Assembly (NCBI RefSeq): GCF_024700885.2
Contig: NZ_CP117016.1
Source of the DNA: Escherichia coli
GTDB taxonomy: Bacteria; Pseudomonadota; Gammaproteobacteria; Enterobacterales; Enterobacteriaceae
Length of the DNA stretch: 64,000 nt
Strand: one strand, 5' to 3'
Shown: positions 1 through 64,000 of the stretch, piece after piece
How positions within the stretch are numbered: the stretch's first letter is position 1
How the letters are laid out: every line of letters begins with the position of its first letter
The notes under the pieces: model-generated
The model's input: only the letters and a program-made list of their open reading frames with translations
The model's database searches: none
What the model was told of the DNA's origin: nothing
Translations under genes and position numbers: made by a program

Positions 1-37
1 ATAATTAACACCGCAAAAAGTGCCAAAAATCGCAAAA

Positions 38-104
38 TGACTACACCAGTGACTACACCGTTCGGTGCACTGTATGAAACAACGTGGAACAAATAGACAC
101 AAGA
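38..104. repeat. Left-end repeat block: tandem gtgactacacc x2 followed by 10-bp phased AACAA repeats; near-identical block at 15068..15144
   Basis: tgactacaccagtgactacaccg at 38..60 is identical to 15068..15090; AACAA at 78, 88, 98. Confidence 0.6.
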
Positions 105-322
105 AATATACAGGCGGATCATCTTTCCAGGGGGAAGCACACCAATTCATGAGGGGCGTTAATGTCGATATGGGGATCCCCACCTACCGGAATTTTTTTC
201 CGGTTAAACGTTAATCAGGCTGGTGGGCTTTACCTGTTCGGTAGGTGTTATGATTATCGTAATACCTTTCCCCCAATGGGGTAAAAGCATCAACCGTAAC
301 GAAAGTCGTTATGGTTGCCACT

Positions 323-463
323 GATACCCCAAATTTGGGTATCACGAGTAAGCCCCAAAATCTGGGTGTTACTCTTACTACCCAAACTACGGGTAGTTTC
401 CGTAGTTTCATGGTCGAGTTGCAGATCTGCAACTCCCCCATTAACCACAGGCGAATTTCCGCC
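323..463. repeat. Cluster of inverted repeats (five or more hairpin-forming palindromes), function unknown
   Basis: gataccccaaatttgggtatc (323..343); ctacccaaactacgggtag (378..396); aaactacgg-gtagttt-ccgtagttt (384..408); perfect 20-bp palindrome gagttgcagatctgcaactc (415..434); ggcgaatttccgcc (450..463). Confidence 0.45.
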
Positions 464-689
464 TTCGGTCATTCCTTAATCATCTGCGTAATCATAATGA
501 TTATTCAGCAAGCGCAATTTTGCGCTTTGCTTAAAGTTCAGCGAGTTACCGCGCCGACTTCCTCAAATTGAGGTTTCCGAAAATATCAGCGGGTTAGCGA
601 TTAAGCTGACCATTAATTAAACTGCGAAAATGTCGTAGTTGTGAGGGGTGTAGCCAACCCATTTTTGGGCCGTCGGGAATATCAACCAG

Positions 690-971
690 TTACCGCCGCA
701 ACCGCTCCGGCTTCTTCCAGTGGTACGTTATTTTCTCCTTCTCCCGATACATCTCCACGCGGCGACGGTAGGCCAGCAACTCAAGAACTCTGGTTCGTAT
801 GTTGCGCATATCCACGCCATTAAGTTCTATACCATCACGGCGCATCACCTCAGCAACAACACGCGCATAGTTTTCGGCTGTCACGCTGTCCGGCTGCGTG
901 GCCTGTTCGTCAGCCTGCTGGCTGATTCCGGCAACGCGGCGGATTAATCCCGTTATTTCGGCTTCTGTCAT
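690..971 (-). CDS. Hypothetical protein, last gene of packaging operon
   Basis: 93-aa ORF starting 14 bp downstream of the terminase large subunit stop on the same strand. Confidence 0.5.
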   Translation of the reverse strand: MTEAEITGLIRRVAGISQQADEQATQPDSVTAENYARVVAEVMRRDGIELNGVDMRNIRTRVLELLAYRRRVEMYREKEKITYHWKKPERLRR

Positions 972-984
972 GCTGCTGACCTCA

Positions 985-2646
985 TTACACCCCGCTAAAT
1001 TCTTCCAGTTTCTGGCGGTGGCTGTCGCTTATATCAAAAGCAAAATCCTCATGCTCTGCCTGGAATGTACCAAACGCCATCAGCGCCGCCACGCTCGGGT
1101 CTATCTTGTTCGGTGATTTTTTCTTGTTCGGCTTGATATTGGCGTTCGCGTCACTCTGCATCACGACGTTACTCATCGACCAGGACAACACCGGATCGCC
1201 ACGATGCACAATCACCCTGCGGTTAACAAAAACTTCGAACGATTTCGCCGCCGGACTGAATCTGAGGTAGGTTTGCGGGAACGGCTCCACCTCAAAACCT
1301 GCCCCCTGTAATTGCGTTCTGAGATGCGTGGCGTTCCACGTATCAAAGCCCACCAGCCTGATATTAAATTTCTCCGCGTCCTGCATGATGTCATCTCTGA
1401 TCCGGTCGTAATCAATGCAGTCGCCAGGCGTTGTGCGTATCCAGCCTGCTTTAGCCCACTGACGATAGATGGCGCGGTTTTTATTGGCGGGGTTCTGTAG
1501 CTGAAATTCCGGCAGATAGTGACGGGAAACCAGCATAATGGTTTTACCGACCGGAAAGGCATAGCACACGCTGGAAATATCGCTGGTTGATGATAAGTCC
1601 AGCCCCGCGTAACACTCCTGGCCGTGTAAATCTTCCTCCGTGAACGTTCCGGCACACTCAGCCCATGCGCCGTTACCCATCCACGGGGTAGCCCCCTGGC
1701 ACCAGATATTAAATCGCTTTGTCATCATCTCCACCCACTGCGACGGAATACCCCGCGCTTTCTGGATGGTTGAGGCCAGTTTTTCACGATCGACGGAAAC
1801 ATCAATATTAGGGTTCGCCTTTATCCACATCGCCGGATCATCAACCTCGTTTTCGTCGTCCAGTTCGTAAATCAGTACAAAAATTGAATCGTTAACCTCT
1901 TCGCCGTCCAGGATCTGGCAGCAATAATCATAGTGCTGCTTACAGGCTGAAACGACGTTGCTGCCTGATGTGGTAATGGCAAATAACAGCCCTTCGGGAC
2001 GTGCGCCCATCCCCAGCTCAAGCGCGGAATAAACGCCGTTATCGGGGTGCAAGTGGTATTCGTCCACGATGGAAAGGCTGGGGTTTGTTCCCTCGATGGT
2101 TGCCGCTTTTGCTGCCAGCGGCTTTAACAGGCTGTTGCTTTTCGGGTGTATCACCTTATGCGCCTGAATATTCACCCGCCTGCGTAACGGTCGGGATAAA
2201 AGGCACATCTGACGCGCATCATCAAAGACGATCCGCGCCTGGTCACGGCTCACCGCTGCGGTGTAGATATCCTGCTGACCGTTCTCCATAATCAGAAACC
2301 AGTTAGCCAGAATCGCGGCGGTCGTGGATTTCGCATTTTTGCGCGGCACTTCGATAAAGGCGCTCGTGTATTTGCGCCGTCCGGTGGCCTTAACCTTAAA
2401 GCCGAGGATGCACGCAAAGGCGAACTGCTGCCACGGCTCCAGCTCAATGGGTCTGCCACGCATCGGTCCTTTTACGTGCGGGCACACCCTGGAAAAGGCA
2501 ATAAACCGCTCCACAACCTCACGATCGAACGTGTAAAGGGGGCTTTTAAGGTCCGAAAAGTACCGTTTAACGGCCTGTTTCAGCCGTTTACAGGCCGGAA
2601 TTTTGCCCGTTTTTACGTCTTCTGCGTACTTATTCCAGGCGGTCAA
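985..2646 (-). CDS. terL: Phage terminase large subunit
   Basis: 553-aa ORF with an N-terminal ATPase region and C-terminal nuclease-like region typical of Terminase_1 family; overlaps terS stop. Confidence 0.9.
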   Translation of the reverse strand: MTAWNKYAEDVKTGKIPACKRLKQAVKRYFSDLKSPLYTFDREVVERFIAFSRVCPHVKGPMRGRPIELEPWQQFAFACILGFKVKATGRRKYTSAFIEVPRKNAKSTTAAILANWFLIMENGQQDIYTAAVSRDQARIVFDDARQMCLLSRPLRRRVNIQAHKVIHPKSNSLLKPLAAKAATIEGTNPSLSIVDEYHLHPDNGVYSALELGMGARPEGLLFAITTSGSNVVSACKQHYDYCCQILDGEEVNDSIFVLIYELDDENEVDDPAMWIKANPNIDVSVDREKLASTIQKARGIPSQWVEMMTKRFNIWCQGATPWMGNGAWAECAGTFTEEDLHGQECYAGLDLSSTSDISSVCYAFPVGKTIMLVSRHYLPEFQLQNPANKNRAIYRQWAKAGWIRTTPGDCIDYDRIRDDIMQDAEKFNIRLVGFDTWNATHLRTQLQGAGFEVEPFPQTYLRFSPAAKSFEVFVNRRVIVHRGDPVLSWSMSNVVMQSDANANIKPNKKKSPNKIDPSVAALMAFGTFQAEHEDFAFDISDSHRQKLEEFSGV

Positions 2647-2986
2647 GCTCGTCCTCTTCTTCTGTTTCCGGTGGGTTTTTACGGCGGCTTATCGGGTCAA
2701 AACCGAGCAAGGAGGCCATTTTTATCATCACCCTTTCAGCGTCTGATTTCGCGCTTAATGCGGGGTTTCTGCTCTCGCCGCCCTGACTGTTAACAATGCT
2801 GAACCCGCGCGCCGCAAGGTCTGCGACGGCTTTCCGGTAAATGGAGTAGTTGACACAATACAGTTCCAGATTGCTCCAGTCGGCGGGGGTCAGGTCTCCC
2901 CGTTCCGCAAGCTGCCGCGATTTTTCCCGCCACTGCTTCACGGCGATGTCATCCAGGTAGGCGGGGGCTTTCGGTGGTCTTGCCAT
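2630..2986 (-). CDS. terS: Phage terminase small subunit (P27-like)
   Basis: 118-aa ORF immediately upstream of and overlapping terL; resembles P27-family small terminases with an acidic C-terminus. Confidence 0.7.
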   Translation of the reverse strand: MARPPKAPAYLDDIAVKQWREKSRQLAERGDLTPADWSNLELYCVNYSIYRKAVADLAARGFSIVNSQGGESRNPALSAKSDAERVMIKMASLLGFDPISRRKNPPETEEEDELDRLE

Positions 2987-3274
2987 GCTTATTTTTCGTC
3001 AGATTATTTTTCAAAAAATTCCCGTGCATAAAAATTTGAGGAGGCGTTCGGTGCCCGGCGGGGTCGGGTTTGTCCTGAAAACGCCCCCCACCCCGTCATA
3101 CAGCCTCATCAGCGATTGCGGAAACATTCCATAACCTCGCGGTCACGGTCGGTTAATCGCTTCGCTGTGATGCGTTCTGCGCGTCCTGACGCTTTATCTT
3201 TATGCCCTGTTTCCTGTGTCTTCCATGCGTCACGCTGCCTTATAAGTCCACGGATAAGGCGGTTTTGTTCCCGC
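2987..3274. other. Candidate cos/packaging site region between HNH gene and terS
   Basis: 288-bp non-coding gap in an HNH-cos-terS-terL arrangement (as in HK97-like cos phages); GC-rich segment cggtgcccggcggggtcggg...ccccccaccccgtc. Confidence 0.3.
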
Positions 3275-3715
3275 TCATTCATCAGCGTCATACATCCAGT
3301 TATTGCGGTTAGCGGCCCGTTCTTCCTCTTCACGAAATCCACCTGCGGCACGCTTGCTTTTTGTTGCCGGATCAAGCCATTTCGTTTTCTGGTTATGACA
3401 CGCCTGGCACAATGGTTGATGGTTCCATTCGGGCCAGAAGAGAACATCATCACCGCCATTAATCGGGATAATGTGATCCACCACCACGGCGGGCGTATAT
3501 ATCCCCTTCTCAAGGCATCGCACGCATAACGGGTTTTTACTCAGATACATGGCGCGGTATTTGTCCCACTGTCTGGAATATCCACGCGCGCGGCGGTGTC
3601 CTCGTCTGGCATCCTCTGCACGCCATGCCGCCCGCCTGTGCTCCTCACACTTGCCGGATTTAACGCGCCTGTTACAGCCTGGTTCTGTGCATCGTCTTAA
3701 TGGTTGCCACGGCAT
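3275..3715 (-). CDS. HNH endonuclease (terminase-associated)
   Basis: 146-aa ORF with Cys pairs and the DHIIP...N..LC..CH..K HNH motif, positioned upstream of terS. Confidence 0.85.
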   Translation of the reverse strand: MPWQPLRRCTEPGCNRRVKSGKCEEHRRAAWRAEDARRGHRRARGYSRQWDKYRAMYLSKNPLCVRCLEKGIYTPAVVVDHIIPINGGDDVLFWPEWNHQPLCQACHNQKTKWLDPATKSKRAAGGFREEEERAANRNNWMYDADE

Positions 3716-4011
3716 CAGTACACCCCCACATCACGGTAAGCCGTCCAGAGTGCGCCTATCGTCATGGGTACGCGTGTTTTTGCGTTATCCGCGACAATCT
3801 GGCGATTTTCATACAGGTGAGCGATAAACATCATGCAGCCAATCTTTATGGCTGGCGTGAACTCCAGCCCGTCATCAAAGCGCCTGCCTATGTGTATCTG
3901 GCACGCCTCAAGCGATGCGGCAATGTATCCGCTGATTAACTGGTCTTCATCGTCGCCATCGATGCGGCAATGGAGTTTCACTTCTTCCAGGGTGATAAGT
4001 TCTTCTGTCAT
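3715..4011 (-). CDS. Head-tail connector protein (gp6-like)
   Basis: 98-aa ORF, MTEELITLEEVK... resembles phage gp6-like head-tail connector family; translationally coupled to neighbours. Confidence 0.65.
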   Translation of the reverse strand: MTEELITLEEVKLHCRIDGDDEDQLISGYIAASLEACQIHIGRRFDDGLEFTPAIKIGCMMFIAHLYENRQIVADNAKTRVPMTIGALWTAYRDVGVY

Positions 4012-4346
4012 TTTTCCGCGCCCTCACGACAAAGAATTTCAAGGCGTGTCCTGGCGGCATCCGGCAGCGGCTGCCCGATGATATTCAGTACACGCCCCGC
4101 CAGCGGCCCCGTACTGACCTTTATCCGGCTGGTGGCGTTGATGTCCTTCCGGTACCGTATCCAGATCCTTACGGTACCAATCGCCAGCTCTGCGCCCGAT
4201 GAAATGGCCTCCTTGCTGCTGACCATGTTCACGCTTGCCCAGAGTGTGTGACCGTCCTCCCACGTTTCGAGTATTTCGCCGGTTATATCCCTGGTCTGTT
4301 TCAGGGTCTGAATCGTTATCCTGTCACGCAGTCGCCCTATGTTCAT
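4008..4346 (-). CDS. Head-tail adaptor / head closure protein
   Basis: ORF 4008..4388; probable start MNIGRLRDRITIQ at 4346, directly after portal stop, typical N-terminus of head-tail joining proteins. Confidence 0.65.
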   Translation of the reverse strand: MNIGRLRDRITIQTLKQTRDITGEILETWEDGHTLWASVNMVSSKEAISSGAELAIGTVRIWIRYRKDINATSRIKVSTGPLAGRVLNIIGQPLPDAARTRLEILCREGAEK

Positions 4347-5554
4347 TCCGGTTTTTCTCCCTCGCTGATTTTTACTTCCTGTTTCCATGCCTGGCTGAAC
4401 TCATCACCACCATCACGCGGTGACAGACCTTCACGTTCGCGGGCTTCGTTCGGACACATAACGCCGGATTTGATGCCGCGCTCATAGGTGGCAAAGCGTT
4501 CGCCAGGTGTGGCCCGTAACAGGTCCGCGCTGTCAAACTCCACCTGATACCGGATACCAGGTACAGGCGAGGCCACCAGCAGGGCGTTTTTTATCTGCTG
4601 CTCAAAGTTCGCCAGCCACGGGCGCATCGTCATGGTGAGAAATGCGCGGCTTGCCTCGCTGAAATTGCTGTAGGTGCTGTTGCTGTATTCCTGCAAAAAA
4701 ATCGGCGAGACGTTGAACATTCGGGCGATGTCTTCAATGGTGAAGCGACGGGAGGCCAGCCATTCAGCATCCTGATTACTCATGCCCAGCTGCTGATAGC
4801 TCATACCCCCTTCAAGGATGGGCGTTTTTCCGGCGTTTCTGGCCCCTTTGTAGCGTTCCAGTGCGGCTAATGCCTGTTTGCCCTTCACGCCGTCCAGCCA
4901 TTCGCCTGACGTGATAACCCCTGCCGCCATCATGCCATCACGCATCACGCTCGCGCCGTGGCGTTGTTGGGCCAGCCCAAGCCCCAGCGATTCGCGGCAG
5001 ATGGTTACAGGTGAGCACCCCATAAAGCCGTCATCCGTGGAGTAACGAAGGTGAAGTACTTCCCACGGTAAATAGTTGCGGGTGTTTCCGGTGTAGGCGT
5101 CAGTGATGCAGTAGCGCCAGTTGTGTTCGCCTGTCTGCTCCACGTTCACCGACTGCGGCGGGTAAGGATGTAAAGCCGCCGGAAAACCATCACGCCCCCA
5201 CTGAATCACCGCATAAGCATTACCGTTTAACAGGCAGTGGCGGATCATCATTCGCTTAAACTGGTAGGGGGTTTGCCATGCGTTCGGGCGCTCGTTGAGG
5301 ATGTGATCGACCGGATGAGAATCAAGCCACTCGCGGGCCTCCTTCCCCTTCTCATTGCGTACCAGGTACAGGTAACACGGCATGGTAGCCACCGCCTCAG
5401 AGATGACCGTCACGGCGTTCATGACGGCGGGCAGTGATTCCGCTGTCCCCGATGATACGTACTCACCCGCCCCCGTGTTCGATGTGCCAGCCAGCGCCAT
5501 AAATTCATCCAGCGTCATGCTGCGCTGCTCTTTTTTTCTTCTGAAAGGCCACAT
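4343..5554 (-). CDS. Portal protein (HK97 family)
   Basis: 403-aa ORF sitting between the prohead protease and adaptor genes, resembling HK97-family portal proteins. Confidence 0.85.
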   Translation of the reverse strand: MWPFRRKKEQRSMTLDEFMALAGTSNTGAGEYVSSGTAESLPAVMNAVTVISEAVATMPCYLYLVRNEKGKEAREWLDSHPVDHILNERPNAWQTPYQFKRMMIRHCLLNGNAYAVIQWGRDGFPAALHPYPPQSVNVEQTGEHNWRYCITDAYTGNTRNYLPWEVLHLRYSTDDGFMGCSPVTICRESLGLGLAQQRHGASVMRDGMMAAGVITSGEWLDGVKGKQALAALERYKGARNAGKTPILEGGMSYQQLGMSNQDAEWLASRRFTIEDIARMFNVSPIFLQEYSNSTYSNFSEASRAFLTMTMRPWLANFEQQIKNALLVASPVPGIRYQVEFDSADLLRATPGERFATYERGIKSGVMCPNEAREREGLSPRDGGDEFSQAWKQEVKISEGEKPE

Positions 5555-5555
5555 A

Positions 5556-6128
5556 TCACACCCCCGCTAAATCCACCCACCAGCGGCGATTATCCGCACG
5601 CGGCATTTTTTCGGGGTGCTGCTCATACAGGGAACGGCGGGCCAGCTCCACGCCGGAATCGGGGTAAGCCGGTACCGATGTAACGGTAATTTCGTACAGT
5701 TCCGCCACCAGCACGGTGCGCACGCATGGATCTGTTGTGGTATCCCATACATCCTTACGGGAGCGAAAGCCAAAGCTCATCCCCGAGATGTCCCCACGCT
5801 TAACCAGTTCGATAACGTCGCGCCCTGTACTGGTATCCGGTGGGGTCAGTTCAAAGCGTAACCCTGTTTCGTCCTCTTCCAGTTTCAGCGTGCCGGAACG
5901 GGTGCGCCCCAGTAACATGCTGTGGTCATGCTCATACAGGCCGCGAACGTCATTACCCGCCGCAAGCCACTCAGTAAACGCCCCCCGCTGGAATTTTTCG
6001 TAAAACTCCCCCCATAGCAGTTCTGAAAGCTTATCCCAGCGAACAACGTAGCCCGTCAGCGTACCGGCTCCGCTGGTAGTGATTTCCGATGACCGGATTT
6101 CCATACTCTTCATAATTTTTTCACCCAT
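5556..6128 (-). CDS. Prohead maturation protease (HK97 family)
   Basis: 190-aa ORF immediately downstream of the capsid gene, resembling HK97 prohead protease. Confidence 0.85.
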   Translation of the reverse strand: MGEKIMKSMEIRSSEITTSGAGTLTGYVVRWDKLSELLWGEFYEKFQRGAFTEWLAAGNDVRGLYEHDHSMLLGRTRSGTLKLEEDETGLRFELTPPDTSTGRDVIELVKRGDISGMSFGFRSRKDVWDTTTDPCVRTVLVAELYEITVTSVPAYPDSGVELARRSLYEQHPEKMPRADNRRWWVDLAGV

Positions 6129-6167
6129 AAAACACTAAAGGGGCTTTTAAGCCCCTTCTGTATGCTG

Positions 6168-7325
6168 TTAATCGTCGTCCTGTGGCAGTTCCAGAATCTT
6201 GATCGCGTTCGAATCCACCACGCCACCGCCTAAATATTTCTGCGTGAAAATTTTGATGAAGCCCGGCTCTGTGAGGTTGTCCGGTCTGGTGCGAACACCT
6301 GTTTCGTGATCAACAATGTAGTAACCGCGTTTGAAGTCACCCAGGGCAATAACGTTATCCGGCATAAACTCCAGATATTCGACCGGAAGGCCCAGTAACG
6401 TATCAGGATCACCCGCCTGTAAACGGTCGCGCCAGATGTAATCACCGTTCGCGTTCTTCACCTTCTGAAGTTTTGCCGCCGTCGTGGAGTTAACCACCCA
6501 GACCGCGTTTTTGCGGTATTTTTTACGTAATGCAAATTTCAGGTCGATCAGCGGGTCCGCAGATGTCCACGCCAGAGATTCGGAAGGTTTAATTACCTGC
6601 AACGTACCAAAATCACGCTCTTTGTCGTTCTTCTCTGCACGGGGTACGGATAAAAAGCCTTTTGCTTTTTTGTCACCGTCGCCCACAACCAGATCGCTTT
6701 CTTCGGTTTCCGTGAAGTTGTCGCCAATCTCGCCCGTCAGCCATGAAAGGATGTCCACATCGGAAAAATCCACGATTTCCTGCGTGGTGCGCGGGTACGC
6801 ATAGACCGGATACAGCTTAATGCTCACCTCGTTAATCTGCGGGGTGCTGGTCTGTTCGCGTGCCTTACCCTCTTCACCGTGGTTAACGGTCGCACCGCCA
6901 GCGGAAACAAGCTGCTTAAACTCGTTGCTGCTGATTTTCTTCACGGTACAGATGCGGCGCATGGTGGATTCATCCGTCAGCATTCGCATGATTTCGGTGT
7001 TCAGTTCGGGGATAACGGTATAACCACCATCAGCGGGAACGCCTGTACTTAATGCGCGGGTTTCACCTGTCAGAATGTAGTGACGTAGTTCGGCTGGGTC
7101 AGTGGTCTGACTGCTTTTACCTGGCTTGCTGCGCTCTTCGTCTGCAATGGCTTCAAGGCGGGAAATGTCTTTATCGAGGGATTCAGCTTTAGCGCGTAAT
7201 TCGTCAAATTTTGCGCCCTCAGCATCGTTAAGACTGCGGTTTTCTTTTTCCGCGTTCTCCAGCATGTCGCGCATCTGATTTTTAATGGCGGTTTTCTGCT
7301 GGCGTAATTCGATTATTCTCGGCAT
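6168..7325 (-). CDS. Major capsid protein (HK97 fold) with N-terminal delta/scaffold domain
   Basis: 385-aa ORF with a coiled-coil-rich N-terminus followed by HK97-like capsid region. Confidence 0.85.
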   Translation of the reverse strand: MPRIIELRQQKTAIKNQMRDMLENAEKENRSLNDAEGAKFDELRAKAESLDKDISRLEAIADEERSKPGKSSQTTDPAELRHYILTGETRALSTGVPADGGYTVIPELNTEIMRMLTDESTMRRICTVKKISSNEFKQLVSAGGATVNHGEEGKAREQTSTPQINEVSIKLYPVYAYPRTTQEIVDFSDVDILSWLTGEIGDNFTETEESDLVVGDGDKKAKGFLSVPRAEKNDKERDFGTLQVIKPSESLAWTSADPLIDLKFALRKKYRKNAVWVVNSTTAAKLQKVKNANGDYIWRDRLQAGDPDTLLGLPVEYLEFMPDNVIALGDFKRGYYIVDHETGVRTRPDNLTEPGFIKIFTQKYLGGGVVDSNAIKILELPQDDD

Positions 7326-7584
7326 AAAAAAAGTCCTGGGGTTAAGTAAGGAACTCCAGGACGCGGCAAAAACTCAACCGTTTTTCATAAGGAAATCAGC
7401 AATCGCACCGATCGTTTTCCCGCCTGGTAATGAATATTGGCGAGAACATTAACAGGCGGAAAAGTGGCCCCAGCGTCCTGGCACCACGGGCGAGAATAAT
7501 CATGATTCAGTTCGGGTAAAATATGCCGATCCGCTCAGTGAACAACGTGGAACAACCACGAACAAATAATTTACAAAACATGAC
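7326..7584 (-). promoter_or_regulatory. Upstream region of capsid/packaging operon containing 10-bp phased AACAA repeats (7541..7565)
   Basis: 259-bp non-coding gap between an upstream terminator and the capsid start; gtgaacaacgtggaacaaccacgaacaa. Confidence 0.45.
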
Positions 7585-7605
7585 AAAAAGCCGGATTGCT
7601 CCGGC
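7585..7605 (-). terminator. Rho-independent terminator ending the replication/early operon
   Basis: Minus-strand hairpin gccggagcaatccggc followed by TTTTT, immediately after the stop of the 93-aa ORF. Confidence 0.6.
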
Positions 7606-7612
7606 TGTGTGA

Positions 7613-7894
7613 TTATCTGTCCTGGTAATTTCGCCATATTTCATTACCAGCACCATCCATACCCATTTCGGCATAAGTGCGATCGACCGCCTTTTTCAGG
7701 TCTCCGTAGTTATCCGGCGGCTCCGGTGGCCTCTGTGCCTTCCTGGAACATTCCAGCCGTCGCATCGTGATGTGATGCCGTTCCTTGTCTGTCTCCACCA
7801 GTTGCATGACTTCACCCCATCGCGCCGACGCTCTCCGGTAAAAGCCTTTCGCCTCCAGTTCTTCCGCTATGCGGTCATGTACCATCGTCCCCAC
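7613..7894 (-). CDS. Hypothetical protein
   Basis: 93-aa ORF in operon with the SSB gene. Confidence 0.5.
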   Translation of the reverse strand: MGTMVHDRIAEELEAKGFYRRASARWGEVMQLVETDKERHHITMRRLECSRKAQRPPEPPDNYGDLKKAVDRTYAEMGMDGAGNEIWRNYQDR

Positions 7895-7897
7895 CCC

Positions 7898-8308
7898 TCA
7901 GAACGGAATATCATCACCGTAAGGGTCATCGCCTCCCGCTGGTGGCTGATTACCCTGTGTGCCTGTGGTCTTGCGTCGGCTCCCACCAGGACGTGCCGCA
8001 CGGGCACTGATTACGCTGTCTGCAATAACCTGATAACCCTGCCGCGTTTCCCCGTTCTGTCCGGTCCACTGGCTGACCTGCATCGTGCCGGATACGCTGG
8101 CAACGTCGCCTTTTTGATGTTTAGCCAGGAAGTCGGCCTGCTTACCAAATGCGATGACCGATAGCCATAACGTCGCCTGTCCATCCTGTGCCTGGCTGCA
8201 TGGCAGCGATACCGCCATACGCGCCAGCGTCATCGGTGTACCCTTGCTGGTCTGTTTTACCTGCGGGTCGTCCACCAGCCGCCCGTAAGCTGCTATCTGT
8301 GCTGTCAT
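7898..8308 (-). CDS. ssb: Single-stranded DNA-binding protein (SSB-like)
   Basis: 136-aa ORF with OB-fold-like core, Gly/Pro-rich linker and C-terminal DDIPF tail as in bacterial SSB. Confidence 0.75.
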   Translation of the reverse strand: MTAQIAAYGRLVDDPQVKQTSKGTPMTLARMAVSLPCSQAQDGQATLWLSVIAFGKQADFLAKHQKGDVASVSGTMQVSQWTGQNGETRQGYQVIADSVISARAARPGGSRRKTTGTQGNQPPAGGDDPYGDDIPF

Positions 8309-8583
8309 GATTCCACCTCTCCGGTTTTAACGTTGATGGTTGTTACCTGTTCCGCTTCGGCAATCTCCCGCTCTGTCAGCGTGGCAAAATTTGCCGCCGT
8401 CGTGGTCATGAATGCGCTTATCAGTTTGGGATGTGCTTTCGCGTATCCTTCCCCCGCGTGGCGGTCTATCGTTCTGATTGCCACCTTTAAAGCGTGCTCT
8501 GTCATGTCTAACGCGCGATATTTCGGTTCTGTTCTGTCTCTGCGTTTTTTGAGTGATTTATTAAATTTCCCTGAAGTGTGCAT
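8305..8583 (-). CDS. Hypothetical protein
   Basis: 92-aa ORF between the iteron origin and the SSB gene, overlapping the SSB start. Confidence 0.5.
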   Translation of the reverse strand: MHTSGKFNKSLKKRRDRTEPKYRALDMTEHALKVAIRTIDRHAGEGYAKAHPKLISAFMTTTAANFATLTEREIAEAEQVTTINVKTGEVES

Positions 8584-8629
8584 ATTTATTTTTACCCCCT
8601 CGTTTAAAAAGTTTTGAGTTGTGCCTCCC

Positions 8630-8860
8630 CTTGTCTACCTTATCTACCTTAGTGGCCCTCATACCAGTAATGGCGCGGCTTTCAGCGGGGTAGAGTGCTT
8701 TTATCCACTATCTACCCCGTGTCTACCTCCCTGTCTGATTCAGGTAAAATCAGGTAGAGAGGGTAGATAGTGGGTAGACAGTAAAAAAAGGTTATCTACC
8801 TAACTTAATGCACTGAATTAAATGTATTTTTCTTTACTCAGGTAGACAGGGTAGACAGCA
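8630..8860. repeat. Iteron array, putative island replication origin
   Basis: Ten or more copies of T(A/G)TCTACC in both orientations (e.g. tgtctacct, tatctacct, caggtagagagggtagatagtgggtagacag, caggtagacagggtagacag) immediately 3' of the primase gene. Confidence 0.7.
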
Positions 8861-8871
8861 ATTACAAAAAA

Positions 8872-10626
8872 TTATAAAAACGCGTCGCACTCGTCTGTTG
8901 TTATTGCGTTAGTCTGCGTTACTCCCTTAACTTTCCGCGTAATATATTCATGTCCGTAAACTTTCGCGGCTGGCTTCATAGCCTTGCCAAAGTCATTTAC
9001 GTTTAGCGGTTTGCTCCTGCCTGCGTACGCCATAAACGCCAGATAGACGCGGTAAAGGCTGTTTCTGGTCGTGTACTTCACTGAATCGCCACCGCCGCCC
9101 ATCATCAGGCCGCGTGCTTCCTCCAGAAAATTCAGGAACTGGCAAAACTCAATAACCGGATCCGTCTGTTGCTTTATTGCCAGAGCTTCATCACCGTCAC
9201 GCTGTTCCAGTAGTAAAGCCCGTGCCTTCTCAGGGTCGGTAAAGTTCGCCAGCAATCGGCGGATAATGACAGGGATTTCAGCCGCGATCTTTTCCGGTAG
9301 CTCCCTGTCTTTTTCGGCCTCACTGACGATATTGTCGAAACGGAAAATCACGCGACGACGTGCCACACCTCCGGCCCGTTCGGTGAATATCATCGGGTTA
9401 TTGTTGGTCGCCAGCACCACCGCCCTGATTACCGCCGTGAAACGCTTTTCGTATTTCGGGTTAATTTCCACGGGGTCACCGCCCGTGATTTTCTTGATGC
9501 CCGTTCCTTCGCCTGTATATTTCGGCTGGTCAGCCAGGACGATAAGACGACTCCCGACAACCTGCGCACGTCCACCAGCATCATCAAGCGATGTCATTTC
9601 AGCGCTTACCGTGTTCTGTTTCCCTGCCAGAAGGCTGGCTATGTGTGTGAATGTACTTTTACCGCTCCCGCCGTCTCCGGTGGCCTCAATAAACATCTGC
9701 CAGTCGTACCGGTTCGCCATAATCATGTACAGCGCGGCACATATACGCATCATCTTGCGCGGGTCTTTTCCGGCTGCGTGCTCAAGCCATTTATGAAAGT
9801 TTGGCGCGTTATCGCGGATGTTCTCCCCTGGTGCTGGTGGCGTGTACTCAATGCCGTTGTGCGTGGTGATCCAGTTCTCCGGCGTGTGCGGGGAAAATTC
9901 CCCCGTTTTCAGGTCAAGCGCACCATTGGCGAACGGCAACAAATCGCCGGACGGCTCGCCCATTGGTTCGGCAATAACTTTTAACGCTTCCACGGCGTTA
10001 TTGATTACGCGCTTGCTGAAAGTGGCCCTGTGCTCTGAATAGATCGCCACCATTTCGCGGCTAAGTTCCATTGTGCTGACCGGACACCATACCCCGCCGC
10101 GCCATACGTGAACGATTTCACTTTCAGGATGTACGCAAACGCCATCAAAGCGATCGGCAAGCAGTTGCGCGCGCTCACTGTCCGCCATCTGCGAAAGTTG
10201 CGCCTTTTGCTTTACCGGAAGCTCAATGACCAGACCATCAGAAAGATTCTGGCGCTCACGGGCCAGATATTCGCGCCAGTTCTCCACCTTCTGACCGTGC
10301 ATACCATCAGGGTAAAAATTTGCATCCTGTACGCCTGCCGCCGCCAGCTTCTGACCAATCGCCTTTATCATTACTGGCGCAAGATATCCGGCCCTGAATA
10401 TGCGCACGGATTTTCTGCCTTCCGGCACAATTTGCAGCTTATCCAGTTCGGATAACTGCTGCTCCCCAAGCCACACAGGAGGCTCATTATCTCCGGCCAT
10501 ACGCGCGTCATGTTCCTGCCATTGTTTTGCGTGTGACCAGGCATCACTACCCGCAAAAATAATGACTTCTGTTTCTTTGTGTTTTATGCCGCGTGACTGC
10601 TGTTTTACGTTCGGTGCCAGTTTCAT
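8872..10626 (-). CDS. Replication initiator: phage/plasmid primase with D5/P4-type NTPase (helicase) domain
   Basis: 584-aa ORF with Walker A GDGGSGKST and downstream motifs typical of P4-family primase C-terminal domain; followed by iterons. Confidence 0.8.
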   Translation of the reverse strand: MKLAPNVKQQSRGIKHKETEVIIFAGSDAWSHAKQWQEHDARMAGDNEPPVWLGEQQLSELDKLQIVPEGRKSVRIFRAGYLAPVMIKAIGQKLAAAGVQDANFYPDGMHGQKVENWREYLARERQNLSDGLVIELPVKQKAQLSQMADSERAQLLADRFDGVCVHPESEIVHVWRGGVWCPVSTMELSREMVAIYSEHRATFSKRVINNAVEALKVIAEPMGEPSGDLLPFANGALDLKTGEFSPHTPENWITTHNGIEYTPPAPGENIRDNAPNFHKWLEHAAGKDPRKMMRICAALYMIMANRYDWQMFIEATGDGGSGKSTFTHIASLLAGKQNTVSAEMTSLDDAGGRAQVVGSRLIVLADQPKYTGEGTGIKKITGGDPVEINPKYEKRFTAVIRAVVLATNNNPMIFTERAGGVARRRVIFRFDNIVSEAEKDRELPEKIAAEIPVIIRRLLANFTDPEKARALLLEQRDGDEALAIKQQTDPVIEFCQFLNFLEEARGLMMGGGGDSVKYTTRNSLYRVYLAFMAYAGRSKPLNVNDFGKAMKPAAKVYGHEYITRKVKGVTQTNAITTDECDAFL

Positions 10627-10922
10627 TTTTTACCCCTGAATCCGTTAATCATGGTTTTCAGCTTCTGGATGTTTGCCCGTGCCCTGGCGTTGCTGGTGGA
10701 CACGTTATGCGGCGCGGTCTGTACCAGAGAAAAATCACGCCGGAACTGATAAACAGGCATCACGCAATCATATTCGTAACCTTCACGGCGGTAGGTTACG
10801 CGCCGTTCTTCCACGCCCTTAATCATTACCGTGCCGCCGTACTGGTCGCGGTAAATATCGCCGCGCGTAAATTTAGGGTGAGTGTTGCCACTGGCAGTTA
10901 AGCCAGAATATTTAAGTTTCAT
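10623..10922 (-). CDS. Hypothetical small protein (accessory operon gene 7)
   Basis: 99-aa ORF whose stop overlaps the primase start (ATGA). Confidence 0.5.
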   Translation of the reverse strand: MKLKYSGLTASGNTHPKFTRGDIYRDQYGGTVMIKGVEERRVTYRREGYEYDCVMPVYQFRRDFSLVQTAPHNVSTSNARARANIQKLKTMINGFRGKK

Positions 10923-10927
10923 TATTT

Positions 10928-11161
10928 TTATTCTCCGGTGTGCTGTTCTTTATATCTGTCGTGCAATAGATCTATTTCTTGCAGTTCCATTATTACAGGC
11001 TCAAGAAGCGTTATTAATGCCGTGGCAATTCTTGATTTTTGTTTGTCGCGTTCATTGTCGCCAAGTGTTTCAAGCCATATGCGCAATATTTCCAGCATGT
11101 TTTCACTGTGAGAAAGTGCAAGAAATGCGCGGTCTATTGTTTCGTGGTAAATATCACGCAT
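10928..11161 (-). CDS. Hypothetical small protein (accessory operon gene 6)
   Basis: 77-aa ORF, same strand, tightly packed. Confidence 0.45.
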   Translation of the reverse strand: MRDIYHETIDRAFLALSHSENMLEILRIWLETLGDNERDKQKSRIATALITLLEPVIMELQEIDLLHDRYKEQHTGE

Positions 11162-11387
11162 GGCTTACATCCTCAGGAAATTTTCTTCTATAACGCGCCT
11201 CTGCCACATATTCCGCATAATCGGCGGCGATATTCAGTACATCAAGCCCCGTTGATTTATATTCTCTCGTGGAAAGTAAGAAAAAAGCCGCTCTAATAAG
11301 TTCTGGCATTGACGAAAGCGCATCAGCCGCATCATCAGGAACGCCGGAAAATTCCTGTTTCAGGGAATTAAAACGATCATCACGCAT
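11154..11387 (-). CDS. Hypothetical small protein (accessory operon gene 5)
   Basis: 77-aa acidic ORF overlapping its neighbours by 8 bp. Confidence 0.45.
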   Translation of the reverse strand: MRDDRFNSLKQEFSGVPDDAADALSSMPELIRAAFFLLSTREYKSTGLDVLNIAADYAEYVAEARYRRKFPEDVSHA

Positions 11388-11763
11388 GTTTACCCCCCTG
11401 AATGACCTGATAACCGCAACTGGTCAGCAACTCGATAAATTCCGGCAGTGTGCCGAAACAGCAATCATCACGCAGCCGTTCACAGGATACCTCGACGCCG
11501 TTTTCGTAGTGACTCACCATACATCCGGTAAAATGCAGATCATCATCGTGATGGCTCGTTGACGGCTTAATCAGTCGCGCACGTTCCGCCAGTTCCAGCA
11601 ATGCTTCAACGCTTCCGGCAATTGCACCATCCGGCAGGTGATAATTACGCACTATGCGCCCGTTCTCCACATTGACCAGCAACTGCCCGGTAAATTTCTC
11701 ATCAAACTGAATGCTGTTAAGGTCAGAAATTGACAGATTATGCATGGTGCACCTCCTGCACAT
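11380..11763 (-). CDS. Hypothetical protein (accessory operon gene 4)
   Basis: 127-aa ORF; start may be the internal Met at 11745 (MHNLSI...). Confidence 0.5.
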   Translation of the reverse strand: MCRRCTMHNLSISDLNSIQFDEKFTGQLLVNVENGRIVRNYHLPDGAIAGSVEALLELAERARLIKPSTSHHDDDLHFTGCMVSHYENGVEVSCERLRDDCCFGTLPEFIELLTSCGYQVIQGGKHA

Positions 11764-12016
11764 CAGCCATGATAATTTTTCCGGCCTTATCCAGTGCCTG
11801 ATCGGCTTTTAGCTGCACAAATGCTAAATAATGGAAGATGCATTCTGATTCTCTGGCTGCGTGTTTATGCGCCCTGTCAGCAATAACAGAAATATCAATA
11901 AGCGCGTGCATCAGCGTAGTGAGCGCGGCGGCGGCTGCGTCCGGTGTGGTTTTATTGCACATGTACCCCTCCGCATTTTTTTTCGTTAGAAATAAGCGTT
12001 CTTCTTTCCTGTTCAT
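11738..12016 (-). CDS. Hypothetical small protein (accessory operon gene 3)
   Basis: 92-aa ORF; start may be the internal Met at 11962, which would remove most of the overlap with the upstream gene. Confidence 0.45.
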   Translation of the reverse strand: MNRKEERLFLTKKNAEGYMCNKTTPDAAAAALTTLMHALIDISVIADRAHKHAARESECIFHYLAFVQLKADQALDKAGKIIMADVQEVHHA

Positions 12017-12182
12017 CGCTCAGGAATACGCAGACCTCACCGCTAAGGCGTTTAAGTAAGCCGATGATTGCCCCTGATTCGCTGTCGGTCATCATGCCAG
12101 GGTAATCCTCTGCCAGTGCGCAAATAACTTCGATTTGGTGGGCGCGTTCTGCTGCCTGTTGTAGTGTGATTTCCTGGCTCAT
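11952..12182 (-). CDS. Hypothetical small protein (accessory operon gene 2)
   Basis: 76-aa ORF, start overlaps the stop of the upstream gene. Confidence 0.45.
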   Translation of the reverse strand: MSQEITLQQAAERAHQIEVICALAEDYPGMMTDSESGAIIGLLKRLSGEVCVFLSDEQERRTLISNEKKCGGVHVQ

Positions 12183-12379
12183 AAGCCTACCCCCTGACGA
12201 ATACGGGCAGCAAATACCATCACGCAGCCAGCCGGAGATTGCTGGCGTGCTTCCTGTTCGCTGGTGGCCTCAATGGTAATCACGCGCGGTTGTGCCGTGC
12301 TCAGGGCGATAAAACGCCAGATGTATTTATTCAGGTTGTGCGAGTCCCGCCCTTGCGGGTGTGTGGTATGATTTCTCAT
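12179..12379 (-). CDS. Hypothetical small protein, first gene of leftward operon (Cro-like position)
   Basis: 66-aa ORF starting MRNHTT at 12379; the 340-aa ORF in the track is read-through across the regulatory region. Confidence 0.4.
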   Translation of the reverse strand: MRNHTTHPQGRDSHNLNKYIWRFIALSTAQPRVITIEATSEQEARQQSPAGCVMVFAARIRQGVGL

Positions 12380-12476
12380 AGCTACCTCGATACTTTCGCT
12401 ATCGTTGGTGGTTAGAAGCCCGGTTAGTGTTAGCGCACTGCCGGGTTTCGTCGTTTCTGCACCTTGCGCCAACAAG

Positions 12477-12528
12477 GTGTTGAACACCAATTTAAACCCA
12501 GGTGTTAAACACGTCAAGTGTTGAACAC
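12477..12528. promoter_or_regulatory. Three palindromic operators GTGTTnAACAC between divergent promoters
   Basis: gtgttgaacac (12477..12487), gtgttaaacac (12502..12512), gtgttgaacac (12518..12528) in the gap between divergent gene sets. Confidence 0.6.
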
Positions 12529-12578
12529 TTATTTTTTTTCCTGCATACTGCATTTGTTTTTTATGAGGGGTACACCAC

Positions 12579-12758
12579 ATGGCGACAAAAGCGGTAAACG
12601 CAAAATCACAAACCGTTGCGGCAAGGGTTCCGCATGAAGTTATGAACAATGTTGAGGCGGTAAAAATGCCTGGCGAAAGTACGGGGCAATTTGTTACTGC
12701 GGCATTAAAACGAGAAGTTGAATATCGCCAGCGGCGCAAGGCCAAAGAACCAGAGTAA
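12579..12758 (+). CDS. Putative ribbon-helix-helix transcriptional regulator
   Basis: 59-aa ORF (below the track cutoff) with a Shine-Dalgarno-like gagggg upstream; beta-strand/helix/helix pattern typical of Arc/MetJ/CopG family; adjacent to operators. Confidence 0.5.
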   Translation: MATKAVNAKSQTVAARVPHEVMNNVEAVKMPGESTGQFVTAALKREVEYRQRRKAKEPE

Positions 12759-12800
12759 TCACCATCAGCGCCGTGGTGTAAGGTATTACGGCGCATTGCT

Positions 12801-12989
12801 ATGCAGGACAACACAATGACCGATAAAGAATTGACCAAAACATTATCACCGGCACGGAAAAGACGGCGCAGAAAGATAGAGCATGAATCAGAAAGATTCG
12901 CGCCATGTGCTTTTGCCCTTGAGCAATTCCTTAAAGAGTACAGGGAAAAGCGCTCATTGCAGGTATGGCAACGAACTGAACCAGACTGA
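12801..12989 (+). CDS. Hypothetical small basic protein
   Basis: 62-aa ORF downstream of the RHH gene on the same strand, followed by a terminator. Confidence 0.4.
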   Translation: MQDNTMTDKELTKTLSPARKRRRRKIEHESERFAPCAFALEQFLKEYREKRSLQVWQRTEPD

Positions 12990-13083
12990 TTGCATTGCCC
13001 ACCAGCCTGATAACGGCTATCATCCCCGTGCTTATGTTTGGGATCACACACACAAACGGCGCAGCGGGTTATCTGTTCAGAAA

Positions 13084-13113
13084 GGCGGCTCCATTTCGGG
13101 GCCGCTTTTTTTA
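13084..13113 (+). terminator. Rho-independent terminator of rightward regulatory transcript
   Basis: Hairpin gcggctcc-attt-cggggccgc followed by TTTTTTT. Confidence 0.55.
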
Positions 13114-13258
13114 TACCTGAAAAACCCCAATTTTGTTGTTTTTCAGTTTCACCAGGGCGAACGAATCCCCGCCCACGTTCTGGCGTATATTCAATCTTCA
13201 TGGTTATAGCTCTGTGTTCAGATGATTGATGTGTGGCGGCTGCGTGCCGCCAGCGTGA

Positions 13259-13528
13259 TTAATGAACTGCCTTGCAGCTATCCTTCCAGGCCAGAACCTC
13301 GGATAAAGACCAGCCAACGGAACGACCGCCAAGTTTACGACGTGATGGGAATTGTCCGGCCTTTTCCAGGCGGTAGCGACACGTACGGCTAAGGCCGGTT
13401 AGTTTTTCGCATTCTTTTTCACGTATAAACCGATCAGTGCTTAACACTATTGCCCCCCTTTCGTTTCTTAAAGAGTCATCAGGTGTCTTATTGTGTCGTA
13501 TTGTTCCCGCTAGAGTGATGAATGGCAA
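13259..13528 (-). CDS. alpA: AlpA-family phage transcriptional regulator / excisionase-like
   Basis: 89-aa ORF; C-terminal region ...LTGLSRTCRYRLEKAGQFPSRRKLGGRSVGWSLSEVLAW matches AlpA-family pattern; adjacent to int; true start may be downstream. Confidence 0.8.
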   Translation of the reverse strand: MPFITLAGTIRHNKTPDDSLRNERGAIVLSTDRFIREKECEKLTGLSRTCRYRLEKAGQFPSRRKLGGRSVGWSLSEVLAWKDSCKAVH

Positions 13529-13720
13529 ATACTGAGGATGTATGATTTACAGAAAATGAAACAGTAAGAATAAAATTTTTTAAATTCATGTTAATACAAA
13601 GGCATAAAATATTGTTCCATGCCTTTTTTCTCGCTCTTTAAAGAGTGATTCGCTAGTGTACAAAAAACCAGTAACGCATTAAAAATCAGCTACTTATAAA
13701 TCCGTACGCTTTTTCGCCTC

Positions 13721-13765
13721 TTGTTCGTAGTTGTTCCACATTGTTGCTCATTGTTGCACGTTGTA
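13721..13765. promoter_or_regulatory. Five 10-bp phased TTGTT repeats (reverse-complement of AACAA array) between int and alpA
   Basis: ttgttcgtag ttgttccaca ttgttgctca ttgttgcacg ttgta at exact 10-bp spacing. Confidence 0.5.
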
Positions 13766-13812
13766 TCTGTTCGCATATCCAGTATGCGCATACTGAAAAA
13801 ACACGAAAAAAA

Positions 13813-15042
13813 TTATTTTCTTCTGGCTACGGGTAGCGTGGTTACGTTTTCATGTGTTCCCGCCAGTATCCCTAACCGCTCCGTCCACATATCCAGCGCA
13901 TTGCGTTTCGCATCCAGATAACGGGAATGATTATAAACTCGCTGCATTCCTGGCATCTGGTGGCCTGTAAGCTGCTCCACGACATGCGGATCAACGCCTA
14001 AATCGTTCAGCATGGTTGTAAAGGTGCGCCGGATGTCATGCAGTGACCAGTGAGGGTGATTAAGCCTCCTGTACGCTAATCTTCCATACTGCGATACGCT
14101 GGCCTCCTGTTTCACTTCCCCCAGCAATAAGCCCGTGTGCCTGTTCTGCTCCACCAGCTGCGTGACGAACGGCAGGATCGCTTCCGGTATGGGCCGGAAT
14201 ATTGCGACCTTCGTTTTGCTGTGCTCCTTCGGAACGGTCCATAGCATTTCCGTAAAATCCCACTCCCCGATCTCCGATAACCTCAGTTCTACCGTTCTGG
14301 CTCCGAAGACAATCAGGAGGCGGATTAACGCGACGTAGTAAGGGGAGAATATTTTTTTGTCCAGTGCCTGCAATAATTCGCCAAGTTCTTTGTTACTTAA
14401 GACACGTTCGCTTATATCCGGTTTTTTCCCAACGTCCGCAACGTTCAGATCGTCCAGAACGTTGCTGATTGCATAGCGCCGCCTACGGCAGAACTTAAGC
14501 GCCTGTTTGCACGCCTGTAGCACGAATCCGGCAGTAACAGGCGTTCGCTTTGCCACCTGGTCAAAACAGGCCAGCCAGTGCCGTAGCTCGCATTTATCCA
14601 GCGGCATAGCACCAATCTGCTGTATTACGTGATTATTAAGTCGCCTTTTCAGGGCGATATAATCCACGCGGTTTTCCTTTACGTAATACTCAAGCCAGTA
14701 GGTGAGCGCATCGCCAACCGTTACGGGCTTTAACGCTTCCTGTACGGTGTAATTCATCTCATGACGTGGATTTTTCCCCTCAGCCAGCCATGTGCGACAC
14801 TGTGCGGCTTTTTCCCTGGCTGCTTTCAGGCTCAGATCAGGATAACTTCCCAGCTTAATGCGTTCGGGTCGTGTCTCCCTTCCCGTTCCGGCCCTGTATG
14901 TGAAATACCAGGTCAATTTCCCTGATGTTAAATATTTCACGCTCAGGTTTCCGCCATCACTATAAAACGTGTTTTTCTCCGCTGGCTTACCATGAAGTTT
15001 CCTTAGCAAGGTATCGCTCAGTTTGTTCATTGCTCTGCTCAC
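13813..15042 (-). CDS. int: Tyrosine-type site-specific integrase (P4-like)
   Basis: 409-aa ORF with catalytic-domain motifs (HDIRRTF, GHQ, VYNHSRY) at the island end next to the chromosomal junction. Confidence 0.92.
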   Translation of the reverse strand: MSRAMNKLSDTLLRKLHGKPAEKNTFYSDGGNLSVKYLTSGKLTWYFTYRAGTGRETRPERIKLGSYPDLSLKAAREKAAQCRTWLAEGKNPRHEMNYTVQEALKPVTVGDALTYWLEYYVKENRVDYIALKRRLNNHVIQQIGAMPLDKCELRHWLACFDQVAKRTPVTAGFVLQACKQALKFCRRRRYAISNVLDDLNVADVGKKPDISERVLSNKELGELLQALDKKIFSPYYVALIRLLIVFGARTVELRLSEIGEWDFTEMLWTVPKEHSKTKVAIFRPIPEAILPFVTQLVEQNRHTGLLLGEVKQEASVSQYGRLAYRRLNHPHWSLHDIRRTFTTMLNDLGVDPHVVEQLTGHQMPGMQRVYNHSRYLDAKRNALDMWTERLGILAGTHENVTTLPVARRK

Positions 15043-15067
15043 GTTTTACCCCCTCTTTACGAAAAAG

Positions 15068-15144
15068 TGACTACACCAGTGACTACACCGATCGTTGCAC
15101 AAAGGGCTACAACGTGAAACAAGCTGGAACAAGGAAAATCACAA
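15068..15144. repeat. Right-end repeat block, copy of 38..104
   Basis: tgactacaccagtgactacaccg (15068..15090) then phased AACAA at 15118, 15128, 15140. Confidence 0.6.
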
Positions 15145-15215
15145 ATCTATTGATAATCAAAAACATAATGCACAGCCTGAAACATTATGAAACAGCAAAA
15201 AACACTAAATGATAA

Positions 15216-16124
15216 AATGCTGTTATTCTTAACCCGCTGGTGCAACACATGGTCCGCTGGCGTGTGCCGCGTGTACTGGCAGTGTCGATTTTGATGACCA
15301 TCATCGTGATGGCGATGGTGTTGCTGTTAGCTTATCTGGGTTCCGCACTCAACGAGTTGACGCGGACGTTACCGCAATATCGCAACTCTATTATGACGCC
15401 GCTGCAAGCTCTTGAACCGTTGTTGCAACGCGTAGGGATTGACGTCTCAGTTGACCAACTGGCGCATTACATTGATCCGAACGCGGCGATGACGTTGCTC
15501 ACCAACTTATTGACGCAGTTATCTAATGCCATGTCATCAATCTTTTTATTGCTGCTGACGGTGCTGTTTATGCTGCTCGAAGTGCCACAATTGCCCGGAA
15601 AATTTCAGCAAATGATGGCGCGTCCGGTTGAAGGGATGGCGGCGATTCAGCGTGCGATTGACAGTGTGTCTCATTATCTGGTGCTGAAAACAGCCATCAG
15701 CATCATCACCGGCCTGGTCGCCTGGGCGATGCTCGCCGCACTCGATGTTCGCTTCGCTTTTGTCTGGGGATTGCTGGCCTTTGCGCTTAATTACATCCCG
15801 AATATTGGTTCAGTTCTCGCGGCAATCCCCCCTATTGCTCAGGTACTGGTGTTTAATGGCTTCTACGAAGCGTTGCTGGTGCTGGCGGGATATCTGCTGA
15901 TTAATCTGGTCTTCGGCAATATTCTGGAGCCACGCATCATGGGGCGTGGGCTGGGGCTTTCCACATTGGTGGTATTTTTGTCGTTGATTTTTTGGGGATG
16001 GTTGTTAGGACCGGTGGGTATGCTGCTTTCCGTGCCGTTGACAATTATTGTCAAAATTGCGCTTGAACAAACAGCGGGAGGTCAAAGCATCGCCGTTCTG
16101 TTAAGCGATCTCAATAAAGAGTGA
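15216..16124 (+). pseudogene. tqsA: tqsA (AI-2 exporter) truncated at 5' end by island insertion
   Basis: Reading frame matches TqsA from about residue 47 ([13 protein letters not shown]...) to the native stop; in-frame stop at 15213..15215 and island sequence upstream; N-terminal 46 codons and promoter absent from window. Confidence 0.8.
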
Positions 16125-16144
16125 CGGCCTCCGCAGAGGCCGTC
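16123..16144. terminator. Hairpin between convergent tqsA and pntB
   Basis: gacggcctc-cgca-gaggccgtc; no strong T-run. Confidence 0.35.
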
Positions 16145-16148
16145 AGGG

Positions 16149-17540
<1,392 letters not shown>

Positions 17541-17547
17541 TTACCCC

Positions 17548-19143
<1,596 letters not shown>

Positions 19144-19603
19144 TCATGTACGAGCTAAATGTTACTCCGTTAAAATAAATTAGTAACAAACGCCCTATAA
19201 CGTACTGAAAATTATGCCTGTGATCTAGCGCCAAAAATCAGTATTTCGGCGTGAACTCGCAAAATATTAACGATTCAGCCGTGATAGTGGGATAAACACC
19301 TTAGAACGGCGGATAAAGACTGATAATTGTCTTCGGCGGTCGGGTAAAACGAGACATCGCCCCGGCACGAATCACTACTTAACATTAAATTAACTTATAC
19401 AATTCAGTTGCTTCAGTAGTAATGATGCTGATACGGCTGTTTTTTAAGCATAGACGGTCATTTGAGCAGGATTAAAATTGGCTTAAGGAATGTGATATGA
19501 AAAATGACGCAGACAGTTACACCGTTTAAATGCAATAATCAGCCACGTTTCTCGTTAATAACAATACCAGTACCTGGTTTGCGCAAGGCGAAGGATTATT
19601 TTT

Positions 19604-20548
19604 ATGAAGCTTAAGAACACCCTCCTGGCGTCGGCACTGCTTTCTGCTACGGCATTCTCCGTTAACGCAGCAACAGAACTGACACCGGAGCAAGCGGCAG
19701 CGGTTAAACCTTTTGACCGTGTAGTGGTTACCGGTCGTTTTAATGCTATTGGCGAAGCGGTGAAAGCCGTTTCTCGTCGCGCAGATAAAGAAGGTGCCGC
19801 CTCTTTTTATGTTGTCGACACTTCTGATTTTGGTAACAGCGGTAACTGGCGTGTGGTCGCTGACCTCTATAAAGCCGATGCTGAAAAAGCAGAAGAAACA
19901 AGTAATCGCGTAATTAACGGTGTTGTCGAACTGCCGAAAGATCAGGCCGTTCTGATTGAACCGTTTGACACGGTCACCGTCCAGGGCTTCTATCGTAGCC
20001 AGCCAGAAGTCAATGATGCCATCACCAAAGCGGCAAAAGCGAAAGGTGCCTACTCTTTCTACATCGTTCGTCAAATCGATGCCAACCAGGGCGGCAACCA
20101 GCGTATTACTGCATTCATCTATAAAAAAGATGCTAAGAAACGTATCGTCCAGAGCCCGGATGTGATCCCGGCAGATTCCGAAGCAGGACGTGCAGCTCTG
20201 GCTGCCGGTGGCGAAGCTGCGAAGAAAGTTGAGATCCCGGGTGTTGCGACTACCGCATCACCAAGTTCTGAAGTCGGTCGCTTCTTTGAAACCCAGTCAT
20301 CAAAAGGCGGGCGTTACACCGTCACGCTCCCGGATGGCACTAAAGTCGAAGAACTGAACAAAGCGACCGCAGCGATGATGGTCCCGTTCGACAGCATCAA
20401 ATTCTCTGGCAACTACGGCAACATGACTGAAGTCTCCTATCAGGTTGCGAAACGTGCCGCGAAGAAAGGTGCTAAGTATTACCACATCACCCGCCAGTGG
20501 CAGGAACGTGGTAATAACCTGACCGTCAGCGCAGATCTGTATAAATAA
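19604..20548 (+). CDS. ydgH: Periplasmic DUF1471-repeat protein
   Basis: 314-aa ORF with signal peptide and three repeated domains. Confidence 0.95.
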   Translation: MKLKNTLLASALLSATAFSVNAATELTPEQAAAVKPFDRVVVTGRFNAIGEAVKAVSRRADKEGAASFYVVDTSDFGNSGNWRVVADLYKADAEKAEETSNRVINGVVELPKDQAVLIEPFDTVTVQGFYRSQPEVNDAITKAAKAKGAYSFYIVRQIDANQGGNQRITAFIYKKDAKKRIVQSPDVIPADSEAGRAALAAGGEAAKKVEIPGVATTASPSSEVGRFFETQSSKGGRYTVTLPDGTKVEELNKATAAMMVPFDSIKFSGNYGNMTEVSYQVAKRAAKKGAKYYHITRQWQERGNNLTVSADLYK

Positions 20549-20568
20549 CTATTCAGTTACTCCTATAA

Positions 20569-20597
20569 GGCGGCTTGATGCCGCCTTTCGCATTTTT
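20569..20597 (+). terminator. Rho-independent terminator after ydgH
   Basis: ggcggc-ttgat-gccgcc then tttcgcattttt. Confidence 0.6.
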
Positions 20598-20733
20598 AGT
20601 CACAAATTTCCCCGCGACCATTGCATGCAGACACATCTCTTCGTAAAATCCCGCGCTTCAGTGGCAAACTCCATTTTTATGCGTTTTGCCCTAATATTTA
20701 TTCTTCTTATCACGTTTTAATCACTGGATATCG

Positions 20734-22116
20734 ATGGAAAAGAAACTGGGACTGAGCGCACTCACCGCGCTGGTATTAAGCTCAATGCTGGGCGCGGGTG
20801 TTTTCAGTCTGCCGCAAAATATGGCGGCAGTTGCCAGCCCGGCAGCACTGCTCATCGGCTGGGGCATTACTGGCGCTGGCATTTTATTGCTGGCCTTTGC
20901 CATGCTGATCCTCACGCGCATTCGTCCCGAACTTGACGGCGGTATCTTTACCTATGCCCGCGAAGGGTTTGGCGAGCTAATCGGCTTTTGTTCCGCATGG
21001 GGATACTGGCTGTGCGCAGTCATCGCCAACGTCTCCTATCTGGTGATCGTTTTTTCCGCGTTAAGCTTTTTTACGGACACGCCGGAATTGCGCCTGTTTG
21101 GCGATGGTAATACCTGGCAATCGATCCTCGGTGCATCGGCTTTATTGTGGATTGTTCACTTTTTGATCCTGCGCGGAGTGCAAACCGCTGCCAGCATTAA
21201 CCTGGTGGCGACACTGGCAAAATTGTTGCCGCTGGGTCTGTTTGTTGTGCTGGCGATGATGATGTTCAAACTGGATACCTTCAAGCTCGACTTCACCGGA
21301 CTTGCACTTGGCGTACCCGTTTGGGAACAGGTGAAAAACACCATGCTGATCACCCTGTGGGTTTTCATTGGTGTGGAAGGTGCCGTGGTTGTTTCTGCGC
21401 GTGCGCGTAATAAACGTGATGTTGGCAAAGCGACACTGCTGGCGGTTCTCTCCGCTCTGGGCGTTTACTTGCTGGTAACGCTGCTTTCGCTGGGCGTGGT
21501 GGCACGTCCTGAACTGGCTGAAATTCGTAACCCGTCAATGGCCGGTCTGATGGTGGAAATGATGGGACCGTGGGGCGAAATCATCATCGCTGCCGGTTTG
21601 ATCGTTTCCGTTTGCGGCGCGTACTTAAGCTGGACCATCATGGCGGCAGAAGTTCCGTTCCTGGCTGCCACTCATAAAGCATTCCCGCGCATTTTTGCGC
21701 GCCAGAACGCACAAGCTGCGCCATCCGCCTCACTGTGGTTGACCAACATCTGCGTGCAAATTTGTCTGGTACTCATCTGGCTGACCGGTTCCGATTACAA
21801 CACGTTGCTGACCATCGCCTCAGAAATGATTCTGGTGCCCTATTTCCTGGTCGGCGCGTTCTTGCTGAAAATCGCAACCCGTCCACTGCATAAAGCGGTA
21901 GGTGTCGGTGCCTGCATTTATGGCTTATGGTTATTGTACGCCTCTGGTCCAATGCACTTGCTGTTATCCGTTGTTCTGTATGCGCCGGGGCTGCTGGTTT
22001 TCCTGTATGCGCGTAAAACGCATACACATGATAACGTACTGAACCGCCAGGAAATGGTGCTAATTGGCATGCTGTTAATTGCCTCAGTTCCGGCGACCTG
22101 GATGCTGGTGGGATAA
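20734..22116 (+). CDS. ydgI: Putative arginine:ornithine antiporter (APC family)
   Basis: 460-aa polytopic membrane ORF recognised as YdgI/ArcD-like. Confidence 0.95.
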   Translation: MEKKLGLSALTALVLSSMLGAGVFSLPQNMAAVASPAALLIGWGITGAGILLLAFAMLILTRIRPELDGGIFTYAREGFGELIGFCSAWGYWLCAVIANVSYLVIVFSALSFFTDTPELRLFGDGNTWQSILGASALLWIVHFLILRGVQTAASINLVATLAKLLPLGLFVVLAMMMFKLDTFKLDFTGLALGVPVWEQVKNTMLITLWVFIGVEGAVVVSARARNKRDVGKATLLAVLSALGVYLLVTLLSLGVVARPELAEIRNPSMAGLMVEMMGPWGEIIIAAGLIVSVCGAYLSWTIMAAEVPFLAATHKAFPRIFARQNAQAAPSASLWLTNICVQICLVLIWLTGSDYNTLLTIASEMILVPYFLVGAFLLKIATRPLHKAVGVGACIYGLWLLYASGPMHLLLSVVLYAPGLLVFLYARKTHTHDNVLNRQEMVLIGMLLIASVPATWMLVG

Positions 22117-22152
22117 CGTTCATCCCATCGTTGGATAGCAAAGGAGATAACG

Positions 22153-22875
22153 ATGGGTAAAGCCCAGCCCTTGCCAATATTAATTACTGGCGGAGGTCGT
22201 CGCATCGGCCTCGCACTCGCCTGGCATTTCATTAATCAAAAGCAACCGGTGATTGTCAGCTATCGGACGCACTATCCAGCCATTGATGGACTGATTAAGG
22301 CAGGTGCGCAGTGTATTCAGGCTGATTTTTCGACCAACGACGGTGTGATGGCGTTTGCCGATGAAGTACTAAAAAGCACCCATGGTCTGCGTGCTATTTT
22401 GCATAACGCCAGCGCGTGGATGGCGGAAAAACCGGGAGCGCCACTGACCGACGTACTGGCTTGCATGATGCAGATCCACGTTAATACCCCATACCTGCTC
22501 AACCATGCGCTGGAAAGATTACTGCGTGGGCACGGACACGCCGCCAGTGATATCATTCACTTTACCGATTATGTGGTGGAGCGCGGTAGCGACAAACATA
22601 TTGCCTATGCTGCAAGCAAGGCGGCACTGGATAATATGACCCGCTCGTTTGCCCGCAAGCTGGCACCGGAAGTGAAAGTGAATTCTATTGCGCCATCGCT
22701 GATCCTGTTTAATGAGCATGATGATGCCGAATATCGACAACAGGCGCTGAATAAATCACTGATGAAAACCGCGCCTGGCGAGAAAGAAGTGATCGACCTG
22801 GTCGATTACTTACTTACCAGCTGCTTTGTCACCGGACGCAGTTTCCCTCTTGATGGCGGTCGTCATCTGCGTTAA
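22153..22875 (+). CDS. folM: Dihydromonapterin reductase / alternative dihydrofolate reductase
   Basis: 240-aa SDR-family ORF recognised as FolM. Confidence 0.95.
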   Translation: MGKAQPLPILITGGGRRIGLALAWHFINQKQPVIVSYRTHYPAIDGLIKAGAQCIQADFSTNDGVMAFADEVLKSTHGLRAILHNASAWMAEKPGAPLTDVLACMMQIHVNTPYLLNHALERLLRGHGHAASDIIHFTDYVVERGSDKHIAYAASKAALDNMTRSFARKLAPEVKVNSIAPSLILFNEHDDAEYRQQALNKSLMKTAPGEKEVIDLVDYLLTSCFVTGRSFPLDGGRHLR

Positions 22876-23207
22876 TGCAGCTTAATCCAGCATATAATCA
22901 ACACCCATGCGCTTATCCCCCAGCATGCAACAGAACCAACAAAAGCGGCGGGCAAGCGCATCATTCCGGTGAAATACCACAGCGACGCCAGGTAAACAAA
23001 ATAGGGAATAATCGACCACATGCTAAAAATGATGGTTGCGCGTAAGGCTTCAATGCCGCGTTCGCTGGCAACAATATAATGCGCGATGAGCGCAAAGGTC
23101 GGGAAAAGTGGAATCAGCCCGGCGATATAATAATTTTTCGTTTTTGCTAAAACACCAATCAACAGCACTACCAGCGCACCGAGCGCGGCTTTGATTACCA
23201 GCCCCAT
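22872..23207 (-). CDS. ydgC: GlpM-family inner membrane protein
   Basis: 111-aa hydrophobic ORF. Confidence 0.9.
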   Translation of the reverse strand: MGLVIKAALGALVVLLIGVLAKTKNYYIAGLIPLFPTFALIAHYIVASERGIEALRATIIFSMWSIIPYFVYLASLWYFTGMMRLPAAFVGSVACWGISAWVLIICWIKLH

Positions 23208-23335
23208 CTTTTTACCTTAACACCTCCATAACAAGTCATCAGTAGAATACCTGATGAAAGCTTGTTTAGAAACGATTGATAGTAAGTAAAAACAGCGCGG
23301 TGTATTGTGACGTTTTTATATCTACCGTGAATGTT

Positions 23336-24055
23336 ATGAACACTATCGTATTTGTGGAAGATGATGCGGAAGTCGGTTCACTGATTGCCGCGTACCTGGC
23401 AAAACATGATATGCAGGTTACCGTAGAGCCGCGCGGCGACCAGGCCGAAGAAACCATTTTGCGAGAAAATCCGGATTTGGTGTTACTCGATATCATGCTA
23501 CCAGGCAAGGACGGCATGACCATTTGTCGTGATTTACGCGCAAAGTGGTCCGGACCGATTGTTCTTCTAACCTCTCTCGATAGCGATATGAACCACATCC
23601 TGGCACTGGAAATGGGTGCCTGCGACTATATTCTCAAAACGACGCCCCCTGCTGTTTTGTTAGCGCGTTTACGTTTGCATTTGCGTCAGAATGAGCAAGC
23701 CACACTGAGCAAAGGTCTTCAGGAAACGTCTCTGACTCCCTACAAAGCCCTGCATTTCGGCACGTTGACCATCGATCCTATCAACCGCGTAGTCACCCTG
23801 GCTAACACTGAAATCTCGCTCTCGACAGCTGATTTCGAATTATTGTGGGAATTAGCTACCCATGCTGGGCAAATCATGGACCGCGATGCATTGCTGAAAA
23901 ATTTACGTGGCGTCAGTTATGACGGACTGGATCGTAGCGTGGACGTGGCTATTTCGCGGTTAAGAAAAAAACTGCTCGATAACGCCGCAGAACCTTATCG
24001 CATTAAAACTGTGCGTAACAAAGGCTATCTTTTTGCGCCTCATGCATGGGAATAA
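23336..24055 (+). CDS. rstA: Two-component response regulator RstA
   Basis: ORF 23276..24055; start placed at MNTIVFVEDD (23336) giving 239 aa; receiver plus winged-helix domains. Confidence 0.95.
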   Translation: MNTIVFVEDDAEVGSLIAAYLAKHDMQVTVEPRGDQAEETILRENPDLVLLDIMLPGKDGMTICRDLRAKWSGPIVLLTSLDSDMNHILALEMGACDYILKTTPPAVLLARLRLHLRQNEQATLSKGLQETSLTPYKALHFGTLTIDPINRVVTLANTEISLSTADFELLWELATHAGQIMDRDALLKNLRGVSYDGLDRSVDVAISRLRKKLLDNAAEPYRIKTVRNKGYLFAPHAWE

Positions 24056-24058
24056 GCG

Positions 24059-25360
24059 ATGAAAAAACTGTTTATCCAGTTTTACCTGTTATTGTTTGTC
24101 TGCTTCCTTGTGATGTCTCTGCTGGTCGGGCTGGTGTACAAATTTACCGCCGAACGCGCGGGCAAACAGTCGCTGGATGATTTGATGAACAGTTCGCTGT
24201 ATCTGATGCGTAGCGAATTGCGTGAGATCCCCCCACACGACTGGGGTAAGACGCTGAAAGAGATGGATTTAAATCTCTCTTTCGATCTGCGTGTCGAGCC
24301 ACTGAGTAAATACCATCTGGATGATATTTCCATGCACCGGCTGCGTGGCGGCGAAATTGTCGCTCTGGACGATCAGTACACCTTTTTGCAACGTATCCCG
24401 CGCAGCCACTACGTGCTGGCAGTTGGTCCTGTTCCTTATCTTTATTACCTCCATCAGATGCGATTACTGGATATCGCCCTGATCGCTTTTATTGCCATTT
24501 CCCTCGCCTTTCCGGTGTTTATCTGGATGCGTCCGCACTGGCAGGATATGTTAAAACTGGAAGCAGCGGCGCAACGATTTGGCGATGGGCATCTCAGTGA
24601 GCGTATCCACTTTGATGAGGGTTCGAGCTTTGAACGACTTGGCGTCGCATTTAACCAGATGGCGGACAATATCAACGCCTTGATTGCCAGCAAAAAACAG
24701 CTTATCGACGGAATCGCTCACGAACTGCGAACGCCGTTAGTGCGCTTGCGTTATCGACTGGAGATGAGTGATAACCTGAGCGCCGCCGAATCCCAGGCAT
24801 TGAATCGCGATATCAGTCAACTTGAAGCTTTAATTGAAGAGCTACTGACTTATGCCCGACTCGATCGCCCACAAAACGAGCTTCATCTTAGCGAACCAGA
24901 CCTGCCGTTGTGGCTGTCAACGCATCTGGCAGACATTCAGGCAGTAACACCCGATAAAACGGTACGGATTAAAACGCTCGCGCAAGGCCATTATGCGGCG
25001 TTGGATATGCGCTTAATGGAGCGTGTGCTGGATAATTTGCTCAATAACGCCCTGCGCTACTGCCATTCAACGGTTGAAACCAGCCTGCTACTGTCGGGGA
25101 ATAGAGCGACATTAATTGTTGAGGATGATGGCCCAGGGATTGCCCCAGAAAACCGCGAACATATCTTTGAACCTTTTGTTCGCCTCGATCCCAGCCGGGA
25201 TCGCTCAACCGGCGGCTGCGGGCTGGGGTTGGCGATTGTCCACTCTATAGCACTGGCAATGGGCGGTACGGTTAATTGTGACACCAGCGAACTGGGTGGT
25301 GCCCGCTTCTCGTTTAGTTGGCAGTTATGGCATAACATCCCGCAATTTACCTCTGCCTGA
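24059..25360 (+). CDS. rstB: Sensor histidine kinase RstB
   Basis: 433-aa ORF with TM segments, HAMP, H-box (HELRTPL) and ATPase domain. Confidence 0.96.
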   Translation: MKKLFIQFYLLLFVCFLVMSLLVGLVYKFTAERAGKQSLDDLMNSSLYLMRSELREIPPHDWGKTLKEMDLNLSFDLRVEPLSKYHLDDISMHRLRGGEIVALDDQYTFLQRIPRSHYVLAVGPVPYLYYLHQMRLLDIALIAFIAISLAFPVFIWMRPHWQDMLKLEAAAQRFGDGHLSERIHFDEGSSFERLGVAFNQMADNINALIASKKQLIDGIAHELRTPLVRLRYRLEMSDNLSAAESQALNRDISQLEALIEELLTYARLDRPQNELHLSEPDLPLWLSTHLADIQAVTPDKTVRIKTLAQGHYAALDMRLMERVLDNLLNNALRYCHSTVETSLLLSGNRATLIVEDDGPGIAPENREHIFEPFVRLDPSRDRSTGGCGLGLAIVHSIALAMGGTVNCDTSELGGARFSFSWQLWHNIPQFTSA

Positions 25361-25402
25361 CACTACGCGCACGGTGGTCAAGTCACCACCATTGTGCTAT
25401 AA

Positions 25403-27765
<2,363 letters not shown>

Positions 27766-27878
27766 GGCCTGCTCCTCACCTGATTAATTTTTTCTTTCTG
27801 TTTTGCTTTCGTTAAGCAACTTTTAGCTCACTCATTATTTACTATTTGATAACAAATGTTTGGTCTTTCGTGCCATGT

Positions 27879-27906
27879 AAAAAAACCGCCCCGAAGGGCG
27901 GCTCTG
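27879..27906 (-). terminator. Rho-independent terminator after fumA
   Basis: Minus-strand hairpin cagagccgcccttcggggcgg followed by TTTTTTT. Confidence 0.65.
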
Positions 27907-27907
27907 T

Positions 27908-29554
27908 TTATTTCACACAGCGGGTGCACTGTGTGAGTTGTATCTGCTGGAAGAAGTCATTTCCTTTATCATCCACAAGGATAAACGCCGGGAAATCTTC
28001 CACTTCAATTTTCCAGATGGCTTCCATTCCCAGTTCCGGATATTCAACACATTCCAGGCTCTTAATGCTTCCCTGCGCCAATACAGCTGCCGGACCACCG
28101 ATACTACCGAGGTAGAAACCGCCGTGTTTTTTACAAGCATCCGTCACCTGCTGGCTGCGGTTGCCTTTCGCCAGCATGATCATACTTCCGCCCTGCGCTT
28201 GCAGTTGATCGACATAAGAATCCATCCGTCCGGCGGTCGTTGGGCCAAGAGAACCGGAGGCATAACCTTCCGGCGTTTTGGCCGGACCCGCATAGTAAAT
28301 CGGATGATCTTTGATGTACTGCGGCAGCCCTTCACCGTTATCCATCCGCTCTTTCAGTTTGGCGTGAGCAATATCACGACCGACGATAATCGTGCCGTTA
28401 AGCGATAAGCGTGTAGAAACGGGGTACTGCGACAACTGTGCGAGGATCTCTTTCATCGGACGGTTAAGGTCAACGCGCACCGCTTCGCCTTCTCCCGTTT
28501 TGCGCAGCTCTTCCGGAATATATTTGCCTGGATTATGTTCCAGTTTTTCGATCCAGATCCCCTGACGGTTGATCTTCGCTTTGATATTACGGTCAGCGGA
28601 ACAGGAGACGCCCATTCCGACCGGGCAGGATGCGCCGTGACGTGGCAGGCGAATCACGCGGATGTCGTGAGCGAAGTATTTACCACCAAACTGCGCACCC
28701 AGACCAAGATTTTGCGCTTCGATCAGCAATTCTTTTTCCAGTTCCACATCGCGGAACGCCTGACCGTGCTCATTCCCTTCCGTTGGCAATTCATCATAGT
28801 ATTTAGCGGAAGCCAGTTTCACCGTTTTAAGGTTCGTTTCCGCAGAAGTTCCACCAATCACAAATGCAATATGATAGGGAGGACAGGCCGCCGTACCCAG
28901 CGTGCGCATCTTCTCAACCAGGTAATTTTTCAGTTTCCCCGGCGTTAGTAACGCTTTGGTTTCCTGATAGAGATACGTCTTGTTTGCCGAACCGCCACCT
29001 TTGGCGATACAGAGGAATTTGTACTCGTCGCCATCAACGGCATAAAGATCGATCTGCGCTGGTAGATTGGTGCCGGTATTCACCTCTTTATACATATCCA
29101 GCGGCGCGTTTTGCGAGTAGCGCAGATTATCTTCGATATAAGTGTTATAGACACCGCGTGCCAGCGCCGCTTCATCACCGCCACCGGTCCATACACGCTG
29201 CCCTTTTTTACCAACAATAATCGCGGTGCCGGTATCCTGACAGGTTGGCAGAACGCCTTTCGCCGCGATGTCGGAGTTGCGCAGGAATTGCAGCGCCACA
29301 TATTTATCATTTTCGCTGGCTTCCGGGTCACGCAGAATGTCGGCCACCTGTTGTTGGTGAGCCGGACGCAGCATAAATGACGCATCATGAAACGCCTGAC
29401 GCGCCAACAAAGTTAACGCTTCGGGTGCGACTTTCAAAATCTCCTGCCCTTCAAATTCAGATACGCTAACGTGTTCGCTGGTTAGCAGGTAATACTCAGT
29501 ATCATCTTTTTTGAGTGGAAAAGGAGCCTGATAATGAAAGGGTTTGTTTGACAT
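27908..29554 (-). CDS. fumA: Fumarate hydratase class I (aerobic)
   Basis: 548-aa ORF recognised as FumA. Confidence 0.97.
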
Positions 29555-29752
29555 TGTTCTCTCACTTACTGCCTGGTTTGGTTATGCTCTGGGCGGGTGT
29601 TCCGTTGCCCTGTTAAAAGCGAGTAACAATATCCTACACACTTTTTTAACAAAAACTGAGACTAGTACGACTTTTTGCGGCTCCAGGTTACTTCCCGTAG
29701 GATTCTTGCTTTAATAGCGGGATTAATTTCCACATTAAAACAGGGATTGATC

Positions 29753-30928
29753 ATGCAAAAACTCATTAACTCAGTGCAAAACTATGCCTGGGGCAGCAAA
29801 ACGGCGTTGACTGAACTTTATGGTATGGAAAATCCGTCCAGCCAGCCGATGGCCGAGCTGTGGATGGGCGCACATCCGAAAAGCAGTTCACGGGTGCAGA
29901 ATGCCGCCGGAGATATCGTTTCACTGCGTGATGTGATTGAGAGTGATAAATCGACTCTGCTCGGAGAGGCCGTTGCCAAACGCTTTGGCGAACTGCCTTT
30001 CCTGTTCAAAGTATTATGCGCAGCACAGCCGCTCTCCATTCAGGTTCATCCAAACAAACGCAATTCTGAAATCGGTTTTGCCAAAGAAAATGCCGCAGGT
30101 ATTCCGATGGATGCCGCCGAGCGTAACTATAAAGATCCTAACCACAAGCCGGAGCTGGTTTTTGCGCTGACGCCTTTCCTTGCGATGAACGCGTTTCGTG
30201 AATTTTCCGAGATTGTCTCCCTACTCCAGCCAGTCGCAGGTGCACATCCGGCGATTGCTCACTTTTTACAACAGCCTGATGCCGAACGTTTAAGCGAACT
30301 GTTCGCCAGCCTGCTGAATATGCAGGGGGAAGAAAAATCCCGCGCGCTGGCGATTTTAAAATCGGCGCTCGACAGTCAGCAGGGTGAACCGTGGCAAACG
30401 ATTCGTTTAATTTCTGAATTTTACCCGGATGACAGCGGTCTGTTCTCCCCGCTGTTGCTGAATGTGGTGAAATTGAATCCTGGCGAAGCGATGTTCCTGT
30501 TCGCTGAAACGCCGCACGCTTACCTGCAAGGCGTAGCGCTGGAAGTGATGGCGAACTCCGATAATGTGCTGCGTGCGGGTCTGACGCCTAAATATATTGA
30601 TATTCCGGAACTGGTTGCCAATGTGAAGTTCGAAGCCAAACCGGCTAACCAGTTGTTGACCCAGCCGGTGAAACAAGGTGCAGAACTGGACTTCCCGATT
30701 CCTGTTGATGATTTTGCCTTCTCGCTGCATGACCTTAGTGATAAAGAAACCACCATCAGCCAGCAGAGTGCCGCCATTTTGTTCTGCGTCGAAGGCGATG
30801 CAACGCTGTGGAAAGGTTCTCAGCAGTTACAGCTTAAACCGGGTGAATCAGCGTTTATTGCCGCCAACGAATCACCGGTGACTGTCAAAGGCCACGGCCG
30901 TTTAGCGCGTGTTTACAACAAGCTGTAA
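29753..30928 (+). CDS. manA: Mannose-6-phosphate isomerase
   Basis: ORF 29675..30928; start placed at MQKLINSVQNYAWGS (29753) giving 391 aa. Confidence 0.97.
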   Translation: MQKLINSVQNYAWGSKTALTELYGMENPSSQPMAELWMGAHPKSSSRVQNAAGDIVSLRDVIESDKSTLLGEAVAKRFGELPFLFKVLCAAQPLSIQVHPNKRNSEIGFAKENAAGIPMDAAERNYKDPNHKPELVFALTPFLAMNAFREFSEIVSLLQPVAGAHPAIAHFLQQPDAERLSELFASLLNMQGEEKSRALAILKSALDSQQGEPWQTIRLISEFYPDDSGLFSPLLLNVVKLNPGEAMFLFAETPHAYLQGVALEVMANSDNVLRAGLTPKYIDIPELVANVKFEAKPANQLLTQPVKQGAELDFPIPVDDFAFSLHDLSDKETTISQQSAAILFCVEGDATLWKGSQQLQLKPGESAFIAANESPVTVKGHGRLARVYNKL

Positions 30929-31028
30929 GAGCTTACTGAAAAAATTAACATCTCTTGCTAAGCTTATTAAAGGCTTATAACACCTTCAGGCGGCCAGTCC
31001 GCCTGATTTCATTTTATGGATAATCATT

Positions 31029-32537
31029 ATGAATAAATCGCTGGTAGCGGTAGGCGTCATTGTTGCGCTAGGCGTAGTCTGGACAGGCGGCGCATGGTAT
31101 ACAGGCAAGAAGATTGAAACCCATCTCGAAGACATGGTCGCGCAGGCGAACGCGCAACTCAAACTGACCGCTCCTGAATCCAACCTGGAAGTCAGTTATC
31201 AAAACTATCATCGCGGCGTATTCAGCAGCCAGTTGCAACTGTTGGTGAAACCCATTGCCGGGAAAGAAAATCCGTGGATTAAAAGCGGTCAGAGCGTCAT
31301 CTTCAACGAATCGGTTGATCATGGTCCCTTCCCCCTTGCCCAGCTAAAAAAACTGAACCTGATCCCGTCGATGGCATCAATTCAAACCACGCTGGTTAAT
31401 AACGAAGTTAGCAAGCCACTGTTTGATATGGCAAAAGGTGAAACGCCTTTTGAGATTAACTCCCGCATTGGTTACAGCGGAGATTCCAGTTCCGATATTT
31501 CGCTCAAGCCGCTGAATTACGAGCAAAAGGATGAAAAAGTCGCCTTTAGCGGCGGCGAGTTCCAGTTAAATGCGGACAGAGACGGCAAAGCTATCTCCCT
31601 TTCCGGGGAGGCGCAAAGTGGTCGGATAGACGCAGTTAACGAATACAACCAGAAAGTGCAGTTGACCTTTAATAATCTGAAAACCGACGGTTCCAGCACG
31701 CTGGCAAGTTTTGGTGAGCGCGTAGGAAACCAAAAACTGTCACTGGAAAAAATGACCATTTCAGTGGAAGGCAAAGAACTGGCACTGCTGGAAGGCATGG
31801 AGATCAGCGGTAAATCGGATCTGGTCAATGACGGTAAAACGATCAATAGCCAACTGGATTACTCGCTAAACAGCCTGAAGGTACAGAATCAGGATCTGGG
31901 CAGTGGCAAGCTGACTCTAAAAGTCGGCCAAATTGATGGCGAAGCCTGGCATCAGTTTAGCCAGCAATATAACGCGCAAACTCAGGCGCTGCTGGCACAG
32001 CCAGAAATTGCCAACAATCCCGAACTTTATCAGGAGAAAGTGACGGAAGCCTTCTTTAGCGCCCTGCCGCTGCTGCTGAAAGGCGATCCGGTGATTACTA
32101 TCGCGCCACTAAGCTGGAAAAACAGTCAGGGTGAAAGTGCGCTGAATCTGTCGCTGTTCCTGAAAGATCCGGCAACGACTAAAGAAGCGCCGCAAACGCT
32201 GGCGCAGGAAGTAGACCGTTCGGTTAAATCTCTGGATGCGAAACTGACCATTCCGGTGGATATGGCAACTGAGTTGATGACTCAGGTAGCGAAGCTGGAA
32301 GGTTATCAGGAAGATCAAGCGAAAAAACTGGCGAAACAGCAAGTTGAAGGTGCGTCAGCAATGGGGCAGATGTTCCGTCTGACCACCTTGCAGGACAATA
32401 CCATCACCACCAGCCTGCAATATGCTAACGGTCAGATCACGTTAAACGGGCAGAAAATGCCACTGGAAGATTTTGTTGGGATGTTTGCGATGCCGGCATT
32501 AAACGTTCCGGCTGTACCCGCTATTCCGCAGCAGTAA
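31029..32537 (+). CDS. ydgA: DUF945-family protein
   Basis: 502-aa ORF with N-terminal signal anchor. Confidence 0.93.
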   Translation: MNKSLVAVGVIVALGVVWTGGAWYTGKKIETHLEDMVAQANAQLKLTAPESNLEVSYQNYHRGVFSSQLQLLVKPIAGKENPWIKSGQSVIFNESVDHGPFPLAQLKKLNLIPSMASIQTTLVNNEVSKPLFDMAKGETPFEINSRIGYSGDSSSDISLKPLNYEQKDEKVAFSGGEFQLNADRDGKAISLSGEAQSGRIDAVNEYNQKVQLTFNNLKTDGSSTLASFGERVGNQKLSLEKMTISVEGKELALLEGMEISGKSDLVNDGKTINSQLDYSLNSLKVQNQDLGSGKLTLKVGQIDGEAWHQFSQQYNAQTQALLAQPEIANNPELYQEKVTEAFFSALPLLLKGDPVITIAPLSWKNSQGESALNLSLFLKDPATTKEAPQTLAQEVDRSVKSLDAKLTIPVDMATELMTQVAKLEGYQEDQAKKLAKQQVEGASAMGQMFRLTTLQDNTITTSLQYANGQITLNGQKMPLEDFVGMFAMPALNVPAVPAIPQQ

Positions 32538-32551
32538 TTCACAGCCAAAAC

Positions 32552-32583
32552 GCCGGAGATTTTTCTCTCCGGCATTTTTTTCT
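32552..32583. terminator. Bidirectional rho-independent terminator between ydgA and uidC
   Basis: gccggaga-tttttc-tctccggc flanked by A-run and T-run. Confidence 0.75.
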
Positions 32584-33848
32584 TACTTCAGCATAAAGTC
32601 ATACTGAATACTCATTTTCACATCCCAGTAATTCAGGTGATCGCCCAGTGTACTGCCATCTCGCTTTTCCCGCCCTTTATCGGCAGCAAGAAAGAAATTC
32701 ATCCCTTGTAACGGCCCTTCGCTGACCCGATAGTTCATACCACCTAAGATACCCGCGCCTTCAATCCGCACATCTCGTTTACTGGATTCATAGCCGCGAG
32801 TCACAATCGGTGCAAATGTCAGTGTAAATTGCGGCGTTAAACGATAGTTGACGCCCAATTGCCAGGACTGCATTCCTTCACGGTTACGATCAAGACTTAA
32901 TGAAAAGGGATAGCCAATGTCGGTATCCACCACGGCACCATTCATTGCATGGCGCAAATAACCACCACTGCCAAATACGCTTCCCCACAGCGCATTCCAG
33001 GTCAATTGTCCACTAACCAACGCCGTTTCATTGGGCTGGCTGGTATTACGACTTAAACCTTCGAGTTGCGCGTAAAAACCGAGCAACTCCCCTTTCAACG
33101 TATAATTCGGGTCGAGCGGTATGCTTTTCTCGAGAATACTTTGTATCTGATTGGAAACATCTTTCTGTACCGATGCCCCCAGAGAATAGCGACTGGTATC
33201 ATCATGCCAACTGGCGGCTAAAAAAGAACGTGCGCGATGTTTATCGTATTTTCCCGTCTGGCTGTTATACACCCCTTCATCACGAATACCGGTTGTTGAA
33301 TCGGTCCATAAAAATACTCGTGAACGCCACATTCCCCACAGATCAATATTTGGCGTTAAAGCCCAATAACCTAATGCTCCTTCAGAAACTGTCGGTAATG
33401 TTCGTTGCGAACTGCCAGCCATTAACGGAATACGATAAGGTAAGCTACCATAACTATAATCCGTCCCGAAGCGACCTAATTTAAGCAGACTACTTTCACT
33501 GGGTTTTATTTTTACTGCCCCTAGGGCAAAGCCAAAACTTTTATCACCATCAAGATACCACCGGGTACTCATATCAGCACGAGCACCTAATTTATAAACA
33601 TAATACGCCCCGCCTTCAACACCAATAATATTGGAATAATAACCACTATTGAAATCGAGCAATCCTCCCTGTACCCATGCGTAAATATCTCTTCCCGCGC
33701 CAGCACTGGGCTTATCAGCCCTGCGCAATTCGTTTTTCAGTCTGATGCGTAGTCCCGCTTCATCGTCAGCCAGTTGCGCCGCGTAAGCAGAGGTAAGGCC
33801 AGAGGCAGCCGTCAGGCAAATAACGGCCATGGCCACTATTTTTCTCAT
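32583..33848 (-). CDS. uidC: Outer membrane porin for glucuronides
   Basis: 421-aa ORF with signal peptide and beta-barrel-like C-terminal F. Confidence 0.95.
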   Translation of the reverse strand: MRKIVAMAVICLTAASGLTSAYAAQLADDEAGLRIRLKNELRRADKPSAGAGRDIYAWVQGGLLDFNSGYYSNIIGVEGGAYYVYKLGARADMSTRWYLDGDKSFGFALGAVKIKPSESSLLKLGRFGTDYSYGSLPYRIPLMAGSSQRTLPTVSEGALGYWALTPNIDLWGMWRSRVFLWTDSTTGIRDEGVYNSQTGKYDKHRARSFLAASWHDDTSRYSLGASVQKDVSNQIQSILEKSIPLDPNYTLKGELLGFYAQLEGLSRNTSQPNETALVSGQLTWNALWGSVFGSGGYLRHAMNGAVVDTDIGYPFSLSLDRNREGMQSWQLGVNYRLTPQFTLTFAPIVTRGYESSKRDVRIEGAGILGGMNYRVSEGPLQGMNFFLAADKGREKRDGSTLGDHLNYWDVKMSIQYDFMLK

Positions 33849-33886
33849 AGTTGCACCTTTGATGTTCTGATTATTTTTATTGAATA

Positions 33887-37119
<3,233 letters not shown>

Positions 37120-37458
37120 TTAACCAATTCTGTGTTGCACACAGTTATCTGTGAGAAACCCATGGAAGAGAAATGGAAATAAAAAGAACTGACACCGCGA
37201 TCAAAAAACCAAAAACTGCAATACCCACAGCGTGATATAGATCGCATTAATCTTTAAAACAGCGTTGACATAAGCCACAAAATAAGCAATCGAACGTTCG
37301 TTCGAGCATATTGGGAACGATAAACTCTCATGACATATGGCTACGGTGAATATTTAGGGGGGAATTCTCCGAACCCAGGAAGGATATTTTTTGCACAGAG
37401 AAATTACGATATGAAACGCGGGCTCAGTTGTCACCAGCCCGCGGAAAGAGAGAGAGGA

Positions 37459-38049
37459 TCAGGATGCGGTTAAGATACCGCCAATCATCGCGCGTAATCC
37501 CTGAGCAAACGACGCTTCACGCGCCAGATCTTCCGCTTCGATATCGGCCAGTACACCGTAGGTCAGATCCAGCAGTAAACGTGAAGTCATTGCCGTGTTG
37601 ATGTCTGGGCTTATCTCGCCTTTTTGCTGGGCATCACGCATCCGCTGGGCAACAAATTCCGTGATCGTCATATGTTTATTTTTAAGCATGGCGGCGACCT
37701 GTGGGTTACGCATCCCTTCCGCCATAATTTCGACCACCAGCGCCCGTTGTCCAAAGGCTTCATGGGTGAGAGAGACAATAGACTCGACCATATAGTCAAC
37801 GAAATGAATCCCTTCAATCGGTTCCCGGAAACGGGCCAGCGCCCTCTCCTGGTCTTGTAAGATAATCGCCTGAATCAAGGCTTCTTTGGAGATGAAATGG
37901 TGATAGAGTGTCCCGGGACTAATGGCGCAAGATTTACAGATGGCTTTCATCGAGGCACTGTGAAATCCATTTTCTGAAAAAATCTCTCTGGCAGCATTGA
38001 GGATCCGGGTCCGTGTCGGTTGTGCTTCAGTCTGCATGTTATCCATCAT
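37459..38049 (-). CDS. uidR: TetR-family repressor of the uid operon
   Basis: 196-aa ORF with N-terminal HTH. Confidence 0.96.
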   Translation of the reverse strand: MMDNMQTEAQPTRTRILNAAREIFSENGFHSASMKAICKSCAISPGTLYHHFISKEALIQAIILQDQERALARFREPIEGIHFVDYMVESIVSLTHEAFGQRALVVEIMAEGMRNPQVAAMLKNKHMTITEFVAQRMRDAQQKGEISPDINTAMTSRLLLDLTYGVLADIEAEDLAREASFAQGLRAMIGGILTAS

Positions 38050-38277
38050 TAAACCATTATAGTTAGCGTGAATAACTAGTTTACCGCGTTGTCAGGTGAG
38101 CGCCTATCATTGCTGTTGAATAGTGCGAAGGCACACTCTATTCGTATACTTTTCACCCAGCTATTGGTTAACCAATAGCCGTGATTTGGCTGCCAGTTGT
38201 TTCGCAGAGACGTTGATGAATTACACACGCTATCCCGGTAAACAACACATACGGCTGTTTACCGGTTCGTTAGTGTA

Positions 38278-39045
38278 TTAATTGAGCTCCTGTACCCCAC
38301 CACCGGAGACGGTGAGAATTTGTCCGCTTACCCAGCTGGCTGCAGGCGAGCAAAGGAACAGCGCCGCGTTAGCAATATCTTGCGGTTGGCCCAGACGTCT
38401 GATCGGCGTGTGCTGTAACATTTTTTGTTCAATTTCTGGTGTAATAACGGATTTCAGGGCATCGGTTAATATTGCCCCCGGCGCAATGCCATTCACCCGA
38501 ATATTTTTTTCACCCAGGTCAAACGCCATATTTCTGACCAGATGACTGGCCGCAGCTTTAGATGATGCATAAGAAGTCATGTTTATATTTTTATTTTCTG
38601 CCGCCATAGAAGTGATGGTCAGAATAACGCCACCGCCATTTTTTTCCATTTCTGGCGCAACAAGTTGTGACAGATGGAAAAAAGAAAACACATTCAGTTC
38701 ATAAGCACGGCGAAAATCCGCCATTGGCATATCAAACGGTTTAGGACCACCGCCACCGGCGTTGTTAACCAGAATATCAACTTTACCCAGCTTACTGACG
38801 GCAAAGTCTGCCAGTGCAGAGAGTTCCTGTTCGGAAGTAATATCACAACGGCAGGCAAATGCCTGACCACCCAGTTGTTGAATTTCATCTACAACATGGT
38901 TAGCTGCGTCGGCGTTAATATCACTGACCACCACAGATGCGCCAGCTGTCGCGAATGTAATGGCAATTTCTTTACCAATACCTGCACCGGCACCTGTGAT
39001 GATGGCACATTTTCCGTCGAGTCTCAGGTTGTCAGAATTAAACAC
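38278..39045 (-). CDS. hdhA: 7-alpha-hydroxysteroid dehydrogenase
   Basis: 255-aa SDR ORF with GAGAGIG Rossmann motif. Confidence 0.96.
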   Translation of the reverse strand: MFNSDNLRLDGKCAIITGAGAGIGKEIAITFATAGASVVVSDINADAANHVVDEIQQLGGQAFACRCDITSEQELSALADFAVSKLGKVDILVNNAGGGGPKPFDMPMADFRRAYELNVFSFFHLSQLVAPEMEKNGGGVILTITSMAAENKNINMTSYASSKAAASHLVRNMAFDLGEKNIRVNGIAPGAILTDALKSVITPEIEQKMLQHTPIRRLGQPQDIANAALFLCSPAASWVSGQILTVSGGGVQELN

Positions 39046-39156
39046 ATAAACCTCCTGTGAACTTCAGTAAAAATAAAAGGCACCGCCTGTGTGCCACATT
39101 TTTTATCATTAACCTTGAGGAAAGGACACTACCAGGTATAGCAGATAAAGAGAGGA

Positions 39157-41952
<2,796 letters not shown>

Positions 41953-41961
41953 GGATAAGAT

Positions 41962-43134
41962 ATGTTCGATTTTTCAAAGGTCGTGGATCGTCATGGCACA
42001 TGGTGTACGCAGTGGGATTATGTCGCTGACCGTTTCGGCACTGCTGACCTGTTACCGTTCACGATTTCAGACATGGATTTTGCCACTGCCCCCTGCATTA
42101 TCGAGGCGCTGAATCAGCGCCTGATGCACGGCGTGTTTGGCTACAGCCGCTGGAAAAACGATGAGTTTCTCGCGGCTATTGCCCACTGGTTTTCCACCCA
42201 GCATTACACCGCAATTGATACGCAGTCGGTAGTGTATGGCCCTTCTGTTATCTACATGGTCTCGGAACTGATTCGTCAGTGGTCTGAAAAAGGTGAAGGC
42301 GTGGTGATCCACACACCCGCCTATGACGCATTTTACAAGGCCATTGAAGGTAACCAGCGCACAGTAATGCCCGTCGCTTTAGAGAAGCGGGCTGACGGCT
42401 GGTTTTGCGATATGGGCAAGCTGGAAGCCGTGTTGGCGAAACCAGAATGTAAAATTATGCTCCTGTGTAGCCCACAGAATCCTACCGGGAAAGTGTGGAC
42501 GTGCGATGAACTGGAGATCATGGCTGACCTGTGCGAGCGTCATGGTGTGCGGGTTATTTCCGATGAAATCCATATGGATATGGTTTGGGGCGAGCAGCCG
42601 CATATTCCCTGGAGTAATGTGGCGCGCGGAGACTGGGCATTGCTAACGTCGGGATCGAAAAGTTTCAATATTCCCGCCCTGACCGGTGCTTACGGGATTA
42701 TAGAAAATTGCAGCAGCCGTGATGCCTATTTATCGGCACTGAAAGGACGTGATGGCCTTTCTTCCCCTTCAGTACTGGCGTTAACTGCCCATATCGCCGC
42801 CTATCAGCAAGGCGCGCCGTGGCTGGATGCCTTACGCGTCTATCTGAAAGATAACCTGACGTATATCGCAGATAAAATGAACGCCGCGTTCCCTGAACTC
42901 AACTGGCAGATCCCGCAATCCACTTATCTGGCCTGGCTTGATCTACGTCCGTTGAATATTGACGACAACGCGTTGCAAAAAGCGCTTATCGAGCAAGAGA
43001 AGGTCGCGATCATGCCGGGGTATACCTACGGTGAAGAAGGTCGTGGTTTTGTCCGTCTCAATGCCGGCTGCCCACGTTCGAAACTGGAAAAGGGTGTTGC
43101 TGGATTAATTAACGCCATCCGCGCTGTTCGTTAA
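41962..43134 (+). CDS. malY: Bifunctional beta-cystathionase / maltose regulon modulator
   Basis: 390-aa PLP-aminotransferase-fold ORF. Confidence 0.96.
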   Translation: MFDFSKVVDRHGTWCTQWDYVADRFGTADLLPFTISDMDFATAPCIIEALNQRLMHGVFGYSRWKNDEFLAAIAHWFSTQHYTAIDTQSVVYGPSVIYMVSELIRQWSEKGEGVVIHTPAYDAFYKAIEGNQRTVMPVALEKRADGWFCDMGKLEAVLAKPECKIMLLCSPQNPTGKVWTCDELEIMADLCERHGVRVISDEIHMDMVWGEQPHIPWSNVARGDWALLTSGSKSFNIPALTGAYGIIENCSSRDAYLSALKGRDGLSSPSVLALTAHIAAYQQGAPWLDALRVYLKDNLTYIADKMNAAFPELNWQIPQSTYLAWLDLRPLNIDDNALQKALIEQEKVAIMPGYTYGEEGRGFVRLNAGCPRSKLEKGVAGLINAIRAVR

Positions 43135-43237
43135 CCCCAATTGCGCAACGTAAAAAATCGTTGCGCAATCGTGGATTTTTACCCTGCTTTGTTTTTATAA
43201 TGGTGCGCACTTTTATATCCAGAAAAAGAGTGCGACC

Positions 43238-44239
43238 ATGATTGATACCACCCTGCCATTAACTGATATCCATCGCCACCTTGATGGCAACATTCGTCCC
43301 CAGACCATTCTTGAACTTGGCCGCCAGTATAATATCTCGCTTCCTGCACAATCCCTGGAAACACTGATTCCCCACGTTCAGGTCATTGCCAACGAACCCG
43401 ATCTGGTGAGCTTTCTGACCAAACTTGACTGGGGCGTTAAAGTTCTCGCCTCTCTTGATGCCTGTCGCCGCGTGGCATTTGAAAACATTGAAGATGCATC
43501 CCGTAACGGCCTGCACTATGTCGAGCTGCGTTTTTCACCGGGCTACATGGCAATGGCTCATCAGCTGCCTGTAGCGGGTGTTGTCGAAGCGGTGATCGAT
43601 GGCGTATGTGAAGGTTGCCGTACCTTTGGTGTGCAGGCGAAGCTTATCGGCATTATGAGCCGGACCTTCGGTGAAGCCGCCTGTCAGCAAGAGCTGGAGG
43701 CCTTTTTAGCCCATCGTGACCAGATTACCGCACTTGATTTAGCCGGTGATGAACTTGGTTTCCCGGGAAGTCTGTTCCTTTCTCACTTCAACCGCGCGCG
43801 TGATGCGGGCTGGCATATTACCGTCCATGCAGGCGAAGCTGCCGGGCCGGAAAGCATCTGGCAGGCGATTCGTGAACTGGGGGCGGAACGTATTGGACAT
43901 GGCGTAAAAGCCATTGAAGATCGGGCGCTGATGGATTTTCTCGCCGAGCAGCAAATTGGTATTGAATCCTGTCTGACCTCCAATATTCAGACCAGCACCG
44001 TGGCAGAGCTGGCGGCACATCCGCTGAAAACGTTCCTTGAGCATGGCATTCGTGCCAGCATTAACACTGACGATCCCGGCGTACAGGGAGTGGATATCAT
44101 TCACGAATATACCGTTGCCGCGCCGGCTGCTGGGTTATCCCGCGAGCAAATCCGCCAGGCGCAGATTAATGGTCTGGAAATGGCTTTCCTCAGCGCAGAG
44201 GAAAAACGCGCACTGCGAGAAAAAGTCGCTGCGAAGTAA
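43238..44239 (+). CDS. add: Adenosine deaminase
   Basis: 333-aa ORF beginning [21 protein letters not shown]. Confidence 0.97.
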
Positions 44240-44246
44240 CAAAAAT

Positions 44247-44274
44247 GGATGGTGCTAATTGCACCATCCTCTTT
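44247..44274. terminator. Bidirectional terminator between add and ydgJ
   Basis: ggatggtgc-taatt-gcaccatcc then tcttttc. Confidence 0.6.
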
Positions 44275-45315
44275 TCACGCAAGGCACAGCGTCGCGCGAT
44301 GTTTGGCGGATTCGATGCCCAGCTCAATCAACTCCATTACCTGGATTGCCTGACTTGCCGGAACCGGATTTTCACCATCGCCATTTAACGCATCACGAAT
44401 AGCCGCATAGTAAGCCGGATAATTCCCTGGTACTGTCAACAGCGTTTCTTCGACACGTTCCTCACCTTCCACGCGGGTAAGTACGCCATCACGCATATCG
44501 TAGCCCCAGTCTTCCTGCGGCAGACGCTCGCCATTTTTCAGACGTTCTTCCTGTGGATCGAGGCCATATTTCACATAACTGCCTCGGGATCCATGCACGA
44601 TATAACGTGCTGACTCAGCGGCTGCCAGCATGGTGCCGTGTAAAATGACTCGCCGCTGCGGATAGGACAAGATGGCGTGGAAATAATCAGTCGACTGCGC
44701 TCCGGGCCGTAACTGTGCCAAATCTACCGTCATGCTAACCGGTAAACCAAATAGCGTAATGGCCTGATCAAGAAGATGCGGTGCTAAATCGTACCAGATA
44801 CCGCTGCCAGGGCCGCCCTGTTCACGCCAACGATCGCGCACCTGCGGACGGAAGCGGTCAAAATGAGACTCAAAGTAAGCAACTTCACCCAGTACGCCTT
44901 CCGCGAGCAAACCTTTTAGCGTCAGGAAATCGCTATCCCAGCGACGGTTATGGAATACAGACAGCACACGCCCCAGGCTTTTTGCCAGCGCTTCCAGCTC
45001 TCGCGCTTGTGACAGTGTCACGGTAAAGGGTTTATCAACGACCACATGTTTACCCGCCTCAAGCGCCGCTTTGGCTAACGGGAAATGGGTATCGTTGGGT
45101 GTAGGAATGACAATCAGGTCTATGTTGGGATCGTTAAACAGATGCTTCGGCTCAGAGACAACCGTAACCGTTGGCCAGTCGGCTTTTACTTTTGTTTCAT
45201 TGCTGCTGGAGATTACCGCCAGTTCCAGCCCGGGCGTGCCCGCAATCAGGGGCGCATGGAAGGTTTTGCTCGCATAACCATACCCAATCAACCCAACACG
45301 GATGTTGTCGCTCAT
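44275..45315 (-). CDS. ydgJ: Gfo/Idh/MocA-family oxidoreductase
   Basis: ORF 44275..45354; start placed at MSDNIRVGLIGYGY (45315) giving 346 aa. Confidence 0.95.
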   Translation of the reverse strand: MSDNIRVGLIGYGYASKTFHAPLIAGTPGLELAVISSSNETKVKADWPTVTVVSEPKHLFNDPNIDLIVIPTPNDTHFPLAKAALEAGKHVVVDKPFTVTLSQARELEALAKSLGRVLSVFHNRRWDSDFLTLKGLLAEGVLGEVAYFESHFDRFRPQVRDRWREQGGPGSGIWYDLAPHLLDQAITLFGLPVSMTVDLAQLRPGAQSTDYFHAILSYPQRRVILHGTMLAAAESARYIVHGSRGSYVKYGLDPQEERLKNGERLPQEDWGYDMRDGVLTRVEGEERVEETLLTVPGNYPAYYAAIRDALNGDGENPVPASQAIQVMELIELGIESAKHRATLCLA

Positions 45316-45557
45316 GTCATTGCCTCTCATTGAAGTATGATGGCTATTTGACACTATCCTTTACCCTCGCTCAACAGTTTAATAACCTGCCAGCAATAAG
45401 GGATGTTGTTTAACTTAAGTCAAAAAAATAGCGAATTTTCCAACGACAAAAGCTAAATATCGCAAAAACCTCAGTAAAAATCTTGCTGGAGCTATTATTG
45501 CTAAGTAACATTTACCCCCTGAAGTTAATGGATCAATCAACAGAGATGTGGGCTGTA

Positions 45558-45683
45558 ATGAATCGTCTTATTGAATTAACAGGTTGGATCGTTCTTGTCG
45601 TTTCAGTCATTCTTCTTGGCGTGGCAAGTCACATTGACAACTATCAGCCACCTGAACAGAGTACTACGGTACAACACAAGTAA
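45558..45683 (+). CDS. blr: Small membrane protein Blr (41 aa)
   Basis: MNRLIELTGWIVLVVSVILLGVASHIDNYQPPEQSTTVQHK within ORF 45483..45683. Confidence 0.85.
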   Translation: MNRLIELTGWIVLVVSVILLGVASHIDNYQPPEQSTTVQHK

Positions 45684-45955
45684 GCTCTGCGCTTGTAGAG
45701 CGACATGCTGCCCGTCCGGGTGCATGTTTTCACTTGTCGGATATTAAACCAGGAATTTATTATCTTGTTCGATGTTGTTGGTGATTGTCAGAGATAGTAA
45801 AGCGCGTTACTCTTTTCAGAGCAGTTTTTCATCCCTGAATATTTGCCATCAGCGCATTCTTATTATTGTAATAACACAAGCGTTCACTTTTGGTGAAATT
45901 TTATCATCACTAATAATACCTACCCCTTTGGTATTAATTATTTTATGGACCTTTT

Positions 45956-46171
45956 ATGACTGTTCAGGACTACTTATTAAAATTTCGCAAAATCAGTTCA
46001 CTCGAAAGTCTGGAAAAACTCTACGACCATCTTAATTACACCCTGACGGACGATCAGGAACTGATCAATATGTATCGTGCTGCCGATCACCGTCGCGCAG
46101 AGCTGGTTTCTGGCGGGCGTTTGTTTGACCTCGGCCAGGTACCGAAGTCCGTCTGGCACTATGTCCAATAA
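45956..46171 (+). CDS. cnu: Hha-family nucleoid-associated protein Cnu (YdgT)
   Basis: 71-aa ORF recognised as Cnu. Confidence 0.95.
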
Positions 46172-46256
46172 AGAAAGTAGCGATCGGTTATAAAAGCCTT
46201 ATAATAACGCCCCTAAAATTAGATTTGCCTGTTTGCGCCGCTATTCTGGAGAACCT

Positions 46257-46697
46257 ATGACCACCACAACGCCACAACGTATTGGAGGCTGGTTGCTTGG
46301 CCCATTGGCCTGGCTTTTAGTCGCTCTGTTAAGTACGACGCTGGCGTTGTTGCTGTATACCGCTGCGTTATCTTCTCCGCAAACATTTCAAACGCTCGGC
46401 GAACAAGCACTGACGACACAAATCTTATGGGGCGTTTCTTTTATTACCGCTATCGCCATGTGGTATTACACACTGTGGTTGACCATCGCTTTCTTTAAAC
46501 GTCGGCGTTGTGTTCCTAAACACTATATTATCTGGCTGCTTATTTCCGTATTGCTGGCAGTAAAAGCGTTCGCTTTTTCACCCGTGGAAGATGGCATAGC
46601 CGTTCGCCAGTTACTGTTTACTTTGTTGGCAACCGCATTGATCGTCCCCTATTTTAAACGCTCGTCGCGGGTGAAAGCGACGTTTGTGAATCCGTAA
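46257..46697 (+). CDS. ydgK: Inner membrane protein (DUF2569)
   Basis: ORF 46233..46697; start placed at MTTTTPQRIGGW (46257) giving 146 aa. Confidence 0.93.
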   Translation: MTTTTPQRIGGWLLGPLAWLLVALLSTTLALLLYTAALSSPQTFQTLGEQALTTQILWGVSFITAIAMWYYTLWLTIAFFKRRRCVPKHYIIWLLISVLLAVKAFAFSPVEDGIAVRQLLFTLLATALIVPYFKRSSRVKATFVNP

Positions 46698-46773
46698 TAA
46701 CCTTACAGTTAACCTGTTGTCGCCTGCTCTGGATTAACGGATAATAGGCGGCTTTTTTATTTCAGGCCGAAAA

Positions 46774-47354
46774 ATGACTGACTACCTGTTACTGTTTGTC
46801 GGAACTGTACTGGTCAATAACTTTGTACTGGTCAAGTTTCTCGGTCTCTGTCCGTTTATGGGGGTTTCCAAAAAGCTGGAAACCGCGATGGGCATGGGGC
46901 TGGCTACAACGTTTGTGATGACGCTGGCGTCTATTTGCGCCTGGCTTATCGATACGTGGATTTTGATCCCGCTTAATCTGATTTACCTGCGCACCCTGGC
47001 GTTTATTCTGGTGATTGCTGTGGTTGTGCAGTTCACCGAGATGGTAGTGCGCAAAACCAGCCCGGTGCTTTACCGTCTGCTGGGGATTTTTTTGCCGCTT
47101 ATCACCACCAACTGTGCAGTGCTCGGCGTGGCATTGCTGAATATCAATCTCGGGCACAATTTCTTGCAGTCGGCGCTGTACGGTTTTTCCGCCGCTGTCG
47201 GTTTCTCGCTGGTGATGGTGCTCTTCGCCGCCATCCGCGAACGCCTTGCTGTGGCTGATGTCCCGGCACCTTTTCGCGGTAATGCCATTGCGTTAATTAC
47301 CGCAGGTCTTATGTCTCTGGCCTTTATGGGCTTTAGTGGTTTGGTGAAGTTGTA

Positions 47355-47355
<1 letters not shown>
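46774..47355 (+). CDS. rsxA: SoxR-reducing system / Rnf-type complex subunit A
   Basis: 193-aa membrane ORF. Confidence 0.96.
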
Positions 47356-50052
<2,697 letters not shown>

Positions 50053-51111
50053 ATGGTATTCAGAATAGCTAGCTCCCCTTATACCCATAACCAGCGCCAA
50101 ACATCGCGCATTATGCTGTTGGTGTTGCTCGCAGCCGTGCCAGGAATCGCAGCGCAACTGTGGTTTTTTGGTTGGGGTACTCTCGTTCAGATCCTGTTGG
50201 CGTCGGTCAGTGCTCTGTTAGCCGAAGCTCTCGTACTCAAACTACGCAAGCAGTCGGTAGCCGCAACGTTGAGAGATAACTCAGCATTGCTGACAGGCTT
50301 ATTGCTGGCGGTAAGTATTCCCCCCCTCGCGCCATGGTGGATGGTCGTACTGGGTACGGTGTTTGCGGTGATCATCGCTAAACAGTTGTATGGCGGTCTG
50401 GGGCAAAACCCGTTTAATCCGGCAATGATTGGTTATGTGGTCTTACTGATCTCCTTCCCGGTGCAGATGACCAGCTGGTTACCGCCGCATGACATTGCGG
50501 TCAACATCCCTGGTTTTATCGACGCCATACAGGTTATTTTCAGCGGTCATACCACCAGTGGTGGTGATATGAACACGCTACGCTTAGGTATTGATGGCAT
50601 TAGTCAGGCGACACCGCTGGATACATTTAAAACCTCTGTCCGCGCAGGTCATTCGGTTGAACAGATTATGCAATATCCGATCTACAGCGGTATTCTGGCG
50701 GGCGCTGGTTGGCAATGGGTAAATCTCGCCTGGCTGGCTGGCGGCGTGTGGTTGCTATGGCAGAAAGCGATTCGCTGGCATATTCCCCTCAGCTTCTTAG
50801 TAACGCTGGCGTTATGCGCAACGTTGGGCTGGTTGTTCTCACCAGAAACACTGGCATCACCGCAAATTCATCTGCTGTCTGGTGCGACTATGCTCTGCGC
50901 ATTCTTTATTTTGACTGACCCGGTTACTGCTTCTACGACCAATCGTGGTCGTCTGATGTTCGGCGCGCTGGCGGGCTTATTAGTCTGGTTGATCCGCAGT
51001 TTCGGCGGCTATCCTGACGGCGTGGCTTTTGCCGTCCTGCTGGCGAACATCACGGTTCCTCTGATCGATTACTACACGCGTCCGCGCGTCTACGGACATC
51101 GCAAAGGGTAA
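50053..51111 (+). CDS. rsxD: Rnf-type complex subunit D
   Basis: 352-aa membrane ORF. Confidence 0.96.
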
Positions 51112-51114
51112 ACC

Positions 51115-51735
51115 ATGCTGAAAACTATCCGAAAACACGGCATTACACTGGCACTATTTGCAGCGGGTTCTACAGGGTTAACTGCGGCCATCAACCAGAT
51201 GACCAAAACGACAATTGCTGAACAGGCCAGTCTGCAACAAAAGGCGTTATTTGATCAGGTGCTGCCAGCCGAACGCTATAACAATGCGCTGGCACAGAGT
51301 TGCTATCTGGTAACTGCGCCAGAGTTAGGTAAAGGTGAGCATCGGGTTTACATCGCCAAACAGGATGACAAACCGGTAGCCGCCGTTCTGGAAGCAACCG
51401 CGCCAGATGGCTATTCTGGTGCGATTCAGCTGCTGGTGGGAGCCGATTTTAACGGCACGGTACTAGGCACGCGCGTGACAGAGCACCACGAAACGCCAGG
51501 GCTTGGCGATAAAATCGAACTGCGCCTTTCTGACTGGATCACCCATTTTGCGGGTAAAAAAATCAGTGGTGCGGATGATGCGCACTGGGCGGTGAAGAAA
51601 GATGGTGGTAATTTCGACCAGTTCACCGGCGCGACGATTACTCCGCGCGCGGTGGTAAATGCGGTAAAACGCGCCGGATTGTACGCTCAGACGTTACCGG
51701 CACAACTTTCTCAACTTCCTGCCTGTGGAGAATAA
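51115..51735 (+). CDS. rsxG: Rnf-type complex subunit G
   Basis: 206-aa ORF. Confidence 0.96.
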
Positions 51736-51738
51736 AGC

Positions 51739-52434
51739 GTGAGCGAAATTAAAGACGTTATTGTTCAGGGGTTGTGGAAAAACAACTCTGCGCTGGTCCA
51801 GTTGCTCGGCCTTTGTCCGCTGCTGGCGGTCACGTCCACTGCCACCAACGCCCTGGGTTTAGGACTTGCGACTACGCTGGTACTGACGCTGACCAACCTG
51901 ACCATTTCGACGCTGCGTCACTGGACGCCAGCCGAGATCCGCATTCCCATTTACGTGATGATCATCGCCTCGGTGGTCAGCGCTGTACAGATGCTGATCA
52001 ACGCCTACGCCTTTGGCCTGTATCAATCATTAGGGATTTTTATTCCGCTGATTGTCACTAACTGTATCGTTGTGGGCCGCGCTGAAGCCTTCGCCGCCAA
52101 AAAAGGTCCGGCGCTTTCGGCACTGGACGGCTTTTCAATTGGTATGGGCGCAACCTGCGCCATGTTCGTGCTGGGTTCACTACGCGAAATAATCGGCAAT
52201 GGCACGTTGTTTGACGGTGCAGATGCGCTGTTAGGTAGCTGGGCAAAAGTATTACGCGTGGAAATTTTCCACACCGACTCCCCTTTCCTGCTGGCGATGC
52301 TGCCACCAGGTGCATTTATTGGCCTGGGACTGATGCTGGCAGGAAAATACCTGATTGATGAAAGAATGAAAAAGCGCCGTACTGAAGCAGCTGCCGAACG
52401 TGCATTGCCAAACGGTGAAACAGGGAATGTCTGA
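51739..52434 (+). CDS. rsxE: Rnf-type complex subunit E
   Basis: 231-aa ORF with GTG start. Confidence 0.95.
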
Positions 52435-53069
52435 TGAACAAAGCAAAACGCCTGGAGATCCTCACTCGCCTGCGTGAGAACAATCCTCATCCCACCACCG
52501 AGCTTAATTTCAGTTCGCCTTTTGAATTGCTGATTGCCGTACTGCTTTCCGCTCAGGCGACCGATGTCAGTGTTAATAAGGCGACGGCGAAACTCTACCC
52601 GGTGGCTAATACACCTGCAGCGATGCTTGAACTGGGCGTCGAAGGGGTGAAAACCTATATCAAAACCATTGGTCTTTATAACAGCAAAGCAGAAAATATC
52701 ATCAAAACCTGCCGTATCTTACTGGAACAGCATAATGGCGAGGTTCCGGAAGATCGTGCTGCGCTTGAAGCCCTGCCTGGTGTAGGTCGTAAAACAGCCA
52801 ACGTCGTATTAAACACTGCATTCGGCTGGCCGACTATTGCTGTCGACACGCACATTTTCCGCGTTTGTAATCGTACTCAATTTGCGCCGGGGAAAAACGT
52901 CGAACAGGTAGAAGAAAAGCTACTGAAAGTGGTTCCGGCAGAGTTTAAAGTCGACTGCCACCATTGGTTGATCCTGCACGGGCGTTATACCTGTATTGCC
53001 CGCAAGCCTCGCTGTGGCTCTTGTATTATTGAAGATCTTTGTGAATACAAAGAGAAAGTTGACATCTGA
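52434..53069 (+). CDS. nth: Endonuclease III
   Basis: 211-aa ORF with HhH-GPD region and C-terminal 4Fe-4S Cys cluster. Confidence 0.97.
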   Translation: MNKAKRLEILTRLRENNPHPTTELNFSSPFELLIAVLLSAQATDVSVNKATAKLYPVANTPAAMLELGVEGVKTYIKTIGLYNSKAENIIKTCRILLEQHNGEVPEDRAALEALPGVGRKTANVVLNTAFGWPTIAVDTHIFRVCNRTQFAPGKNVEQVEEKLLKVVPAEFKVDCHHWLILHGRYTCIARKPRCGSCIIEDLCEYKEKVDI

Positions 53070-53679
53070 AGAAAAGGGGTAACACCGATTACCCCATTCA
53101 TAACCTTTCTTTATCCTCTTTTAAAACATCTTTTTAACGTCAATGATGCCATTGCTTAGCGTTATCATCAGGTAATCCGTTTGCGGATAACCAAAAATGC
53201 AGGTTAATTGTTTTTTTAATAGCGAAATTTTCTATTCATTCGTGATCAAGATCACGATGCTGTGGCAATGTAAAAACATTGCAAGAACTAGGTTAAAATC
53301 ATTTAAATTTACACACGCAACAAATATTGACCTACAAAACATTACACTGGCTATTTTTCAGAAACTGGACTATCTCACTAGGAAAAACGCTAAATAGCAG
53401 AACATATCGCCGTTAAGCCATCATCCCCCTCTCAGGGTAGTGAAAAAATCTGCCGTTACGTTTTTTGAAAAATTTAACGCTGGATAACATTTCCCGGAAT
53501 GGTTGAATTCCCCGCCTCAGTTATATGTAACAGATTATTACAAAGGACTTGTCTGAAAGTGCAAGATAGTGAACATTACCTGCCGTTTCCCCTCCCACTA
53601 TAACAATTGCGCGTATGTTTTTTAGGCATAACGCGAGAAAGCACCCCCGTTAATATGGGATGTAAAAAAAGAGGTAAAA

Positions 53680-55182
53680 GTGTCCACTGCAAACCAAAAA
53701 CCAACTGAAAGCGTCAGTTTGAACGCTTTCAAACAACCGAAGGCGTTCTATCTCATCTTCTCGATTGAGTTATGGGAACGTTTTGGTTATTACGGCCTAC
53801 AAGGAATTATGGCTGTTTACCTGGTTAAACAACTGGGTATGTCTGAAGCGGATTCAATCACCCTTTTCTCTTCCTTTAGTGCCCTGGTTTATGGTCTGGT
53901 CGCTATCGGCGGCTGGTTAGGTGACAAGGTACTGGGTACTAAACGCGTAATTATGCTTGGCGCTATTGTGCTGGCGATTGGTTATGCTCTGGTTGCCTGG
54001 TCTGGTCACGACGCCGGTATCGTTTATATGGGTATGGCGGCTATTGCGGTCGGTAACGGCCTGTTTAAAGCTAACCCGTCTTCTCTGCTTTCTACATGCT
54101 ATGAGAAAAACGACCCGCGTCTGGACGGTGCATTCACCATGTACTACATGTCCGTCAACATCGGCTCTTTCTTCTCTATGATCGCCACCCCGTGGCTGGC
54201 CGCGAAATACGGCTGGAGTGTTGCGTTTGCGTTGAGCGTTGTAGGCCTGCTGATCACTATCGTTAACTTCGCCTTCTGCCAACGCTGGGTTAAGCAGTAC
54301 GGTTCAAAACCAGACTTCGAGCCTATCAACTACCGTAACCTGCTGCTGACCATTATTGGTGTTGTGGCACTGATCGCTATCGCCACCTGGCTGCTGCACA
54401 ATCAGGAAGTTGCGCGTATGGCGCTGGGCGTTGTTGCCTTTGGTATCGTGGTTATCTTCGGTAAAGAAGCCTTCGCGATGAAAGGTGCTGCGCGTCGTAA
54501 AATGATCGTTGCCTTCATCCTGATGCTCGAAGCCATTATCTTCTTCGTGCTGTACAGCCAGATGCCAACGTCACTGAACTTCTTTGCGATTCGTAACGTT
54601 GAACACACCATTCTGGGCCTGGCCGTAGAACCTGAGCAGTATCAGGCACTGAACCCGTTCTGGATCATCATTGGTAGCCCGATTCTGGCCGCTATCTATA
54701 ACAAGATGGGCGATACCCTGCCGATGCCAACTAAGTTTGCAATCGGTATGGTGATGTGTTCTGGTGCGTTCCTGATTCTGCCGCTGGGTGCAAAATTCGC
54801 GTCTGACGCAGGTATCGTGTCTGTAAGCTGGCTGGTCGCAAGCTATGGCCTGCAGAGTATCGGGGAACTTATGATCTCTGGTCTGGGTCTGGCAATGGTT
54901 GCTCAACTCGTTCCGCAGCGTCTGATGGGCTTCATTATGGGTAGCTGGTTCCTGACCACTGCCGGTGCAAACCTGATTGGTGGTTATGTTGCGGGTATGA
55001 TGGCTGTGCCGGATAACGTTACCGATCCACTGATGTCACTGGAAGTCTATGGTCGCGTATTCTTGCAGATTGGTGTCGCTACTGCCGTTATTGCAGTACT
55101 GATGCTGCTGACCGCGCCGAAACTGCACCGCATGACGCAGGATGACGCTGCAGACAAAGCGGCGAAAGCTGCTGTAGCGTAA
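53680..55182 (+). CDS. dtpA: Dipeptide/tripeptide permease A (POT family)
   Basis: 500-aa ORF with GTG start; 610-bp upstream non-coding region. Confidence 0.96.
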
Positions 55183-55203
55183 AATTCAGGGAAACTCTTT
55201 TAC

Positions 55204-55238
55204 AAGCCGCTAACTTTTCGTTAGCGGCTTTTTTTTTG
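55204..55238 (+). terminator. Rho-independent terminator after dtpA
   Basis: aagccgctaac-ttttc-gttagcggctt followed by a T-run. Confidence 0.8.
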
Positions 55239-55287
55239 TTCAGCAACGCACTACCATACTTTAAACCACAGACAAAAGGAGTTACCG

Positions 55288-55893
55288 ATGAAATTGTTCT
55301 ACAAACCGGGCGCCTGCTCTCTCGCTTCCCATATCACCCTGCGTGAGAGCGGAAAGGATTTTACGCTCGTCAGTGTGGATTTAATGAAAAAACGTCTCGA
55401 AAACGGTGACGATTACTTTGCCGTTAACCCTAAGGGACAGGTACCTGCATTGCTGCTGGACGATGGTACTTTGCTGACGGAAGGCGTAGCGATTATGCAG
55501 TATCTTGCCGACAGCGTCCCCGACCGCCAGTTGCTGGCACCGGTAAACAGTATTTCCCGCTATAAAACCATCGAATGGCTGAATTATATCGCCACCGAGC
55601 TGCATAAAGGTTTCACACCTCTGTTTCGCCCTGATACACCGGAAGAGTACAAACCGACAGTTCGCGCGCAGCTGGAGAAGAAGCTGCAATATGTGAACGA
55701 GGCACTGAAGGATGAGCACTGGATCTGCGGGCAACGATTCACAATTGCTGATGCCTATCTGTTTACGGTTCTGCGCTGGGCATACGCGGTGAAACTGAAT
55801 CTGGAAGGGTTAGAGCACATTGCGGCATTTATGCAACGTATGGCTGAACGTCCGGAAGTACAAGACGCGCTGTCAGCGGAAGGCTTAAAGTAA
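55288..55893 (+). CDS. gstA: Glutathione S-transferase
   Basis: 201-aa ORF recognised as GstA. Confidence 0.96.
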
Positions 55894-55899
55894 TAGCCA

Positions 55900-55935
55900 T
55901 CGGCCCACAGGTCGTTGTGGGCCGAAATGAGATAT
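55900..55935. terminator. Hairpin between convergent gstA and pdxY
   Basis: ggcccaca-ggtcgt-tgtgggcc. Confidence 0.55.
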
Positions 55936-55936
55936 T

Positions 55937-56800
55937 TCAGAGCTTTGTTGCGCTGAAATAATGTTCTGGTTTGGCAATACGATCCTGAGCAGCAACCACT
56001 TGCAGCTCATATTCCTGCATTGCTTTGGTGGTCACCATGATTTCGTATACTGCAGCGGTCACATGTTCCAGGGCCTCCTGCAGCGTTGCCCCCTGAAGCA
56101 GTTTCACCAGCAGTAAACCGCTCGTCACATCACCAACACCTACCGGCTGGCGCATACCAAAATCCACCAGCGGACGGCTGATATGCCAGGCTTCATCGGC
56201 GGTAACCAGCAGCATTTCAAAACGGTCACGGCTGTAGCCAGCTCGCGCCAGGTGTTTAACCAACACAATTTGTGGCCCTTGCGCAATGAGTTCACGCGCT
56301 GCCAGAACCGCTTCTTCGACGTTATTTACCGGATGCTCACAGAGTATTTCCAGCTCAACCAGATTCGGCGCAATGATATCGCTGGCAGGCAAACCGTGCC
56401 GCACATGAAACTCTGCGACACCCGGTGCAACGATACAGCCTTTTTCCGGATGACCCATTACCGGATCGCAAAAATATTTCGCCTGCGGATTCGCTGCTTT
56501 CACCTGACGAACGATACCGAGGATATGTTCCCCCTGCTCCGCCGAACCCAGATAGCCACTTAATACGGCATCACAGGTGTGTAATTTATCAATGGCGGCA
56601 ATGCCTTGCACAATTTCGGTTAAATGGCTGGGCGGCATCACGCAGCCAGTCCATTTGCCGTATTGAGTGTGATTAGAAAATTGAACGGTGTTCAGCGGCC
56701 AGACGTTCGCGCCCAGGCGGCGCATCGGAAACTCTGCCGCACTGTTACCCGCATGACCATAAACAACGTGAGACTGGATAGCGAGAATATTTTTCATCAT
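55937..56800 (-). CDS. pdxY: Pyridoxal kinase 2
   Basis: 287-aa ORF recognised as PdxY. Confidence 0.96.
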
Positions 56801-56858
56801 GTTCCCTGTATAAAAACCAGGGGGAGTGATTTCTCACTCCCCCTTTCCACTTAATGCA

Positions 56859-58133
56859 TTATTTCCAGCAAATCAGACAGTAATTCTTTTTGCCGCGACG
56901 CAGTAAGGTAAAACGACCAAACAGACGATCTTCTTCTTTAAAGAAGTATTCAGGATCGGACTGTTTTTCACCGTTAATGGTGATGGCATTGGAAGCGATA
57001 GTTTTACGCGCCTGACCACGAGAAGGTTGCAGTTCAGAATCGACCAGCGCCTGCATCAGGTCTGCGCCCTTTTCCATCTCAACCATCGGTACGCCGTCCT
57101 GCGCCAGCTGTTCGAAGTCCGCTTCACTCAGCGCACTCAAGGAACCGCTGAACAGGCATTCGGTAATACGTTTTGCCGCCTGTAAACCTTCTTCACCGTG
57201 AACCAGACGAGTCACCTGCTCCGCCAGTACATACTGGGCGCGCGGTGCTTTACCGCTGTTTTTATCTTCTTCTTCCAGGGCGTTGATCTCTTCAATGCTC
57301 ATAAAGGTGAAGAACTTCAGGAAGCGGTAAACGTCGGCATCCGCAGTGTTGATCCAGAACTGGTAGAATTTGTACGGGCTGGTTTTCTTCGGATCCAACC
57401 AGACTGCGCCGCCTTCAGTTTTACCAAATTTGGTGCCGTCTGCTTTGGTGATCAGCGGAACGGTCAGGCCAAACACCTGATTCTGATGCAGACGACGGGT
57501 CAGGTCGATACCAGAAGTGATGTTACCCCACTGGTCAGAACCACCAATTTGCAGCACCACACCGTACTGTTTGTTCAGACAGGCGAAGTCATAACCCTGC
57601 AACAGGTTGTAGGAAAACTCAGTGAACGAAATCCCCTGATCTTCACGGTTGAGACGCTGCTTAACCGCTTCTTTGTTGATCATCTGGTTAACGGAGAAGT
57701 GTTTGCCAATATCGCGCAGGAAGGTCAGCACATTCATATTGCCGAACCAGTCATAGTTGTTCGCCGCGATAGCAGAGTTTTCTCCACAGTCGAAATCGAG
57801 GAACGGGGCAACCTGCTTGCGGATTTTGTCCACCCACTCCTGAACAGTTTCTTCGGTGTTCAGCTTACGCTCAGCAGCTTTGAAGCTCGGGTCGCCAATC
57901 AGACCCGTCGCGCCGCCTACCAGCGCAACCGGCTTGTGGCCCGCCTGCTGGAAGCGTTTCAGGCATAACAATGGAACAAGATGCCCCAAATGCAAGCTGT
58001 CAGCGGTAGGATCGAAGCCGCAATAGAGCGCGATCGGGCCTTGCGCCAGTCGCTCTGCTAACGCTTCCTCGTCCGTCACCTGGGCTACCAGCCCCCGCTC
58101 TTGCAATTGTTTAATCAAGTTACTGCTTGCCAT
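56859..58133 (-). CDS. tyrS: Tyrosyl-tRNA synthetase
   Basis: ORF 56859..58145; start placed at [14 protein letters not shown] (58133) giving 424 aa; HIGH-type motif and KFGKT present. Confidence 0.97.
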
Positions 58134-58261
58134 CAAAATCTCCATGTATATAACGACTGCACCTTTGCCGGTACACGACTTTTCGCCAGATGCGAAAGAG
58201 ACATAGAATAAAGTGCCAGAATCAGGAGTACCAGCGATTAAAGCAAGATTTTTGCATCTTT

Positions 58262-58918
58262 TCAGGGGGCAAGACGATCAATCTTCCACGCATCATTTTC
58301 ACGCTGGTACAAAAAGCGGTCATGCAGGCGATGCTCACCGCCCTGCCAGAACTCAATCTGTTCAAGGCTGACGCGAAAACCGCCCCAAAAACTCGGCAAT
58401 GGCACTTCGCCCTGTTGAAACTTCTGCTTCAGCTCCAGGAATTTACTTTCAAGGATACCGCGGGCAGAAATGCGACTGGACTGCTTCGAAACCCATGCAC
58501 CAATCTGGCTATCACGGGGGCGACTATGAAAATATTTCATCACTTCGAGAGTCGAAAGTCGTTCAGCTTTACCGATCACCATCACCTGGCGCTCAAGGGT
58601 ATGCCACGGGAACAGCAGGCTAACGCGCGGATTATTTTCGATTTGATGTGCTTTACGGCTGCCGAGGTTGGTGTAAAACACCATGCCTTTTTCGTCGTAA
58701 TGTTTGAGCAAAACGATGCGCTGATAAGGCTGACCATGTTCATCCACGGTAGCGACCACCATCGCGGTAGGGTCCGCCAGTTTGGCTTCACACGCCTGAG
58801 AGAGCCAGCGTTCAAAAAGGGTTAATGGATCGGCGGGAAGATCGCGGCGGCGTAATCCGCCTTTGGTGTATTCACGGCGCAGATGCGCGATTTGCTGCAA
58901 TTCGTCGTTATCAGACAT
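58262..58918 (-). CDS. pdxH: Pyridoxine/pyridoxamine 5'-phosphate oxidase
   Basis: 218-aa ORF recognised as PdxH. Confidence 0.97.
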
Positions 58919-58976
58919 GGTTTTCTTTACGGATTGTCAGTGGGTGACGCTATTGTGCGCCGCCCCTGGAAAAATC

Positions 58977-59306
58977 TCAACGCTGTGGATTTTGTAACTG
59001 ACAGTTATTCAAGACGATGCGGTCGCGTTTATAGACAGTCGCTTCCTCGCCTTTCGACCAGAAAACATAGATCCCGTCGGTGTAACGTGCACCAGACGCA
59101 GAAATGCCCTGTTTGAGATGCAGTAGTTGATTATCGTAAACAAAACTGACTTCCTGGCGCGGATTATTCAGTTTGACCGTCAACGGTTTTTCATCACACT
59201 GGTATTCCAGCGTATCGGTTTGCATGCGCTCAACCAGTTGATTGAACGCGCTACAGCCGGTGAGAAGCACCGGCAAACAGATCAGTAACAGTTTTTTCAT
59301 AGACAT
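58977..59306 (-). CDS. mliC: Membrane-bound lysozyme inhibitor of C-type lysozyme (lipoprotein)
   Basis: 109-aa ORF with lipobox LTGC. Confidence 0.93.
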
Positions 59307-59403
59307 TTCCCGAAGACTTTCCTGGTCTGGAGGGCAATACGCCCTCCCTAACGTTCCAAGTGTAACGGCAGACGCGGTAAGAAAAATTCAGTTAACTCTG
59401 ATA

Positions 59404-60513
59404 TCACGGGTTAGCAGGGAAAATAGCCCCCAGTACCGTCTCCTGGCTTGCGCCAGTGACGGAAGGCAGATTTCCTGGTAATCCCGCCAGCGTACGCCAG
59501 GCAAGCCAGGCGAAAGCCAATGCTTCCATGTCATCGCCACTAATGCCAACGGCATCGGTGGTGGTGACTTCTGTGCCTGGCAGTAATGCCGCCAGACGCG
59601 CCATGAGTAGCGGATTACGACTTCCTCCACCACATACCATCAATCGTTCGCAGCCACCGCTCAACAAAACTTGTTCAGAAATGGTCACGGCGGTGAGTTC
59701 TGCCAGTGTCGCCTGTACATCTCGGGGATCAACACCCGGAAAATGGCGCAAATGGCGCTCCAGCCAACCGTAGTTAAAGTATTCGCGTCCGGTGCTTTTC
59801 GGTGCAGGTTGCGAGAAATACGGGTCGCTAAGCATATTTTGCAGCAGTGGGAGAATGACTTTACCCGCCCGTGCCCACTCGGCATCTTTATCGTAAGGTT
59901 TACCTGCCTGACGCCAGATCCAGGCATCCATCAGCATGTTACCTGGGCCGGTATCGTAGCCCCCTACCGGCTGCCCAGGAATGAGCAGTGACAGATTGGC
60001 GATGCCGCCAATATTGAGCACCATTCGTCGCTCGGTTGGGTGAGCCAGCAGCGCATGATGGAACGCAGGTACCAGCGGTGCGCCTTGTCCTCCCAAGGCA
60101 ATATCGCGACGACGAAAATCACCGACAACCGTAATTCCGGTGCGTGCCACAATTTGATTGTTATCGCCAATCTGTAAAGTGTGTGGTGCCACGCCCGTCG
60201 GTTCATGCCAGACGGTTTGACCGTGACAGCCGATCGCAACGATATCTCTCGCCTGCAGGTTTTGTTCCTTAAGCAAGGCATTGACCGCATCAGCAAAAAG
60301 TCGCCCGAGTTGAGTATCAAGCTGTCCAAACTGAGAAAGTGTAAGCTGCTGGCCCTGGCAAATATCCAGTACAGCCTGTTTCAGAGACACCGGGATCGGC
60401 CAGCTCAAACTTGCCAGCTGTGCGACCCGGTGTTCATCAATTGTCGCCAACACAACATCAACACCATCAAGGCTGGTGCCTGACATAACGCCAATAAAGC
60501 GGCCCGATTTCAT
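59404..60513 (-). CDS. anmK: Anhydro-N-acetylmuramic acid kinase
   Basis: 369-aa ORF recognised as AnmK. Confidence 0.96.
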
Positions 60514-60786
60514 AGTTCATCCTTTTTCAATCTGACGTTTGCGCACCACTCAAACATAAACTTTTCGTGAATACCATGCGGAATGACCGATTTTTACCGT
60601 TGGTAGTAAAACATTATCTTCAAATCAATAATCATCATGAATGTTTTGTTTATAATTGGTTGATCCTACTTTCATTATGATTTGCTCATATTTGGTAGAA
60701 CATGTAACCATGGATTCACATATGCCATATACTTTGACCATGAGGGATGCTTGCGTGGCGTTTCATGGTGAACAGGAGATTTTTCA

Positions 60787-61254
60787 ATGATTAAACGCGT
60801 ATTGGTTGTTTCAATGGTAGGTCTGTCTCTTGTCGGTTGTGTTAATAACGACACCCTGTCAGGGGATGTTTATACCGCTTCTGAAGCGAAACAAGTACAG
60901 AATGTCAGCTATGGCACCATCGTTAACGTACGTCCGGTACAGATTCAGGGCGGTGATGATTCCAACGTTATCGGCGCAATTGGCGGTGCTGTTCTTGGTG
61001 GTTTCCTGGGGAATACTGTTGGTGGCGGAACCGGGCGTTCTCTGGCTACTGCAGCAGGCGCTGTTGCAGGTGGCGTAGCCGGTCAGGGCGTACAGAGTGC
61101 AATGAACAAAACGCAGGGTGTCGAGCTGGAAATTCGTAAAGACGATGGTAATACCATCATGGTGGTACAGAAACAAGGCAACACTCGTTTCTCTCCGGGC
61201 CAACGTGTCGTACTGGCCAGCAATGGCAGTCAGGTGACCGTTTCCCCGCGCTAA
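60787..61254 (+). CDS. slyB: Outer membrane lipoprotein SlyB
   Basis: 155-aa ORF with lipobox LVGC and Gly-rich region. Confidence 0.96.
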   Translation: MIKRVLVVSMVGLSLVGCVNNDTLSGDVYTASEAKQVQNVSYGTIVNVRPVQIQGGDDSNVIGAIGGAVLGGFLGNTVGGGTGRSLATAAGAVAGGVAGQGVQSAMNKTQGVELEIRKDDGNTIMVVQKQGNTRFSPGQRVVLASNGSQVTVSPR

Positions 61255-61264
61255 ATAAGTTTGC

Positions 61265-61290
61265 GTGTGGTCAGGTTACTGACCACACGT
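61265..61290. terminator. Bidirectional hairpin between slyB and slyA
   Basis: gtgtggtcag-gttact-gaccacac. Confidence 0.55.
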
Positions 61291-61300
61291 CCCCTTCATT

Positions 61301-61741
61301 TCACCCTTTGGCCTGTAACTCAATGATATTATGCTCAAGTTTTGCGATGAGCTTAATCAGTTGTTCCAGTTCCTCTGCGGAGATGCCATATAAAATTTCC
61401 GCGCGGGTTTTGTTAATAACAGCTTCCATTTCGCTGATCAGCGGCTCTGCCTTTTCCGTCAGTTTAATACGTTTAGCCCGACGATCGCTGGCACAAGTTT
61501 GACGCGAAATTAACCCTTTTTCTTCCAGTTGGTCCAGAGTACGGACCAGTGATGGCTGCTCGATGCCAATCGCTTTTGCCAGTTGAATTTGCGACTGGTC
61601 TGGAGGTAACTGATGGATATTGTGTAACGTAACCCAATGGGTTTGTGTTAACTCCAGCGGTTTCAGGCGATGGTCTATCAGAGCACGCCATATGCGCACC
61701 AACCGTGCCAGATCAGAACCTAGTGGCGATTCCAATTTCAT
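61301..61741 (-). CDS. slyA: MarR-family transcriptional regulator SlyA
   Basis: 146-aa ORF; true start may lie two codons downstream. Confidence 0.95.
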
Positions 61742-61935
61742 CTCCTTATAATTAGCTTGCTAAGATATAATGCGGCTTTTAGAATAGTGTGCAGCAATTG
61801 TATTGCTAAAACAAATGTATTGCTGCATTTGGTTACCGTCAGACATATTTTTCAGAAATTGCGCGTAAATTTTTCGCACTTAAAGAATATTTATTAATCT
61901 AACGCAATATATTCGGTCGTAAAGGAATCTACTTT

Positions 61936-62172
61936 GTGAAGTTTATGCTCAATGCAACAGGATTGCCCTTACAAGATCTGGTGTTCGGTGCGTCCGTCTA
62001 CTTTCCTCCGTTTTTCAAAGCCTTCGCGTTTGGATTCGTCATCTGGCTTGTCGTACACCGCCTGCTTCGTGGCTGGATCTACGCCGGTGACATCTGGCAT
62101 CCCTTGTTAATGGATTTATCGCTGTTTGCGATTTGCGTTTGCCTTGCCCTGGCAATACTGATTGCGTGGTAA
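61936..62172 (+). CDS. ydhI: Small inner membrane protein (DUF1656)
   Basis: 78-aa ORF. Confidence 0.9.
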
Positions 62173-62174
62173 CT

Positions 62175-63032
62175 ATGTCAATTAAAACAATTAAGTATTT
62201 CTCAACAATCATTGTAGCGGTAGTTGCGGTTCTTGCCGGATGGTGGCTGTGGAATTATTACATGCAATCTCCGTGGACACGCGACGGGAAAATACGCGCA
62301 GAACAGGTTTCTATCACCCCTCAGGTGTCGGGACGTATTGTTGAGCTGAATATAAAAGACAACCAACTGGTTAACGCGGGGGATCTTCTGCTCACGATCG
62401 ATAAAACGCCCTTTCAGATCGCCGAGCTGAACGCACAGGCTCAGCTGGCGAAAGCGCAATCTGACCTCGCAAAAGCCAATAACGAAGCGAATCGTCGTCG
62501 TCATCTCTCACAAAATTTTATTTCTGCCGAAGAACTCGATACCGCTAACCTCAATGTTAAAGCGATGCAGGCCAGTGTTGATGCCGCACAGGCGACGCTG
62601 AAACAGGCACAATGGCAACTGGCGCAAACGGAAATTCGCGCCCCGGTGAGTGGATGGGTGACTAACCTCACTACCCGCATCGGCGATTACGCTGACACCG
62701 GGAAACCGCTGTTTGCCCTTGTCGACAGCCACTCGTTTTACGTCATTGGTTATTTTGAAGAAACCAAGTTGCGCCATATCCGCGAAGGTGCACCAGCACA
62801 AATTACCCTCTATAGTGATAACAAAACGTTACAGGGTCACGTTTCCAGTATCGGTCGGGCGATTTATGATCAGAGCGTTGAAAGTGACTCAAGCCTTATT
62901 CCGGATGTGAAACCTAACGTCCCCTGGGTTCGCCTCGCCCAACGCGTTCCCGTCCGCTTTGCGCTGGATAAAGTCCCAGGCGATGTCACGCTGGTGTCGG
63001 GCACCACCTGTAGCATTGCCGTAGGTCAATAA
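62175..63032 (+). CDS. ydhJ: HlyD-family membrane fusion protein
   Basis: ORF 62133..63032; start placed at MSIKTIKYF (62175) giving 285 aa. Confidence 0.93.
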
Positions 63033-64000
63033 TGAACGCATCGTCATGGTCCTTGCGCAATTTGCCCTGGTTCAGGGCCACGCTGGCGCAATGGCGTTAT
63101 GCGTTACGCAATACCATTGCCATGTGTCTGGCGCTGACGGTTGCCTATTATTTAAATCTGGATGAGCCCTATTGGGCGATGACCTCGGCTGCAGTGGTTA
63201 GCTTTCCCACCGTTGGCGGTGTCATCAGCAAAAGCCTCGGACGCATCGCTGGCAGTTTGCTGGGAGCCATTGCAGCACTGATTCTTGCCGGACATACGCT
63301 CAACGAACCGTGGTTTTTTCTTTTGAGCATGTCGGCGTGGCTTGGCTTTTGTACCTGGGCCTGCGCGCACTTCACGAATAACGTCGCGTATGCATTTCAA
63401 CTGGCGGGCTACACGGCTGCCATCATCGCCTTTCCGATGGTTAATATTACTGAGGCCAGCCAGCTATGGGATATCGCTCAGGCACGCGTTTGCGAGGTGA
63501 TAGTCGGTATTTTGTGCGGCGGCATGATGATGATGATCCTGCCGAGCAGTTCCGATGCTACTGCCCTTTTAACCGCATTGAAAAACATGCACGCCCGATT
63601 ACTGGAACATGCCAGTTTACTCTGGCAGCCTGAAACAACCGATGCCATTCGTGCAGCACATGAGGGGGTGATTGGACAGATACTGACCATGAATTTGCTC
63701 CGTATCCAGGCTTTCTGGAGCCACTATCGTTTTCGCCAGCAAAACGCACGCCTTAATGCGCTGCTCCACCAGCAATTACGTATGACCAGTGTCATCTCCA
63801 GCCTGCGACGTATGTTGCTCAACTGGCCCTCACCGCCAGGTGCCACACGAGAAATTCTCGAACAGTTGCTGACGGCGCTCGCCAGTTCGCAAACAGATGT
63901 TTACACCGTCGCACGTATTATCTCCCCGCTACGCCCGACCAACGTCGCCGACTACCGGCACGTCGCCTTCTGGCAGCGACTACGTTATTTTTGCCGCCTA
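63032..64000 (+). CDS. ydhK: FUSC-family efflux membrane protein, 5' partial (runs off window end)
   Basis: ATG at 63032 overlapping the ydhJ stop; open frame [21 protein letters not shown]... continues to the window end. Confidence 0.88.

What the first reader, a model, noticed from the sequence alone, without database searches (positions are those of the whole stretch)
7585..7605. Terminator splits the island leftward transcription into early and late units
A clean hairpin with a T-run follows the 93-aa ORF, and a 259-bp gap with the phased AACAA array precedes the capsid gene. Head and packaging genes are therefore probably transcribed from their own regulated promoter, not by read-through.
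Basis: seen in the sequence. Interest (0 to 1): 0.3.

Follow-up and report, generated by a model that had tools for sequence, protein, structure and literature searches.

The report
Terminator and AlpA-type late promoter
In a capsid-making phage satellite of E. coli, a transcription terminator closes the early genes. Right after it sits a separate, weak promoter for the capsid genes, preceded by three evenly spaced repeats that probably bind AlpA, the satellite's own master switch.

Summary
On the minus strand, a 7-bp GC-rich hairpin with a GCAA loop (7606..7589) and a U-rich tail begins 6 nt after the stop of the 93-aa ORF. That ORF is a PerC-family regulator. The window holds a capsid-forming PICI (cf-PICI) inserted in tqsA.

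About 40 related islands carry a hairpin plus T-run at this position. Three unrelated hairpin sequences fill the slot. The one checked island with an oppositely oriented upstream gene has none.

Downstream lies a conserved control region:
- a constant box, TTTTGTAAATTA
- three TTGTTC repeats at an exact 10-bp period
- a weak sigma-70 promoter (TTTACC-16-TATTCT)
- a ~160-nt structured leader whose last hairpin holds the ribosome-binding site

The same phased repeats occur in both att arms and upstream of alpA. A separate 11-bp tandem next to int tracks integrase divergence. A second island lineage swaps the hexamer at the late promoter and has look-alike pairs in its att arms.

The best reading is that the repeats are the operator of AlpA, acting as both excision factor and activator. 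This would explain why AlpA alone triggers capsid production. It is inferred, not shown. The terminator itself is ordinary. The operator logic is a modest new addition.

The parts
7613..7894 (-). perC-like gene (93 aa), the last gene of the early/replication unit
   Evidence: PF06069 PerC, E = 4.6e-43, full-length match. RefSeq annotates it as 'PerC family transcriptional regulator'.
7589..7606 (-). Intrinsic-terminator hairpin AGCCGGA-GCAA-TCCGGCT
   Evidence: The position is conserved in about 40 loci, and unrelated hairpins fill it in L060 and L017.
7574..7588 (-). U-rich tail of the terminator (TTTTGTCATGTTTTG)
7567..7578 (-). Constant box TTTTGTAAATTA. Function unknown.
   Evidence: Essentially unchanged in the E. 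coli, Citrobacter and Erwinia island lineages whatever repeat follows it; Gilliamella has a variant, CTTTGTAATTAA.
7540..7565 (-). Three TTGTTC repeats at an exact 10-bp period. Proposed AlpA operator, centred near -56, -66 and -76 from the predicted start.
7515..7520 (-). Predicted -35 element, TTTACC
   Evidence: Cross-lineage alignment. L017 has TTTACA and L005/L006 have TTTTCT at the same spacing. Read by eye.
7493..7498 (-). Predicted -10 element, TATTCT, after a 16-nt spacer. Predicted start near 7487..7485.
   Evidence: TATnnT is conserved in all lineages. The pair is below the scan threshold.
7464..7487 (-). Leader hairpin 1 (GTGGT.CCAG-GACG-CTGG.GCCAC) at the predicted 5' end of the transcript
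   Evidence: On the alignment 95.8% of cells are paired, 4 pairs change on both sides, and slid controls give 29-57%.
7415..7463 (-). Leader hairpin 2 (UUUUCCGCCUG...CAGGCGGGAAAA)
   Evidence: Predicted in the minimum-energy fold. Other lineages have different stems at the same place.
7326..7362 (-). Hairpin GTCCTGG...CCAGGAC containing the ribosome-binding site AGGA (7337..7334), followed by T7, directly before the capsid ATG
   Evidence: The stem is kept in L060 with a different loop, and leader type 2 has an analogous GGTTTC/GAAACC hairpin.
6168..7325 (-). Major capsid gene (HK97 type), the first gene of the late/packaging operon
   Evidence: PF05065, E = 1.5e-61
6137..6158 (-). Terminator-like hairpin after the capsid gene, inside the late operon
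   Evidence: 9 pairs, 5 G-C
15097..15132 (-). int-proximal att arm: TTGTTC/TTGTTT/TTGTAG/TTGTGC at a 10-bp period
15067..15089 (-). GGTGTAGTCAC x2, probable integrase arm-type sites (int-proximal arm)
   Evidence: This tandem changes with the integrase type across islands.
77..92 (-). Far att arm: TTGTTC/TTGTTT pair
37..59 (-). GGTGTAGTCAC/T x2, probable integrase arm-type sites (far arm)
13721..13766 (+). Four to five TTGTTC-type repeats at a 10-bp period between int and alpA, inverted relative to alpA
   Evidence: Other islands have 4-7 copies with the phase kept.
13482..13506 (-). Second array (GAACAA/ACACAA/ACAC, 10-bp period) just upstream of the alpA ribosome-binding site
13259..13447 (-). 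alpA (62 aa from a GTG start)
   Evidence: PF05930, E = 1.5e-16. The RefSeq model is 62 aa. Related to PDB 8C3T, 'AlpA family'.
13813..15042 (-). Tyrosine integrase gene
15218..15226 (.). att core ATAACAGCA at the tqsA junction

Best explanation
The hairpin at 7606..7589 is a Rho-independent terminator. It ends the early/replication transcription unit of a capsid-forming PICI, which runs from alpA to the perC-like gene.

Immediately downstream begins a separate control region for the capsid and packaging operon:
- a constant box, TTTTGTAAATTA
- three TTGTTC repeats exactly one helical turn apart
- a weak sigma-70 promoter (TTTACC, 16 nt, TATTCT), with a start near 7486
- a structured leader of about 160 nt whose last hairpin holds the ribosome-binding site

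The repeats are most likely the operator of the island's AlpA protein, a small winged-helix protein of the excisionase type. The proposal is that AlpA binds head-to-tail to the same kind of array in both att arms (to direct excision), upstream of its own gene (autoactivation, which is published) and upstream of the late promoter (activation from about -56 to -76).

The terminator would keep the capsid genes from being driven by basal early transcription. AlpA accumulation would then switch them on.

Shown here: the sequence anatomy, its conservation and the covariation. Inferred: that termination occurs, where transcription starts, and that AlpA is the protein that binds.
For: Terminator.
- Structure and energy.
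- It is one of only three strong hairpins in 20 kb, and each of the three sits directly after a co-oriented stop codon.
- The position is conserved in about 40 loci, with three unrelated hairpin sequences. The hairpin is absent in L006/L061, where the upstream genes are on the other strand.

Own promoter.
- The -35, 16-nt spacer and TATnnT are conserved between diverged lineages.
- The control region is kept in the Erwinia island (L006/L061), whose upstream genes are on the other strand.
- The module boundary lies exactly here.

Array.
- 8 hits against 0.4 expected. Six are in the island, forming four arrays: both att arms, the int-alpA spacer and upstream of the capsid gene.
- The 11-bp tandem next to int changes with the integrase: GGTGTAGTCAC, GGTGTAGTTAA, TGTGTGGTCAG, TGTGTATTGCA. 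TTGTTC arrays stay the same across AlpA at 66-100% identity.
- Those AlpA types share the helix motif RTxRY and the wing LGGRSVGW.
- The Erwinia and Citrobacter lineage has (G/T)TACCC repeats at the late promoter. Erwinia also has 10-bp-phased look-alike pairs in both its att arms and an HTH_17-type regulator instead of AlpA.

Literature.
- Excision factors bind direct repeats one helical turn apart and can double as transcription regulators (PMC7498355).
- AlpA is proposed as an excisionase in PICMIs (PMC10803314).
- cf-PICI capsids are made without a helper phage, and alpA overexpression is used to produce them (bioRxiv 10.1101/2025.02.11.637232).
Against: - No transcript or binding data exist for this region.
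- The promoter scores 8 of 12 and was not reported by the scan.
- The proximal U-tract is short (4-5 U), so termination may be partial.
- The O55:H7 island has an identical AlpA but no array before its lambda-type late module.
- L017 has TTGTTC x3 before its capsid gene, but its AlpA paralogues are only 48% and 58% identical, and it has no phased TTGTTC array in its att arms.
- The array between int and alpA is inverted and lies about 130-170 bp upstream of the best alpA promoter candidate.
- The hexamer covariation rests on only two lineages. The Erwinia att-arm repeats are degenerate pairs.
- L057 lacks a recognisable hairpin.
Confidence: 0.6

Rival explanations
1. The hairpin is real, but the late genes are expressed mainly by read-through from the alpA promoter. 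RNA polymerase would be made termination-resistant, either by AlpA acting like the P. aeruginosa AlpA or lambda Q antiterminators, or by the helper phage's Q protein in helper-embedded islands.
For: - Another terminator-like hairpin lies inside the late operon after the capsid gene, and a hairpin plus T7 lies just before the capsid ATG. Polymerase must pass such signals anyway.
- L017 has terminators after each alpA paralogue and sits co-oriented inside a helper phage late operon (PMC10111431).
- There is a precedent of the same name (PMC7969949).
Against: - The island's AlpA is a bare 62-aa winged helix.
- The P. aeruginosa protein has at least 142 residues and eight helices. Its N-terminal segment forms a ring in the RNA exit channel, and its binding element lies between -35 and -10 (PMC9371919).
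- No sequence match to those PDB chains even at E <= 1.
- The Erwinia island (L006/L061), with oppositely oriented upstream genes, keeps the control region.
- Promoter elements downstream of the terminator are conserved.
Confidence: 0.15
2. The PerC-family protein encoded just upstream is the late activator. AlpA turns on the early unit, PerC is made last, and PerC then activates the late promoter through the repeats.
For: - perC sits directly upstream of the control region in most E. coli islands.
- The family is described as transcriptional activators.
- A PICI PerC homologue alters LEE1 expression (PMC11773190).
Against: - The repeats also sit in both att arms and upstream of alpA, which fits an excision factor and not PerC.
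- L017 and the Erwinia island have the control region but no perC.
- PerC identity ranges from 48% to 100% with no change in the array.
- PerC has no informative match to a solved structure (best E about 0.007, to an unrelated F-BAR protein).
Confidence: 0.1
3. The hairpin is mainly a cassette-boundary or mRNA 3'-end stabilising element that marks a recombination hotspot. The TTGTTC repeats would be bound by integrase or a host architectural protein and would have no role in late transcription.
For: - The same hairpin flanks both sides of the 75-aa insert in O157 and O55 islands.
- Module exchange occurs right after it.
- The HE-PICI paper left open which protein binds the att-arm motifs.
Against: - Unrelated hairpins occupy the same position, which argues for function rather than a shared scar.
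- The integrase-linked tandem is a different repeat that tracks integrase divergence.
- The array keeps a fixed distance of 16-19 nt to the -35 in all lineages.
Confidence: 0.1

Closest known systems
cf-PICI EcCIEDL933 (capsid-forming phage-inducible chromosomal island of E. coli O157:H7)
   Same: Same gene set and order: int, alpA, primase, SSB, perC, capsid, protease, portal, connectors, HNH, TerS, TerL. No tail or lysis genes. About 15 kb. The late control region is nearly identical in an O157:H7 island of this type.
   Different: The window's island lacks the 75-aa gene that O157 islands carry between perC and the control region. It sits in tqsA.
Dual-purpose excision factors: phage 186 Apl, P2 Cox, P4 Vis
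   Same: Small DNA-binding proteins that bind direct repeats 10-11 bp apart, both at att and at promoters. According to the title of a paper cited in the Apl study, P2 Cox activates prophage P4 (PMC7498355). The array layout here matches this.
   Different: Apl and Cox mainly repress at the lysis-lysogeny switch. Here the array lies upstream of a weak -35 in an activator-like position, before a structural-gene operon. Binding by AlpA is not demonstrated.
Lambda PR'-tR'/Q and P. aeruginosa AlpA antitermination
   Same: A terminator lies between a regulatory region and late or lysis genes. One of the factors shares the name AlpA.
   Different: In those systems the binding element lies between -35 and -10, and the factor enters the RNA exit channel. 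Here the repeats are upstream of the -35. The protein is 62 aa and has no sequence match to those chains.
SaPI packaging operon (operon I) with its own promoter
   Same: A satellite whose packaging genes form a separately controlled late unit (from my own knowledge, not checked here).
   Different: SaPI operon I is, as I recall, LexA-repressed and switched on by helper late activators. cf-PICI capsids are made without a helper phage.

Membership tests
Rho-independent (intrinsic) terminator | GC-rich stem of at least 5 bp with a short loop | tested here: met
   7 bp, 5 G-C pairs, GCAA tetraloop
Rho-independent (intrinsic) terminator | U-tract immediately 3' of the stem | tested here: met
   TTTTGTCATGTTTTG. 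Only 4-5 proximal U. Sister copies in O157/O55 islands have T7.
Rho-independent (intrinsic) terminator | Located just downstream of a co-oriented gene | tested here: met
   Starts 6 nt after the perC stop codon. The position is conserved across loci.
Rho-independent (intrinsic) terminator | Produces transcript 3' ends in vivo or in vitro | not testable with these tools
   Needs Term-seq or in vitro transcription
Operator of a recombination directionality factor (Xis/Cox/Apl type) | Direct repeats spaced one helical turn apart | tested here: met
   Exact 10-bp period at four island sites. The rule is stated in PMC7498355.
Operator of a recombination directionality factor (Xis/Cox/Apl type) | Sites present in att arms beside integrase arm-type sites | tested here: met
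   Both arms carry [array]-N20-[GGTGTAGTCAC x2]. The tandem changes with the integrase.
Operator of a recombination directionality factor (Xis/Cox/Apl type) | Repeat sequence co-varies with the cognate protein | tested here: inconclusive
   TTGTTC goes with AlpA at 66-100% identity. TTACCC-type repeats go with an HTH_17 regulator in Erwinia. Only two lineages, and L016 and L017 do not fit simply.
Operator of a recombination directionality factor (Xis/Cox/Apl type) | Cooperative binding and bending by the protein | not testable with these tools
   Needs gel shifts or footprinting with purified AlpA
Sigma-70 promoter | -35 and -10 hexamers with a 16-18 nt spacer | tested here: inconclusive
   TTTACC-16-TATTCT is 8 of 12, below the scan threshold. 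The position and TATnnT are conserved across lineages.
cf-PICI | int and alpA, primase, a full HK97-type capsid and packaging module, no tail or lysis genes, about 10-15 kb, own att site | tested here: met
   Criteria from bioRxiv 10.1101/2022.09.08.507074.
Q-like / P. aeruginosa AlpA processive antitermination | A factor with an RNA-exit-channel segment, and a binding element between -35 and -10 | tested here: not met
   62-aa protein, no match to those PDB chains. The repeats lie upstream of the -35. Features taken from PMC9371919.

The most novel reading that the evidence does not exclude
One small protein, AlpA, uses a single type of helically phased operator placed at four sites: both att arms, its own promoter and the late promoter. 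This would couple excision, self-amplification and capsid synthesis, and would explain why cf-PICIs make DNA-filled tail-less capsids without any helper phage.

On top of that, the conserved 160-nt leader may act as a second, post-transcriptional gate on capsid production. Its 5' hairpin shows compensatory changes between lineages, and its last hairpin hides the ribosome-binding site. One island encodes a ProQ/FinO protein just upstream of this leader.
Probability: 0.3. Interest if true: 0.55.

Novelty: new member of a known kind. Interest (0 to 1): 0.35.

Why it matters
cf-PICIs spread between species by releasing tail-less capsids that capture tails from unrelated phages. It is published that AlpA triggers the cycle and that no helper phage is needed for capsid production. 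I found no promoter, terminator or AlpA operator described for these islands in the cf-PICI and PICI papers I read.

The anatomy given here turns 'AlpA induces the island' into a testable circuit. It supplies defined sites for mutation, a predicted transcription start, and a terminator whose removal should uncouple early from late expression. It also gives a practical rule for telling integrase arm sites from AlpA-type sites in PICI att regions.

As biology it extends a known theme, excision factors that also regulate transcription. It does not reveal a new one.

Tried and rejected
- Rfam search of 1..20000 at E <= 1: nothing in the gap.
- blastn of the gap against 50,697 phage records: no match.
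- Antisense 55-aa ORF 7285..7452 as a real gene: rejected. T7/T8 length variation shifts its frame in L057, and L060 has stops.
- Integrase as the binder of TTGTTC: rejected, because a different tandem tracks integrase divergence.
- P. aeruginosa-type AlpA antitermination: a defining feature is not met.
- Sigma-54 promoter in the TGGCAC/TGGTGC motif of leader hairpin 1: rejected by eye, because the GG-to-GC spacing is off by one and there is no TTGC.
- A promoter using the constant box as its -10: no usable -35, by eye.
- L058 as a circular complete island for an extra attP test: it is an integrated island followed by a second, tandem element.
- The genome-contig scan returned only three close loci.
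- PDB entry 8C3T could not be linked to a paper.
- The Gilliamella island (L007/L062) gave no clear phased array before its capsid gene.

Full report
**Context.** The finding lies in a ~15-kb island on the minus strand, inserted in tqsA next to pntAB. The att core is ATAACAGCA. Gene order is int (13813..15042), alpA (13259..13447), a DUF4222 gene, primase, a 92-aa ORF, SSB, a PerC-family gene (7613..7894), the gap, HK97-type capsid (6168..7325), prohead protease, portal, connectors, HNH, TerS and TerL. There are no tail or lysis genes. This is a capsid-forming PICI of the EcCIEDL933 type. Of 5,426 complete E. coli genomes, 836 match the perC-to-capsid segment.

**The observation.** On the minus strand it reads AGCCGGA-GCAA-TCCGGCT (7606..7589), then TTTTGTCATGTTTTG, and it starts 6 nt after the perC stop codon. 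It folds at -13.2 kcal/mol with z = -3.7. Generic terminator-like hits are at chance level in this region. However, only three hairpins in 20 kb have at least 7 pairs and at least 5 G-C pairs, and each follows a co-oriented stop codon within 10 nt: pntB, the capsid gene and perC. The proximal U-tract is short, so I rate the terminator as moderate. The phased repeats are also real: three TTGTTC at an exact 10-bp period (7565..7540). The two-repeat pattern occurs 8 times in the window against 0.4 expected.

**Is it a functional terminator?** I collected 54 related loci from viral contigs and a few from genomes. Every E. coli-type locus with a co-oriented upstream gene has a hairpin plus T-run ending 9-13 nt before a constant box, TTTTGTAAATTA. 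The one exception is L057. The upstream gene may be perC, a 75-aa insert or another gene. Most loci share the same hairpin, with a GCAA or GAAA loop. L060 and L017 have unrelated hairpins at the same place (AGCCCTGGT-TTA-ACCAGGGCT and AAAGGCCTGGA-TTTTC-TCCAGGTCTTT). The Erwinia island (L006/L061), whose upstream genes are on the other strand, has no hairpin. L005 and L058 also have none, but I did not check the orientation of their upstream genes. In O157 and O55 islands the hairpin occurs twice, on either side of the 75-aa insert. Conservation of position with replacement of sequence argues for function.

**Is there a separate late promoter?** Aligning the upstream regions of diverged lineages gives one shared layout:
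- the constant box
- three hexamer repeats at a 10-bp period
- 16-19 nt
- a -35 (TTTACC, TTTACA or TTTTCT)
- a 16-nt spacer
- a -10 of the form TATnnT (TATTCT at 7498..7493)
- a hairpin starting about 6-8 nt later

The promoter is weak, at 8 of 12 matches, and was not reported by the scan. That is expected for an activator-dependent promoter. The Erwinia island keeps this whole region although its upstream genes point the other way, so read-through cannot supply its late operon. In O55:H7 islands the same perC and terminator are followed by a different late module with a different control region. The module boundary is therefore exactly at the terminator.

**What binds the repeats?** The same 10-bp-phased TTGTTC repeats occur at four places in the island:
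- the int-proximal att arm (15132..15097, four repeats)
- the far att arm (92..77)
- the int-alpA spacer (13721..13766, inverted, 4-5 repeats), with a weaker set just before alpA (13506..13482)
- upstream of the capsid gene

In each att arm the array is followed about 20 nt later by a different tandem, GGTGTAGTCAC x2, which occurs as a tandem pair only at the two ends. Across islands this tandem changes with the integrase. It is GGTGTAGTTAA at 88-91% integrase identity, TGTGTGGTCAG at 67% and TGTGTATTGCA at 41%. These are the integrase arm-type sites. They correspond to the 'doubled motif' that the helper-embedded PICI paper left unassigned.

The TTGTTC arrays stay constant across AlpA proteins of 66-100% identity. 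Those proteins share the helix motif RTxRY and an identical wing, LGGRSVGW. Copy number in the int-alpA array varies from 4 to 7, but the phase is kept.

In the Erwinia and Citrobacter lineage the late-promoter repeats are (G/T)TACCC instead. In Erwinia both att arms carry 10-bp-phased ATACTT/TTACCC-like pairs next to their own integrase tandem. The regulator there is an HTH_17 excisionase-type protein, not a PF05930 AlpA.

Excision factors characteristically bind head-to-tail to direct repeats one helical turn apart, and several also regulate promoters (PMC7498355). AlpA is published to activate its own promoter, to be necessary and sufficient for PICI induction and to act as an excisionase in PICMIs. 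cf-PICI capsids are made without a helper phage, and alpA overexpression is used to produce them. AlpA is thus the best candidate. This is inference, and no binding data exist.

**Evidence that does not fit neatly.** The O55 island has an identical AlpA and arrays at att and alpA, but none before its lambda-type late module. L017, a helper-embedded island, has TTGTTC x3 before its capsid gene, but its AlpA paralogues are only 48% and 58% identical and its att arms have no phased array. The hexamer covariation rests on two lineages.

**Rivals.**
- Antitermination by AlpA. The P. aeruginosa antiterminator AlpA has at least 142 residues, with an N-terminal ring in the RNA exit channel and a binding element between -35 and -10. 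The island's AlpA is 62 aa and matches only PDB 8C3T, not those complexes.
- PerC as the late activator. This is unlikely, because the repeats also sit at att, and islands lacking perC keep the control region.
- A pure cassette-boundary role for the hairpin. This does not explain why unrelated hairpins occupy the same slot.

**The rest of the gap.**
- The predicted leader (about 7487 to 7326) folds at -62.6 kcal/mol with z = -4.3.
- Hairpin 1 (7487..7464) has an invariant GACG loop. Four pairs change on both sides between leader types, three of them in every sequence of one type. On the alignment 95.8% of cells are paired, against 29-57% when the partner is slid. These changes come from a single split between two lineages.
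- Hairpin 2 has different stems in each lineage at the same position.
- The last hairpin (7362..7333) contains the ribosome-binding site and is followed by T7 and the ATG. Its role is open: attenuator, translational gate or U-rich enhancer.
- The gap has no Rfam match and no phage match. Its antisense ORF is not conserved.

**Verdict.** The terminator itself is an ordinary feature. The added value is the anatomy of the late control region and the likely AlpA operator shared by the att sites, the alpA promoter and the late promoter. I did not find this described in the cf-PICI and PICI papers I searched and read. It extends the known class of dual-purpose excision factors rather than defining a new kind.

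Noticed in passing
window 8638-8790: Direct and inverted iterons (CTACCC(A/T)CTATCTACCC and GGTAAAATCAGGTAGA) between the primase gene and the next ORF. This is probably the island's replication origin.
   Followed up: no
window 6137-6158 (- strand): A strong terminator-like hairpin (9 pairs) directly after the capsid gene, inside the late operon. It may set the ratio of capsid to downstream products.
   Followed up: no
window 7567-7578 (- strand): The constant box TTTTGTAAATTA is essentially unchanged in the E. coli, Citrobacter and Erwinia island lineages, whichever hexamer repeat follows it. No binding factor could be assigned.
   Followed up: partly
window 12380-12452 (+ strand): A weak Rfam match to the SymR antitoxin RNA (33 bits, gathering score 61) in the Icd-like zone. 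The 340-aa ORF 12179..13201 there is probably spurious, because RefSeq annotates Icd-like pseudogenes and a YlcI/YnfO gene instead.
   Followed up: no
L001 1840-2215; L002 3345-3725: O157:H7 and O55:H7 islands carry a 75-aa gene with no Pfam match between perC and the late control region. The same terminator hairpin bounds it on both sides, like an inserted cassette.
   Followed up: partly
L016 (O55:H7 CB9615) 3165-14165: An island with an AlpA identical to the window's, and TTGTTC arrays at both att arms and upstream of alpA. Its late module is lambda-type (capsid plus decoration protein), and its control region lacks the array.
   Followed up: partly
L017 11206-11987 and 18363-18520: A helper-embedded island inside a prophage terL gene encodes a ProQ/FinO-family protein just upstream of the structured late leader. 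Near its far end it has TTGCGGGTTA x3 direct plus x3 inverted repeats.
   Followed up: no
L006 3312-3335: In the Erwinia island, a 22-of-24-nt copy of the capsid-upstream repeat array (TATCCGTACCCATG.TTT.CCC) lies inside the integrase coding sequence.
   Followed up: no
L058 8900-9200: Two satellites in tandem at one tRNA site. The first island's att arm (GGTATCC x2) is followed by a second integrase gene with its own tandem (TTACCTGACCCG x2).
   Followed up: no

Follow-up and report, generated by a model that had tools for sequence, protein, structure and literature searches.

The replicons of PICIs and SaPIs share a layout in which iterons come immediately after the rep gene and form two sets, with an AT-rich region between them (PMC6092414; PMC9371898). 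The SaPI origin contains 6-12 iterons directly after the rep ORF; its centre is AT-rich and is flanked on each side by two or more iterons, which are opposite in orientation (PMC9371898). In E. coli, the rep-ori segment of EcCICFT073 is able to maintain a temperature-sensitive plasmid at 44 C in the helper-free strain DH5alpha (Fillol-Salom et al. 2018, PMC6092414). Deletion of rep from this plasmid resulted in no colonies, and deletion of ori resulted in significantly fewer colonies without abolishing them (PMC6092414). Within the island itself, deletion of pri-rep cut transfer approximately 100-fold, again without abolishing it, and the induction of PICIs requires an AlpA circuit that is triggered by the helper (PMC6092414). 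A later paper places Primase, SSB, and DUF5906 genes, together with mapped origins, in the replication category of Gram-negative PICIs.

A more distant point of comparison is P4, whose cis sites we took from the P4 GenBank annotation. These are ori and crr, which are located 4.5 kb apart, and crr is an iteron array that directly follows the gene for the alpha protein.

Here we analyzed a rep gene and the iteron array adjacent to it in a 64-kb stretch of DNA that we call the window. The near-identical rep-ori of EcCICFT073 replicated a plasmid in the 2018 study, and the finding is therefore already known. The replicon type has been described and functionally tested, and it carries little weight as a discovery. 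The locus is informative in other respects, because the same replicon serves two satellite body plans, a classical PICI (EcCICFT073) and a capsid-forming PICI (cf-PICI), and because its relatives provide a natural set of initiator/iteron specificity pairs.

The island and its closest described relative

The window is E. coli chromosome, and its positions 7600-11000 are 100% identical to E. coli strain MLI114. At least 80% of this segment is carried by 364 of 5,426 complete E. coli genomes. The RefSeq annotation of the identical region in MLI114 contains an island of approximately 15 kb that splits tqsA and has unidirectional genes transcribed from the minus strand of the window. The early genes, in the order of transcription, are those for an integrase, an HTH regulator that resembles AlpA, and small ORFs, some of which are Icd-like. 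These are followed by a DUF4222 gene, a gene for a 'DNA primase family protein', a small ORF, and genes for an SSB and PerC. The last genes encode a major capsid protein, a prohead protease, a portal, head-closure and connector proteins, an HNH protein, TerS, and TerL. There are no tail genes in the island according to this annotation. The combination of int, AlpA, and capsid-to-terminase genes with no tail is the published body plan of capsid-forming PICIs. An int gene, an alpA-type regulator, packaging and capsid genes of its own, and a specific attachment site, which characterize Gram-negative PICIs and cf-PICIs, are all found here. Judged by its gene content, the island is a capsid-forming PICI, a phage satellite, inserted in tqsA of E. 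coli. A scan of the island against Rfam yielded 0 families at gathering score.

The coordinates of the replication genes and of the parts of the origin are given in Table 1. The 3' end of the DUF4222 gene overlaps the start of rep by 4 nt (10623-10626), and in annotated relatives the DUF4222 gene precedes Rep whatever the class of the helicase (primase-type, RepA-type, or DUF927-type).

Table 1. Features of the replication module. Positions are counted from the first letter of the window; strand is left empty where none applies.
Feature	Position	Strand	Details
Probable replication origin, 11 iterons in both orientations	8632..8857		226 bp; 9 exact TRTCTACC
Proximal iteron pair, TGTCTACC x2	8841..8857	-	9-bp register; copies 8857-8850, 8848-8841
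AT-rich block, presumed DNA unwinding element	8801..8840		40 bp; 22.5% GC vs 51% for the island
Second iteron set	8753..8800		8793-8800 (+), 8773-8780 (-), 8762-8769 (-), 8753-8760 (-; degenerate copy TCTCTACC)
Third iteron set	8689..8727		8720-8727 (+), 8709-8716 (+), 8689-8696 (-; degenerate copy ACTCTACC)
Non-iteron spacer, contains GCTGAAAGCCGCGCCATTACTG	8649..8688		40 bp; kept even in alleles with other iterons
Distal iteron pair, TGTCTACC + TATCTACC	8632..8648	+	TRTCTACC matches
Pri-Rep, initiator + SF3 helicase	8872..10626	-	584 aa; WP_000761836.1 'DNA primase family protein'
Rep N-terminal module, aa 1-135	10222..10626	-	predicted Toprim-like; no zinc ribbon, no DxD
Rep D5_N domain, aa 153-282	9781..10170	-	Pfam PF08706 E=1.1e-15
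Rep SF3 ATPase/helicase core, aa 295-460	9247..9744	-	Pfam DUF5906 (316-417)
Rep C-terminal winged helix, putative origin-binding domain, aa 487-584	8875..9168	-	Pfam Pox_D5 (487-576)
SSB, island-encoded, OB fold	7898..8308	-	136 aa; Pfam SSB E=4e-17
ORF92, between origin and SSB gene	8305..8583	-	phrog_1231, unknown function
DUF4222 gene	10623..10922	-	Pfam DUF4222 E=1.6e-24

Alignment with EcCICFT073 showed that 581 of the 584 amino acids of Rep are identical to its Pri-Rep (99.5%), the differences being T463A, L473I, and E579D. The intergenic region that contains the origin is identical at 272 of 288 bp (94%), and all nine exact iterons (9/9) occur at the same offsets, with two of them swapping A and G at the degenerate position. 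The SSB of EcCICFT073 is 98.5% identical to that of the window and ORF92 only 73%. In both elements the replicon is flanked by DUF4222, a small ORF, SSB, and PerC. The morphogenesis genes of EcCICFT073 are limited to capsid-like and decoration-like ones and the element lies at another chromosomal site, next to roxA, whereas the island in the window has a full module of capsid, portal, and terminase genes of the cf-PICI type and sits in tqsA.

Rep as an initiator-helicase

Rep matches the Pfam profiles D5_N, DUF5906, and Pox_D5, the TIGR01613 profile, and phrog_864 (E=1e-175), and has a Walker A motif, GDGGSGKS, at aa 317-324. A phmmer comparison aligned the helicase core with SaPI5 PriRep (PDB 7OLA, E=3.8e-15), and aa 488-579 match the origin-binding domain of P4 alpha (PDB 1KA8, E=7e-7). 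Because of these Pfam domains and the matches to 7OLA and 1KA8, we regard Rep as an initiator-helicase of the kind represented by P4 alpha and SaPI Rep, and on the same homology its C-terminal domain would be an origin-recognition winged helix. Rep is thereby the SF3 helicase initiator that is part of a PICI or SaPI replicon.

The likeness to these two systems is partial. SaPI Rep and PriRep are self-loading SF3 helicases with an iteron-binding C-terminal winged helix and an ATPase core homologous to that of Rep, but outside this core the identity is low and the N-terminal domain is a different one. Rep has the architecture of P4 alpha, with D5_N, an SF3 helicase, and a C-terminal origin-binding domain, and the C-terminal domains of the two proteins are 31% identical. 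Two domains that precede D5_N in P4 alpha, a zinc ribbon and a Toprim_3 primase domain, are missing from Rep.

Organization of the origin

The first-pass annotation had described ten or more TRTCTACC iterons in both orientations directly after the rep stop codon. Their orientation and position were borne out, with 14 bp separating the stop codon (8872-8874) from the first iteron (8857-8850). Their number holds when degenerate copies are included, as there are 10 copies with at most one mismatch and 11 with a TCTACC core, but only 9 are exact. Both of the degenerate copies identified in Table 1 have kept the core. The 64-kb window contains 10 exact TRTCTACC words and 9 of the 10 lie within 8632-8857. 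By contrast, shuffled versions of the window contained a mean of 1.7 +/- 1.3 such words over the whole 64 kb, with a maximum of 5. The expectation by chance in 226 bp is approximately 0.006, which gives a Poisson probability of approximately 3e-26 for nine or more.

Read on the gene strand, the array consists of two forward iterons, the AT-rich block, four iterons in the order R F F F, three in the order R R F, the 40-bp spacer, and a final R R pair. Adjacent iterons are 9-11 bp apart, or about one helical turn. The iterons 3' of rep flank the AT-rich region with at least two on each side, as in the layout of PICI and SaPI replicons. The far side of the block opens with a reverse copy, and its nine copies are in mixed orientation. 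This arrangement of rep followed by iterons around an AT-rich block, inside a PICI, agrees with the earlier suggestion that the locus has the layout of an autonomously replicating phage satellite. It differs from SaPI origins in that the iterons are 8-mers rather than 5-6-mers and in that the array runs well past the AT-rich block on one side only.

Three other candidate features were set aside. An IHF-like site is found in the AT-rich block of several alleles (0-1 mismatch) and is absent from the window and from CFT073. A DnaA box, TTATCCAC, at 8701-8708 matches 8 of 9 positions of the consensus but is kept only in the CFT073-type allele. The single-stranded DNA of the array has a folding z of -3.9; this merely reflects the inverted iterons and was thus not counted as evidence.

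The iteron of P4, TGTTCACC, matches TGTCTACC at 6 of 8 positions. Sister PICI alleles use exactly this P4 word, which is annotated as 'ori type 1 repeat' in the P4 genome. Both the array in the window and P4 crr, which contains type 1 repeats, lie directly downstream of the gene for the initiator, and the distal iterons have a crr-like arrangement of an iteron, CTGAAA, a spacer of 35-40 nt, and an inverted iteron pair. The array could accordingly be a crr-like cis enhancer of replication, with the true site of initiation elsewhere in the island, just as P4 ori is distant from crr. We consider this very improbable. P4 has two separate sites, whereas the window has one contiguous TRTCTACC array. 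The island lacks a second iteron cluster, and the matches with at most one mismatch that it contains beyond the array are isolated copies at background density. The array also has within it an iteron-flanked AT-rich block, which is typical of origins, and in the CFT073 element cloned rep with the adjacent ori suffices for replication.

Exchange of the origin together with the helicase

We compared the window with an O157:H7 island of the cf-PICI type (e.g. strain 1130, L008). Both islands contain DUF4222, the N-terminal Rep module, ORF92, and SSB, and both have an array after the rep stop codon. Unlike the window, the O157:H7 island has a RepA/AAA_25 helicase and the iteron AAAGTGAG, and has no Pox_D5 C-terminal domain. 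It may be the same type of island as the published cf-PICI EcCIEDL933. The two sequences align at 93% over 8001-8559 (SSB and ORF92) and at 81% over 10252-10881 (N-terminal Rep module and DUF4222), with no alignment between 8559 and 10252. Thus the segment 8560-10251, comprising the origin, the C-terminal domain, and the helicase, is replaced in O157 by the RepA/AAA_25 helicase with its AAAGTGAG iterons. The left border of this exchangeable cassette is the 5' end of ORF92. Identical breakpoints were found in comparisons with alleles that have TGTTCACC iterons. These shared breakpoints show that the origin, the C-terminal domain, and the helicase move as one unit, as expected of a cognate pair.

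The position of the array led us to consider whether it is mainly a transcriptional operator or promoter of the operon comprising ORF92, SSB, PerC, and capsid genes, bound by Rep or another regulator, and not an origin. The array fills the whole intergenic region upstream of ORF92 and ends approximately 50 bp before the ORF92 start. Initiators that bind iterons often autoregulate, as in iteron plasmids, which also speaks for regulation. However, a scan of 7300-9100 detected neither a sigma-70-like promoter on the gene strand nor a terminator, and the lone weak promoter match on the plus strand was below the shuffle expectation. Moreover, the array travels with the helicase and the C-terminal domain rather than with the conserved downstream genes, it contains an AT-rich block of the unwinding type, and the plasmid is less well maintained when the near-identical ori of CFT073 is deleted. 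A purely regulatory array is therefore unlikely, and a dual role in which an origin also has a regulatory function is possible.

Covariation of Rep and its iterons

Roughly 2,500 E. coli genomes contain a match. We examined seven E. coli relatives spread over the range of identity and 80 loci from other species. All seven E. coli loci (7/7) have an iteron array in the same place, and the word that is repeated depends on the Rep allele. TRTCTACC is found in the window and L005, CCTCTACC in L002-L004, TGTTCACC in L006 and L007, and AAAGTGAG behind the RepA/AAA_25 helicase of the O157:H7 island, L008. Outside E. coli, a clear array is present in approximately 40 loci from other Enterobacterales and Aeromonas, with the top 7-mer occurring 5-11 times. 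In control tiles the top 7-mer occurred 2-3 times on average, with occasional maxima up to 5. In a large group from Xenorhabdus, Photorhabdus, and Proteus with the C-terminal motif TKFGESLPKIM, the 350 bp next to the stop codon contain no array, and the layout is thus not universal for this protein family.

The orientation order of the iterons is similar across loci and is identical in several that have different words; the order '--+---++-++', for example, is common to the window, Klebsiella pneumoniae, and Raoultella sp. In most of the 27 origins compared, whatever their iteron word, the first iteron pair is followed by an AT-rich block, and in all of them (27/27) the minimum GC content in 30 bp is 7-23%.

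The word itself follows the C-terminal domain of Rep. The motif FGKA[MV]K pairs with TRTCTACC in E. coli, Xenorhabdus, Pantoea, Yersinia, and Raoultella, and RFGxDMPGAM pairs with TGTTCACC. Variants of the latter class with longer wings pair with TGTCTACC in Kluyvera or with TGTCCACC in Serratia, and NKFAEGMESAM pairs with ATGAACAC or GTATACC. Across more than 40 relatives, the iteron word and the C-terminal domain of Rep vary together, and the architecture of the origin is constant.

Within E. coli, Rep of the window and of L002 are 98% identical overall and have four differences in the C-terminal domain. Two of these, N544A and G547S, split all TR-type from all CC-type alleles, with the iterons changing from TR to CC. 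This split is a correlation among related sequences. N544 and G547, located where the presumed recognition helix begins, are candidate specificity residues and together may form a two-residue switch. The specificity pairs in this natural set could serve the engineering of orthogonal satellite replicons.

Satellite islands carry packaging signals and this island encodes HNH, TerS, and TerL, so that the array might be thought a packaging (pac/cos) site or else a chance or degenerate repeat with no role in replication. This is scarcely credible given an enrichment far beyond chance and a word that covaries with the Rep C-terminal domain. A packaging site is also disfavoured because the same origin is present in EcCICFT073, whose packaging module differs.

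Replication of the island

The SSB gene reported in the first-pass annotation was confirmed by the Pfam profile (Table 1), by TIGR00621 (57.7 bits, with a cutoff of 53.95), and by a C-terminus, PYGDDIPF, that has the host-type DDIPF tip. The protein thus combines the OB fold and the acidic DDIPF-type tip of a bacterial SSB, and is divergent from E. coli SSB (1EQQ, E=1e-6). The DDIPF tip of E. coli SSB docks host replication proteins. The presence of this tip in the island SSB fits replication by host rather than helper enzymes.

It is very likely that the locus is the replication module of an E. coli cf-PICI. After induction triggered by the helper and excision, the 584-aa Rep would be made, and its C-terminal winged helix would recognize TRTCTACC iterons 14 bp past its own stop codon. 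By homology with SaPI Rep and P4 alpha, Rep would act as a hexameric, self-loading SF3 helicase on the iteron sets that flank 8801-8840. Its hexamers would melt this AT-rich block and unwind outward, the island SSB would coat the exposed strands and, through its DDIPF tip, connect them to proteins of the host replisome, and host enzymes would synthesize the DNA and probably prime it too. The module is supported by its sequence anatomy, its homologous domains, and the way in which initiator and origin covary. In the literature, a plasmid with a 99.5%-identical Rep replicates without a helper in a rep- and ori-dependent manner. We infer the mode of binding, the melting of the AT-rich block, the role of SSB, and the source of priming.

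The first-pass annotation had proposed that replication is largely independent of the helper. This agrees with the behavior of the replication machinery, since EcCICFT073 rep-ori functions in DH5alpha, and does not extend to induction. The experiment that it suggested, cloning rep with the iterons into an ori-less vector, has in effect been carried out on the near-identical EcCICFT073 (PMC6092414).

The N-terminal module of Rep

The same annotation called the gene a primase. There is indeed an initiator-helicase gene at 8872..10626, but its N-terminal domain has no primase hallmarks. TIGR01613, 'primase_Cterm', covers aa 229-495 of Rep, which is the helicase part, and the name 'primase' is therefore inherited through annotation from helicase homology. 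This widely used label is probably wrong for the N-terminal domain. Neither Zn_Ribbon_Prim nor Toprim_3 matches Rep or 22 homologues of its N-terminus, and both match P4 alpha. A Pfam search at E<=10 with 23 members of the N-terminal module returned no family, and hhalign found no similarity between this module and the primase region of P4 alpha (probability 1.5%).

The module also has no Cys/His cluster. In the predicted secondary structure, strand 1 ends with A25-G26 and strand 3 with A79-G80. On this prediction there is no DnaG/Toprim catalytic Glu after strand 1 and no DxD after strand 3. A zinc domain is also absent, and E20, where strand 1 begins, is the only acidic residue that is invariant. 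The lack of primase hallmarks in this domain leaves the priming step unexplained. Our tentative suggestion, which we hold to be somewhat less probable than its opposite, is that the 'Pri' half is a catalytically dead Toprim-like adaptor of approximately 135 aa. This adaptor would stay constant with DUF4222 while three unrelated classes of helicase and their cognate origins swap behind it, and the host would supply the priming, for example through DnaG or the PriA primosome recruited via the SSB DDIPF tail.

The N-terminal module belongs to a narrow family, for which a set of 1.8 billion proteins contains 79 cluster representatives. The helicase classes found behind it are SF3/D5, RepA/AAA_25, and DUF927, so that it also fronts Rep helicases of the RepA and DUF927 types. 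The module is itself mosaic, being 49-98% identical among alleles whose helicases are 95-99% identical.

Helicase and origin are exchanged as a single cassette

Comparison of the window with the island of the E. coli O157:H7 strain 1130 (L008) and with two other related E. coli loci (L006/L007) showed that the helicase, the C-terminal domain and the origin are swapped as a single cassette (8560-10251) between islands that are otherwise homologous around the exchanged segment. The flanks of this cassette are 81-93% identical and consist of DUF4222 and the Rep N-terminal module on one side and ORF92, a small open reading frame, and SSB on the other. In the O157 island, the cassette contains a RepA/AAA_25 helicase and its iterons are AAAGTGAG.

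Sequence comparison indicates that the Rep N-terminal module recombines independently of the remaining Rep. Identity in this module ranges from 49 to 98% across alleles with a helicase domain that is 95-99% identical, and the module is 65% identical to that of an allele with a helicase that is only 57% identical. In three database proteins (P0033, P0036 and P0047) either an SSB domain or PerC follows the module as a direct fusion. Such proteins resemble products of a deletion that removed the helicase and the origin, although they could also be genuine fusions.

Origin elements and repeats in Rep relatives

Two non-iteron elements of the origin are listed in the Table. The spacer is kept among alleles with differing iterons (the window, EcCICFT073 and L002-L005, which are related E. 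coli loci), and the crr unit of phage P4 has CTGAAA and its position in common with it. The DnaA-box-like site is kept in EcCICFT073 and not in the other alleles.

A large group of Rep relatives from Xenorhabdus, Photorhabdus and Proteus (L030-L063) has the C-terminal motif TKFGESLPKIM. No iteron array was found within 350 bp downstream of the rep stop codon in this group, from which we infer that the origin must be elsewhere or built on a much weaker repeat. The Xenorhabdus vietnamensis locus (L020) contains a second tile with nine copies of the iteron word AGGTAGA outside the region downstream of rep. This tile equals the origin itself in AGGTAGA richness; it may represent either another array or an element in tandem.

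Features of the island and its replication locus
Feature	Window position	Strand	Details
Head and packaging module/island parts	690-7325 and 13813-15042		
PerC-family regulator gene	7613-7894	-	Pfam E=5e-43; directly after SSB gene
Non-iteron spacer	8649-8688		40 bp; GCTGAAAGCCGCGCCATTACTG...
DnaA-box-like site	8701-8708		TTATCCAC; 8/9 consensus match; between iterons
Rep N-terminal module	10222-10626		aa 1-135
340-aa open frame	12179-13201	-	Covers RefSeq Icd-like gene and icd-like pseudogene

Island body plan and other genes

The island has a complete head and packaging set (MCP, protease, portal, head closure, connector, HNH, TerS and TerL) and contains no tail genes. Thus, it is a cf-PICI-type satellite, located in tqsA. 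The window begins only ~30 bp inside the island end and therefore one att site is outside the window. Published work has linked PICI homologues of PerC with how the LEE virulence island is controlled. The 340-aa open frame has no Pfam match, and in the RefSeq annotation a YlcI/YnfO gene lies inside it on the opposite strand.

Follow-up and report, generated by a model that had tools for sequence, protein, structure and literature searches.

The closest described systems are the PICIs of Escherichia coli, including the capsid-forming ones (cf-PICIs), a known kind of phage satellite; in both the rgdR-carrying OI-51/CP-933C-type island of O157:H7 and EcCICFT073, the early region, from alpA to pri-rep, has the gene order of the locus described here. 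According to the cf-PICI literature, such an element is about 15 kb long and carries int, alpA, a replication gene, its own HK97-type capsid, protease, portal, connectors and terminase, and no tail genes; AlpA is known from the PICI literature as the activator of these islands. Presumed immune hotspots have been placed on either side of the packaging module, and the one gene listed as variable and lacking a known function is that downstream of alpA. In ED1a, a related island lies between ydgD and ydgG, i.e. at the same site as the present one.

With regard to RNA-based control of a leader cistron, the 77-nt SymR of E. coli K-12 faces the 5′ end of symE, is driven by a promoter within that gene and represses translation. 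In the immI region of P1 and P7 (c4, icd, ant), an Icd-named leader is coupled to the downstream genes, its ribosome-binding site being the target of an antisense RNA; the translation of icd in P1 is required for downstream ant expression, and a block at the leader reportedly silences the distal genes. The left operon of P4 (CI RNA, epsilon, orf151, alpha primase) also has small ORFs before a primase-helicase and RNA control in the leader region, with the helper derepressor epsilon located upstream of alpha. The homology between P4 and PICIs is distant and limited to Int, AlpA and Pri-Rep (Fillol-Salom 2018).

The window, a stretch of 64,000 nt of E. coli DNA (contig NZ_CP117016.1), contains in tqsA a cf-PICI of about 15 kb, islands of 100% identity to it being present in many E. 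coli whose genomes have been sequenced. The island has been assigned to the cf-PICIs because the gene content of the 100% identical annotated locus L001—int, alpA, Icd-like, DUF4222, primase, SSB, PerC, HK97-type capsid, protease, portal, connectors, HNH, TerS and TerL—fits the published description, all the required genes being present between ydgD/tqsA and pntB. Helper- and AlpA-dependent induction as well as tail-less small capsids are predicted for an island of this class. The order int, alpA, Icd-like, small ORFs, DUF4222/RgdR, replication gene, SSB, PerC and packaging module is common to this island and the E. coli PICI islands, and the seven small ORFs are those cistrons of the cf-PICI induction/replication operon that lie nearest to its promoter. 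The genes of this region, alpA included, are as follows:

13259–13447, minus strand: alpA-type helix-turn-helix excisionase/activator gene (RefSeq annotation; phrog_2790)
12179–12379, minus strand: ORF1, 66 aa, basic (pI 10.7), Icd-like leader cistron (NF033153; phrog_6196)
11952–12182, minus strand: ORF2, 76 aa, acidic, family B (phrog_1478, E 3e-28; ATGA overlap with ORF1)
11738–11962, minus strand: ORF3, 74 aa, family C (phrog_5146 alignment; PGAP call; Shine-Dalgarno site)
11380–11745, minus strand: ORF4, 121 aa, acidic, family D, weakly Rem-like (phrog_340)
11154–11387, minus strand: ORF5, 77 aa, acidic, family E (phrog_24341; C-terminal half of phrog_2512)
10928–11161, minus strand: ORF6, 77 aa, acidic, family F (phrog_2196), with the motif L..WL[DE]
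10623–10922, minus strand: ORF7, 99 aa, basic (pI 10.2), DUF4222, RgdR orthologue (Pfam PF13973)
8872–10626, minus strand: primase/helicase-type replication gene, 584 aa (RefSeq "DNA primase family protein"; ATGA overlap with ORF7)

The O157 island resembles this region in that the ORF5, ORF6 and ORF7 products are 97–100% identical to O157 proteins. It differs in having four small cistrons between the Icd-like gene and the replicase, as compared with seven small cistrons here, a RepA helicase instead of the primase-type replicase, and one fused 154-aa protein in place of the separate ORF3 and ORF5 with the duplicated ORF4 between them. The region is mosaic in general, the Icd-like head and the DUF4222 tail being conserved with one to five hypothetical genes in between; a partial match to it was found in 1820 of 5426 complete E. 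coli genomes, with at least 80% of the region matched in just 115.

The seven consecutive minus-strand ORFs that the preliminary description had placed at 10623–12379 were all found there. Their given sizes of 66–127 aa hold for the 66-aa start of ORF1, but ORF3 (92 aa) and ORF4 (127 aa) were shortened to 74 and 121 aa, annotated and homologue-supported ATGs being preferred; the start of ORF3 thus corresponds to M19 of the 92-aa frame, in agreement with the PGAP call, the phrog_5146 alignment and a GGAGGGG Shine-Dalgarno site. The overlapping stops and starts were seen at five of the six inter-ORF junctions and into the primase, but not between ORF6 and ORF7: in the order from ORF1 to the primase there are overlaps of 4, 11, 8, 8 and 8 nt, then a 5-nt gap and finally a 4-nt overlap. 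Each of the seven cistrons has a Shine-Dalgarno-like site 5–10 nt upstream, and the stretch from ORF1 to the primase runs without a terminator-like interruption, no terminator-like site having been detected on the minus strand within 10623–12379. A translationally coupled small-gene satellite operon between the operator/promoter region and the primase is borne out, the function of most of its products being not known.

That some of these ORFs are chance frames or annotation artefacts is hardly credible. They are small, and longer alternative starts are available for ORF1, ORF3 and ORF4; against this, all seven have a Shine-Dalgarno site, orthologues in several genera, a strong PHROG family match and pairwise dN/dS below 1 (0.12–0.66 versus diverged orthologues, where dS is informative), so that purifying selection on all of them is well supported by sequence comparison. 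The arrangement is also beyond chance, since ORFs of at least 60 aa span 0.93 of one strand, more than in any of 300 dinucleotide shuffles (0.50 ± 0.12, maximum 0.88).

The preliminary description held that none of the ORFs resembles a family that can be named, which is wrong for at least two of them, the Icd-like ORF1 and the DUF4222/RgdR protein ORF7. ORF1 scores 69.9 bits (cut-off 25) over residues 19–62 against the NCBIfam Icd-like model NF033153, matches phrog_6196 with an E-value of 1e-45, has a dN/dS of 0.14–0.34 and is preceded by GAGG 7 nt before its ATG. The 133-aa RefSeq version starting at 12580 was rejected, the orthologues being called at 65–68 aa and the longer form starting upstream of the promoter. 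ORF1 would be a leader cistron and a putative division inhibitor, the latter role being taken from the NCBIfam name alone. No similarity to P1 Icd was detected: a tblastn search of 50,697 phage records (INPHARED, E up to 10) returned no true phage, the sole matches being a PICI-like Klebsiella element and chance matches.

The beginning of ORF1 is covered on the opposite strand by a new, unannotated and conserved predicted antisense RNA. The control elements of the region are these:

12364–12372, plus strand: extended −10-like element TGGTATGAT in ORF1 codons 3–5, candidate promoter of the antisense RNA (from conservation)
12377–12460, plus strand: SymR-like cis-antisense RNA with two hairpins and a U-rich tail (Rfam SymR; reciprocal model; covariation)
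12475–12528, no strand assigned: three operator-like palindromes GTGTT(G/A)AACAC flanking and overlapping the promoter (repeat matches)
12489–12517, minus strand: sigma-70-like operon promoter, −35 TTGACG and −10 TAAATT (consensus scan)
12579–12758, plus strand: divergent YlcI/YnfO-family gene, 59 aa, ribbon-helix-helix-like pattern (NF041551, 59.7 bits)

The antisense RNA spans the start codon and the Shine-Dalgarno site of ORF1 and about 80% of the mRNA leader. Its score of 33.3 bits against Rfam SymR (RF01809) is below the gathering score of 61, but K-12 symR is in turn found, in the same register, by the reciprocal covariance model R1. Over 19 loci in nine genera, 98.1% of cells are paired and compensatory changes are seen in 12 of 26 pairs (in 0 of 500 shuffles); strand asymmetry was counted as evidence for a plus-strand RNA. 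A −10-like element (TATGAT, TATAAT, TATGCT or TAGACT) lies 4–10 nt before the 5′ end of the RNA at all 19 loci, being conserved though the N-terminus of ORF1 is otherwise variable; a clear −35 element is absent, and the tail is only moderately U-rich. The RNA is present in 1322 of the 5426 complete E. coli genomes (24%).

As in SymE-SymR, a two-hairpin RNA of about 77–84 nt in cis-antisense position begins, at its 5′ end, with the complement of the start codon of its partner, extends over the Shine-Dalgarno site and has its promoter embedded in the partner ORF. The partner here is, however, the Icd-like ORF1 and not the AbrB-fold SymE, it heads an eight-gene operon, and no LexA control is evident, operators beside the divergent YlcI/YnfO-family gene being found instead. 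The c4 RNA of P1/P7, in contrast, is a same-strand, upstream RNA acting in trans, and the distal gene there is an antirepressor instead of replication genes; the Rfam C4 model (RF01695) gave no match at E up to 1 on either strand of 10500–13900. Likewise, the CI RNA of P4 arises from the sense leader by processing and brings about premature termination, unlike the cis-antisense RNA here. The operon promoter and the operators are predicted from consensus or repeat matches, the −35 TTGAC(A/G)TG being invariant across nine otherwise diverged leaders. The divergent YlcI/YnfO arrangement is the same in loci L003–L008 and in Klebsiella (L006), and we infer that its product is a candidate operator-binding repressor.

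At the other end of the small-ORF block, ORF7 matches the full Pfam model PF13973 (positions 1–53, E 4.7e-23) and shares 98% identity with its DUF4222 counterpart at the same position in the OI-51-type island of O157:H7 SS TX 754-1. RgdR is a published regulator that activates LEE1/T3SS and represses motility (shown for ECs1581 and C1493), for which weak DNA binding has been reported as well as the importance of the RGD tripeptide; the motif is intact in ORF7 (R20, G21, D22; ...KFTRGDIY...). The AF2 model consists of an SH3/Tudor-like barrel (residues 20–70, pLDDT above 90) and, after it, a basic helix at the C-terminus, and ORF7 would be a basic barrel protein acting on host transcription, this allele by orthology. 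Since the published RgdR phenotypes were observed in uninduced O157, at least the distal part of the operon is not fully silent, the activity coming either from leaky expression or from an internal promoter; a candidate for the latter is located at 11017–10989, inside ORF6 and upstream of ORF7.

The remaining five of the seven ORFs (ORF2–6) are still without known function. All five are acidic, with lengths of 74–121 aa, and represent narrow enterobacterial satellite families, with 94 cluster representatives altogether among 1.84 billion; neither PDB nor NCBIfam gave a match, and the remote-homology check advised in the preliminary description, by profile and structure searches, returned nothing for them. 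There was no DNA-level match to the region in the 50,697 phage records and protein matches were obtained just for ORF1 and ORF2, so that all seven ORFs yielded one PICI-like record and weak ORF2 homologues (38–41% identity) in Fels-1 and Klebsiella temperate phages. The ORF2 family is also present in loci L003 and L009. ORF3 (dN/dS 0.33–0.66) belongs to a family fused to that of ORF5 in the 154-aa protein of O157 (phrog_2512) and to that of ORF4 in P0151 and P0123. ORF4 matches phrog_340 in two stretches (E 5e-29) and is an internal tandem duplication of a unit of about 45 aa, visible in the alignment, its AF2 model (pLDDT 64) showing two beta-hairpin-plus-helix repeats. A precomputed match to PF27490 (Rem) exists for homologues 79–85% identical to ORF4, and hhalign weakly aligned ORF4 with K-12 Rem (48% probability, 34 columns); the Pfam-A scan of ORF4 itself gave no Rem match. 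ORF5 (dN/dS 0.12–0.17 versus diverged orthologues) is joined by the 8-nt overlap ATGCGTGA. The ORF6 family is the most widespread of these cassettes, occurring in Escherichia, Klebsiella, Citrobacter, Cedecea, Pectobacterium and Intestinirhabdus, where it adjoins replicases of unrelated families. The cassettes are shuffled at conserved CATGCGTGAT junctions and do not follow the replicase family.

The alternatives to a silenced replication operon concern either its control or the role of its products. ORF1 and the antisense RNA might form a self-contained type I toxin-antitoxin (addiction) module stabilising the island, instead of an operon switch, the RNA over the start codon and Shine-Dalgarno site and the promoter inside the toxin ORF being reminiscent of symE/symR and of hok/sok-type pairs, and the Icd-like name implying toxicity. 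This is unlikely, since ORF1, the toxicity of which is putative, heads a coupled operon ending in a replicase at all 19 loci examined, and translation of the P1 icd serves the expression of ant. It is quite improbable that the ORFs are lysogenic-conversion "morons" reprogramming the virulence and motility of the host while the island is uninduced, like RgdR and PerC: the effects of RgdR on LEE/T3SS and motility in uninduced O157, the PerC homologue on the island and the promoter-like site upstream of ORF7 speak for it, but, ORF7 excepted, the cistrons overlap their neighbours and lack promoters of their own, and the same cassettes are found in commensal and environmental Enterobacterales without LEE.

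As far as ORF2–6 are concerned, the expectation that satellites commonly keep helper-interference or anti-phage genes at this position was not borne out. The PADLOC-DB 2.0 defence models matched neither the seven ORFs (E up to 1) nor ten cassette proteins from other genera (E up to 0.01), and a defence role is unsupported because PADLOC, NCBIfam and PDB matches are lacking and the literature hotspots are elsewhere, flanking the packaging module. A novel anti-phage or helper-interference system made of all or some of the small ORFs is decidedly unlikely, even if otherwise nearly identical islands differ strongly in this gene content, the families are confined to satellites, the products resemble many inhibitors of phage proteins in being small and acidic, and P4 has epsilon at the comparable place; no ORF contains an enzymatic or sensor domain, and an operon that should stay off before induction is ill-suited to constitutive defence. 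It is very improbable, too, that ORF2–7 are replication accessory factors for origin remodelling, helicase loading or primase control. They are coupled directly upstream of the replicase, the gene adjoining it on that side is in many genera usually ORF6 or DUF4222, and RgdR binds DNA weakly; yet the same families stand beside at least four unrelated replicases (primase-helicase, RepA helicase, DUF927-type and a 555-aa type), gene number (1–5) and order vary, some Klebsiella elements have no DUF4222, and the iteron-type origin is located downstream of the primase, at 8627–8861. ORF2–6 look neither like replication accessories nor like a classical defence system. A host- or helper-directed role is possible for these hypervariable, satellite-restricted proteins; judged from their composition, variability, distribution and fusions, they would most likely bind proteins and modulate host or helper functions, being deployed when the island is induced, with ORF3, ORF4 and ORF5 probably acting as one complex.

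The reading preferred here, that repressor operators and an antisense RNA would silence a translationally coupled replication operon with ORF2–6 as modulators, is considered reasonably probable. As long as the island is quiescent, the expression of ORF1 would be blocked jointly by the repressor on its operators and by the SymR-like RNA, which probably helps to keep the operon silent; this would also hold down the distal cistrons and the primase, since the cistrons are coupled, probably with Rho polarity as in P1 c4-icd-ant. Upon helper-triggered, AlpA-dependent induction, the operon would be expressed as a unit. By analogy, such a silencing logic likely resembles those of P1 immI and P4 CI. 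To our knowledge, no master repressor has been identified for Gram-negative PICIs. As a tentative proposal going further, the antisense RNA over the Icd-like leader may be the immunity switch of these islands, working together with the YlcI/YnfO repressor, coupling and polarity, and ORF2–6, with ORF3, ORF4 and ORF5 as one complex, may constitute a diversifying arsenal of inhibitors directed against helper-phage or host proteins.

The seven small ORFs on the minus strand at 10623-12379 (ORF1–ORF7) belong to an island that covers positions ~1 to ~15,200 of the window, is inserted in tqsA (ydgG) of the E. coli chromosome, and is flanked by ydgD/mdtIJ on one side and by pntAB on the other. Copies that are 100% identical exist in many complete genomes (megablast, query 10500-12700), and the RefSeq annotation was taken from one of them, NZ_CP010240 (locus L001; window coordinate = locus coordinate - 1501). 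[quoted passage not shown] The block is the PICI/cf-PICI early operon, standard for a widespread satellite family, and not a new system; identical versions exist in many islands sequenced before, and names have already been given to two of the seven products. The features considered here are the following:

12579-12758: divergent YlcI/YnfO-family gene
12475-12528: three operator-like sites, GTGTT(G/A)AACAC (GTGTTNAACAC), upstream of ORF1 and around a sigma-70-like promoter
12364-12372: -10-like element, TGGTATGAT in the window and TATAAT, TATGCT or TAGACT at other loci
10623-12379, minus strand: ORF1–ORF7
8872-10626, minus strand: primase gene

All seven ORFs of the preliminary description are present. 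Its start of ORF1 (12379, 66 aa) stands, the orthologues in other islands being called at 65–68 aa, while its starts of ORF3 and ORF4 give way to the annotated ATGs at 11962 (74 aa) and 11745 (121 aa), which fit the PHROG alignments as well as the N-termini of the orthologues. The RefSeq call of a 133-aa ORF1 was rejected on the same orthologue lengths and because its start would precede the conserved promoter, the -35 element of which, TTGAC(A/G)TG, is unchanged in nine otherwise diverged leaders. A Shine-Dalgarno-like site lies before each cistron, the primase included; the junctions from ORF1 to ORF6 are overlaps of 4, 11, 8, 8 and 8 nt, in this order, ORF6 and ORF7 are separated by an A/T-rich gap of 5 nt—the sole non-overlapping junction of the operon—and ORF7 overlaps the primase gene by 4 nt (ATGA). 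No terminator-like sites were found on the minus strand of 10623-12379, the ORF coverage of one strand is 0.93 versus 0.50 ± 0.12 in 300 dinucleotide shuffles, and dN/dS is far under 1 for all seven ORFs in pairwise comparisons with diverged orthologues, which shows purifying selection. The operon and its translational coupling, as originally proposed, are thus real, and a reading of ORF1–ORF7 as spurious ORFs is excluded.

On the divergent side, an unannotated basic ORF of 57 aa (12816-12989, plus strand) directly follows the YlcI/YnfO gene; it exhibits 67% identity to an annotated hypothetical protein of the related island L005 (4438-4638), its PHROG match is phrog_21027 (E 1.6e-15), and it probably forms a two-gene divergent unit with YlcI/YnfO. 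At the other end, an iteron of 8–10 nt (GGGTAGACAG / CTGTCTACC) was observed in at least ten copies and both orientations at 8627-8861, within the 288-bp gap directly downstream of the primase gene, this cluster being probably the replication origin of the island. At the equivalent place, the islands L007 and L008 give spurious Rfam 'microRNA' matches.

Concerning the products, it had been stated that none resembles a nameable family, which does not apply to two of the seven. ORF1 matches the Icd-like model of NCBIfam (69.9 bits, cut-off 25) and ORF7 is a DUF4222 protein (Pfam, E 4.7e-23) that shares 98% identity with its positional counterpart in the E. coli O157:H7 island of OI-51 type. The O157 representative of the latter family, RgdR/ECs1581, is a basic protein of 99 aa reported to activate LEE1/type III secretion and to repress motility, and its RGD motif (residues 20–22) matters for function; ORF7 carries R20-G21-D22. 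RgdR has a Tudor-like barrel, which suggests the RNA polymerase beta subunit as a possible partner. The block contains, in rgdR, one gene with an already published virulence phenotype. ORF2–ORF6 match PHROG families without an assigned function (E 1e-28 to 1e-49) and matched no entry in NCBIfam, Pfam-A, PADLOC or PDB; they are acidic (pI 4.8–6.3), while the pI of ORF1 and of ORF7 exceeds 10, making these two basic. Sequence searches of the PDB (phmmer with concatenated ORF1–ORF7; profiles for ORF1, ORF6 and ORF7) returned nothing under E 0.2. ORF4 consists of an internally duplicated unit of ~45 aa (FTGxxxVxxxNG...helix). Its low-confidence AF2 model (pLDDT 64) found no meaningful match in PDB by Foldseek (best E 0.57, TM ≤ 0.28); a precomputed hit of the recent Pfam family PF27490 'Rem' exists on close ORF4 homologues, and profile comparison with the K-12 Rem, at 48% probability, is only suggestive of a relation.

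The block has no DNA match among 50,697 phage records, and only ORF1 and ORF2 find phage counterparts by tblastn, the former in a 16.5-kb Klebsiella cf-PICI-like 'phage', the latter in Fels-1 and Klebsiella temperate phages (38–41% identity). ORF2–ORF6 together gather only 94 clusters (phmmer, 1.84 billion cluster representatives), and essentially all ORF4 homologues originate from Escherichia and Salmonella. Among 5426 complete E. coli genomes, 1820 match some part of the region, yet only 115 match 80% or more of it. Across E. coli islands, the Icd-like head and the DUF4222 tail are constant, with 1 to 5 genes between them and a differing downstream replicase family. Clustering of nine loci yielded seven families, A–G, corresponding to ORF1–ORF7 and arranged in different orders:

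Window: A-B-C-D-E-F-G
O157: A-D(short)-(C+E fused, 154 aa)-F-G
Other E. coli islands: A-B-C-E-F-G; A-C-D-E-D'-G; A-C-E-F-G; A-X-B-F'-G
Klebsiella: A-Y-F, then primase directly

A joint of ~10 nt, CATGCGTGAT, recurs at cassette boundaries, both in the window (11380-11389 and 11154-11163) and in the comparison loci L002–L022; it encodes the '...HA-stop' of one gene plus the 'MRD...' of the next, so that it couples translation and offers a recombination site. The sequences thereby suggest that the shuffling of cassettes may be driven by recombination at these joints. Database proteins such as P0027 and P0078 are deletion fusions, appearing as deletions between cassettes, and P0079 (477 aa), apparently a run-on artefact, was discarded as a true long fusion. 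In 13 further loci, covering Cedecea, Citrobacter, E. albertii, Pantoea, Hafnia, Rahnella, Superficieibacter, Klebsiella, Intestinirhabdus and Pectobacterium, the same plan was found: an Icd-like gene, then 1–5 small overlapping ORFs and a replicase. These replicases represent four or more unrelated families, and beside several of the replicase types stands family F (ORF6; motif L..WL[DE]), which has the widest spread among the unknown families. The modules C, D and E are found fused in varied combinations, namely C+E in the 154-aa O157 protein (phrog_2512), C+D in P0151, and D+C+D in P0123, the last on a satellite-like AlpA...DUF4222-DUF927 contig; on this Rosetta-stone evidence, ORF3, ORF4 and ORF5 are predicted to act together as a complex. 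As to the primase, its first ~120 residues (8872-9240) share 40–62% identity with otherwise unrelated replicases of the RepA-helicase and DUF927 types (L002, L012), and this N-terminus looks like a portable module, always placed after DUF4222.

The leader of the operon is covered by a frame of 340 codons (12179-13201, minus strand) that ends in the Icd-like domain, a similar frame of 324 aa occurring in the Klebsiella locus L006; RefSeq divides it into a 133-aa 'Icd-like' CDS (12179-12580) and an 'Icd-like pseudogene' (12754-13201). It was rejected as a real gene, since the orthologues have 65–68 aa and conservation does not extend over the long frame as a single gene, and since the frame lies opposite two conserved genes of the plus strand and crosses the promoter and operators. 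Most likely, it is an annotation artefact hiding the leader and an antisense RNA.

That RNA emerged from an E-value-thresholded Rfam scan, whose single match was SymR (RF01809; 12380-12452, plus strand, full model) with 33.3 bits, i.e. below the gathering score of 61; at gathering scores, the whole window gave no matches, the int-alpA RNA motif included, and C4 RNA was not found. In L005 (7215-7282, minus strand), the int-alpA motif (RF02996) is present with 45.5 bits, over its gathering score. The SymR match is exactly antisense to the ORF1 leader, its Shine-Dalgarno site and start codon. A covariance model built from eight PICI leaders detects one copy in the window (12377-12460) and, at the same place and in the same orientation, copies in 18 other loci of nine genera (37–98 bits), with at most 22 bits on the sense strand; reciprocally, its top match in a 6-kb K-12 region is the authentic symR. 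The K-12 and island RNAs share the same register, the 5' CAU being in both the complement of the partner's ATG. In K-12, the symR promoter lies within symE, where it has been destroyed by silent changes, and SymR represses SymE translation.

The two-hairpin structure is paired in 98.1% of cells over 19 loci, and both-side changes occur in 12 of 26 pairs versus 5.4 ± 1.2 after shuffling (0/500) and 1–4 pairs with the partners slid. G.U pairs, which on the mRNA strand are A.C mismatches, account for 58 of 418 cells, and both the RNAalifold energies (antisense -25.3 vs sense -17.7 kcal/mol) and the mean single-sequence energies (-33.7 vs -22.6) are lower for the antisense strand, which argues that the structured molecule is the antisense RNA. 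Hairpin 1 bears the anti-Shine-Dalgarno CCUC in its loop, and hairpin 2 is succeeded by a tract rich in U. The -10-like element, a putative promoter part for the RNA, precedes the RNA 5' end by 4–10 nt at all loci, sitting in ORF1 codons 3–5, whose amino acids otherwise vary. The RNA is present in 1322 of 5426 (24%) complete E. coli genomes, in up to six copies, nearly always overlaid by a CDS called 'Icd-like' or 'ash family', and is never annotated as RNA. Identity with the EHEC sRNA Esr41 was rejected, Esr41 being located in OI-43. Searches for literature linking SymR, Icd and PICIs gave nothing relevant ('icd' retrieving isocitrate dehydrogenase), a ciprofloxacin transcriptome paper was uninformative on CP-933C, and no description of the island RNA was found in the searchable literature, which is not proof of its absence.

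In the most likely mode of action, an operator-binding repressor and the antisense RNA would hold ORF1 untranslated in the quiescent island, and the distal genes and primase, coupled to it, would stay low. P1 c4-icd-ant follows this silencing logic, as does, in a looser sense, the P4 CI RNA. Helper-triggered AlpA, the activator according to the PICI literature, would then switch the operon on, whereupon ORF1 may arrest division, RgdR would modulate host transcription, and ORF2–ORF6 would, as small protein-binding factors, modulate the host or the helper. The RgdR phenotypes do occur in uninduced O157, so some operon expression must escape silencing, perhaps via a promoter-like site inside ORF6 (11017-10989, minus strand; TTAATA-17-AATAAT with a TG extension), a consensus match only, which precedes the ORF7/rgdR start by ~70 nt and could explain RgdR expression in such cells.

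Of the other readings, a stand-alone type I toxin–antitoxin pair formed by ORF1 and the antisense RNA is plausible. The novel anti-phage system suggested in the preliminary description is not supported, and a defence or interference role in general, though conceivable, finds no positive support: neither the seven ORFs nor ten other cassette proteins from further genera matched PADLOC, the ten being without a match in NCBIfam as well. That the ORFs are replication accessories is unlikely, given that the cassettes are not tied to one replicase family and that the probable origin with its iterons is downstream of the primase.

The remaining interest resides in the five satellite-restricted families, with the predicted ORF3-4-5 complex, and in the SymR-like antisense RNA. 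The families ORF2–ORF6 represent a real, conserved and compact set with clear cassette boundaries and fusion hints on partners, and are defined targets for deletion and interaction screens in cf-PICI model islands. The RNA, which precisely covers the first ribosome-binding site in the replication operon and is masked by over-extended 'Icd-like' CDS calls, is a directly testable candidate; unannotated and widespread, it may answer how Gram-negative PICIs stay silent.

Follow-up and report, generated by a model that had tools for sequence, protein, structure and literature searches.

In SaPIs and other Gram-positive PICIs, a divergent repressor gene lies between the integrase side and the replication and packaging operon. 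Its product, Stl or Rpr, silences the satellite, and Stl is a helix-turn-helix protein that is inactivated when a helper-phage protein binds it. For Gram-negative PICIs, the founding paper left the existence of a repressor unclear. The published model for EcCICFT073 and EcCIEDL933 features only an activator, AlpA, which activates downstream genes, is required for EcCICFT073 induction and, when over-expressed, suffices alone to induce it (PMC6092414); helper-phage, alpA-dependent induction and transfer have been published for these two islands only. Other immunity and toxin systems offer further points of comparison. In the immI region of phage P22, the ribbon-helix-helix (RHH) repressors Arc and Mnt act on overlapping divergent promoters and control an antirepressor, with Arc occupying a 21-bp tetramer operator. 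The immI region of phage P1 comprises the c4 antisense RNA, icd and ant, and P4 immunity employs the CI RNA. In SymR/SymE, a type I TA system, a cis-antisense RNA covers the 5′ end of the toxin mRNA.

The stretch of DNA analyzed here, a 64-kb window, contains an Escherichia coli phage satellite, an island of ~15 kb whose genes were read from the open reading frames and from the PGAP annotation of an identical island. Judged against the published description of capsid-forming PICIs, or cf-PICIs (10.1101/2022.09.08.507074), it has int, alpA, primase/replication, capsid, protease, portal, connector, HNH, TerS and TerL genes, and tail genes are absent. The same annotation places the integration site in tqsA, and no tRNA attachment site was found in the window. 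On the evidence of its sequence, the region around a cluster of palindromes between two divergent gene sets is probably the control centre of this cf-PICI. Leftward runs an operon headed by a 66-aa Icd-like gene (12179-12379, − strand), followed by overlapping small genes and then by primase, SSB, PerC and the capsid and packaging genes. Rightward lies the gene for a 59-aa protein of the YlcI/YnfO family (12579-12758, + strand; Shine-Dalgarno GAGGGG at 12566-12571), a predicted RHH repressor. The arrangement thus resembles Stl/Rpr islands in having a divergent repressor gene at this position and, by analogy, in its presumed role of keeping the satellite quiescent. The prototype island EcCICFT073 carries the same module, with a YlcI/YnfO gene, a second small gene and GTGTGGCCCAC operators, and shares the gene order int, alpA, RHH module, Icd-like, pri; no prior description of its RHH/operator module was found in the searchable literature. 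The exact cassette is present in ~9% of 5,426 complete E. coli genomes and parts of the switch region in 31% of them, with up to six related places per genome.

Three exact copies of the 11-bp palindrome GTGTTNAACAC, at 12477, 12502 and 12518, span 52 bp between the divergent genes, just as the original prediction had it, and the window holds no further exact copy. Allowing at most one mismatch, there are 7 matches in the window against 1.97 expected, a number that none of 100 shuffles reached. Across 30 distinct close relatives, none of the 30 half-site positions is variable, against 2 of 3 centre bases and 34 of 106 neighboring positions. This pattern of invariant half-sites amid variable surroundings indicates that the palindromes are under selection, and together with the mismatch and shuffle statistics it rules out a chance repeat.

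All three palindromes coincide with elements of predicted promoters. The leftward promoter (12489-12517, − strand), located by a promoter scan, has a −35 TTGACG (12517-12512), a 17-bp spacer and a −10 TAAATT (12494-12489); all divergent relatives retain a GTCAA/TTCAA motif and a TAnnnT hexamer at these places. O1 (GTGTTGAACAC, 12477-12487) lies 2 bp downstream of this −10 and spans the predicted leftward start site, and O2 (GTGTTAAACAC, 12502-12512) falls within the spacer, adjoining the −35. O3 (GTGTTGAACAC, 12518-12528) holds the −35 TTGAAC (12521-12526) of the predicted rightward promoter of the RHH operon (12521-12549, + strand), which continues with a 17-bp spacer and CATACT (12544-12549). 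The latter promoter was read from the sequence and scores below the promoter-scan threshold; its (C/T)ATACT hexamer is conserved in all relatives. The operators therefore overlap both predicted promoters, which supports the original reading of a switch between divergent gene sets. In most other specificity types, the third site directly follows the rightward −10, unlike O3. The operator centres are 25 and 16 bp apart (22-25 bp in relatives), which would put neighboring dimers on different helix faces and makes cooperative tetramer binding of the Arc type doubtful; in contrast to the P22 arrangement, the predicted operators of the island are single 11-bp palindromes 16-25 bp apart. A near-operator, GTGTTAAGCAC, on the alpA start codon (13437-13447) was rejected as regulatory, since islands of other operator types have the identical sequence, which hence reflects coding sequence.

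The 59-aa protein passes the cutoff of NCBIfam NF041551 (59.7 bits against 30, E 2.1e-16), and PGAP names the identical protein YlcI/YnfO. Its RHH-like pattern, first noticed in the letters alone, is supported by an AlphaFold model of an artificial tandem construct, which predicts an intertwined β-α-α dimer with a two-stranded antiparallel sheet; a linked dimer was modeled because the monomer model is uninformative about the sheet. The G-x-S/T/N turn that opens helix 2 is present as G32-E33-S34, invariant in 27 family members. No Pfam RHH family (Arc, RHH_1 and others) matched this protein or any of the 27 members at E < 0.01, and a profile search of PDB sequences returned nothing relevant among solved RHH structures, so that the predicted fold rests on the tandem model and a sequence relationship to Arc/Mnt is not detectable by these searches. 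Neither was any HTH family matched, which sets this small protein apart in homology and fold from the larger Stl/Rpr master repressors. Among phage genomes, YlcI/YnfO homologues are confined to 1 of 50,697 records, itself a satellite-sized 16.5 kb; a lambdoid-phage context is therefore unusable as a guide. Two family members outside a PICI context (L063 and L064) have a single palindrome after the −10. A literature search that left most subscription journals outside its reach yielded nothing relevant on a function of YlcI/YnfO or on a PICI with a ribbon-helix-helix protein.

Evidence that protein and palindromes belong together comes from their joint variation. Related islands do contain such palindromes: in ~90 of them, a pair of sites keeps its place near −100 and −77 relative to the ATG of the RHH gene, across E. 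coli, Edwardsiella, Kosakonia, Yokenella, Yersinia, Pectobacterium, Proteus, Xenorhabdus, Regiella and Klebsiella. The inner bases of the operators co-vary with β-strand residues 11-15, defining about a dozen specificities. The strand SQT[VIL]AARV goes with GTGTTNAACAC, SKKLEARV with GTGTCAGCCAC, SKKIDVRV with GTGTCAGACAC and SKRFDVRV with GTGTCGGACAC; SQALKARV or SQSLKSRV is found with GTGTGGCCCAC, SQKIHARV with GTGGAACACAC, SQKLQARA with GTGGACTCCAC and SQKMSARV with CTGGCACCCA. Without exception in the loci examined, operator type tracks the RHH allele and not the AlpA, integrase, primase or Icd-like alleles. Five islands (L050-L054) have alpA, int and orf62 identical to those of the window and different operators; one of them, L053, even has an Icd-like gene 95% identical. 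Conversely, L021 and L024, whose Icd-like gene is 50% identical, have the operators of the window. This shuffling of alleles between islands led us to reject the operators as AlpA, Int or Icd-like sites. In the O157 island, the same slot between conserved flanks is occupied by a different small RHH-like gene and two copies of a different palindrome, GGTAATTACC, situated between the rightward −10 and the start codon; no leftward promoter could be placed on these. By covariation, then, the palindromes behave as operators of the 59-aa protein, as anticipated, and we propose that repressor and operators form one exchangeable, immunity-like specificity cassette, of which enterobacterial islands have about a dozen variants.

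The rightward operon appears to include a second small gene (12801-12989, + strand; 62 aa from 12801), whose more likely start is a conserved ATG at 12816, giving 57 aa; CAGG-7 nt-ATG is conserved there, and indels come in multiples of three. The product, basic at its N-terminus and with ERFAPCAFxLExFLKEY as its conserved core, matches phrog_21027 (E 1.6e-15). In CFT073 the gene is an annotated CDS. Several related islands lack it, and its distribution follows the alpA side, not the RHH allele. An intrinsic terminator (13081-13113, + strand), a GC hairpin followed by T7 (−22.4 kcal/mol, z −4.35), ends the operon; read on the − strand, the hairpin is weaker (−14.6 kcal/mol) and has a poor U-run. 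Neither this second gene, predicted to be co-transcribed with the RHH gene, nor the antisense-RNA element described below nor the EcCICFT073 module figured in the original prediction.

At the head of the leftward operon, the first open reading frame had been described as sitting in a Cro-like position. Its ATG (12379-12377) matches the start coordinate given then; its product, however, is Icd-like by NF033153 (E 1.4e-19, 69.9 bits, cutoff 25) and by PGAP annotation of the identical island, so that a Cro-like identity is rejected and the resemblance is limited to position. An Icd-type gene heading the operon, a small RNA in its leader and an associated Ant-type gene recall P1 immI and P4 immunity. 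The differences are that neither a C4 nor a P4-type RNA matched at Rfam or relaxed thresholds, that a protein repressor is predicted in addition, and that the ant remnant of the island lies upstream of the Icd-like gene. Likewise, where P22 immI controls an antirepressor, the operon controlled here would start with an Icd-like gene and encode replication and capsid functions.

Opposite the 5′UTR, Shine-Dalgarno and start of the Icd-like gene lies a candidate cis-antisense small RNA of ~75-80 nt (12380-12460, + strand), with a first hairpin at 12380-12413, a terminator hairpin at 12415-12449 and a U-run at 12450-12460. Its putative extended −10 promoter, TGgTATGAT (12364-12372, + strand), was read from the sequence and is embedded in Icd-like codons 2-5; the −35 is weak, and most of 51 distinct relatives have a TAnnnT hexamer equally far from hairpin 1. 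The element folds at −26 kcal/mol (z −3.6), with the + strand giving the better fold of the two strands in 51 of 51 relatives. Pairing holds in 94.5% of cells, and both sides have changed in 15 of 20 pairs, which none of 500 shuffles matches; a covariance model built here picks up a single copy in each island, without exception on the + (antisense) strand. No Rfam family was found at its threshold anywhere in the window. A relaxed search matched SymR (RF01809) over the full model length, including the GUGUUnGCGCAC hairpin tip, at 33.3 bits (E 7e-4), far below the gathering threshold of 61, and the corresponding position scores 28 and 26 bits in two related loci (L065 and L075). The layout is also that of SymR, a ~77-nt RNA of two hairpins, the second a terminator, antisense to the 5′UTR and ATG of a potentially toxic gene and with its promoter in the first codons of the target; the strand is backed by covariation and G-U pairs. 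The target, in contrast, is an Icd-like protein and not SymE, and the island RNA is a predicted one. Searches of the literature, to which most subscription journals were closed, gave nothing relevant linking a PICI to SymR or Icd-like. The element is thus a candidate antisense RNA over the Icd-like ribosome site, conserved, covarying and weakly SymR-like.

AlpA (13259-13528, − strand; PGAP form 62 aa, 13259-13447) matches Pfam PF05930 (E 1.9e-16). It is encoded upstream of the leftward operon and co-directionally with it, a separate gene as the original prediction maintained, and more than one layer of control is accordingly plausible. That over-expressed AlpA is sufficient for induction implies that the repressor, if acting, is overridden without a helper anti-repressor and may not be the master control. 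Between alpA and the operon, a long minus-strand reading frame antisense to the RHH operon (12179-13258; first ATG 13201, 340 aa) crosses the whole switch and joins the Icd-like gene in the same frame. At its N-terminus it is what remains of an AntA-like antirepressor gene. By our own derivation, codon periodicity cannot separate orf62 from this antisense frame, as their wobble positions coincide.

We consider it probable that an RHH repressor on the palindromes, an antisense RNA and AlpA read-through together constitute the switch of the island. The analysis itself shows the sites, the selection on them, their covariation with the protein, the predicted fold and the covariation within the RNA; the repressor role, DNA binding, promoter use, RNA expression, AlpA read-through and helper-phage derepression we infer. 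A dimer of the 59-aa protein would bind each 11-bp palindrome. O1 and O2 bracket the −10 and cover the start of the strong-looking leftward promoter, and in the integrated island their occupation would silence the operon of Icd-like, replication and packaging genes, while binding at O3, on the −35 of its own promoter, would bring about negative autoregulation. A constitutive cis-antisense RNA would pair with the Icd-like ribosome-binding site and block leaky translation. Driven by AlpA, transcription starting at the alpA promoter would then pass the terminator, which is weak in the leftward direction, run antisense over the repressor operon and enter the leftward operon, a read-through that would both bypass the repressor and shut it down. 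Unlike in Stl islands, induction in the studied relatives proceeds via AlpA (PMC6092414), and to their published activator-only model this island would add a candidate RHH repressor. A more elaborate version, with three nested layers and an override, is speculative and has a small chance of being right: selection would keep the antisense frame of several hundred codons open, and the AlpA read-through would be translated into the Icd-like gene. Translation would start at the start codon of the antirepressor remnant and cross the terminator, the repressor genes, the operators and the antisense-RNA target; the ribosomes would shield the long leader from Rho, strip off the antisense-RNA block and couple into the operon, and convergent transcription would at the same time turn the repressor off.

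Many type II TA loci have an RHH gene first, a small gene second and palindromes in the promoter. The same layout here, with the small gene 45 bp downstream, could mean that the two genes form a self-contained autoregulated cassette, TA-like or accessory, whose palindromes have no role on the leftward operon. O3, or the site after the −10 in relatives, is clearly placed for autoregulation, and both O157-type palindromes are on the RHH side. We nevertheless regard this as unlikely: many islands (L026, L030, L034, L043, L045, L046 and L056-58) keep the RHH gene and operators without the second gene, and that gene is not tied to a particular RHH allele; the predicted leftward core promoter holds two of the three sites, whose position is fixed in all YlcI/YnfO-type islands; and the second gene, whose family matches amount to one unannotated PHROG, gives no sign of toxicity.

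A cassette acting mainly in trans, in immunity or interference against incoming or co-resident same-type islands or against helper-phage genes, and not as the maintenance repressor of its own island, seems still more improbable. The many exchangeable specificities do resemble phage immunity regions, and the multiple related places per genome, as well as the family members outside PICIs with their lone post −10 palindrome, fit such a role. The same sites, however, lie on the promoters of the resident island itself, making a trans role compatible with the repressor-antisense-AlpA switch, and bona fide phages almost never encode the protein. Very unlikely, finally, is a different ligand for the palindromes, be it AlpA, integrase/excisionase, the Icd-like protein or some host protein, or a role for them as origin iterons, with the 59-aa protein unrelated in either case. 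AlpA-family proteins bind DNA near promoters (PMC9371919), and the PHROGs label of the Icd-like family is "transcriptional repressor"; against this stands the fidelity of operator sequence to the RHH allele, and iterons are hard to reconcile with only three sites between divergent promoters when PICI origins lie after pri-rep (PMC6092414).

AlpA has been the only regulator known in Gram-negative PICIs, and the RHH protein of the repressor-antisense-AlpA switch is a candidate for their "missing" repressor. PICIs and cf-PICIs are very common in Enterobacterales, and such islands move virulence and defence genes. How a toxic replication and Icd-like operon is silenced and then switched on by AlpA would become addressable through a 59-aa protein and 11-bp sites, in about a dozen variants and in the model island EcCICFT073. 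The switch would also provide the YlcI/YnfO family, to which two E. coli K-12 y-genes belong, with a first hypothesis about its function, and may offer a natural set of orthogonal mini-repressor/operator pairs.

The 15-kb island, at ~0.7–15 kb of the window, is inserted in tqsA of the E. coli chromosome. Since no tRNA occurs anywhere in the 64-kb window and the island sits in tqsA, its attachment site lies in a protein gene. This AI-2 transporter gene is split by the island into two annotated fragments (window ~15240–16124; 758–901 in L001, the identical island). On the minus strand, the order runs from the integrase (13813–15042) and an AlpA-family regulator (13259–13528; Pfam PF05930, E 1.9e-16) through the switch region, the Icd-like gene and several small genes to the primase (8872–10626), SSB, PerC, HK97-type capsid, protease, portal, connectors, HNH, TerS and TerL; an ORF survey found no tail genes in the island. 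This gene set is as in the description of capsid-forming PICIs (10.1101/2022.09.08.507074), and strain CFSAN061761 carries a 100% identical island whose PGAP annotation agrees with it. The PerC-family regulator gene (7613–7894, minus strand) lies between the SSB and capsid genes, and the PerC homologue of the PICI EcCIMP1 is a reported repressor of LEE1 (PMC11773190). A small leftward-operon gene (11154–11387; L001 12068–12288) is frameshifted, per PGAP, in the identical island, and the Icd-like gene is given 66 or 104 aa depending on the genome.

The three 11-bp palindromes claimed in the original prediction are borne out as exact copies: O1 at 12477–12487 (GTGTTGAACAC), O2 at 12502–12512 (GTGTTAAACAC) and O3 at 12518–12528 (GTGTTGAACAC), situated between a plus-strand 59-aa ORF (12579–12758) and overlapping leftward ORFs, the first starting at 12379. 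The 64-kb window contains no further exact copy; at up to one mismatch there are seven matches against 1.97 expected, a count reached in none of 100 shuffles. One such look-alike, GTGTTAAGCAC on the minus strand at 13437–13447, lies over the GTG start of a 62-aa AlpA form and is probably coding sequence only, because islands of other operator types have the same sequence. Across 30 distinct sequences whose islands encode 97–100% identical RHH (ribbon–helix–helix) proteins, none of the 30 half-site positions varies, as opposed to two of three centre bases and 34 of 106 surrounding positions. Such constancy amid variable surroundings is evidently the mark of selection on the palindromes.

The 59-aa protein belongs to the YlcI/YnfO family (NF041551, 59.7 bits versus a cutoff of 30; also phrog_949), on whose function no papers were found in the searchable literature. 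It has no Pfam match and no solved-structure relatives by sequence, even using a 27-sequence profile. The family alignment features an invariant N-terminus (MAT..N.KS) and variable residues 11–15; R16, H19 and a G32-E33-S34 turn do not vary. A monomer model has two helices and an extended N-terminus. A dimer model, built from two copies on a flexible linker and an alignment of 27 homologues joined likewise, gives each half a strand (10–18) followed by two helices (19–28 and 35–55), with a core pLDDT of 85–90 and a pTM of 0.69. The predicted fold thus supports the earlier description of the ORF as RHH-like.

In more distant relatives, drawn from IMG/VR and from genomes representing ten enterobacterial genera, two sites hold position (roughly −100 and −77 relative to the ATG); their sequence differs, and shifts together with residues 11–15 of the predicted DNA-reading strand. 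SQT[V/I/L]AARV accompanies GTGTTNAACAC; SKKLEARV or SRKLEARV, GTGTCAGCCAC; SKKIDVRV, GTGTCAGACAC; SKRFDVRV, GTGTCGGACAC; SQALKARV or SQSLKSRV, GTGTGG(C/T)CCAC; SQKIHARV, GTGGAACACAC; SQKLQ(A/T)RA, GTGGA(C/T)TCCAC; SQKTSVRI, GTG(A/G)(C/T)GGACAC; SQKMSARV, CTGGCACCCA; SQKIQARA, CTGGATTCCAG in one island and GTGGAGTACAC in another; and a Klebsiella protein, 39% identical, GGTGCACCCCCAC. Most types share the outer GTG/CAC triplets and the invariant protein residues, CTGG-type sites being the exceptions. Comparison of alleles across related islands revealed that operator type tracks the RHH allele alone. Five related loci (L050–L054) match the window at 98–100% in alpA, the integrase gene and the second small gene, but their protein and sites are of the GTGTCAGCCAC type; in one of these, L053, the Icd-like gene is 95% identical to that of the window, yet the sites are the foreign ones. 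Three others (L021, L022 and L024) combine an Icd-like gene only 50% identical with the window's sites. In an O157 island (L002 3783–3998, strain 644-PT8, beside roxA/pepT), conserved flanks enclose another cassette at this place: a 57-aa RHH-like protein with weak matches to YlcI/YnfO (E 0.0014) and Arc (E 0.041), and two different palindromes (GGTAATTACC), the second overlapping the protein's own start codon. A leftward promoter could not be placed over these O157 palindromes. The reading of the palindromes as operators of the 59-aa protein is supported by these sequence comparisons. Because the sites appear selected, covary with the protein and follow the RHH allele, and because the O157 slot holds another cassette, repressor and operators evidently form an exchangeable specificity cassette akin to a phage immunity region. 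YlcI/YnfO homologues also occur outside a PICI context in Enterobacteriaceae RIT693 and Cedecea neteri, where the flanks have no match to alpA, integrase, primase or Icd-like genes, the RNA element described below is absent too, and a single CTGTCGAACAG palindrome comes right after a CATACT hexamer; this arrangement points to simple autoregulation in a different genetic setting.

The operators are interlaced with two predicted promoters. A promoter scan places the leftward one at TTGACG (12517–12512) and TAAATT (12494–12489), 17 bp apart, and the sequences of relatives have a −35 motif (GTCAA/TTCAA on the plus strand) and a TAnnnT −10 at equal positions, exemplified by TTGACG-18-TATAGT in EcCICFT073, the prototype Gram-negative PICI studied experimentally, and TTGACG-17-TAATAT in L050. 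O2 occupies the leftward spacer and abuts the −35, and O1 begins 2 bp past the −10 and spans the expected start site. The predicted rightward promoter consists of TTGAAC (12521–12526, within O3), a 17-bp spacer and CATACT (12544–12549), with a GAGGGG ribosome site and then the ATG downstream. All relatives keep the (C/T)ATACT hexamer, and the third site of most other types directly follows it rather than lying on the −35. Such a layout fits a protein that represses the leftward operon through O1 and O2 and its own gene through the third site. The site spacings, 25 and 16 bp in the window and 22–25 bp in relatives, argue for independently bound dimers over an Arc-like tetramer.

Just left of O1, a putative plus-strand RNA element (12380–12460) lies exactly antisense to the Icd-like gene's 5′UTR, Shine–Dalgarno site and start codon. 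At a relaxed Rfam threshold, 12380–12452 matches SymR over its full length, including the GUGUUAGCGCAC hairpin tip, albeit below threshold (33.3 bits versus a gathering score of 61, E 7e-4); the equivalent positions in Kosakonia and Yersinia islands score 28 and 26 bits. The predicted fold comprises a hairpin (12380–12413) and a terminator hairpin (12415–12449) with a U-run. In all 51 distinct relatives the plus strand folds better than the minus (means −30.5 versus −20.0 kcal/mol). When 26 sequences are aligned, paired cells make up 94.5% and both sides have changed in 15 of 20 pairs, values reached by none of 500 shuffles, with slid controls ~40% paired; the many G-U pairs would be mismatches on the opposite strand. 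A covariance model from this alignment finds one copy per island, always on the plus strand, including 13 sequences outside the alignment and the O157 type, with no further copy in the window and none in non-PICI homologues. A −10-like hexamer lies at a fixed distance upstream, within the first Icd-like codons (TGgTATGAT at 12364–12372 in the window; TATGCT, TAGACT and similar elsewhere), with a poor −35. The element is a candidate type-I-like antisense RNA.

Downstream of the RHH gene by 45 bp lies a second small gene (12801–12989, plus strand), with a conserved CAGG-7 nt-ATG start, an equally conserved ERFAPCAFxLExFLKEY core and a match to an unannotated PHROG. Its more likely start is the conserved ATG at 12816, giving 57 aa, and a strong predicted terminator follows (13081–13113, plus strand; −22.4 kcal/mol, z −4.35). 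The gene is missing in several islands and segregates with the alpA side; PGAP annotates it in CFT073 and leaves it out in the identical island of CFSAN061761. PGAP calls for the interval 12754–13201 / 12801–12989 differ between genomes (L001, L060 and L093), from a minus-strand “Icd-like” or “BRO-N” pseudogene in some to a plus-strand 57-aa hypothetical protein in CFT073.

Antisense to this terminator, the two small genes, both promoters, the operators and the RNA element, one minus-strand frame (12179–13258) is open from the alpA stop codon (13259–13261) to the end of the Icd-like gene, with which it is in frame; from its first ATG at 13201 it would encode 340 aa, with equivalents of 314 aa (O157 island) and 428 aa (CFT073). 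The “Icd-like pseudogene” calls are a reflection of this frame. It is open for 200–550 codons in nearly all of ~58 loci, the exceptions being 1-bp changes in a T-run, and its third positions coincide with those of the plus-strand genes. Across divergent RHH genes it lacks a stop in 15 of 15, versus one to six stops in each of the other two antisense frames. When codons are redrawn with the RHH protein fixed, the chance of an open frame is 0.06–0.74 per gene, with a product over 11 operator types of ~6e-7; in host genes of the window, the same frame is open in 16% of 60-codon, 4.6% of 120-codon and none of 84 200-codon windows. Both baselines thus fall far short of the observed openness. The frame's N-terminus (MKIEYTPERGRGFVRP...) shares homology with the beginning of an intact ~282-aa AntA/KilAC-like gene with a GEIIPVISGVIGGRETNIVSARALH motif, located in some islands between alpA and the repressor module. 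This antirepressor gene is intact on the minus strand in L017 (~3890–4701), L039, L047 and L053, and is reduced to about its first 27 codons in the window (13120–13201, minus strand) and to a larger remnant in CFT073 (L060 9767–10150; weak Bro-N/anti-repressor PHROG matches).

In the integrated state, RHH dimers on O1 and O2 would shut the leftward promoter, the protein would cap its own synthesis via O3, and the antisense RNA would stop translation of leaky Icd-like message. In EcCICFT073, the helper phage turns on expression of AlpA, an activator; with AlpA, a reporter fusion to “ORF3”, which lies downstream of alpA, is more strongly expressed, and AlpA over-expression alone leads to excision and runaway replication (PMC6092414). 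The same island carries the module (int, alpA, the 57-aa gene, the YlcI/YnfO gene, sites, Icd-like gene and primase), its sites being two copies of GTGTGGCCCAC and a partial third after TATACT. With the module present in EcCICFT073, an island inducible by AlpA alone, AlpA has to stand upstream of, or be epistatic to, the repressor. In the simplest wiring, transcription from the alpA promoter would read through into the leftward operon, transcribing it independently of the repressed promoter and colliding with repressor transcription. The terminator at 13081–13113 is weak leftward (−14.6 kcal/mol, poor U-run), and a distant AlpA-family protein in Pseudomonas is described as a processive antiterminator (PMC7969949, PMC9371919). 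We infer this read-through step, as well as all binding and expression steps of the mechanism.

The switch would work like P22 immI, with RHH-controlled divergent promoters, and occupies a place equivalent to that of Stl/Rpr in Gram-positive PICIs. By sequence it belongs to neither family, and its predicted fold also sets it apart from Stl. In position, size and shape the candidate RNA is SymR-like, but it falls below the Rfam threshold and has another target. P1 immI (c4 RNA, icd, ant) and P4 (CI RNA) are related in theme only. The word “repressor” is absent from the preprint on capsid-forming PICIs (10.1101/2022.09.08.507074), and combinations of PICI with ribbon–helix–helix, SymR or Icd-like returned nothing relevant in the searchable literature, outside which most subscription journals lie; an earlier description is therefore possible. 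The GTGTTNAACAC cassette is present in 485–501 of 5,426 complete E. coli genomes and parts of the 1.2-kb region in 1,683 of them, and the RHH or Icd-like gene is almost never found in bona fide phage genomes. Switches of this kind are classical; that these islands have one, with modular specificity and layered control, seems not to have been described.

Follow-up and report, generated by a model that had tools for sequence, protein, structure and literature searches.

A predicted capsid-forming PICI splits the tqsA gene of Escherichia coli

Capsid-forming PICIs (cf-PICIs) were described in 2022-23, with EcCIEDL933 as their prototype (Alqurainy et al., bioRxiv 10.1101/2022.09.08.507074). Experiments on EcCIEDL933 demonstrated AlpA-mediated induction by a helper phage, the formation of small capsids and the use of helper tails for transfer (bioRxiv 10.1101/2022.09.08.507074). 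Classical PICIs have no more than one or two genes for capsid or packaging functions and rely on the capsids of their helpers. Those of the EcCICFT073 type are built on an int-alpA-pri backbone with one-directional transcription and PerC-type regulators, and occupy att sites that are not used by prophages (Fillol-Salom et al. 2018, PMC6092414).

Gene-splitting integration, although a minority strategy, is well known. Mageeney et al. 2020 (PMC7192596) name Listeria phi10403S in comK, B. subtilis skin in sigK and SPbeta in spsM, S. aureus phi13 in hlb and the Stx phages in mlrA (yehV). In these classical cases integration is site-specific and lies within a coding sequence, and precise excision restores the gene. 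The E. coli gene tqsA has itself been reported as a target: Bobay et al. 2013 (PMC3603311) count it among the genes disrupted by integration, and Mageeney et al. 2020 (PMC7192596) give three islands of 11, 15 and 16 kb found with TIGER (Eco282.16.tqsA, Eco33.11.tqsA and Eco557.15.tqsA).

We analysed a stretch of 64,000 nucleotides of E. coli DNA (hereafter the window) in which an island lies within tqsA. The window is 100% identical to the genome of its source, E. coli MLI114 (NZ_CP117013.1, reverse strand), from which the left junction was read (locus L001; window position = L001 position - 5301). This junction is 37 bp away from window position 1, on its 5' side, and the window thus opens 37 bp inside the island. 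The TIGER islands share with the window case the target gene, the disruption of the UPF0118/AI-2E domain and a size of 11-16 kb, which fits the 11.4-kb classical PICI and the 15-kb cf-PICI found at tqsA in the present work. The two earlier papers, in the parts of their text at hand, do not class these elements as PICIs or cf-PICIs, and the likeness is one of gene and size. The insertion into tqsA is real but already described, and neither the kind of element nor the mechanism is new.

Gene content and class of the island

The annotated features that define the island are listed below, each module being followed by its genes.

13813..15042, minus strand: tyrosine integrase (int), 409 aa (PHROG phrog_1, E=7e-72; RefSeq WP_032153848.1)
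13259..13447, minus strand: alpA-type helix-turn-helix excisionase/regulator (phrog_2790 'excisionase and transcriptional regulator', E=8e-18; RefSeq)
8872..10626, minus strand: primase/replication protein (pri-rep), 584 aa (phrog_864, E=1e-175)
7898-8308, minus strand: single-stranded DNA-binding protein (RefSeq, PHROG search)
7613-7885, minus strand: PerC-family regulator (RefSeq, PHROG search)
3715..7325, minus strand: head module (phrog_10, phrog_80, phrog_12; RefSeq)
6168-7325, minus strand: major capsid protein, HK97-type (head module)
5556-6128, minus strand: HK97-type prohead protease (head module)
4343-5554, minus strand: portal (head module)
4008-4346, minus strand: head closure (RefSeq name)
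3715-4011, minus strand: head-tail connector (RefSeq name)
985..3715, minus strand: packaging module (phrog_144, phrog_83, phrog_9)
3275-3715, minus strand: HNH endonuclease (packaging module)
2630-2986, minus strand: small terminase, TerS (packaging module)
985-2646, minus strand: large terminase, TerL (packaging module)

Across the island, the PHROG matches have E-values of 1e-18 to 1e-179 and are consistent with the RefSeq names. For the head and packaging genes the values lie between 1e-39 and 1e-179, and their order fits the layout of cf-PICIs of Proteobacteria (bioRxiv 10.1101/2022.09.08.507074). Read from the right junction (attR), the order is int, AlpA, an icd-like region with small ORFs, primase, SSB, PerC, major capsid protein, protease, portal, head closure and connector, HNH, TerS and TerL. 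The minus strand holds every island gene but two, a small ylcI/ynfO gene and a doubtful ORF of 60 aa, and int is transcribed away from the tqsA fragment. The integrase sequence contains the tyrosine-recombinase motif LHDIRRT and a C-terminal Y, and it is at most 50% identical to any integrase of a deposited phage. By annotation, none of the 27 genes from one att core to the other, 26 CDS and an icd-like pseudogene, has a tail or lysis name.

The PICI backbone int-alpA-pri-rep thus stands at one end of the island and points in one direction, as in cf-PICIs. Since the island combines its own head and packaging set with int, alpA and a primase and is devoid of tail and lysis genes, its gene content predicts a capsid-forming PICI, that is a phage satellite and not a prophage; the word lysogen, used for this strain in an earlier note on the same DNA, has to be dropped. 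The window island was compared with EcCIEDL933 by way of L003, an EcCIEDL933-type island of 15.4 kb from O157:H7. Both are about 15 kb long and contain int, alpA, icd-like, pri-rep, ssb, perC, major capsid protein, protease, portal, connector, HNH, TerS and TerL genes, with no tail or lysis genes, and 76% of the window island aligns with L003 at 95.6% identity. They differ in the replication protein, which is of the DUF927 type in L003 versus the 584-aa primase of the window island. With the EcCICFT073-type PICIs the element shares the int-alpA-pri backbone, the one-directional transcription, a PerC-type regulator and an att site not used by prophages (PMC6092414); unlike classical PICIs, it has its own full head and terminase set.

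Some further features of the island were noted. The PerC-family regulator sits in an apparently non-LEE strain. An ORF of 340 aa (12179-13201, minus strand) consists of icd-like pieces, annotated in RefSeq as a pseudogene (12754-13201) and a short icd-like gene, and this region looks partly decayed. Positions 110-690 are conserved in related islands and might hold a packaging (cos) site. The island query has a second match in NZ_CP117013.1, which suggests another PICI-like element in MLI114. A replacement AI-2E transporter carried by the island itself was considered and discarded, as the island has no such gene.

Junctions, att sites and the split of tqsA

The features of the two junctions are as follows.

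L001 5256-5264 (window -45..-37), off-window: attL core, identical TGCTGTTAT
1..15217, minus strand: island body (its first 37 bp and the attL core precede window position 1)
38..59, plus strand: P'-arm, two copies of TGACTACACC, contiguous with the P-arm and core in an excised circle (L009, below)
15068..15089, plus strand: P-arm, TGACTACACC in duplicate between the start of int and the core, a putative arm-type site for binding of the integrase
15210..15215, plus strand: tandem in-frame stops TGA TAA, two codons 5' of the first native tqsA codon
15218..15226, no strand: attR core TGCTGTTAT, 9 bp, tqsA nt 129-137, codons 43-46
15219..16124, plus strand: tqsA 3' fragment, codons 44-344 and stop (RefSeq 'AI-2 transporter TqsA, missing N-terminus')

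The sequences around the core read:

attB (empty site, K-12 W3110): ...tttatTGCTGTTATtcttaac...
attL: ...tttatTGCTGTTATatataac...
attR: ...gataaaaTGCTGTTATtcttaac...

The earlier note had proposed that an island insertion splits tqsA, and both junctions, the 9-bp core and the empty site in K-12 W3110 bear this out. A megablast search of 5,426 complete E. coli genomes revealed that uninterrupted tqsA homology begins at window position 15218 in thousands of genomes, practically all of them. In the alignment with K-12 W3110 this position is tqsA nt 129, at codon 43/44, and the native codons 44-344 are kept to the right of the junction. The frame is thus intact to its stop, as had been claimed, but it starts at codon 43/44 and not at about codon 47, three codons off. 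The in-frame stop said to precede it turned out to be two tandem stops; the DNA 5' of them is island DNA, with the integrase start and the arm sites, in agreement with the note. Since the right-side homology opens at nt 129, the alternative that it begins at the native start codon fails.

At the left junction, the tqsA start is normal and the gene is native up to codon 46 (L001). The earlier note had left open whether an intact tqsA is recreated there. None is rebuilt: attL encodes TqsA 1-46 followed by eight foreign residues and a stop (YNLFRITH*), a product of 54 residues. When attL and attR were joined in silico, a 344-aa TqsA was obtained that is 100% identical to that of K-12, with 13 synonymous nucleotide differences. 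The tqsA copy of the window is a fragment, flagged as such by RefSeq. Its longest remaining ORF (15240-16124, 294 aa, GTG start) covers positions 52-344 of the 344 positions of the NCBIfam family NF008930, compared to 1-344 for K-12 TqsA. Next to the fragment on its 3' side are pntB and pntA, both encoded on the other strand, and the rest of the window, from pntAB through ydhK, is ordinary core chromosome.

Alignment of the junctions with the uninterrupted allele, a check proposed in the earlier note, defined the core as TGCTGTTAT, a 9-bp direct repeat that bounds the insert and is the same in four carrier genomes. From core to core the island measures 15,263 bp. Exact copies of TGACTACACC are confined, within the 64-kb window, to the two island arms, with two copies in each; the chance expectation over 64 kb is 2.2 matches at one mismatch or less. 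These pairs are putative arm-type sites of the integrase. At 9 bp the core is short, and the core-type binding sites that surround it show only weak symmetry. A 76-nt direct repeat (34-109 and 15064-15139) was considered as a possible trace of a second island in tandem; it is formed by the P' and P arms of one and the same element. A tRNA scan of the window found none and the site is thus not linked to a tRNA; a scan of positions 1-17000 against Rfam returned no known RNA family. The core at both junctions, the empty sites, the attP form described below, the integrase and the arm sites together make up the picture of attB x attP integration by a tyrosine recombinase.

Recurrence across genomes and a sister integrase

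The site is uninterrupted in 5,167 of the 5,422 complete E. coli genomes that have the locus, and the exact attR junction is present in 241 of 5,426 (about 4%). Carriers include O26, O103:H2, some O157:H7, ST1193-type, avian and canine isolates. The insertion is intragenic, which the earlier note considered unusual; the oddity is not new, given the papers of 2013 and 2020 and the number of carriers. Twelve sampled carriers represent at least six tqsA allele backgrounds, and tqsA-site integrases are 95-100% identical among the carriers compared. The island of MLI114 differs from that of the ST1193 strain MDBZ1340 (L006) at 5 of 15,272 nucleotides, while the flanks differ by 1.9%. Such near-identical islands between divergent flanks point to recent horizontal spread into the same core. 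Together, the number of backgrounds and the mismatch between island and flank divergence indicate that integrases of one tight clade have inserted their elements at this position independently. The same tqsA core is also occupied in strain 2011C-3911, by a classical PICI of 11.4 kb whose integrase is 95% identical.

An excised form was recognized in the IMG/VR contig IMGVR_UViG_3300045988_152974 (L009), which is circular, with a terminal overlap of 119 bp and a length of about 10,979 bp. P-arm, core and P'-arm are contiguous in this contig. Its int/P-arm region is 98.7% identical to the window, the match stops at 15226, the last base of the core, and one contig end coincides exactly with the first base of the 9-bp core. 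We predict that L009 represents the attP of an excised relative, a classical PICI of about 11 kb and not the window island itself. Outside E. coli, a strict exact-match pattern of P-arm plus core gave no match in the GTDB one-per-species representatives.

In O157:H7, both cf-PICIs and classical PICIs carry an integrase that is 91% identical to the window integrase (13813-15042). These islands sit in the phoQ-roxA intergenic region, at the core ATATGTCC, and disrupt no gene (L003, 2446-2520 and 17880-17990; L004). In the attP of the phoQ-roxA group, ATATGTCC is flanked by a perfect GATAAAA/TTTTATC inverted repeat. Up to GATAAAA the P-arm is conserved between the two site groups, which diverge in the core and in about 22 nt of the P'-arm. 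The integrases of the two groups show 28 fixed differences, all located before residue 249 and 17 of them in residues 5-58, that is in the N-terminal and core-binding parts. As the sister integrase has an intergenic site, intragenic targeting is not fixed in this integrase lineage.

Fate of tqsA and alternative readings

We consider it highly probable that the insertion in tqsA is a cf-PICI of 15,263 bp brought in by its own integrase, that TqsA is most likely not made, and that this represents a tolerated loss of function. The tyrosine integrase of the island would recombine attP with the 9-bp core at tqsA codons 43-46. The 5' fragment would stay under the native promoter and yield TqsA 1-46 with its eight foreign residues, and the 3' fragment (codons 44-344) would be left behind two stops with no promoter detected. 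A crude consensus search of 14900-16200 found no sigma-70-like promoter, and inspection by eye of the DNA before the GTG at 15240 revealed no Shine-Dalgarno-like sequence. No annotated island gene points toward the fragment, with the exception of an ORF of 60 aa (15030-15212, plus strand) that ends at the tandem stops. RefSeq names it 'hypothetical protein' (WP_001332680.1). Spanning the arm repeats in the reading frame of the tqsA fragment, it runs over the int start of the other strand and matches no family; it is unlikely to be a true gene. Read-through from an ORF of 95 aa in the tqsA frame (14925-15212) was also discarded, as the two stops close this ORF, which overlaps the int start and has no family match.

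The fragment is devoid of the TqsA helix H1 and of the first half of H2. H1 (Thr7-Phe29) forms the main contact of the TqsA pentamer and H2 is a horizontal helix (PMC9475539). Loss of tqsA function is very likely in view of the two stops, the failure of these searches to find a promoter or a Shine-Dalgarno sequence, the divergent int, and the loss of H1 and half of H2. Work attributed to Herzberg et al. in 2006 reportedly found tqsA to be dispensable and its deletion to raise biofilm formation. E. coli also has the paralogous AI-2E transporters YdiK and YhhT (PMC9475539). A dispensable gene with such paralogues would explain why the insertion is tolerated, and the outcome may be as simple as the loss of a non-essential gene. 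Given YdiK and YhhT, the statement of the earlier note that AI-2 export would be inactivated is to be kept in the conditional. In principle the insertion would be reversible, recombination of attL with attR restoring wild-type tqsA. By analogy with related islands, excision would be tied to activation of AlpA by a helper phage, that is to transfer of the satellite.

A different reading is regulated gene integrity (active lysogeny), in which the satellite acts as a reversible switch that excises in living cells and tqsA was selected for that purpose. For the elements in comK, sigK, spsM, hlb and mlrA, experiments have established that excision is regulated and takes place in living cells. Unlike them, the element of the window is a presumably helper-dependent satellite. 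That precise excision restores an intact ORF, that the element splits a coding domain, and that integrases of a tight clade, with at least 95% identity, have used the same intragenic core in several backgrounds would all fit a switch, and tqsA is listed as an RGI candidate by Mageeney et al. 2020 (PMC7192596). Nine of the 12 sampled fragments are also free of nonsense mutations and frameshifts; a recent insertion, to which the near-identical island in divergent hosts points, would leave intact fragments just as well. The other three fragments, of a single allele group (L006, the ST1193 strain MDBZ1340, with L012 and L013), carry S298* together with L108I. In these genomes excision would not restore tqsA, and the gene is decaying. 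Excision of PICIs is, moreover, normally coupled to induction by a helper phage, which ends in lysis (bioRxiv 10.1101/2022.09.08.507074), and the target of the 91% identical sister integrase is intergenic. We regard a switch as improbable. Similarly, there is only a slim chance that the choice of tqsA is adaptive, a reversible knock-out of AI-2 export altering the quorum-sensing or biofilm state in favour of encounters with helper phages, or excision switching AI-2 export in living cells.

It is still far less probable that the 3' fragment is expressed from an island or cryptic promoter and from GTG51 or ATG54 as a truncated, functional AI-2 exporter. The ORF of 294 aa is uninterrupted and retains the C-terminal domain with two helical hairpins implicated in substrate binding (PMC9475539), but it lacks the main pentamer contact H1, and two stops lie directly 5' of it with no promoter-like site or Shine-Dalgarno-like sequence found; int is divergent, and the only annotated island gene facing the fragment is the 60-aa ORF closed by these stops. 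Finally, a decayed prophage remnant instead of an autonomous type of satellite, to which the phage-type head and terminase genes and the two annotated icd-like pseudogene pieces might point, is hardly credible, as O26, O157 and ST1193-type genomes contain the same compact layout of about 15 kb with its genes intact, the island shows the int-alpA-pri order and one-directional transcription of PICIs and fits the published definition of cf-PICIs, and integrases of deposited phages do not exceed 50% identity to its own.

About one in 22 complete E. coli genomes carries the exact junction and has no intact tqsA. The split gene matters for the reading of AI-2, biofilm and pseudogene data from O26, O103:H2, some O157:H7 and ST1193-type strains. 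For one clade of PICI integrases, a fully mapped set of attB, attP, attL and attR is now available, and the pair formed by the tqsA and phoQ-roxA integrases is a convenient natural system for the study of a change in site specificity.

Follow-up and report, generated by a model that had tools for sequence, protein, structure and literature searches.

The 610 bp of non-coding DNA between nth and dtpA in Escherichia coli most probably constitute a control region of dtpA (tppB/ydgR), in which several inputs act on transcription and after it, and which contains no extra gene. The arrangement fits a region of three layers, namely an OmpR-dependent promoter, an upstream array constrained in its spacing and a structured leader targeted by the small RNA GcvB. 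In the model that we propose, dtpA would be transcribed from positions 53582–53584 by a weak sigma-70 promoter, TTGTCT-17-AACATT, which would require OmpR bound to tandem half-sites at 53527–53546 (about −47), whilst GadX, bound near −151, would act as a repressor and YdcI, also reported to bind the region, would be a further input. The 96–98 nt of the 5' UTR, with two hairpins, an A-rich tract and the Shine-Dalgarno sequence, would be the part on which GcvB acts. Upstream of the promoter, the roughly 330 bp from 53199 to 53526 carry about ten conserved blocks predicted to bind proteins, among them a candidate CRP site close to the consensus at −335 and several Lrp-like sites. We infer that these blocks might assemble a higher-order nucleoprotein complex dependent on their spacing, by Lrp-type wrapping and/or CRP-mediated bending or looping, and that signals of carbon, amino acids, anaerobiosis and the envelope would thereby converge on the one dtpA promoter. 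This architecture, like the naming of the proteins that bind distally, is predicted from the sequence.

The gap is, for the most part, the already characterised promoter region of dtpA, to which a preliminary description of the analysed stretch of 64,000 nt (hereafter, the window) had given the wrong label of leader. The control of dtpA by OmpR, GadX, YdcI and GcvB was known, and the gap drops out as a candidate for a hidden gene; as far as we could find in the literature, an upstream scaffold has not been described for dtpA before.

The nth-dtpA gap and the OmpR-dependent promoter

This part of the window is E. coli DNA with the gene order rsxE-nth-dtpA-gstA. A 751-bp query over the gap had matches of 95–100% identity in 5,423 of the 5,426 complete genomes of E. 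coli, nth lying to the left and dtpA to the right. The last base of nth in the window is 53069, and the GTG start codon of dtpA stands at 53680; the 610 bp between them (53070–53679) are equivalent to NC_000913.3 1,712,159–1,712,768 of K-12 MG1655 (K-12 coordinate = window coordinate + 1,659,089), from which they differ at 10 positions. The preliminary description was right about the non-coding gap and its composition, as the GC content is 37.2% against 50.7% for the whole window, and also about the phased A-tracts, even if the phasing is weak: 18 A/T-tracts of at least 4 bases were counted against 8.2 ± 2.5 in shuffled sequences, and a periodicity of about 10.1 bp was modestly above that of the shuffles (P = 0.006 for tract centres and P = 0.019 for AA/TT steps). 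Direct repeats, which it had also listed, could not be found as a general feature, since a repeat finder and TRF returned only short two-copy matches at chance level, and no tandem array. The 20-mer that it quoted, TGTAACAGATTATTACAAAG, is a single pair of half-sites phased by 10 bp (GTAACA/TTACAA), equally readable as the inverted repeat TGTAA-N7-TTACA.

This 20-mer lies in a published OmpR-binding region. The supplement of Seo et al. 2017 gives an OmpR ChIP-exo peak for dtpA at 1710621–1710680 of U00096.2, with OmpR as activator at −46.5 from the start, and that of Seo et al. 2015 gives a GadX ChIP-exo peak at 1710534–1710554, with GadX as repressor at −151. The coordinates were converted to NC_000913.3 with the offset that holds here, +1976 (nth end at 1710182 and 1712158, respectively), and then to the window by subtracting 1659089. 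Back-calculation from the two tables sets the start of dtpA transcription at 53582–53584. The leader is, therefore, 96–98 nt long and not 610: only the last stretch of the gap lies downstream of the published start, and the remainder of the supposedly long leader is mostly DNA upstream of the promoter. The converted OmpR peak spans 53508–53567 and its centre, 53537.5, is 1 bp away from that of TGTAACAGATTATTACAAAG (53527–53546, plus strand; centre 53536.5), whereas the GadX peak occupies 53421–53441. The motif is nearly invariant among 61 aligned sequences, and its tandem half-sites, TGTAACAGAT/TATTACAAAG, show the phasing of about 10 bp and the pattern xxxACAxxxx of OmpR half-sites, 2 bp upstream of TTGTCT.

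Sigma-70 promoters were scored in 67 orthologous sequences and the scores were projected onto the alignment. The best positionally conserved promoter of the plus strand was TTGTCT-17-AACATT at 53549–53577 (−35 TTGTCT at 53549–53554, 17-bp spacer, −10 AACATT at 53572–53577), with a median score of 7.4 over 67 species, the next best reaching 4.3. Its −10 element stands exactly where the published start requires it, the two positions having been derived independently, and the TTG of the −35 element as well as AACATTA are invariant in the 61 aligned sequences. A strict consensus promoter scan of the gap found none; moreover, it has been reported that an A-to-T change adjoining the −10 element increases the dtpA mRNA by a factor of about 23 and was selected in three long-term cultures run in parallel. 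Taken together, the failure of the strict scan and this up-mutation fit a weak promoter dependent on an activator. A long 5' leader with a start far upstream was considered and discarded, as the published start and the conserved promoter both point to the region of 53582–53584.

A published PdtpA-lacZ fusion that carries the fragment from −201 to +15 depends on OmpR, being strongly reduced in an ompR deletion, and it is activated at low and repressed at high OmpR. In the preliminary description dtpA had been called osmoregulated, which is imprecise: dtpA depends on OmpR, but in the passage of Brosse et al. 2016 that cites Goh et al. its transcription is reported not to follow osmolarity. YdcI has been reported to bind the dtpA intergenic region, and its motif to be an 'AT-rich inverted repeat separated by 7 nt'. 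The inverted repeat TGTAA-N7-TTACA fits such a motif, so that YdcI may share the site of OmpR. Read as a TyrR box, the same repeat was rejected, as that box needs N8. With two ChIP-exo peaks inside the gap, the reported binding of YdcI and about 12 conserved blocks, the suggestion that much of the region consists of sites for regulators is borne out.

The closest known systems for this part of the region are ompF and ompC. As in these genes, dtpA has a weak sigma-70 promoter with OmpR on tandem half-sites, phased by 10 bp, just upstream of the −35 element and, as for ompF, it is activated at low and repressed at high OmpR. By contrast with both, dtpA is reported not to follow osmolarity and has only one strong published OmpR peak, that at −46.5. 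The ompF gene also has a distant OmpR site, F4, near −360. In dtpA, conserved elements comparable to F4 are found several hundred bp upstream, but the far-upstream one is a CRP-type palindrome instead of an OmpR site.

Conserved blocks at fixed distances upstream of the promoter

For comparison, 80 orthologous loci from 23 genera were fetched. In all 80 of them nth and dtpA are adjacent, and in about 70 the gap measures 570–620 bp. The alignment revealed about 12 conserved blocks between 53199 and 53583, with unconserved spacers between them: identity between genera is 64–80% in the blocks and 31–36%, near random, in the spacers. For most intervals the number of bases between blocks is, nevertheless, equal in all 71 aligned species. 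Over the 372 bp from the most distal block, A1, to the −10 element, the differences consist of a 1-bp change specific to Escherichia and two or three single-base events, and these ~372 bp, from 53199 onwards, are essentially free of indels in about 60 species of more than 20 genera.

The spacing was rechecked by a motif search that does not rely on the alignment. The distance from the OmpR site to the −10 element was 45 bp in 81/81 cases, that from block C2 to the OmpR site 56 bp in 79/79, and that from block B3 to C2 74 bp in 78/78; from B3 to the −10 element, 175 bp were counted in 80/80 species, Kosakonia and Phytobacter included. Both motifs, A1 and the −10 element, were located in 71 species, and in 59 of these they lie 369 or 370 bp apart. 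The control sequences behaved differently: the 105-bp gap between dtpA and gstA takes 19 lengths in 76 species, and the nth-proximal 130 bp as well as the 5' UTR also vary in length. The fixed spacing of the blocks, with spacers saturated by substitutions and controls of variable length, argues for selection against indels over 175–370 bp.

These data also bear on the idea that the gap is an AT-rich, curved spacer to which nucleoid proteins such as H-NS bind as a non-specific coat, with sequence-specific function in the proximal ~100 bp alone. Low GC, the excess of A/T-tracts with their ~10-bp phasing and the tolerance of the nth-ydgR gap for the integration of large cassettes are what such a spacer would show. 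It would not account for twelve blocks at 64–80% identity amid spacers at 31–36%, for spacing exact to the base pair over 175–370 bp in 60–80 species where control non-coding DNA varies, for a CRP palindrome fixed in its position, or for the GadX peak at −151. The comparative data largely refute this explanation, which appears to us extremely improbable.

In Kosakonia and Phytobacter, all that lies upstream of B3 is replaced by a divergent UPF0093-family membrane-protein gene, whereas the proximal 175 bp are kept exactly; the distal module is, thus, dispensable in some lineages. Since the fragment from −201 to +15 already reproduces the control by OmpR, the distal 180 bp may matter only under conditions other than those of the fusion assay.

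The distal blocks are here described in the order in which they stand. Block A1 (gCAGGTTAATnnTTTTTTT, 53199–53217) is near-invariant across genera. Its reading as an intrinsic terminator of the rsx-nth operon was rejected, as no stable stem was present in the 34 nt upstream, with a mean of −3.2 kcal/mol and a mean z of 0.0 (63 distinct sequences, folding compared with shuffles). Block A2 (AAAtTTCTAT, 53220–53235) matches the Lrp SELEX consensus YAGHAWATTWTDCTR on the minus strand, where TAGAAAATTTCGCTA (53220–53234) scores 14/15, the best such match in the blocks, and a match of at least 11/15 is kept here in 21–22 of 24 representative species. After A2 comes a CRP-type palindrome at 53238–53259, described below, and then block A3 (53261–53285), in which TAACA/TGTTA repeats were read from the alignment. 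These repeats might be likened to the TGTTA direct repeats of ArcA type, having an 11-bp spacing in most genera and being degenerate in E. coli. Blocks B0–B3 (ACAnnACAtTA, ATTTTTCAGA, CTATaTCACT and AGCAGAACATATCGCC) cover 53335–53412. Block C1 (cAGTGAAAAAAnCnnCC, 53438–53455) has a match similar to the Lrp consensus that is kept in 22/24 species, and block C2 (AAATTTAACGCTGGATAACATTT, 53468–53494; mean pairwise identity 78%) contains two half-sites phased by 10 bp that resemble OmpR sites, with the centre near −103. The half-sites of C2 may be similar to ompF F1 and ompC C1.

The palindrome has its core, GTGATCAAGATCAC, at 53242–53255 and its centre about 335 bp upstream of the start. It reads cGTGATCAAGATCACg in E. 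coli and TGTGATCnnGATCACt in many genera, agrees with TGTGA-N6-TCACA and is the single match in the 64-kb window, where 0.06 were expected, which makes it a candidate CRP site. The exact core was found in 32 loci in all, and in 27 non-E. coli loci it stands at the same distance from dtpA (locus positions 2562–2566); from the palindrome to the −10 element there are 328 bp in 55 species and 329 in 6. The dtpA locus does not appear in the supplement of a CRP ChIP-exo study, and the literature that we searched yielded neither a mention of CRP here nor binding data of CRP or Lrp for the locus. Judged by its sequence, the palindrome has the wrong spacing or the wrong key bases for matS (GTGAC-N3-GTCAC) and for FNR (TTGAT-N4-ATCAA), and both readings were discarded.

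Lrp-like matches of at least 11/15 that are conserved in position occur at 53227, 53342, 53354, 53373, 53403, 53445, 53472, 53507 and 53536, and tppB is named in the literature among the genes affected by Lrp. In the E. coli gap the matches to the Lrp consensus are not enriched (18 against 13.6 in shuffles, P = 0.17). The spectrum of conservation has an apparent peak near 33.7 bp. A conserved A/T phasing of 10–11 bp was not significant in the variable spacers (P = 0.10), and none was seen in the conservation profile either; the absence of such phasing leaves Lrp-type wrapping without independent support.

In the promoters pap, ilvIH, gltBDF and malEp-malKp, which are controlled by Lrp and/or CRP, we found a second group of similar systems. 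As in these, more than 300 bp upstream of dtpA carry many predicted sites for regulators, Lrp-like matches recur every ~30–40 bp, the spacing of the blocks is strict, and the gene itself, tppB, is listed among those affected by Lrp. In pap, CRP binds at −215, and the candidate CRP site of dtpA is likewise far upstream. The differences are that for dtpA the CRP and Lrp sites are predicted ones, with the Lrp-like matches not enriched over chance in E. coli, and that dtpA lacks a divergent partner gene and shows no sign of phase variation.

On these grounds, we tentatively raise the possibility, to which we give somewhat less than even chances, that the ~370 bp upstream of the −10 element act as an enhanceosome-like, phase-locked scaffold of 'frozen length' for CRP, Lrp, OmpR and others, the spacings of which would not have changed since the genera of Enterobacteriaceae diverged. 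If this is true, the scaffold would exceed in size and rigidity what is usual at bacterial sigma-70 promoters. The 175–370 bp, intolerant of indels and saturated with substitutions in more than 20 genera, are a natural test case for selection on helical phasing and on the distance between regulators. They also lead to a concrete prediction, that CRP at −335 and the Lrp-type sites act on dtpA, which could matter to work on promoter architecture. The nth-ydgR gap has been used in published work as a tolerated integration site for large cassettes and reporter libraries; landing-pad insertions in this supposedly neutral gap may split dtpA from its conserved upstream elements.

Search for a small RNA or a small protein gene

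The preliminary description had left room for an unannotated small RNA or small ORF in the gap. Its distal half would, in that case, contain a gene, either for a small RNA, such as a ~190-nt transcript of the minus strand from about 53260 (TTAACC-18-TACATT, promoter at 53296–53267) to a hairpin and T-run at 53095–53066, or for a small protein, the candidates being ORFs of 66 aa on the plus and 36 aa on the minus strand. What speaks for such a gene comes from E. coli. The promoter-like site, with a score of 8.1, is the best of the minus strand; the terminator-like hairpin of that strand is followed by TTTTCTTC and overlaps the nth stop; and both ORFs are uninterrupted in the present strain as well as in K-12.

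Beyond E. coli these features are, for the most part, not kept. The T-run and the −35 element of the minus-strand pair are absent even in E. albertii. Both ORFs are intact in 0/66 non-Escherichia species; among the four Escherichia loci other than E. coli, stops or a frameshift break the 66-aa ORF in every case, and the 36-aa ORF is interrupted in two and open but diverged in two. Neither has a Pfam match, and the conservation profile of the gap has no 3-nt periodicity. Among all ORFs of at least 8 codons in the gap, none outside invariant DNA is kept in the 66 non-Escherichia species. A minus-strand ORF of 12 aa at 53538–53576 is intact in 54/66 species; it lies inside the invariant promoter/OmpR site and its intactness is explained by conservation of the DNA, as its start and stop codons fall in invariant sequence. 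An ORF of 11 codons on the minus strand of B3 (MFCY...), which seemed conserved on visual inspection, was rejected, as Salmonella, Kluyvera, Pseudocitrobacter and Trabulsiella have lost its ATG.

With regard to RNA, an Rfam search of the gap at E ≤ 10 gave only noise, none below E = 0.67, such as snoRNA and Bacteroides sRNA models at 12–19 bits, with all scores far under the gathering thresholds, and no conserved structure was detected on the minus strand. A small RNA gene with its own conserved promoter and terminator, or with a conserved structure, was not found, since the promoter- and terminator-like pair is specific to E. coli and to the minus strand. In E. coli the hairpin next to nth (GGGGTAACACCGATTACCCC, 53076–53095) is terminator-like on the minus strand only. 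It belongs to the nth-proximal spacer (53070–53198), which is poorly conserved (conservation digits mostly 0–5) and variable in length, the distance from the nth stop to A1 taking many values across species, most commonly about 118–136. GC-rich hairpins of differing sequence, which on the plus strand have no U-tail, occupy the same place in several genera (e.g., Citrobacter, Franconibacter and Siccibacter). The hairpin in the promoter spacer (CTTG...CAAG/CCTG...CAGG) was also discarded as an RNA element, as its register shifts among genera and many Enterobacter and Lelliottia sequences break the pairing.

The gap carries no annotated feature in K-12, nor in 60 E. coli genomes drawn from the whole ranking of the 5,423 matches. 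Among the rows listed, a published Cappable-seq table of start sites has no entry for the locus, and a Term-seq supplement has none that names nth or dtpA. The gap most probably holds no additional gene, and the idea of a small RNA or small ORF is unsupported; as an explanation of the gap we regard it as very unlikely, and a weakly expressed transcript specific to E. coli is possible.

The dtpA leader and GcvB

Conserved RNA structure in the gap was detected only at 53599–53691, and only on the plus strand (z = −5.3, sliding RNAalifold with column-shuffled controls); in the windows upstream of about 53450 the consensus energy was at or near zero on both strands. The structured segment overlaps the 5' UTR of dtpA (53584–53679, plus strand). 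Hairpin 1 (CGCGUAUGUUU-UUU-AGGCAU-A-ACGCG, 53610–53635, plus strand) forms at the same place in 56/56 distinct orthologous sequences, despite differing stem sequences, with a mean z of −2.3 against shuffles and 84% of the sequences below −1.5. Hairpin 2 (CCCG-UUAAUA-UGGG, 53646–53659, plus strand), in which RNAalifold columns 150–153 pair with 161–164, is closed by a GU pair in 44 sequences, by AU in 11 and by GC in 5, and a double change occurs at one pair. It is followed by an A-rich tract, the Shine-Dalgarno sequence AGAGG (53670–53674) and the GTG start of dtpA (CDS 53680–55182, plus strand), which is kept in 79/80 loci.

No hairpin with a U-run was found in the UTR. The short ORFs that start in it (TTG at 53607, ATG at 53615) do not stay intact throughout, and that of 12 aa at 53615–53653 is intact in only 18/66 species. 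A leader of riboswitch or attenuator type was, accordingly, rejected, having no match to a curated RNA family, no terminator and no consistently intact leader ORF.

A longer leader might still arise from a second, distal promoter downstream of the CRP site, for example TTGACC-19-TATTTT with its −10 element at 53352. Used under some conditions, it would produce a leader of 220–380 nt, and blocks B and C, together with the proximal promoter region, would also be RNA elements. This is the top-scoring promoter-like site of the plus strand in E. coli (8.65), a strong and conserved CRP-type palindrome lies upstream of it, and of the whole gap it is block B3 that is predicted to pair best with GcvB region R1 (−19.5 kcal/mol, about the 1st percentile). 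However, the −35 element of this promoter lacks conservation, and its score has a median of only 3.1 over 67 species; the centre of the CRP palindrome lies about 115 bp from the predicted start, outside the standard positions for activation; RNAalifold found no conserved structure on the plus strand at 53040–53500 (energy 0.0); and both ChIP-exo studies used the proximal start. We therefore consider a second promoter unlikely, and retain the control region with one promoter and a short leader.

GcvB is an Hfq-dependent small RNA of which tppB/dtpA is a verified target in Salmonella, through R1 and with two pairing sites, and GcvB-dtpA chimeras have been reported by RIL-seq in E. coli. As in the other GcvB targets dppA, oppA, gltI and cycA, the mRNA of dtpA, which encodes a peptide transporter, has an unstructured C/A-rich stretch and an A-rich tract beside the Shine-Dalgarno sequence. 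GcvB control is verified for the Salmonella gene, whereas the pairing sites in E. coli dtpA are predictions of a weakly discriminating scan, which with 40-nt windows was uninformative. Codons 2–9 of dtpA (53685–53706) are rich in CA and moderately complementary to R1; the duplex predicted there has an energy of −17.6 kcal/mol, between the 1st and the 5th percentile of the window background (mean −9.9, 5th percentile −15.8).

Replacement of the distal gap and its use as an integration site

Among the 80 orthologous nth-dtpA loci (here numbered L), the gap between the two genes was enlarged to about 1,060-1,185 bp in Kosakonia (L045, L047, L052, L055, L056, L059, L060 and L070) and Phytobacter (L081), where it contains a divergent membrane-protein ORF of 141-143 aa, with a longer copy of about 203 aa in L070, matching the Pfam entry UPF0093/DUF2269. 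This ORF replaces the distal conserved blocks of the gap, and the 175 bp proximal to the dtpA -10 element, on its upstream side, are exactly unchanged in length. In E. coli, the same region (53070-53679) is the 'nth-ydgR' integration site, a landing pad that receives large constructs as well as genome-integrated promoter libraries; depending on the exact insertion point, inserts at this site may cut dtpA off from the conserved upstream elements.

Locus tags point to gene calls in the gap of some genomes. In E. coli N3 (L002) one locus-tag value, AXA56_RS16015, is missing between nth and dtpA, and in K. pneumoniae MGH 78578 the tag KPN_01971 lies between the orthologues of these genes; therefore, a gene in the gap was called, or later withdrawn, by some annotations. 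At the dtpA end of the gap, the base at locus position 3001 belongs to the GTG start in 79 loci, and in Huaxiibacter chinensis (L062) to codon 2 (TCT); we rejected a true start-codon difference, as the DtpA match in L062 begins at residue 2 and the position is simply offset.

The hairpin behind nth and block B3

A GC-rich hairpin is found 3' of nth (53076-53095), and at the equivalent position in L007, L019, L048, L077 and other loci, its position being constant across genera and its sequence variable. The plus strand of the hairpin carries no U-tail, and in E. coli the element is terminator-like on the minus strand only (TTTTCTTC). It may act as a 3'-end stabiliser; as an alternative to this role, the rsx-nth operon may be terminated in a Rho-dependent manner.

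Further downstream, the conserved block B3 (53392-53413) is the invariant AGCAGAACATATCGCC, which gave the best predicted pairing of the gap with region R1 of the small RNA GcvB (-19.5 kcal/mol). The block is located about 180 bp upstream of the dtpA start site and, unless a distal promoter exists, its C/A-rich DNA probably matches R1 by chance.

Promoter-like sites on the minus strand

In the columns corresponding to 53505-53513, most non-Escherichia loci (e.g., L043, L046 and L065) have GATTATACC, which reads on the minus strand as TGGTATAAT, a perfect extended -10 directed away from dtpA, whereas Escherichia has GAATTCCCC in its place. Judging from these motifs, a divergent promoter may have been present here and lost in Escherichia. 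Moreover, the conserved ACTATA or AATATA in the dtpA UTR (53597-53602), corresponding to TATAGT or TATATT on the minus strand, is a good predicted -10 for an antisense start within the dtpA leader, conserved in position and moderate in score.
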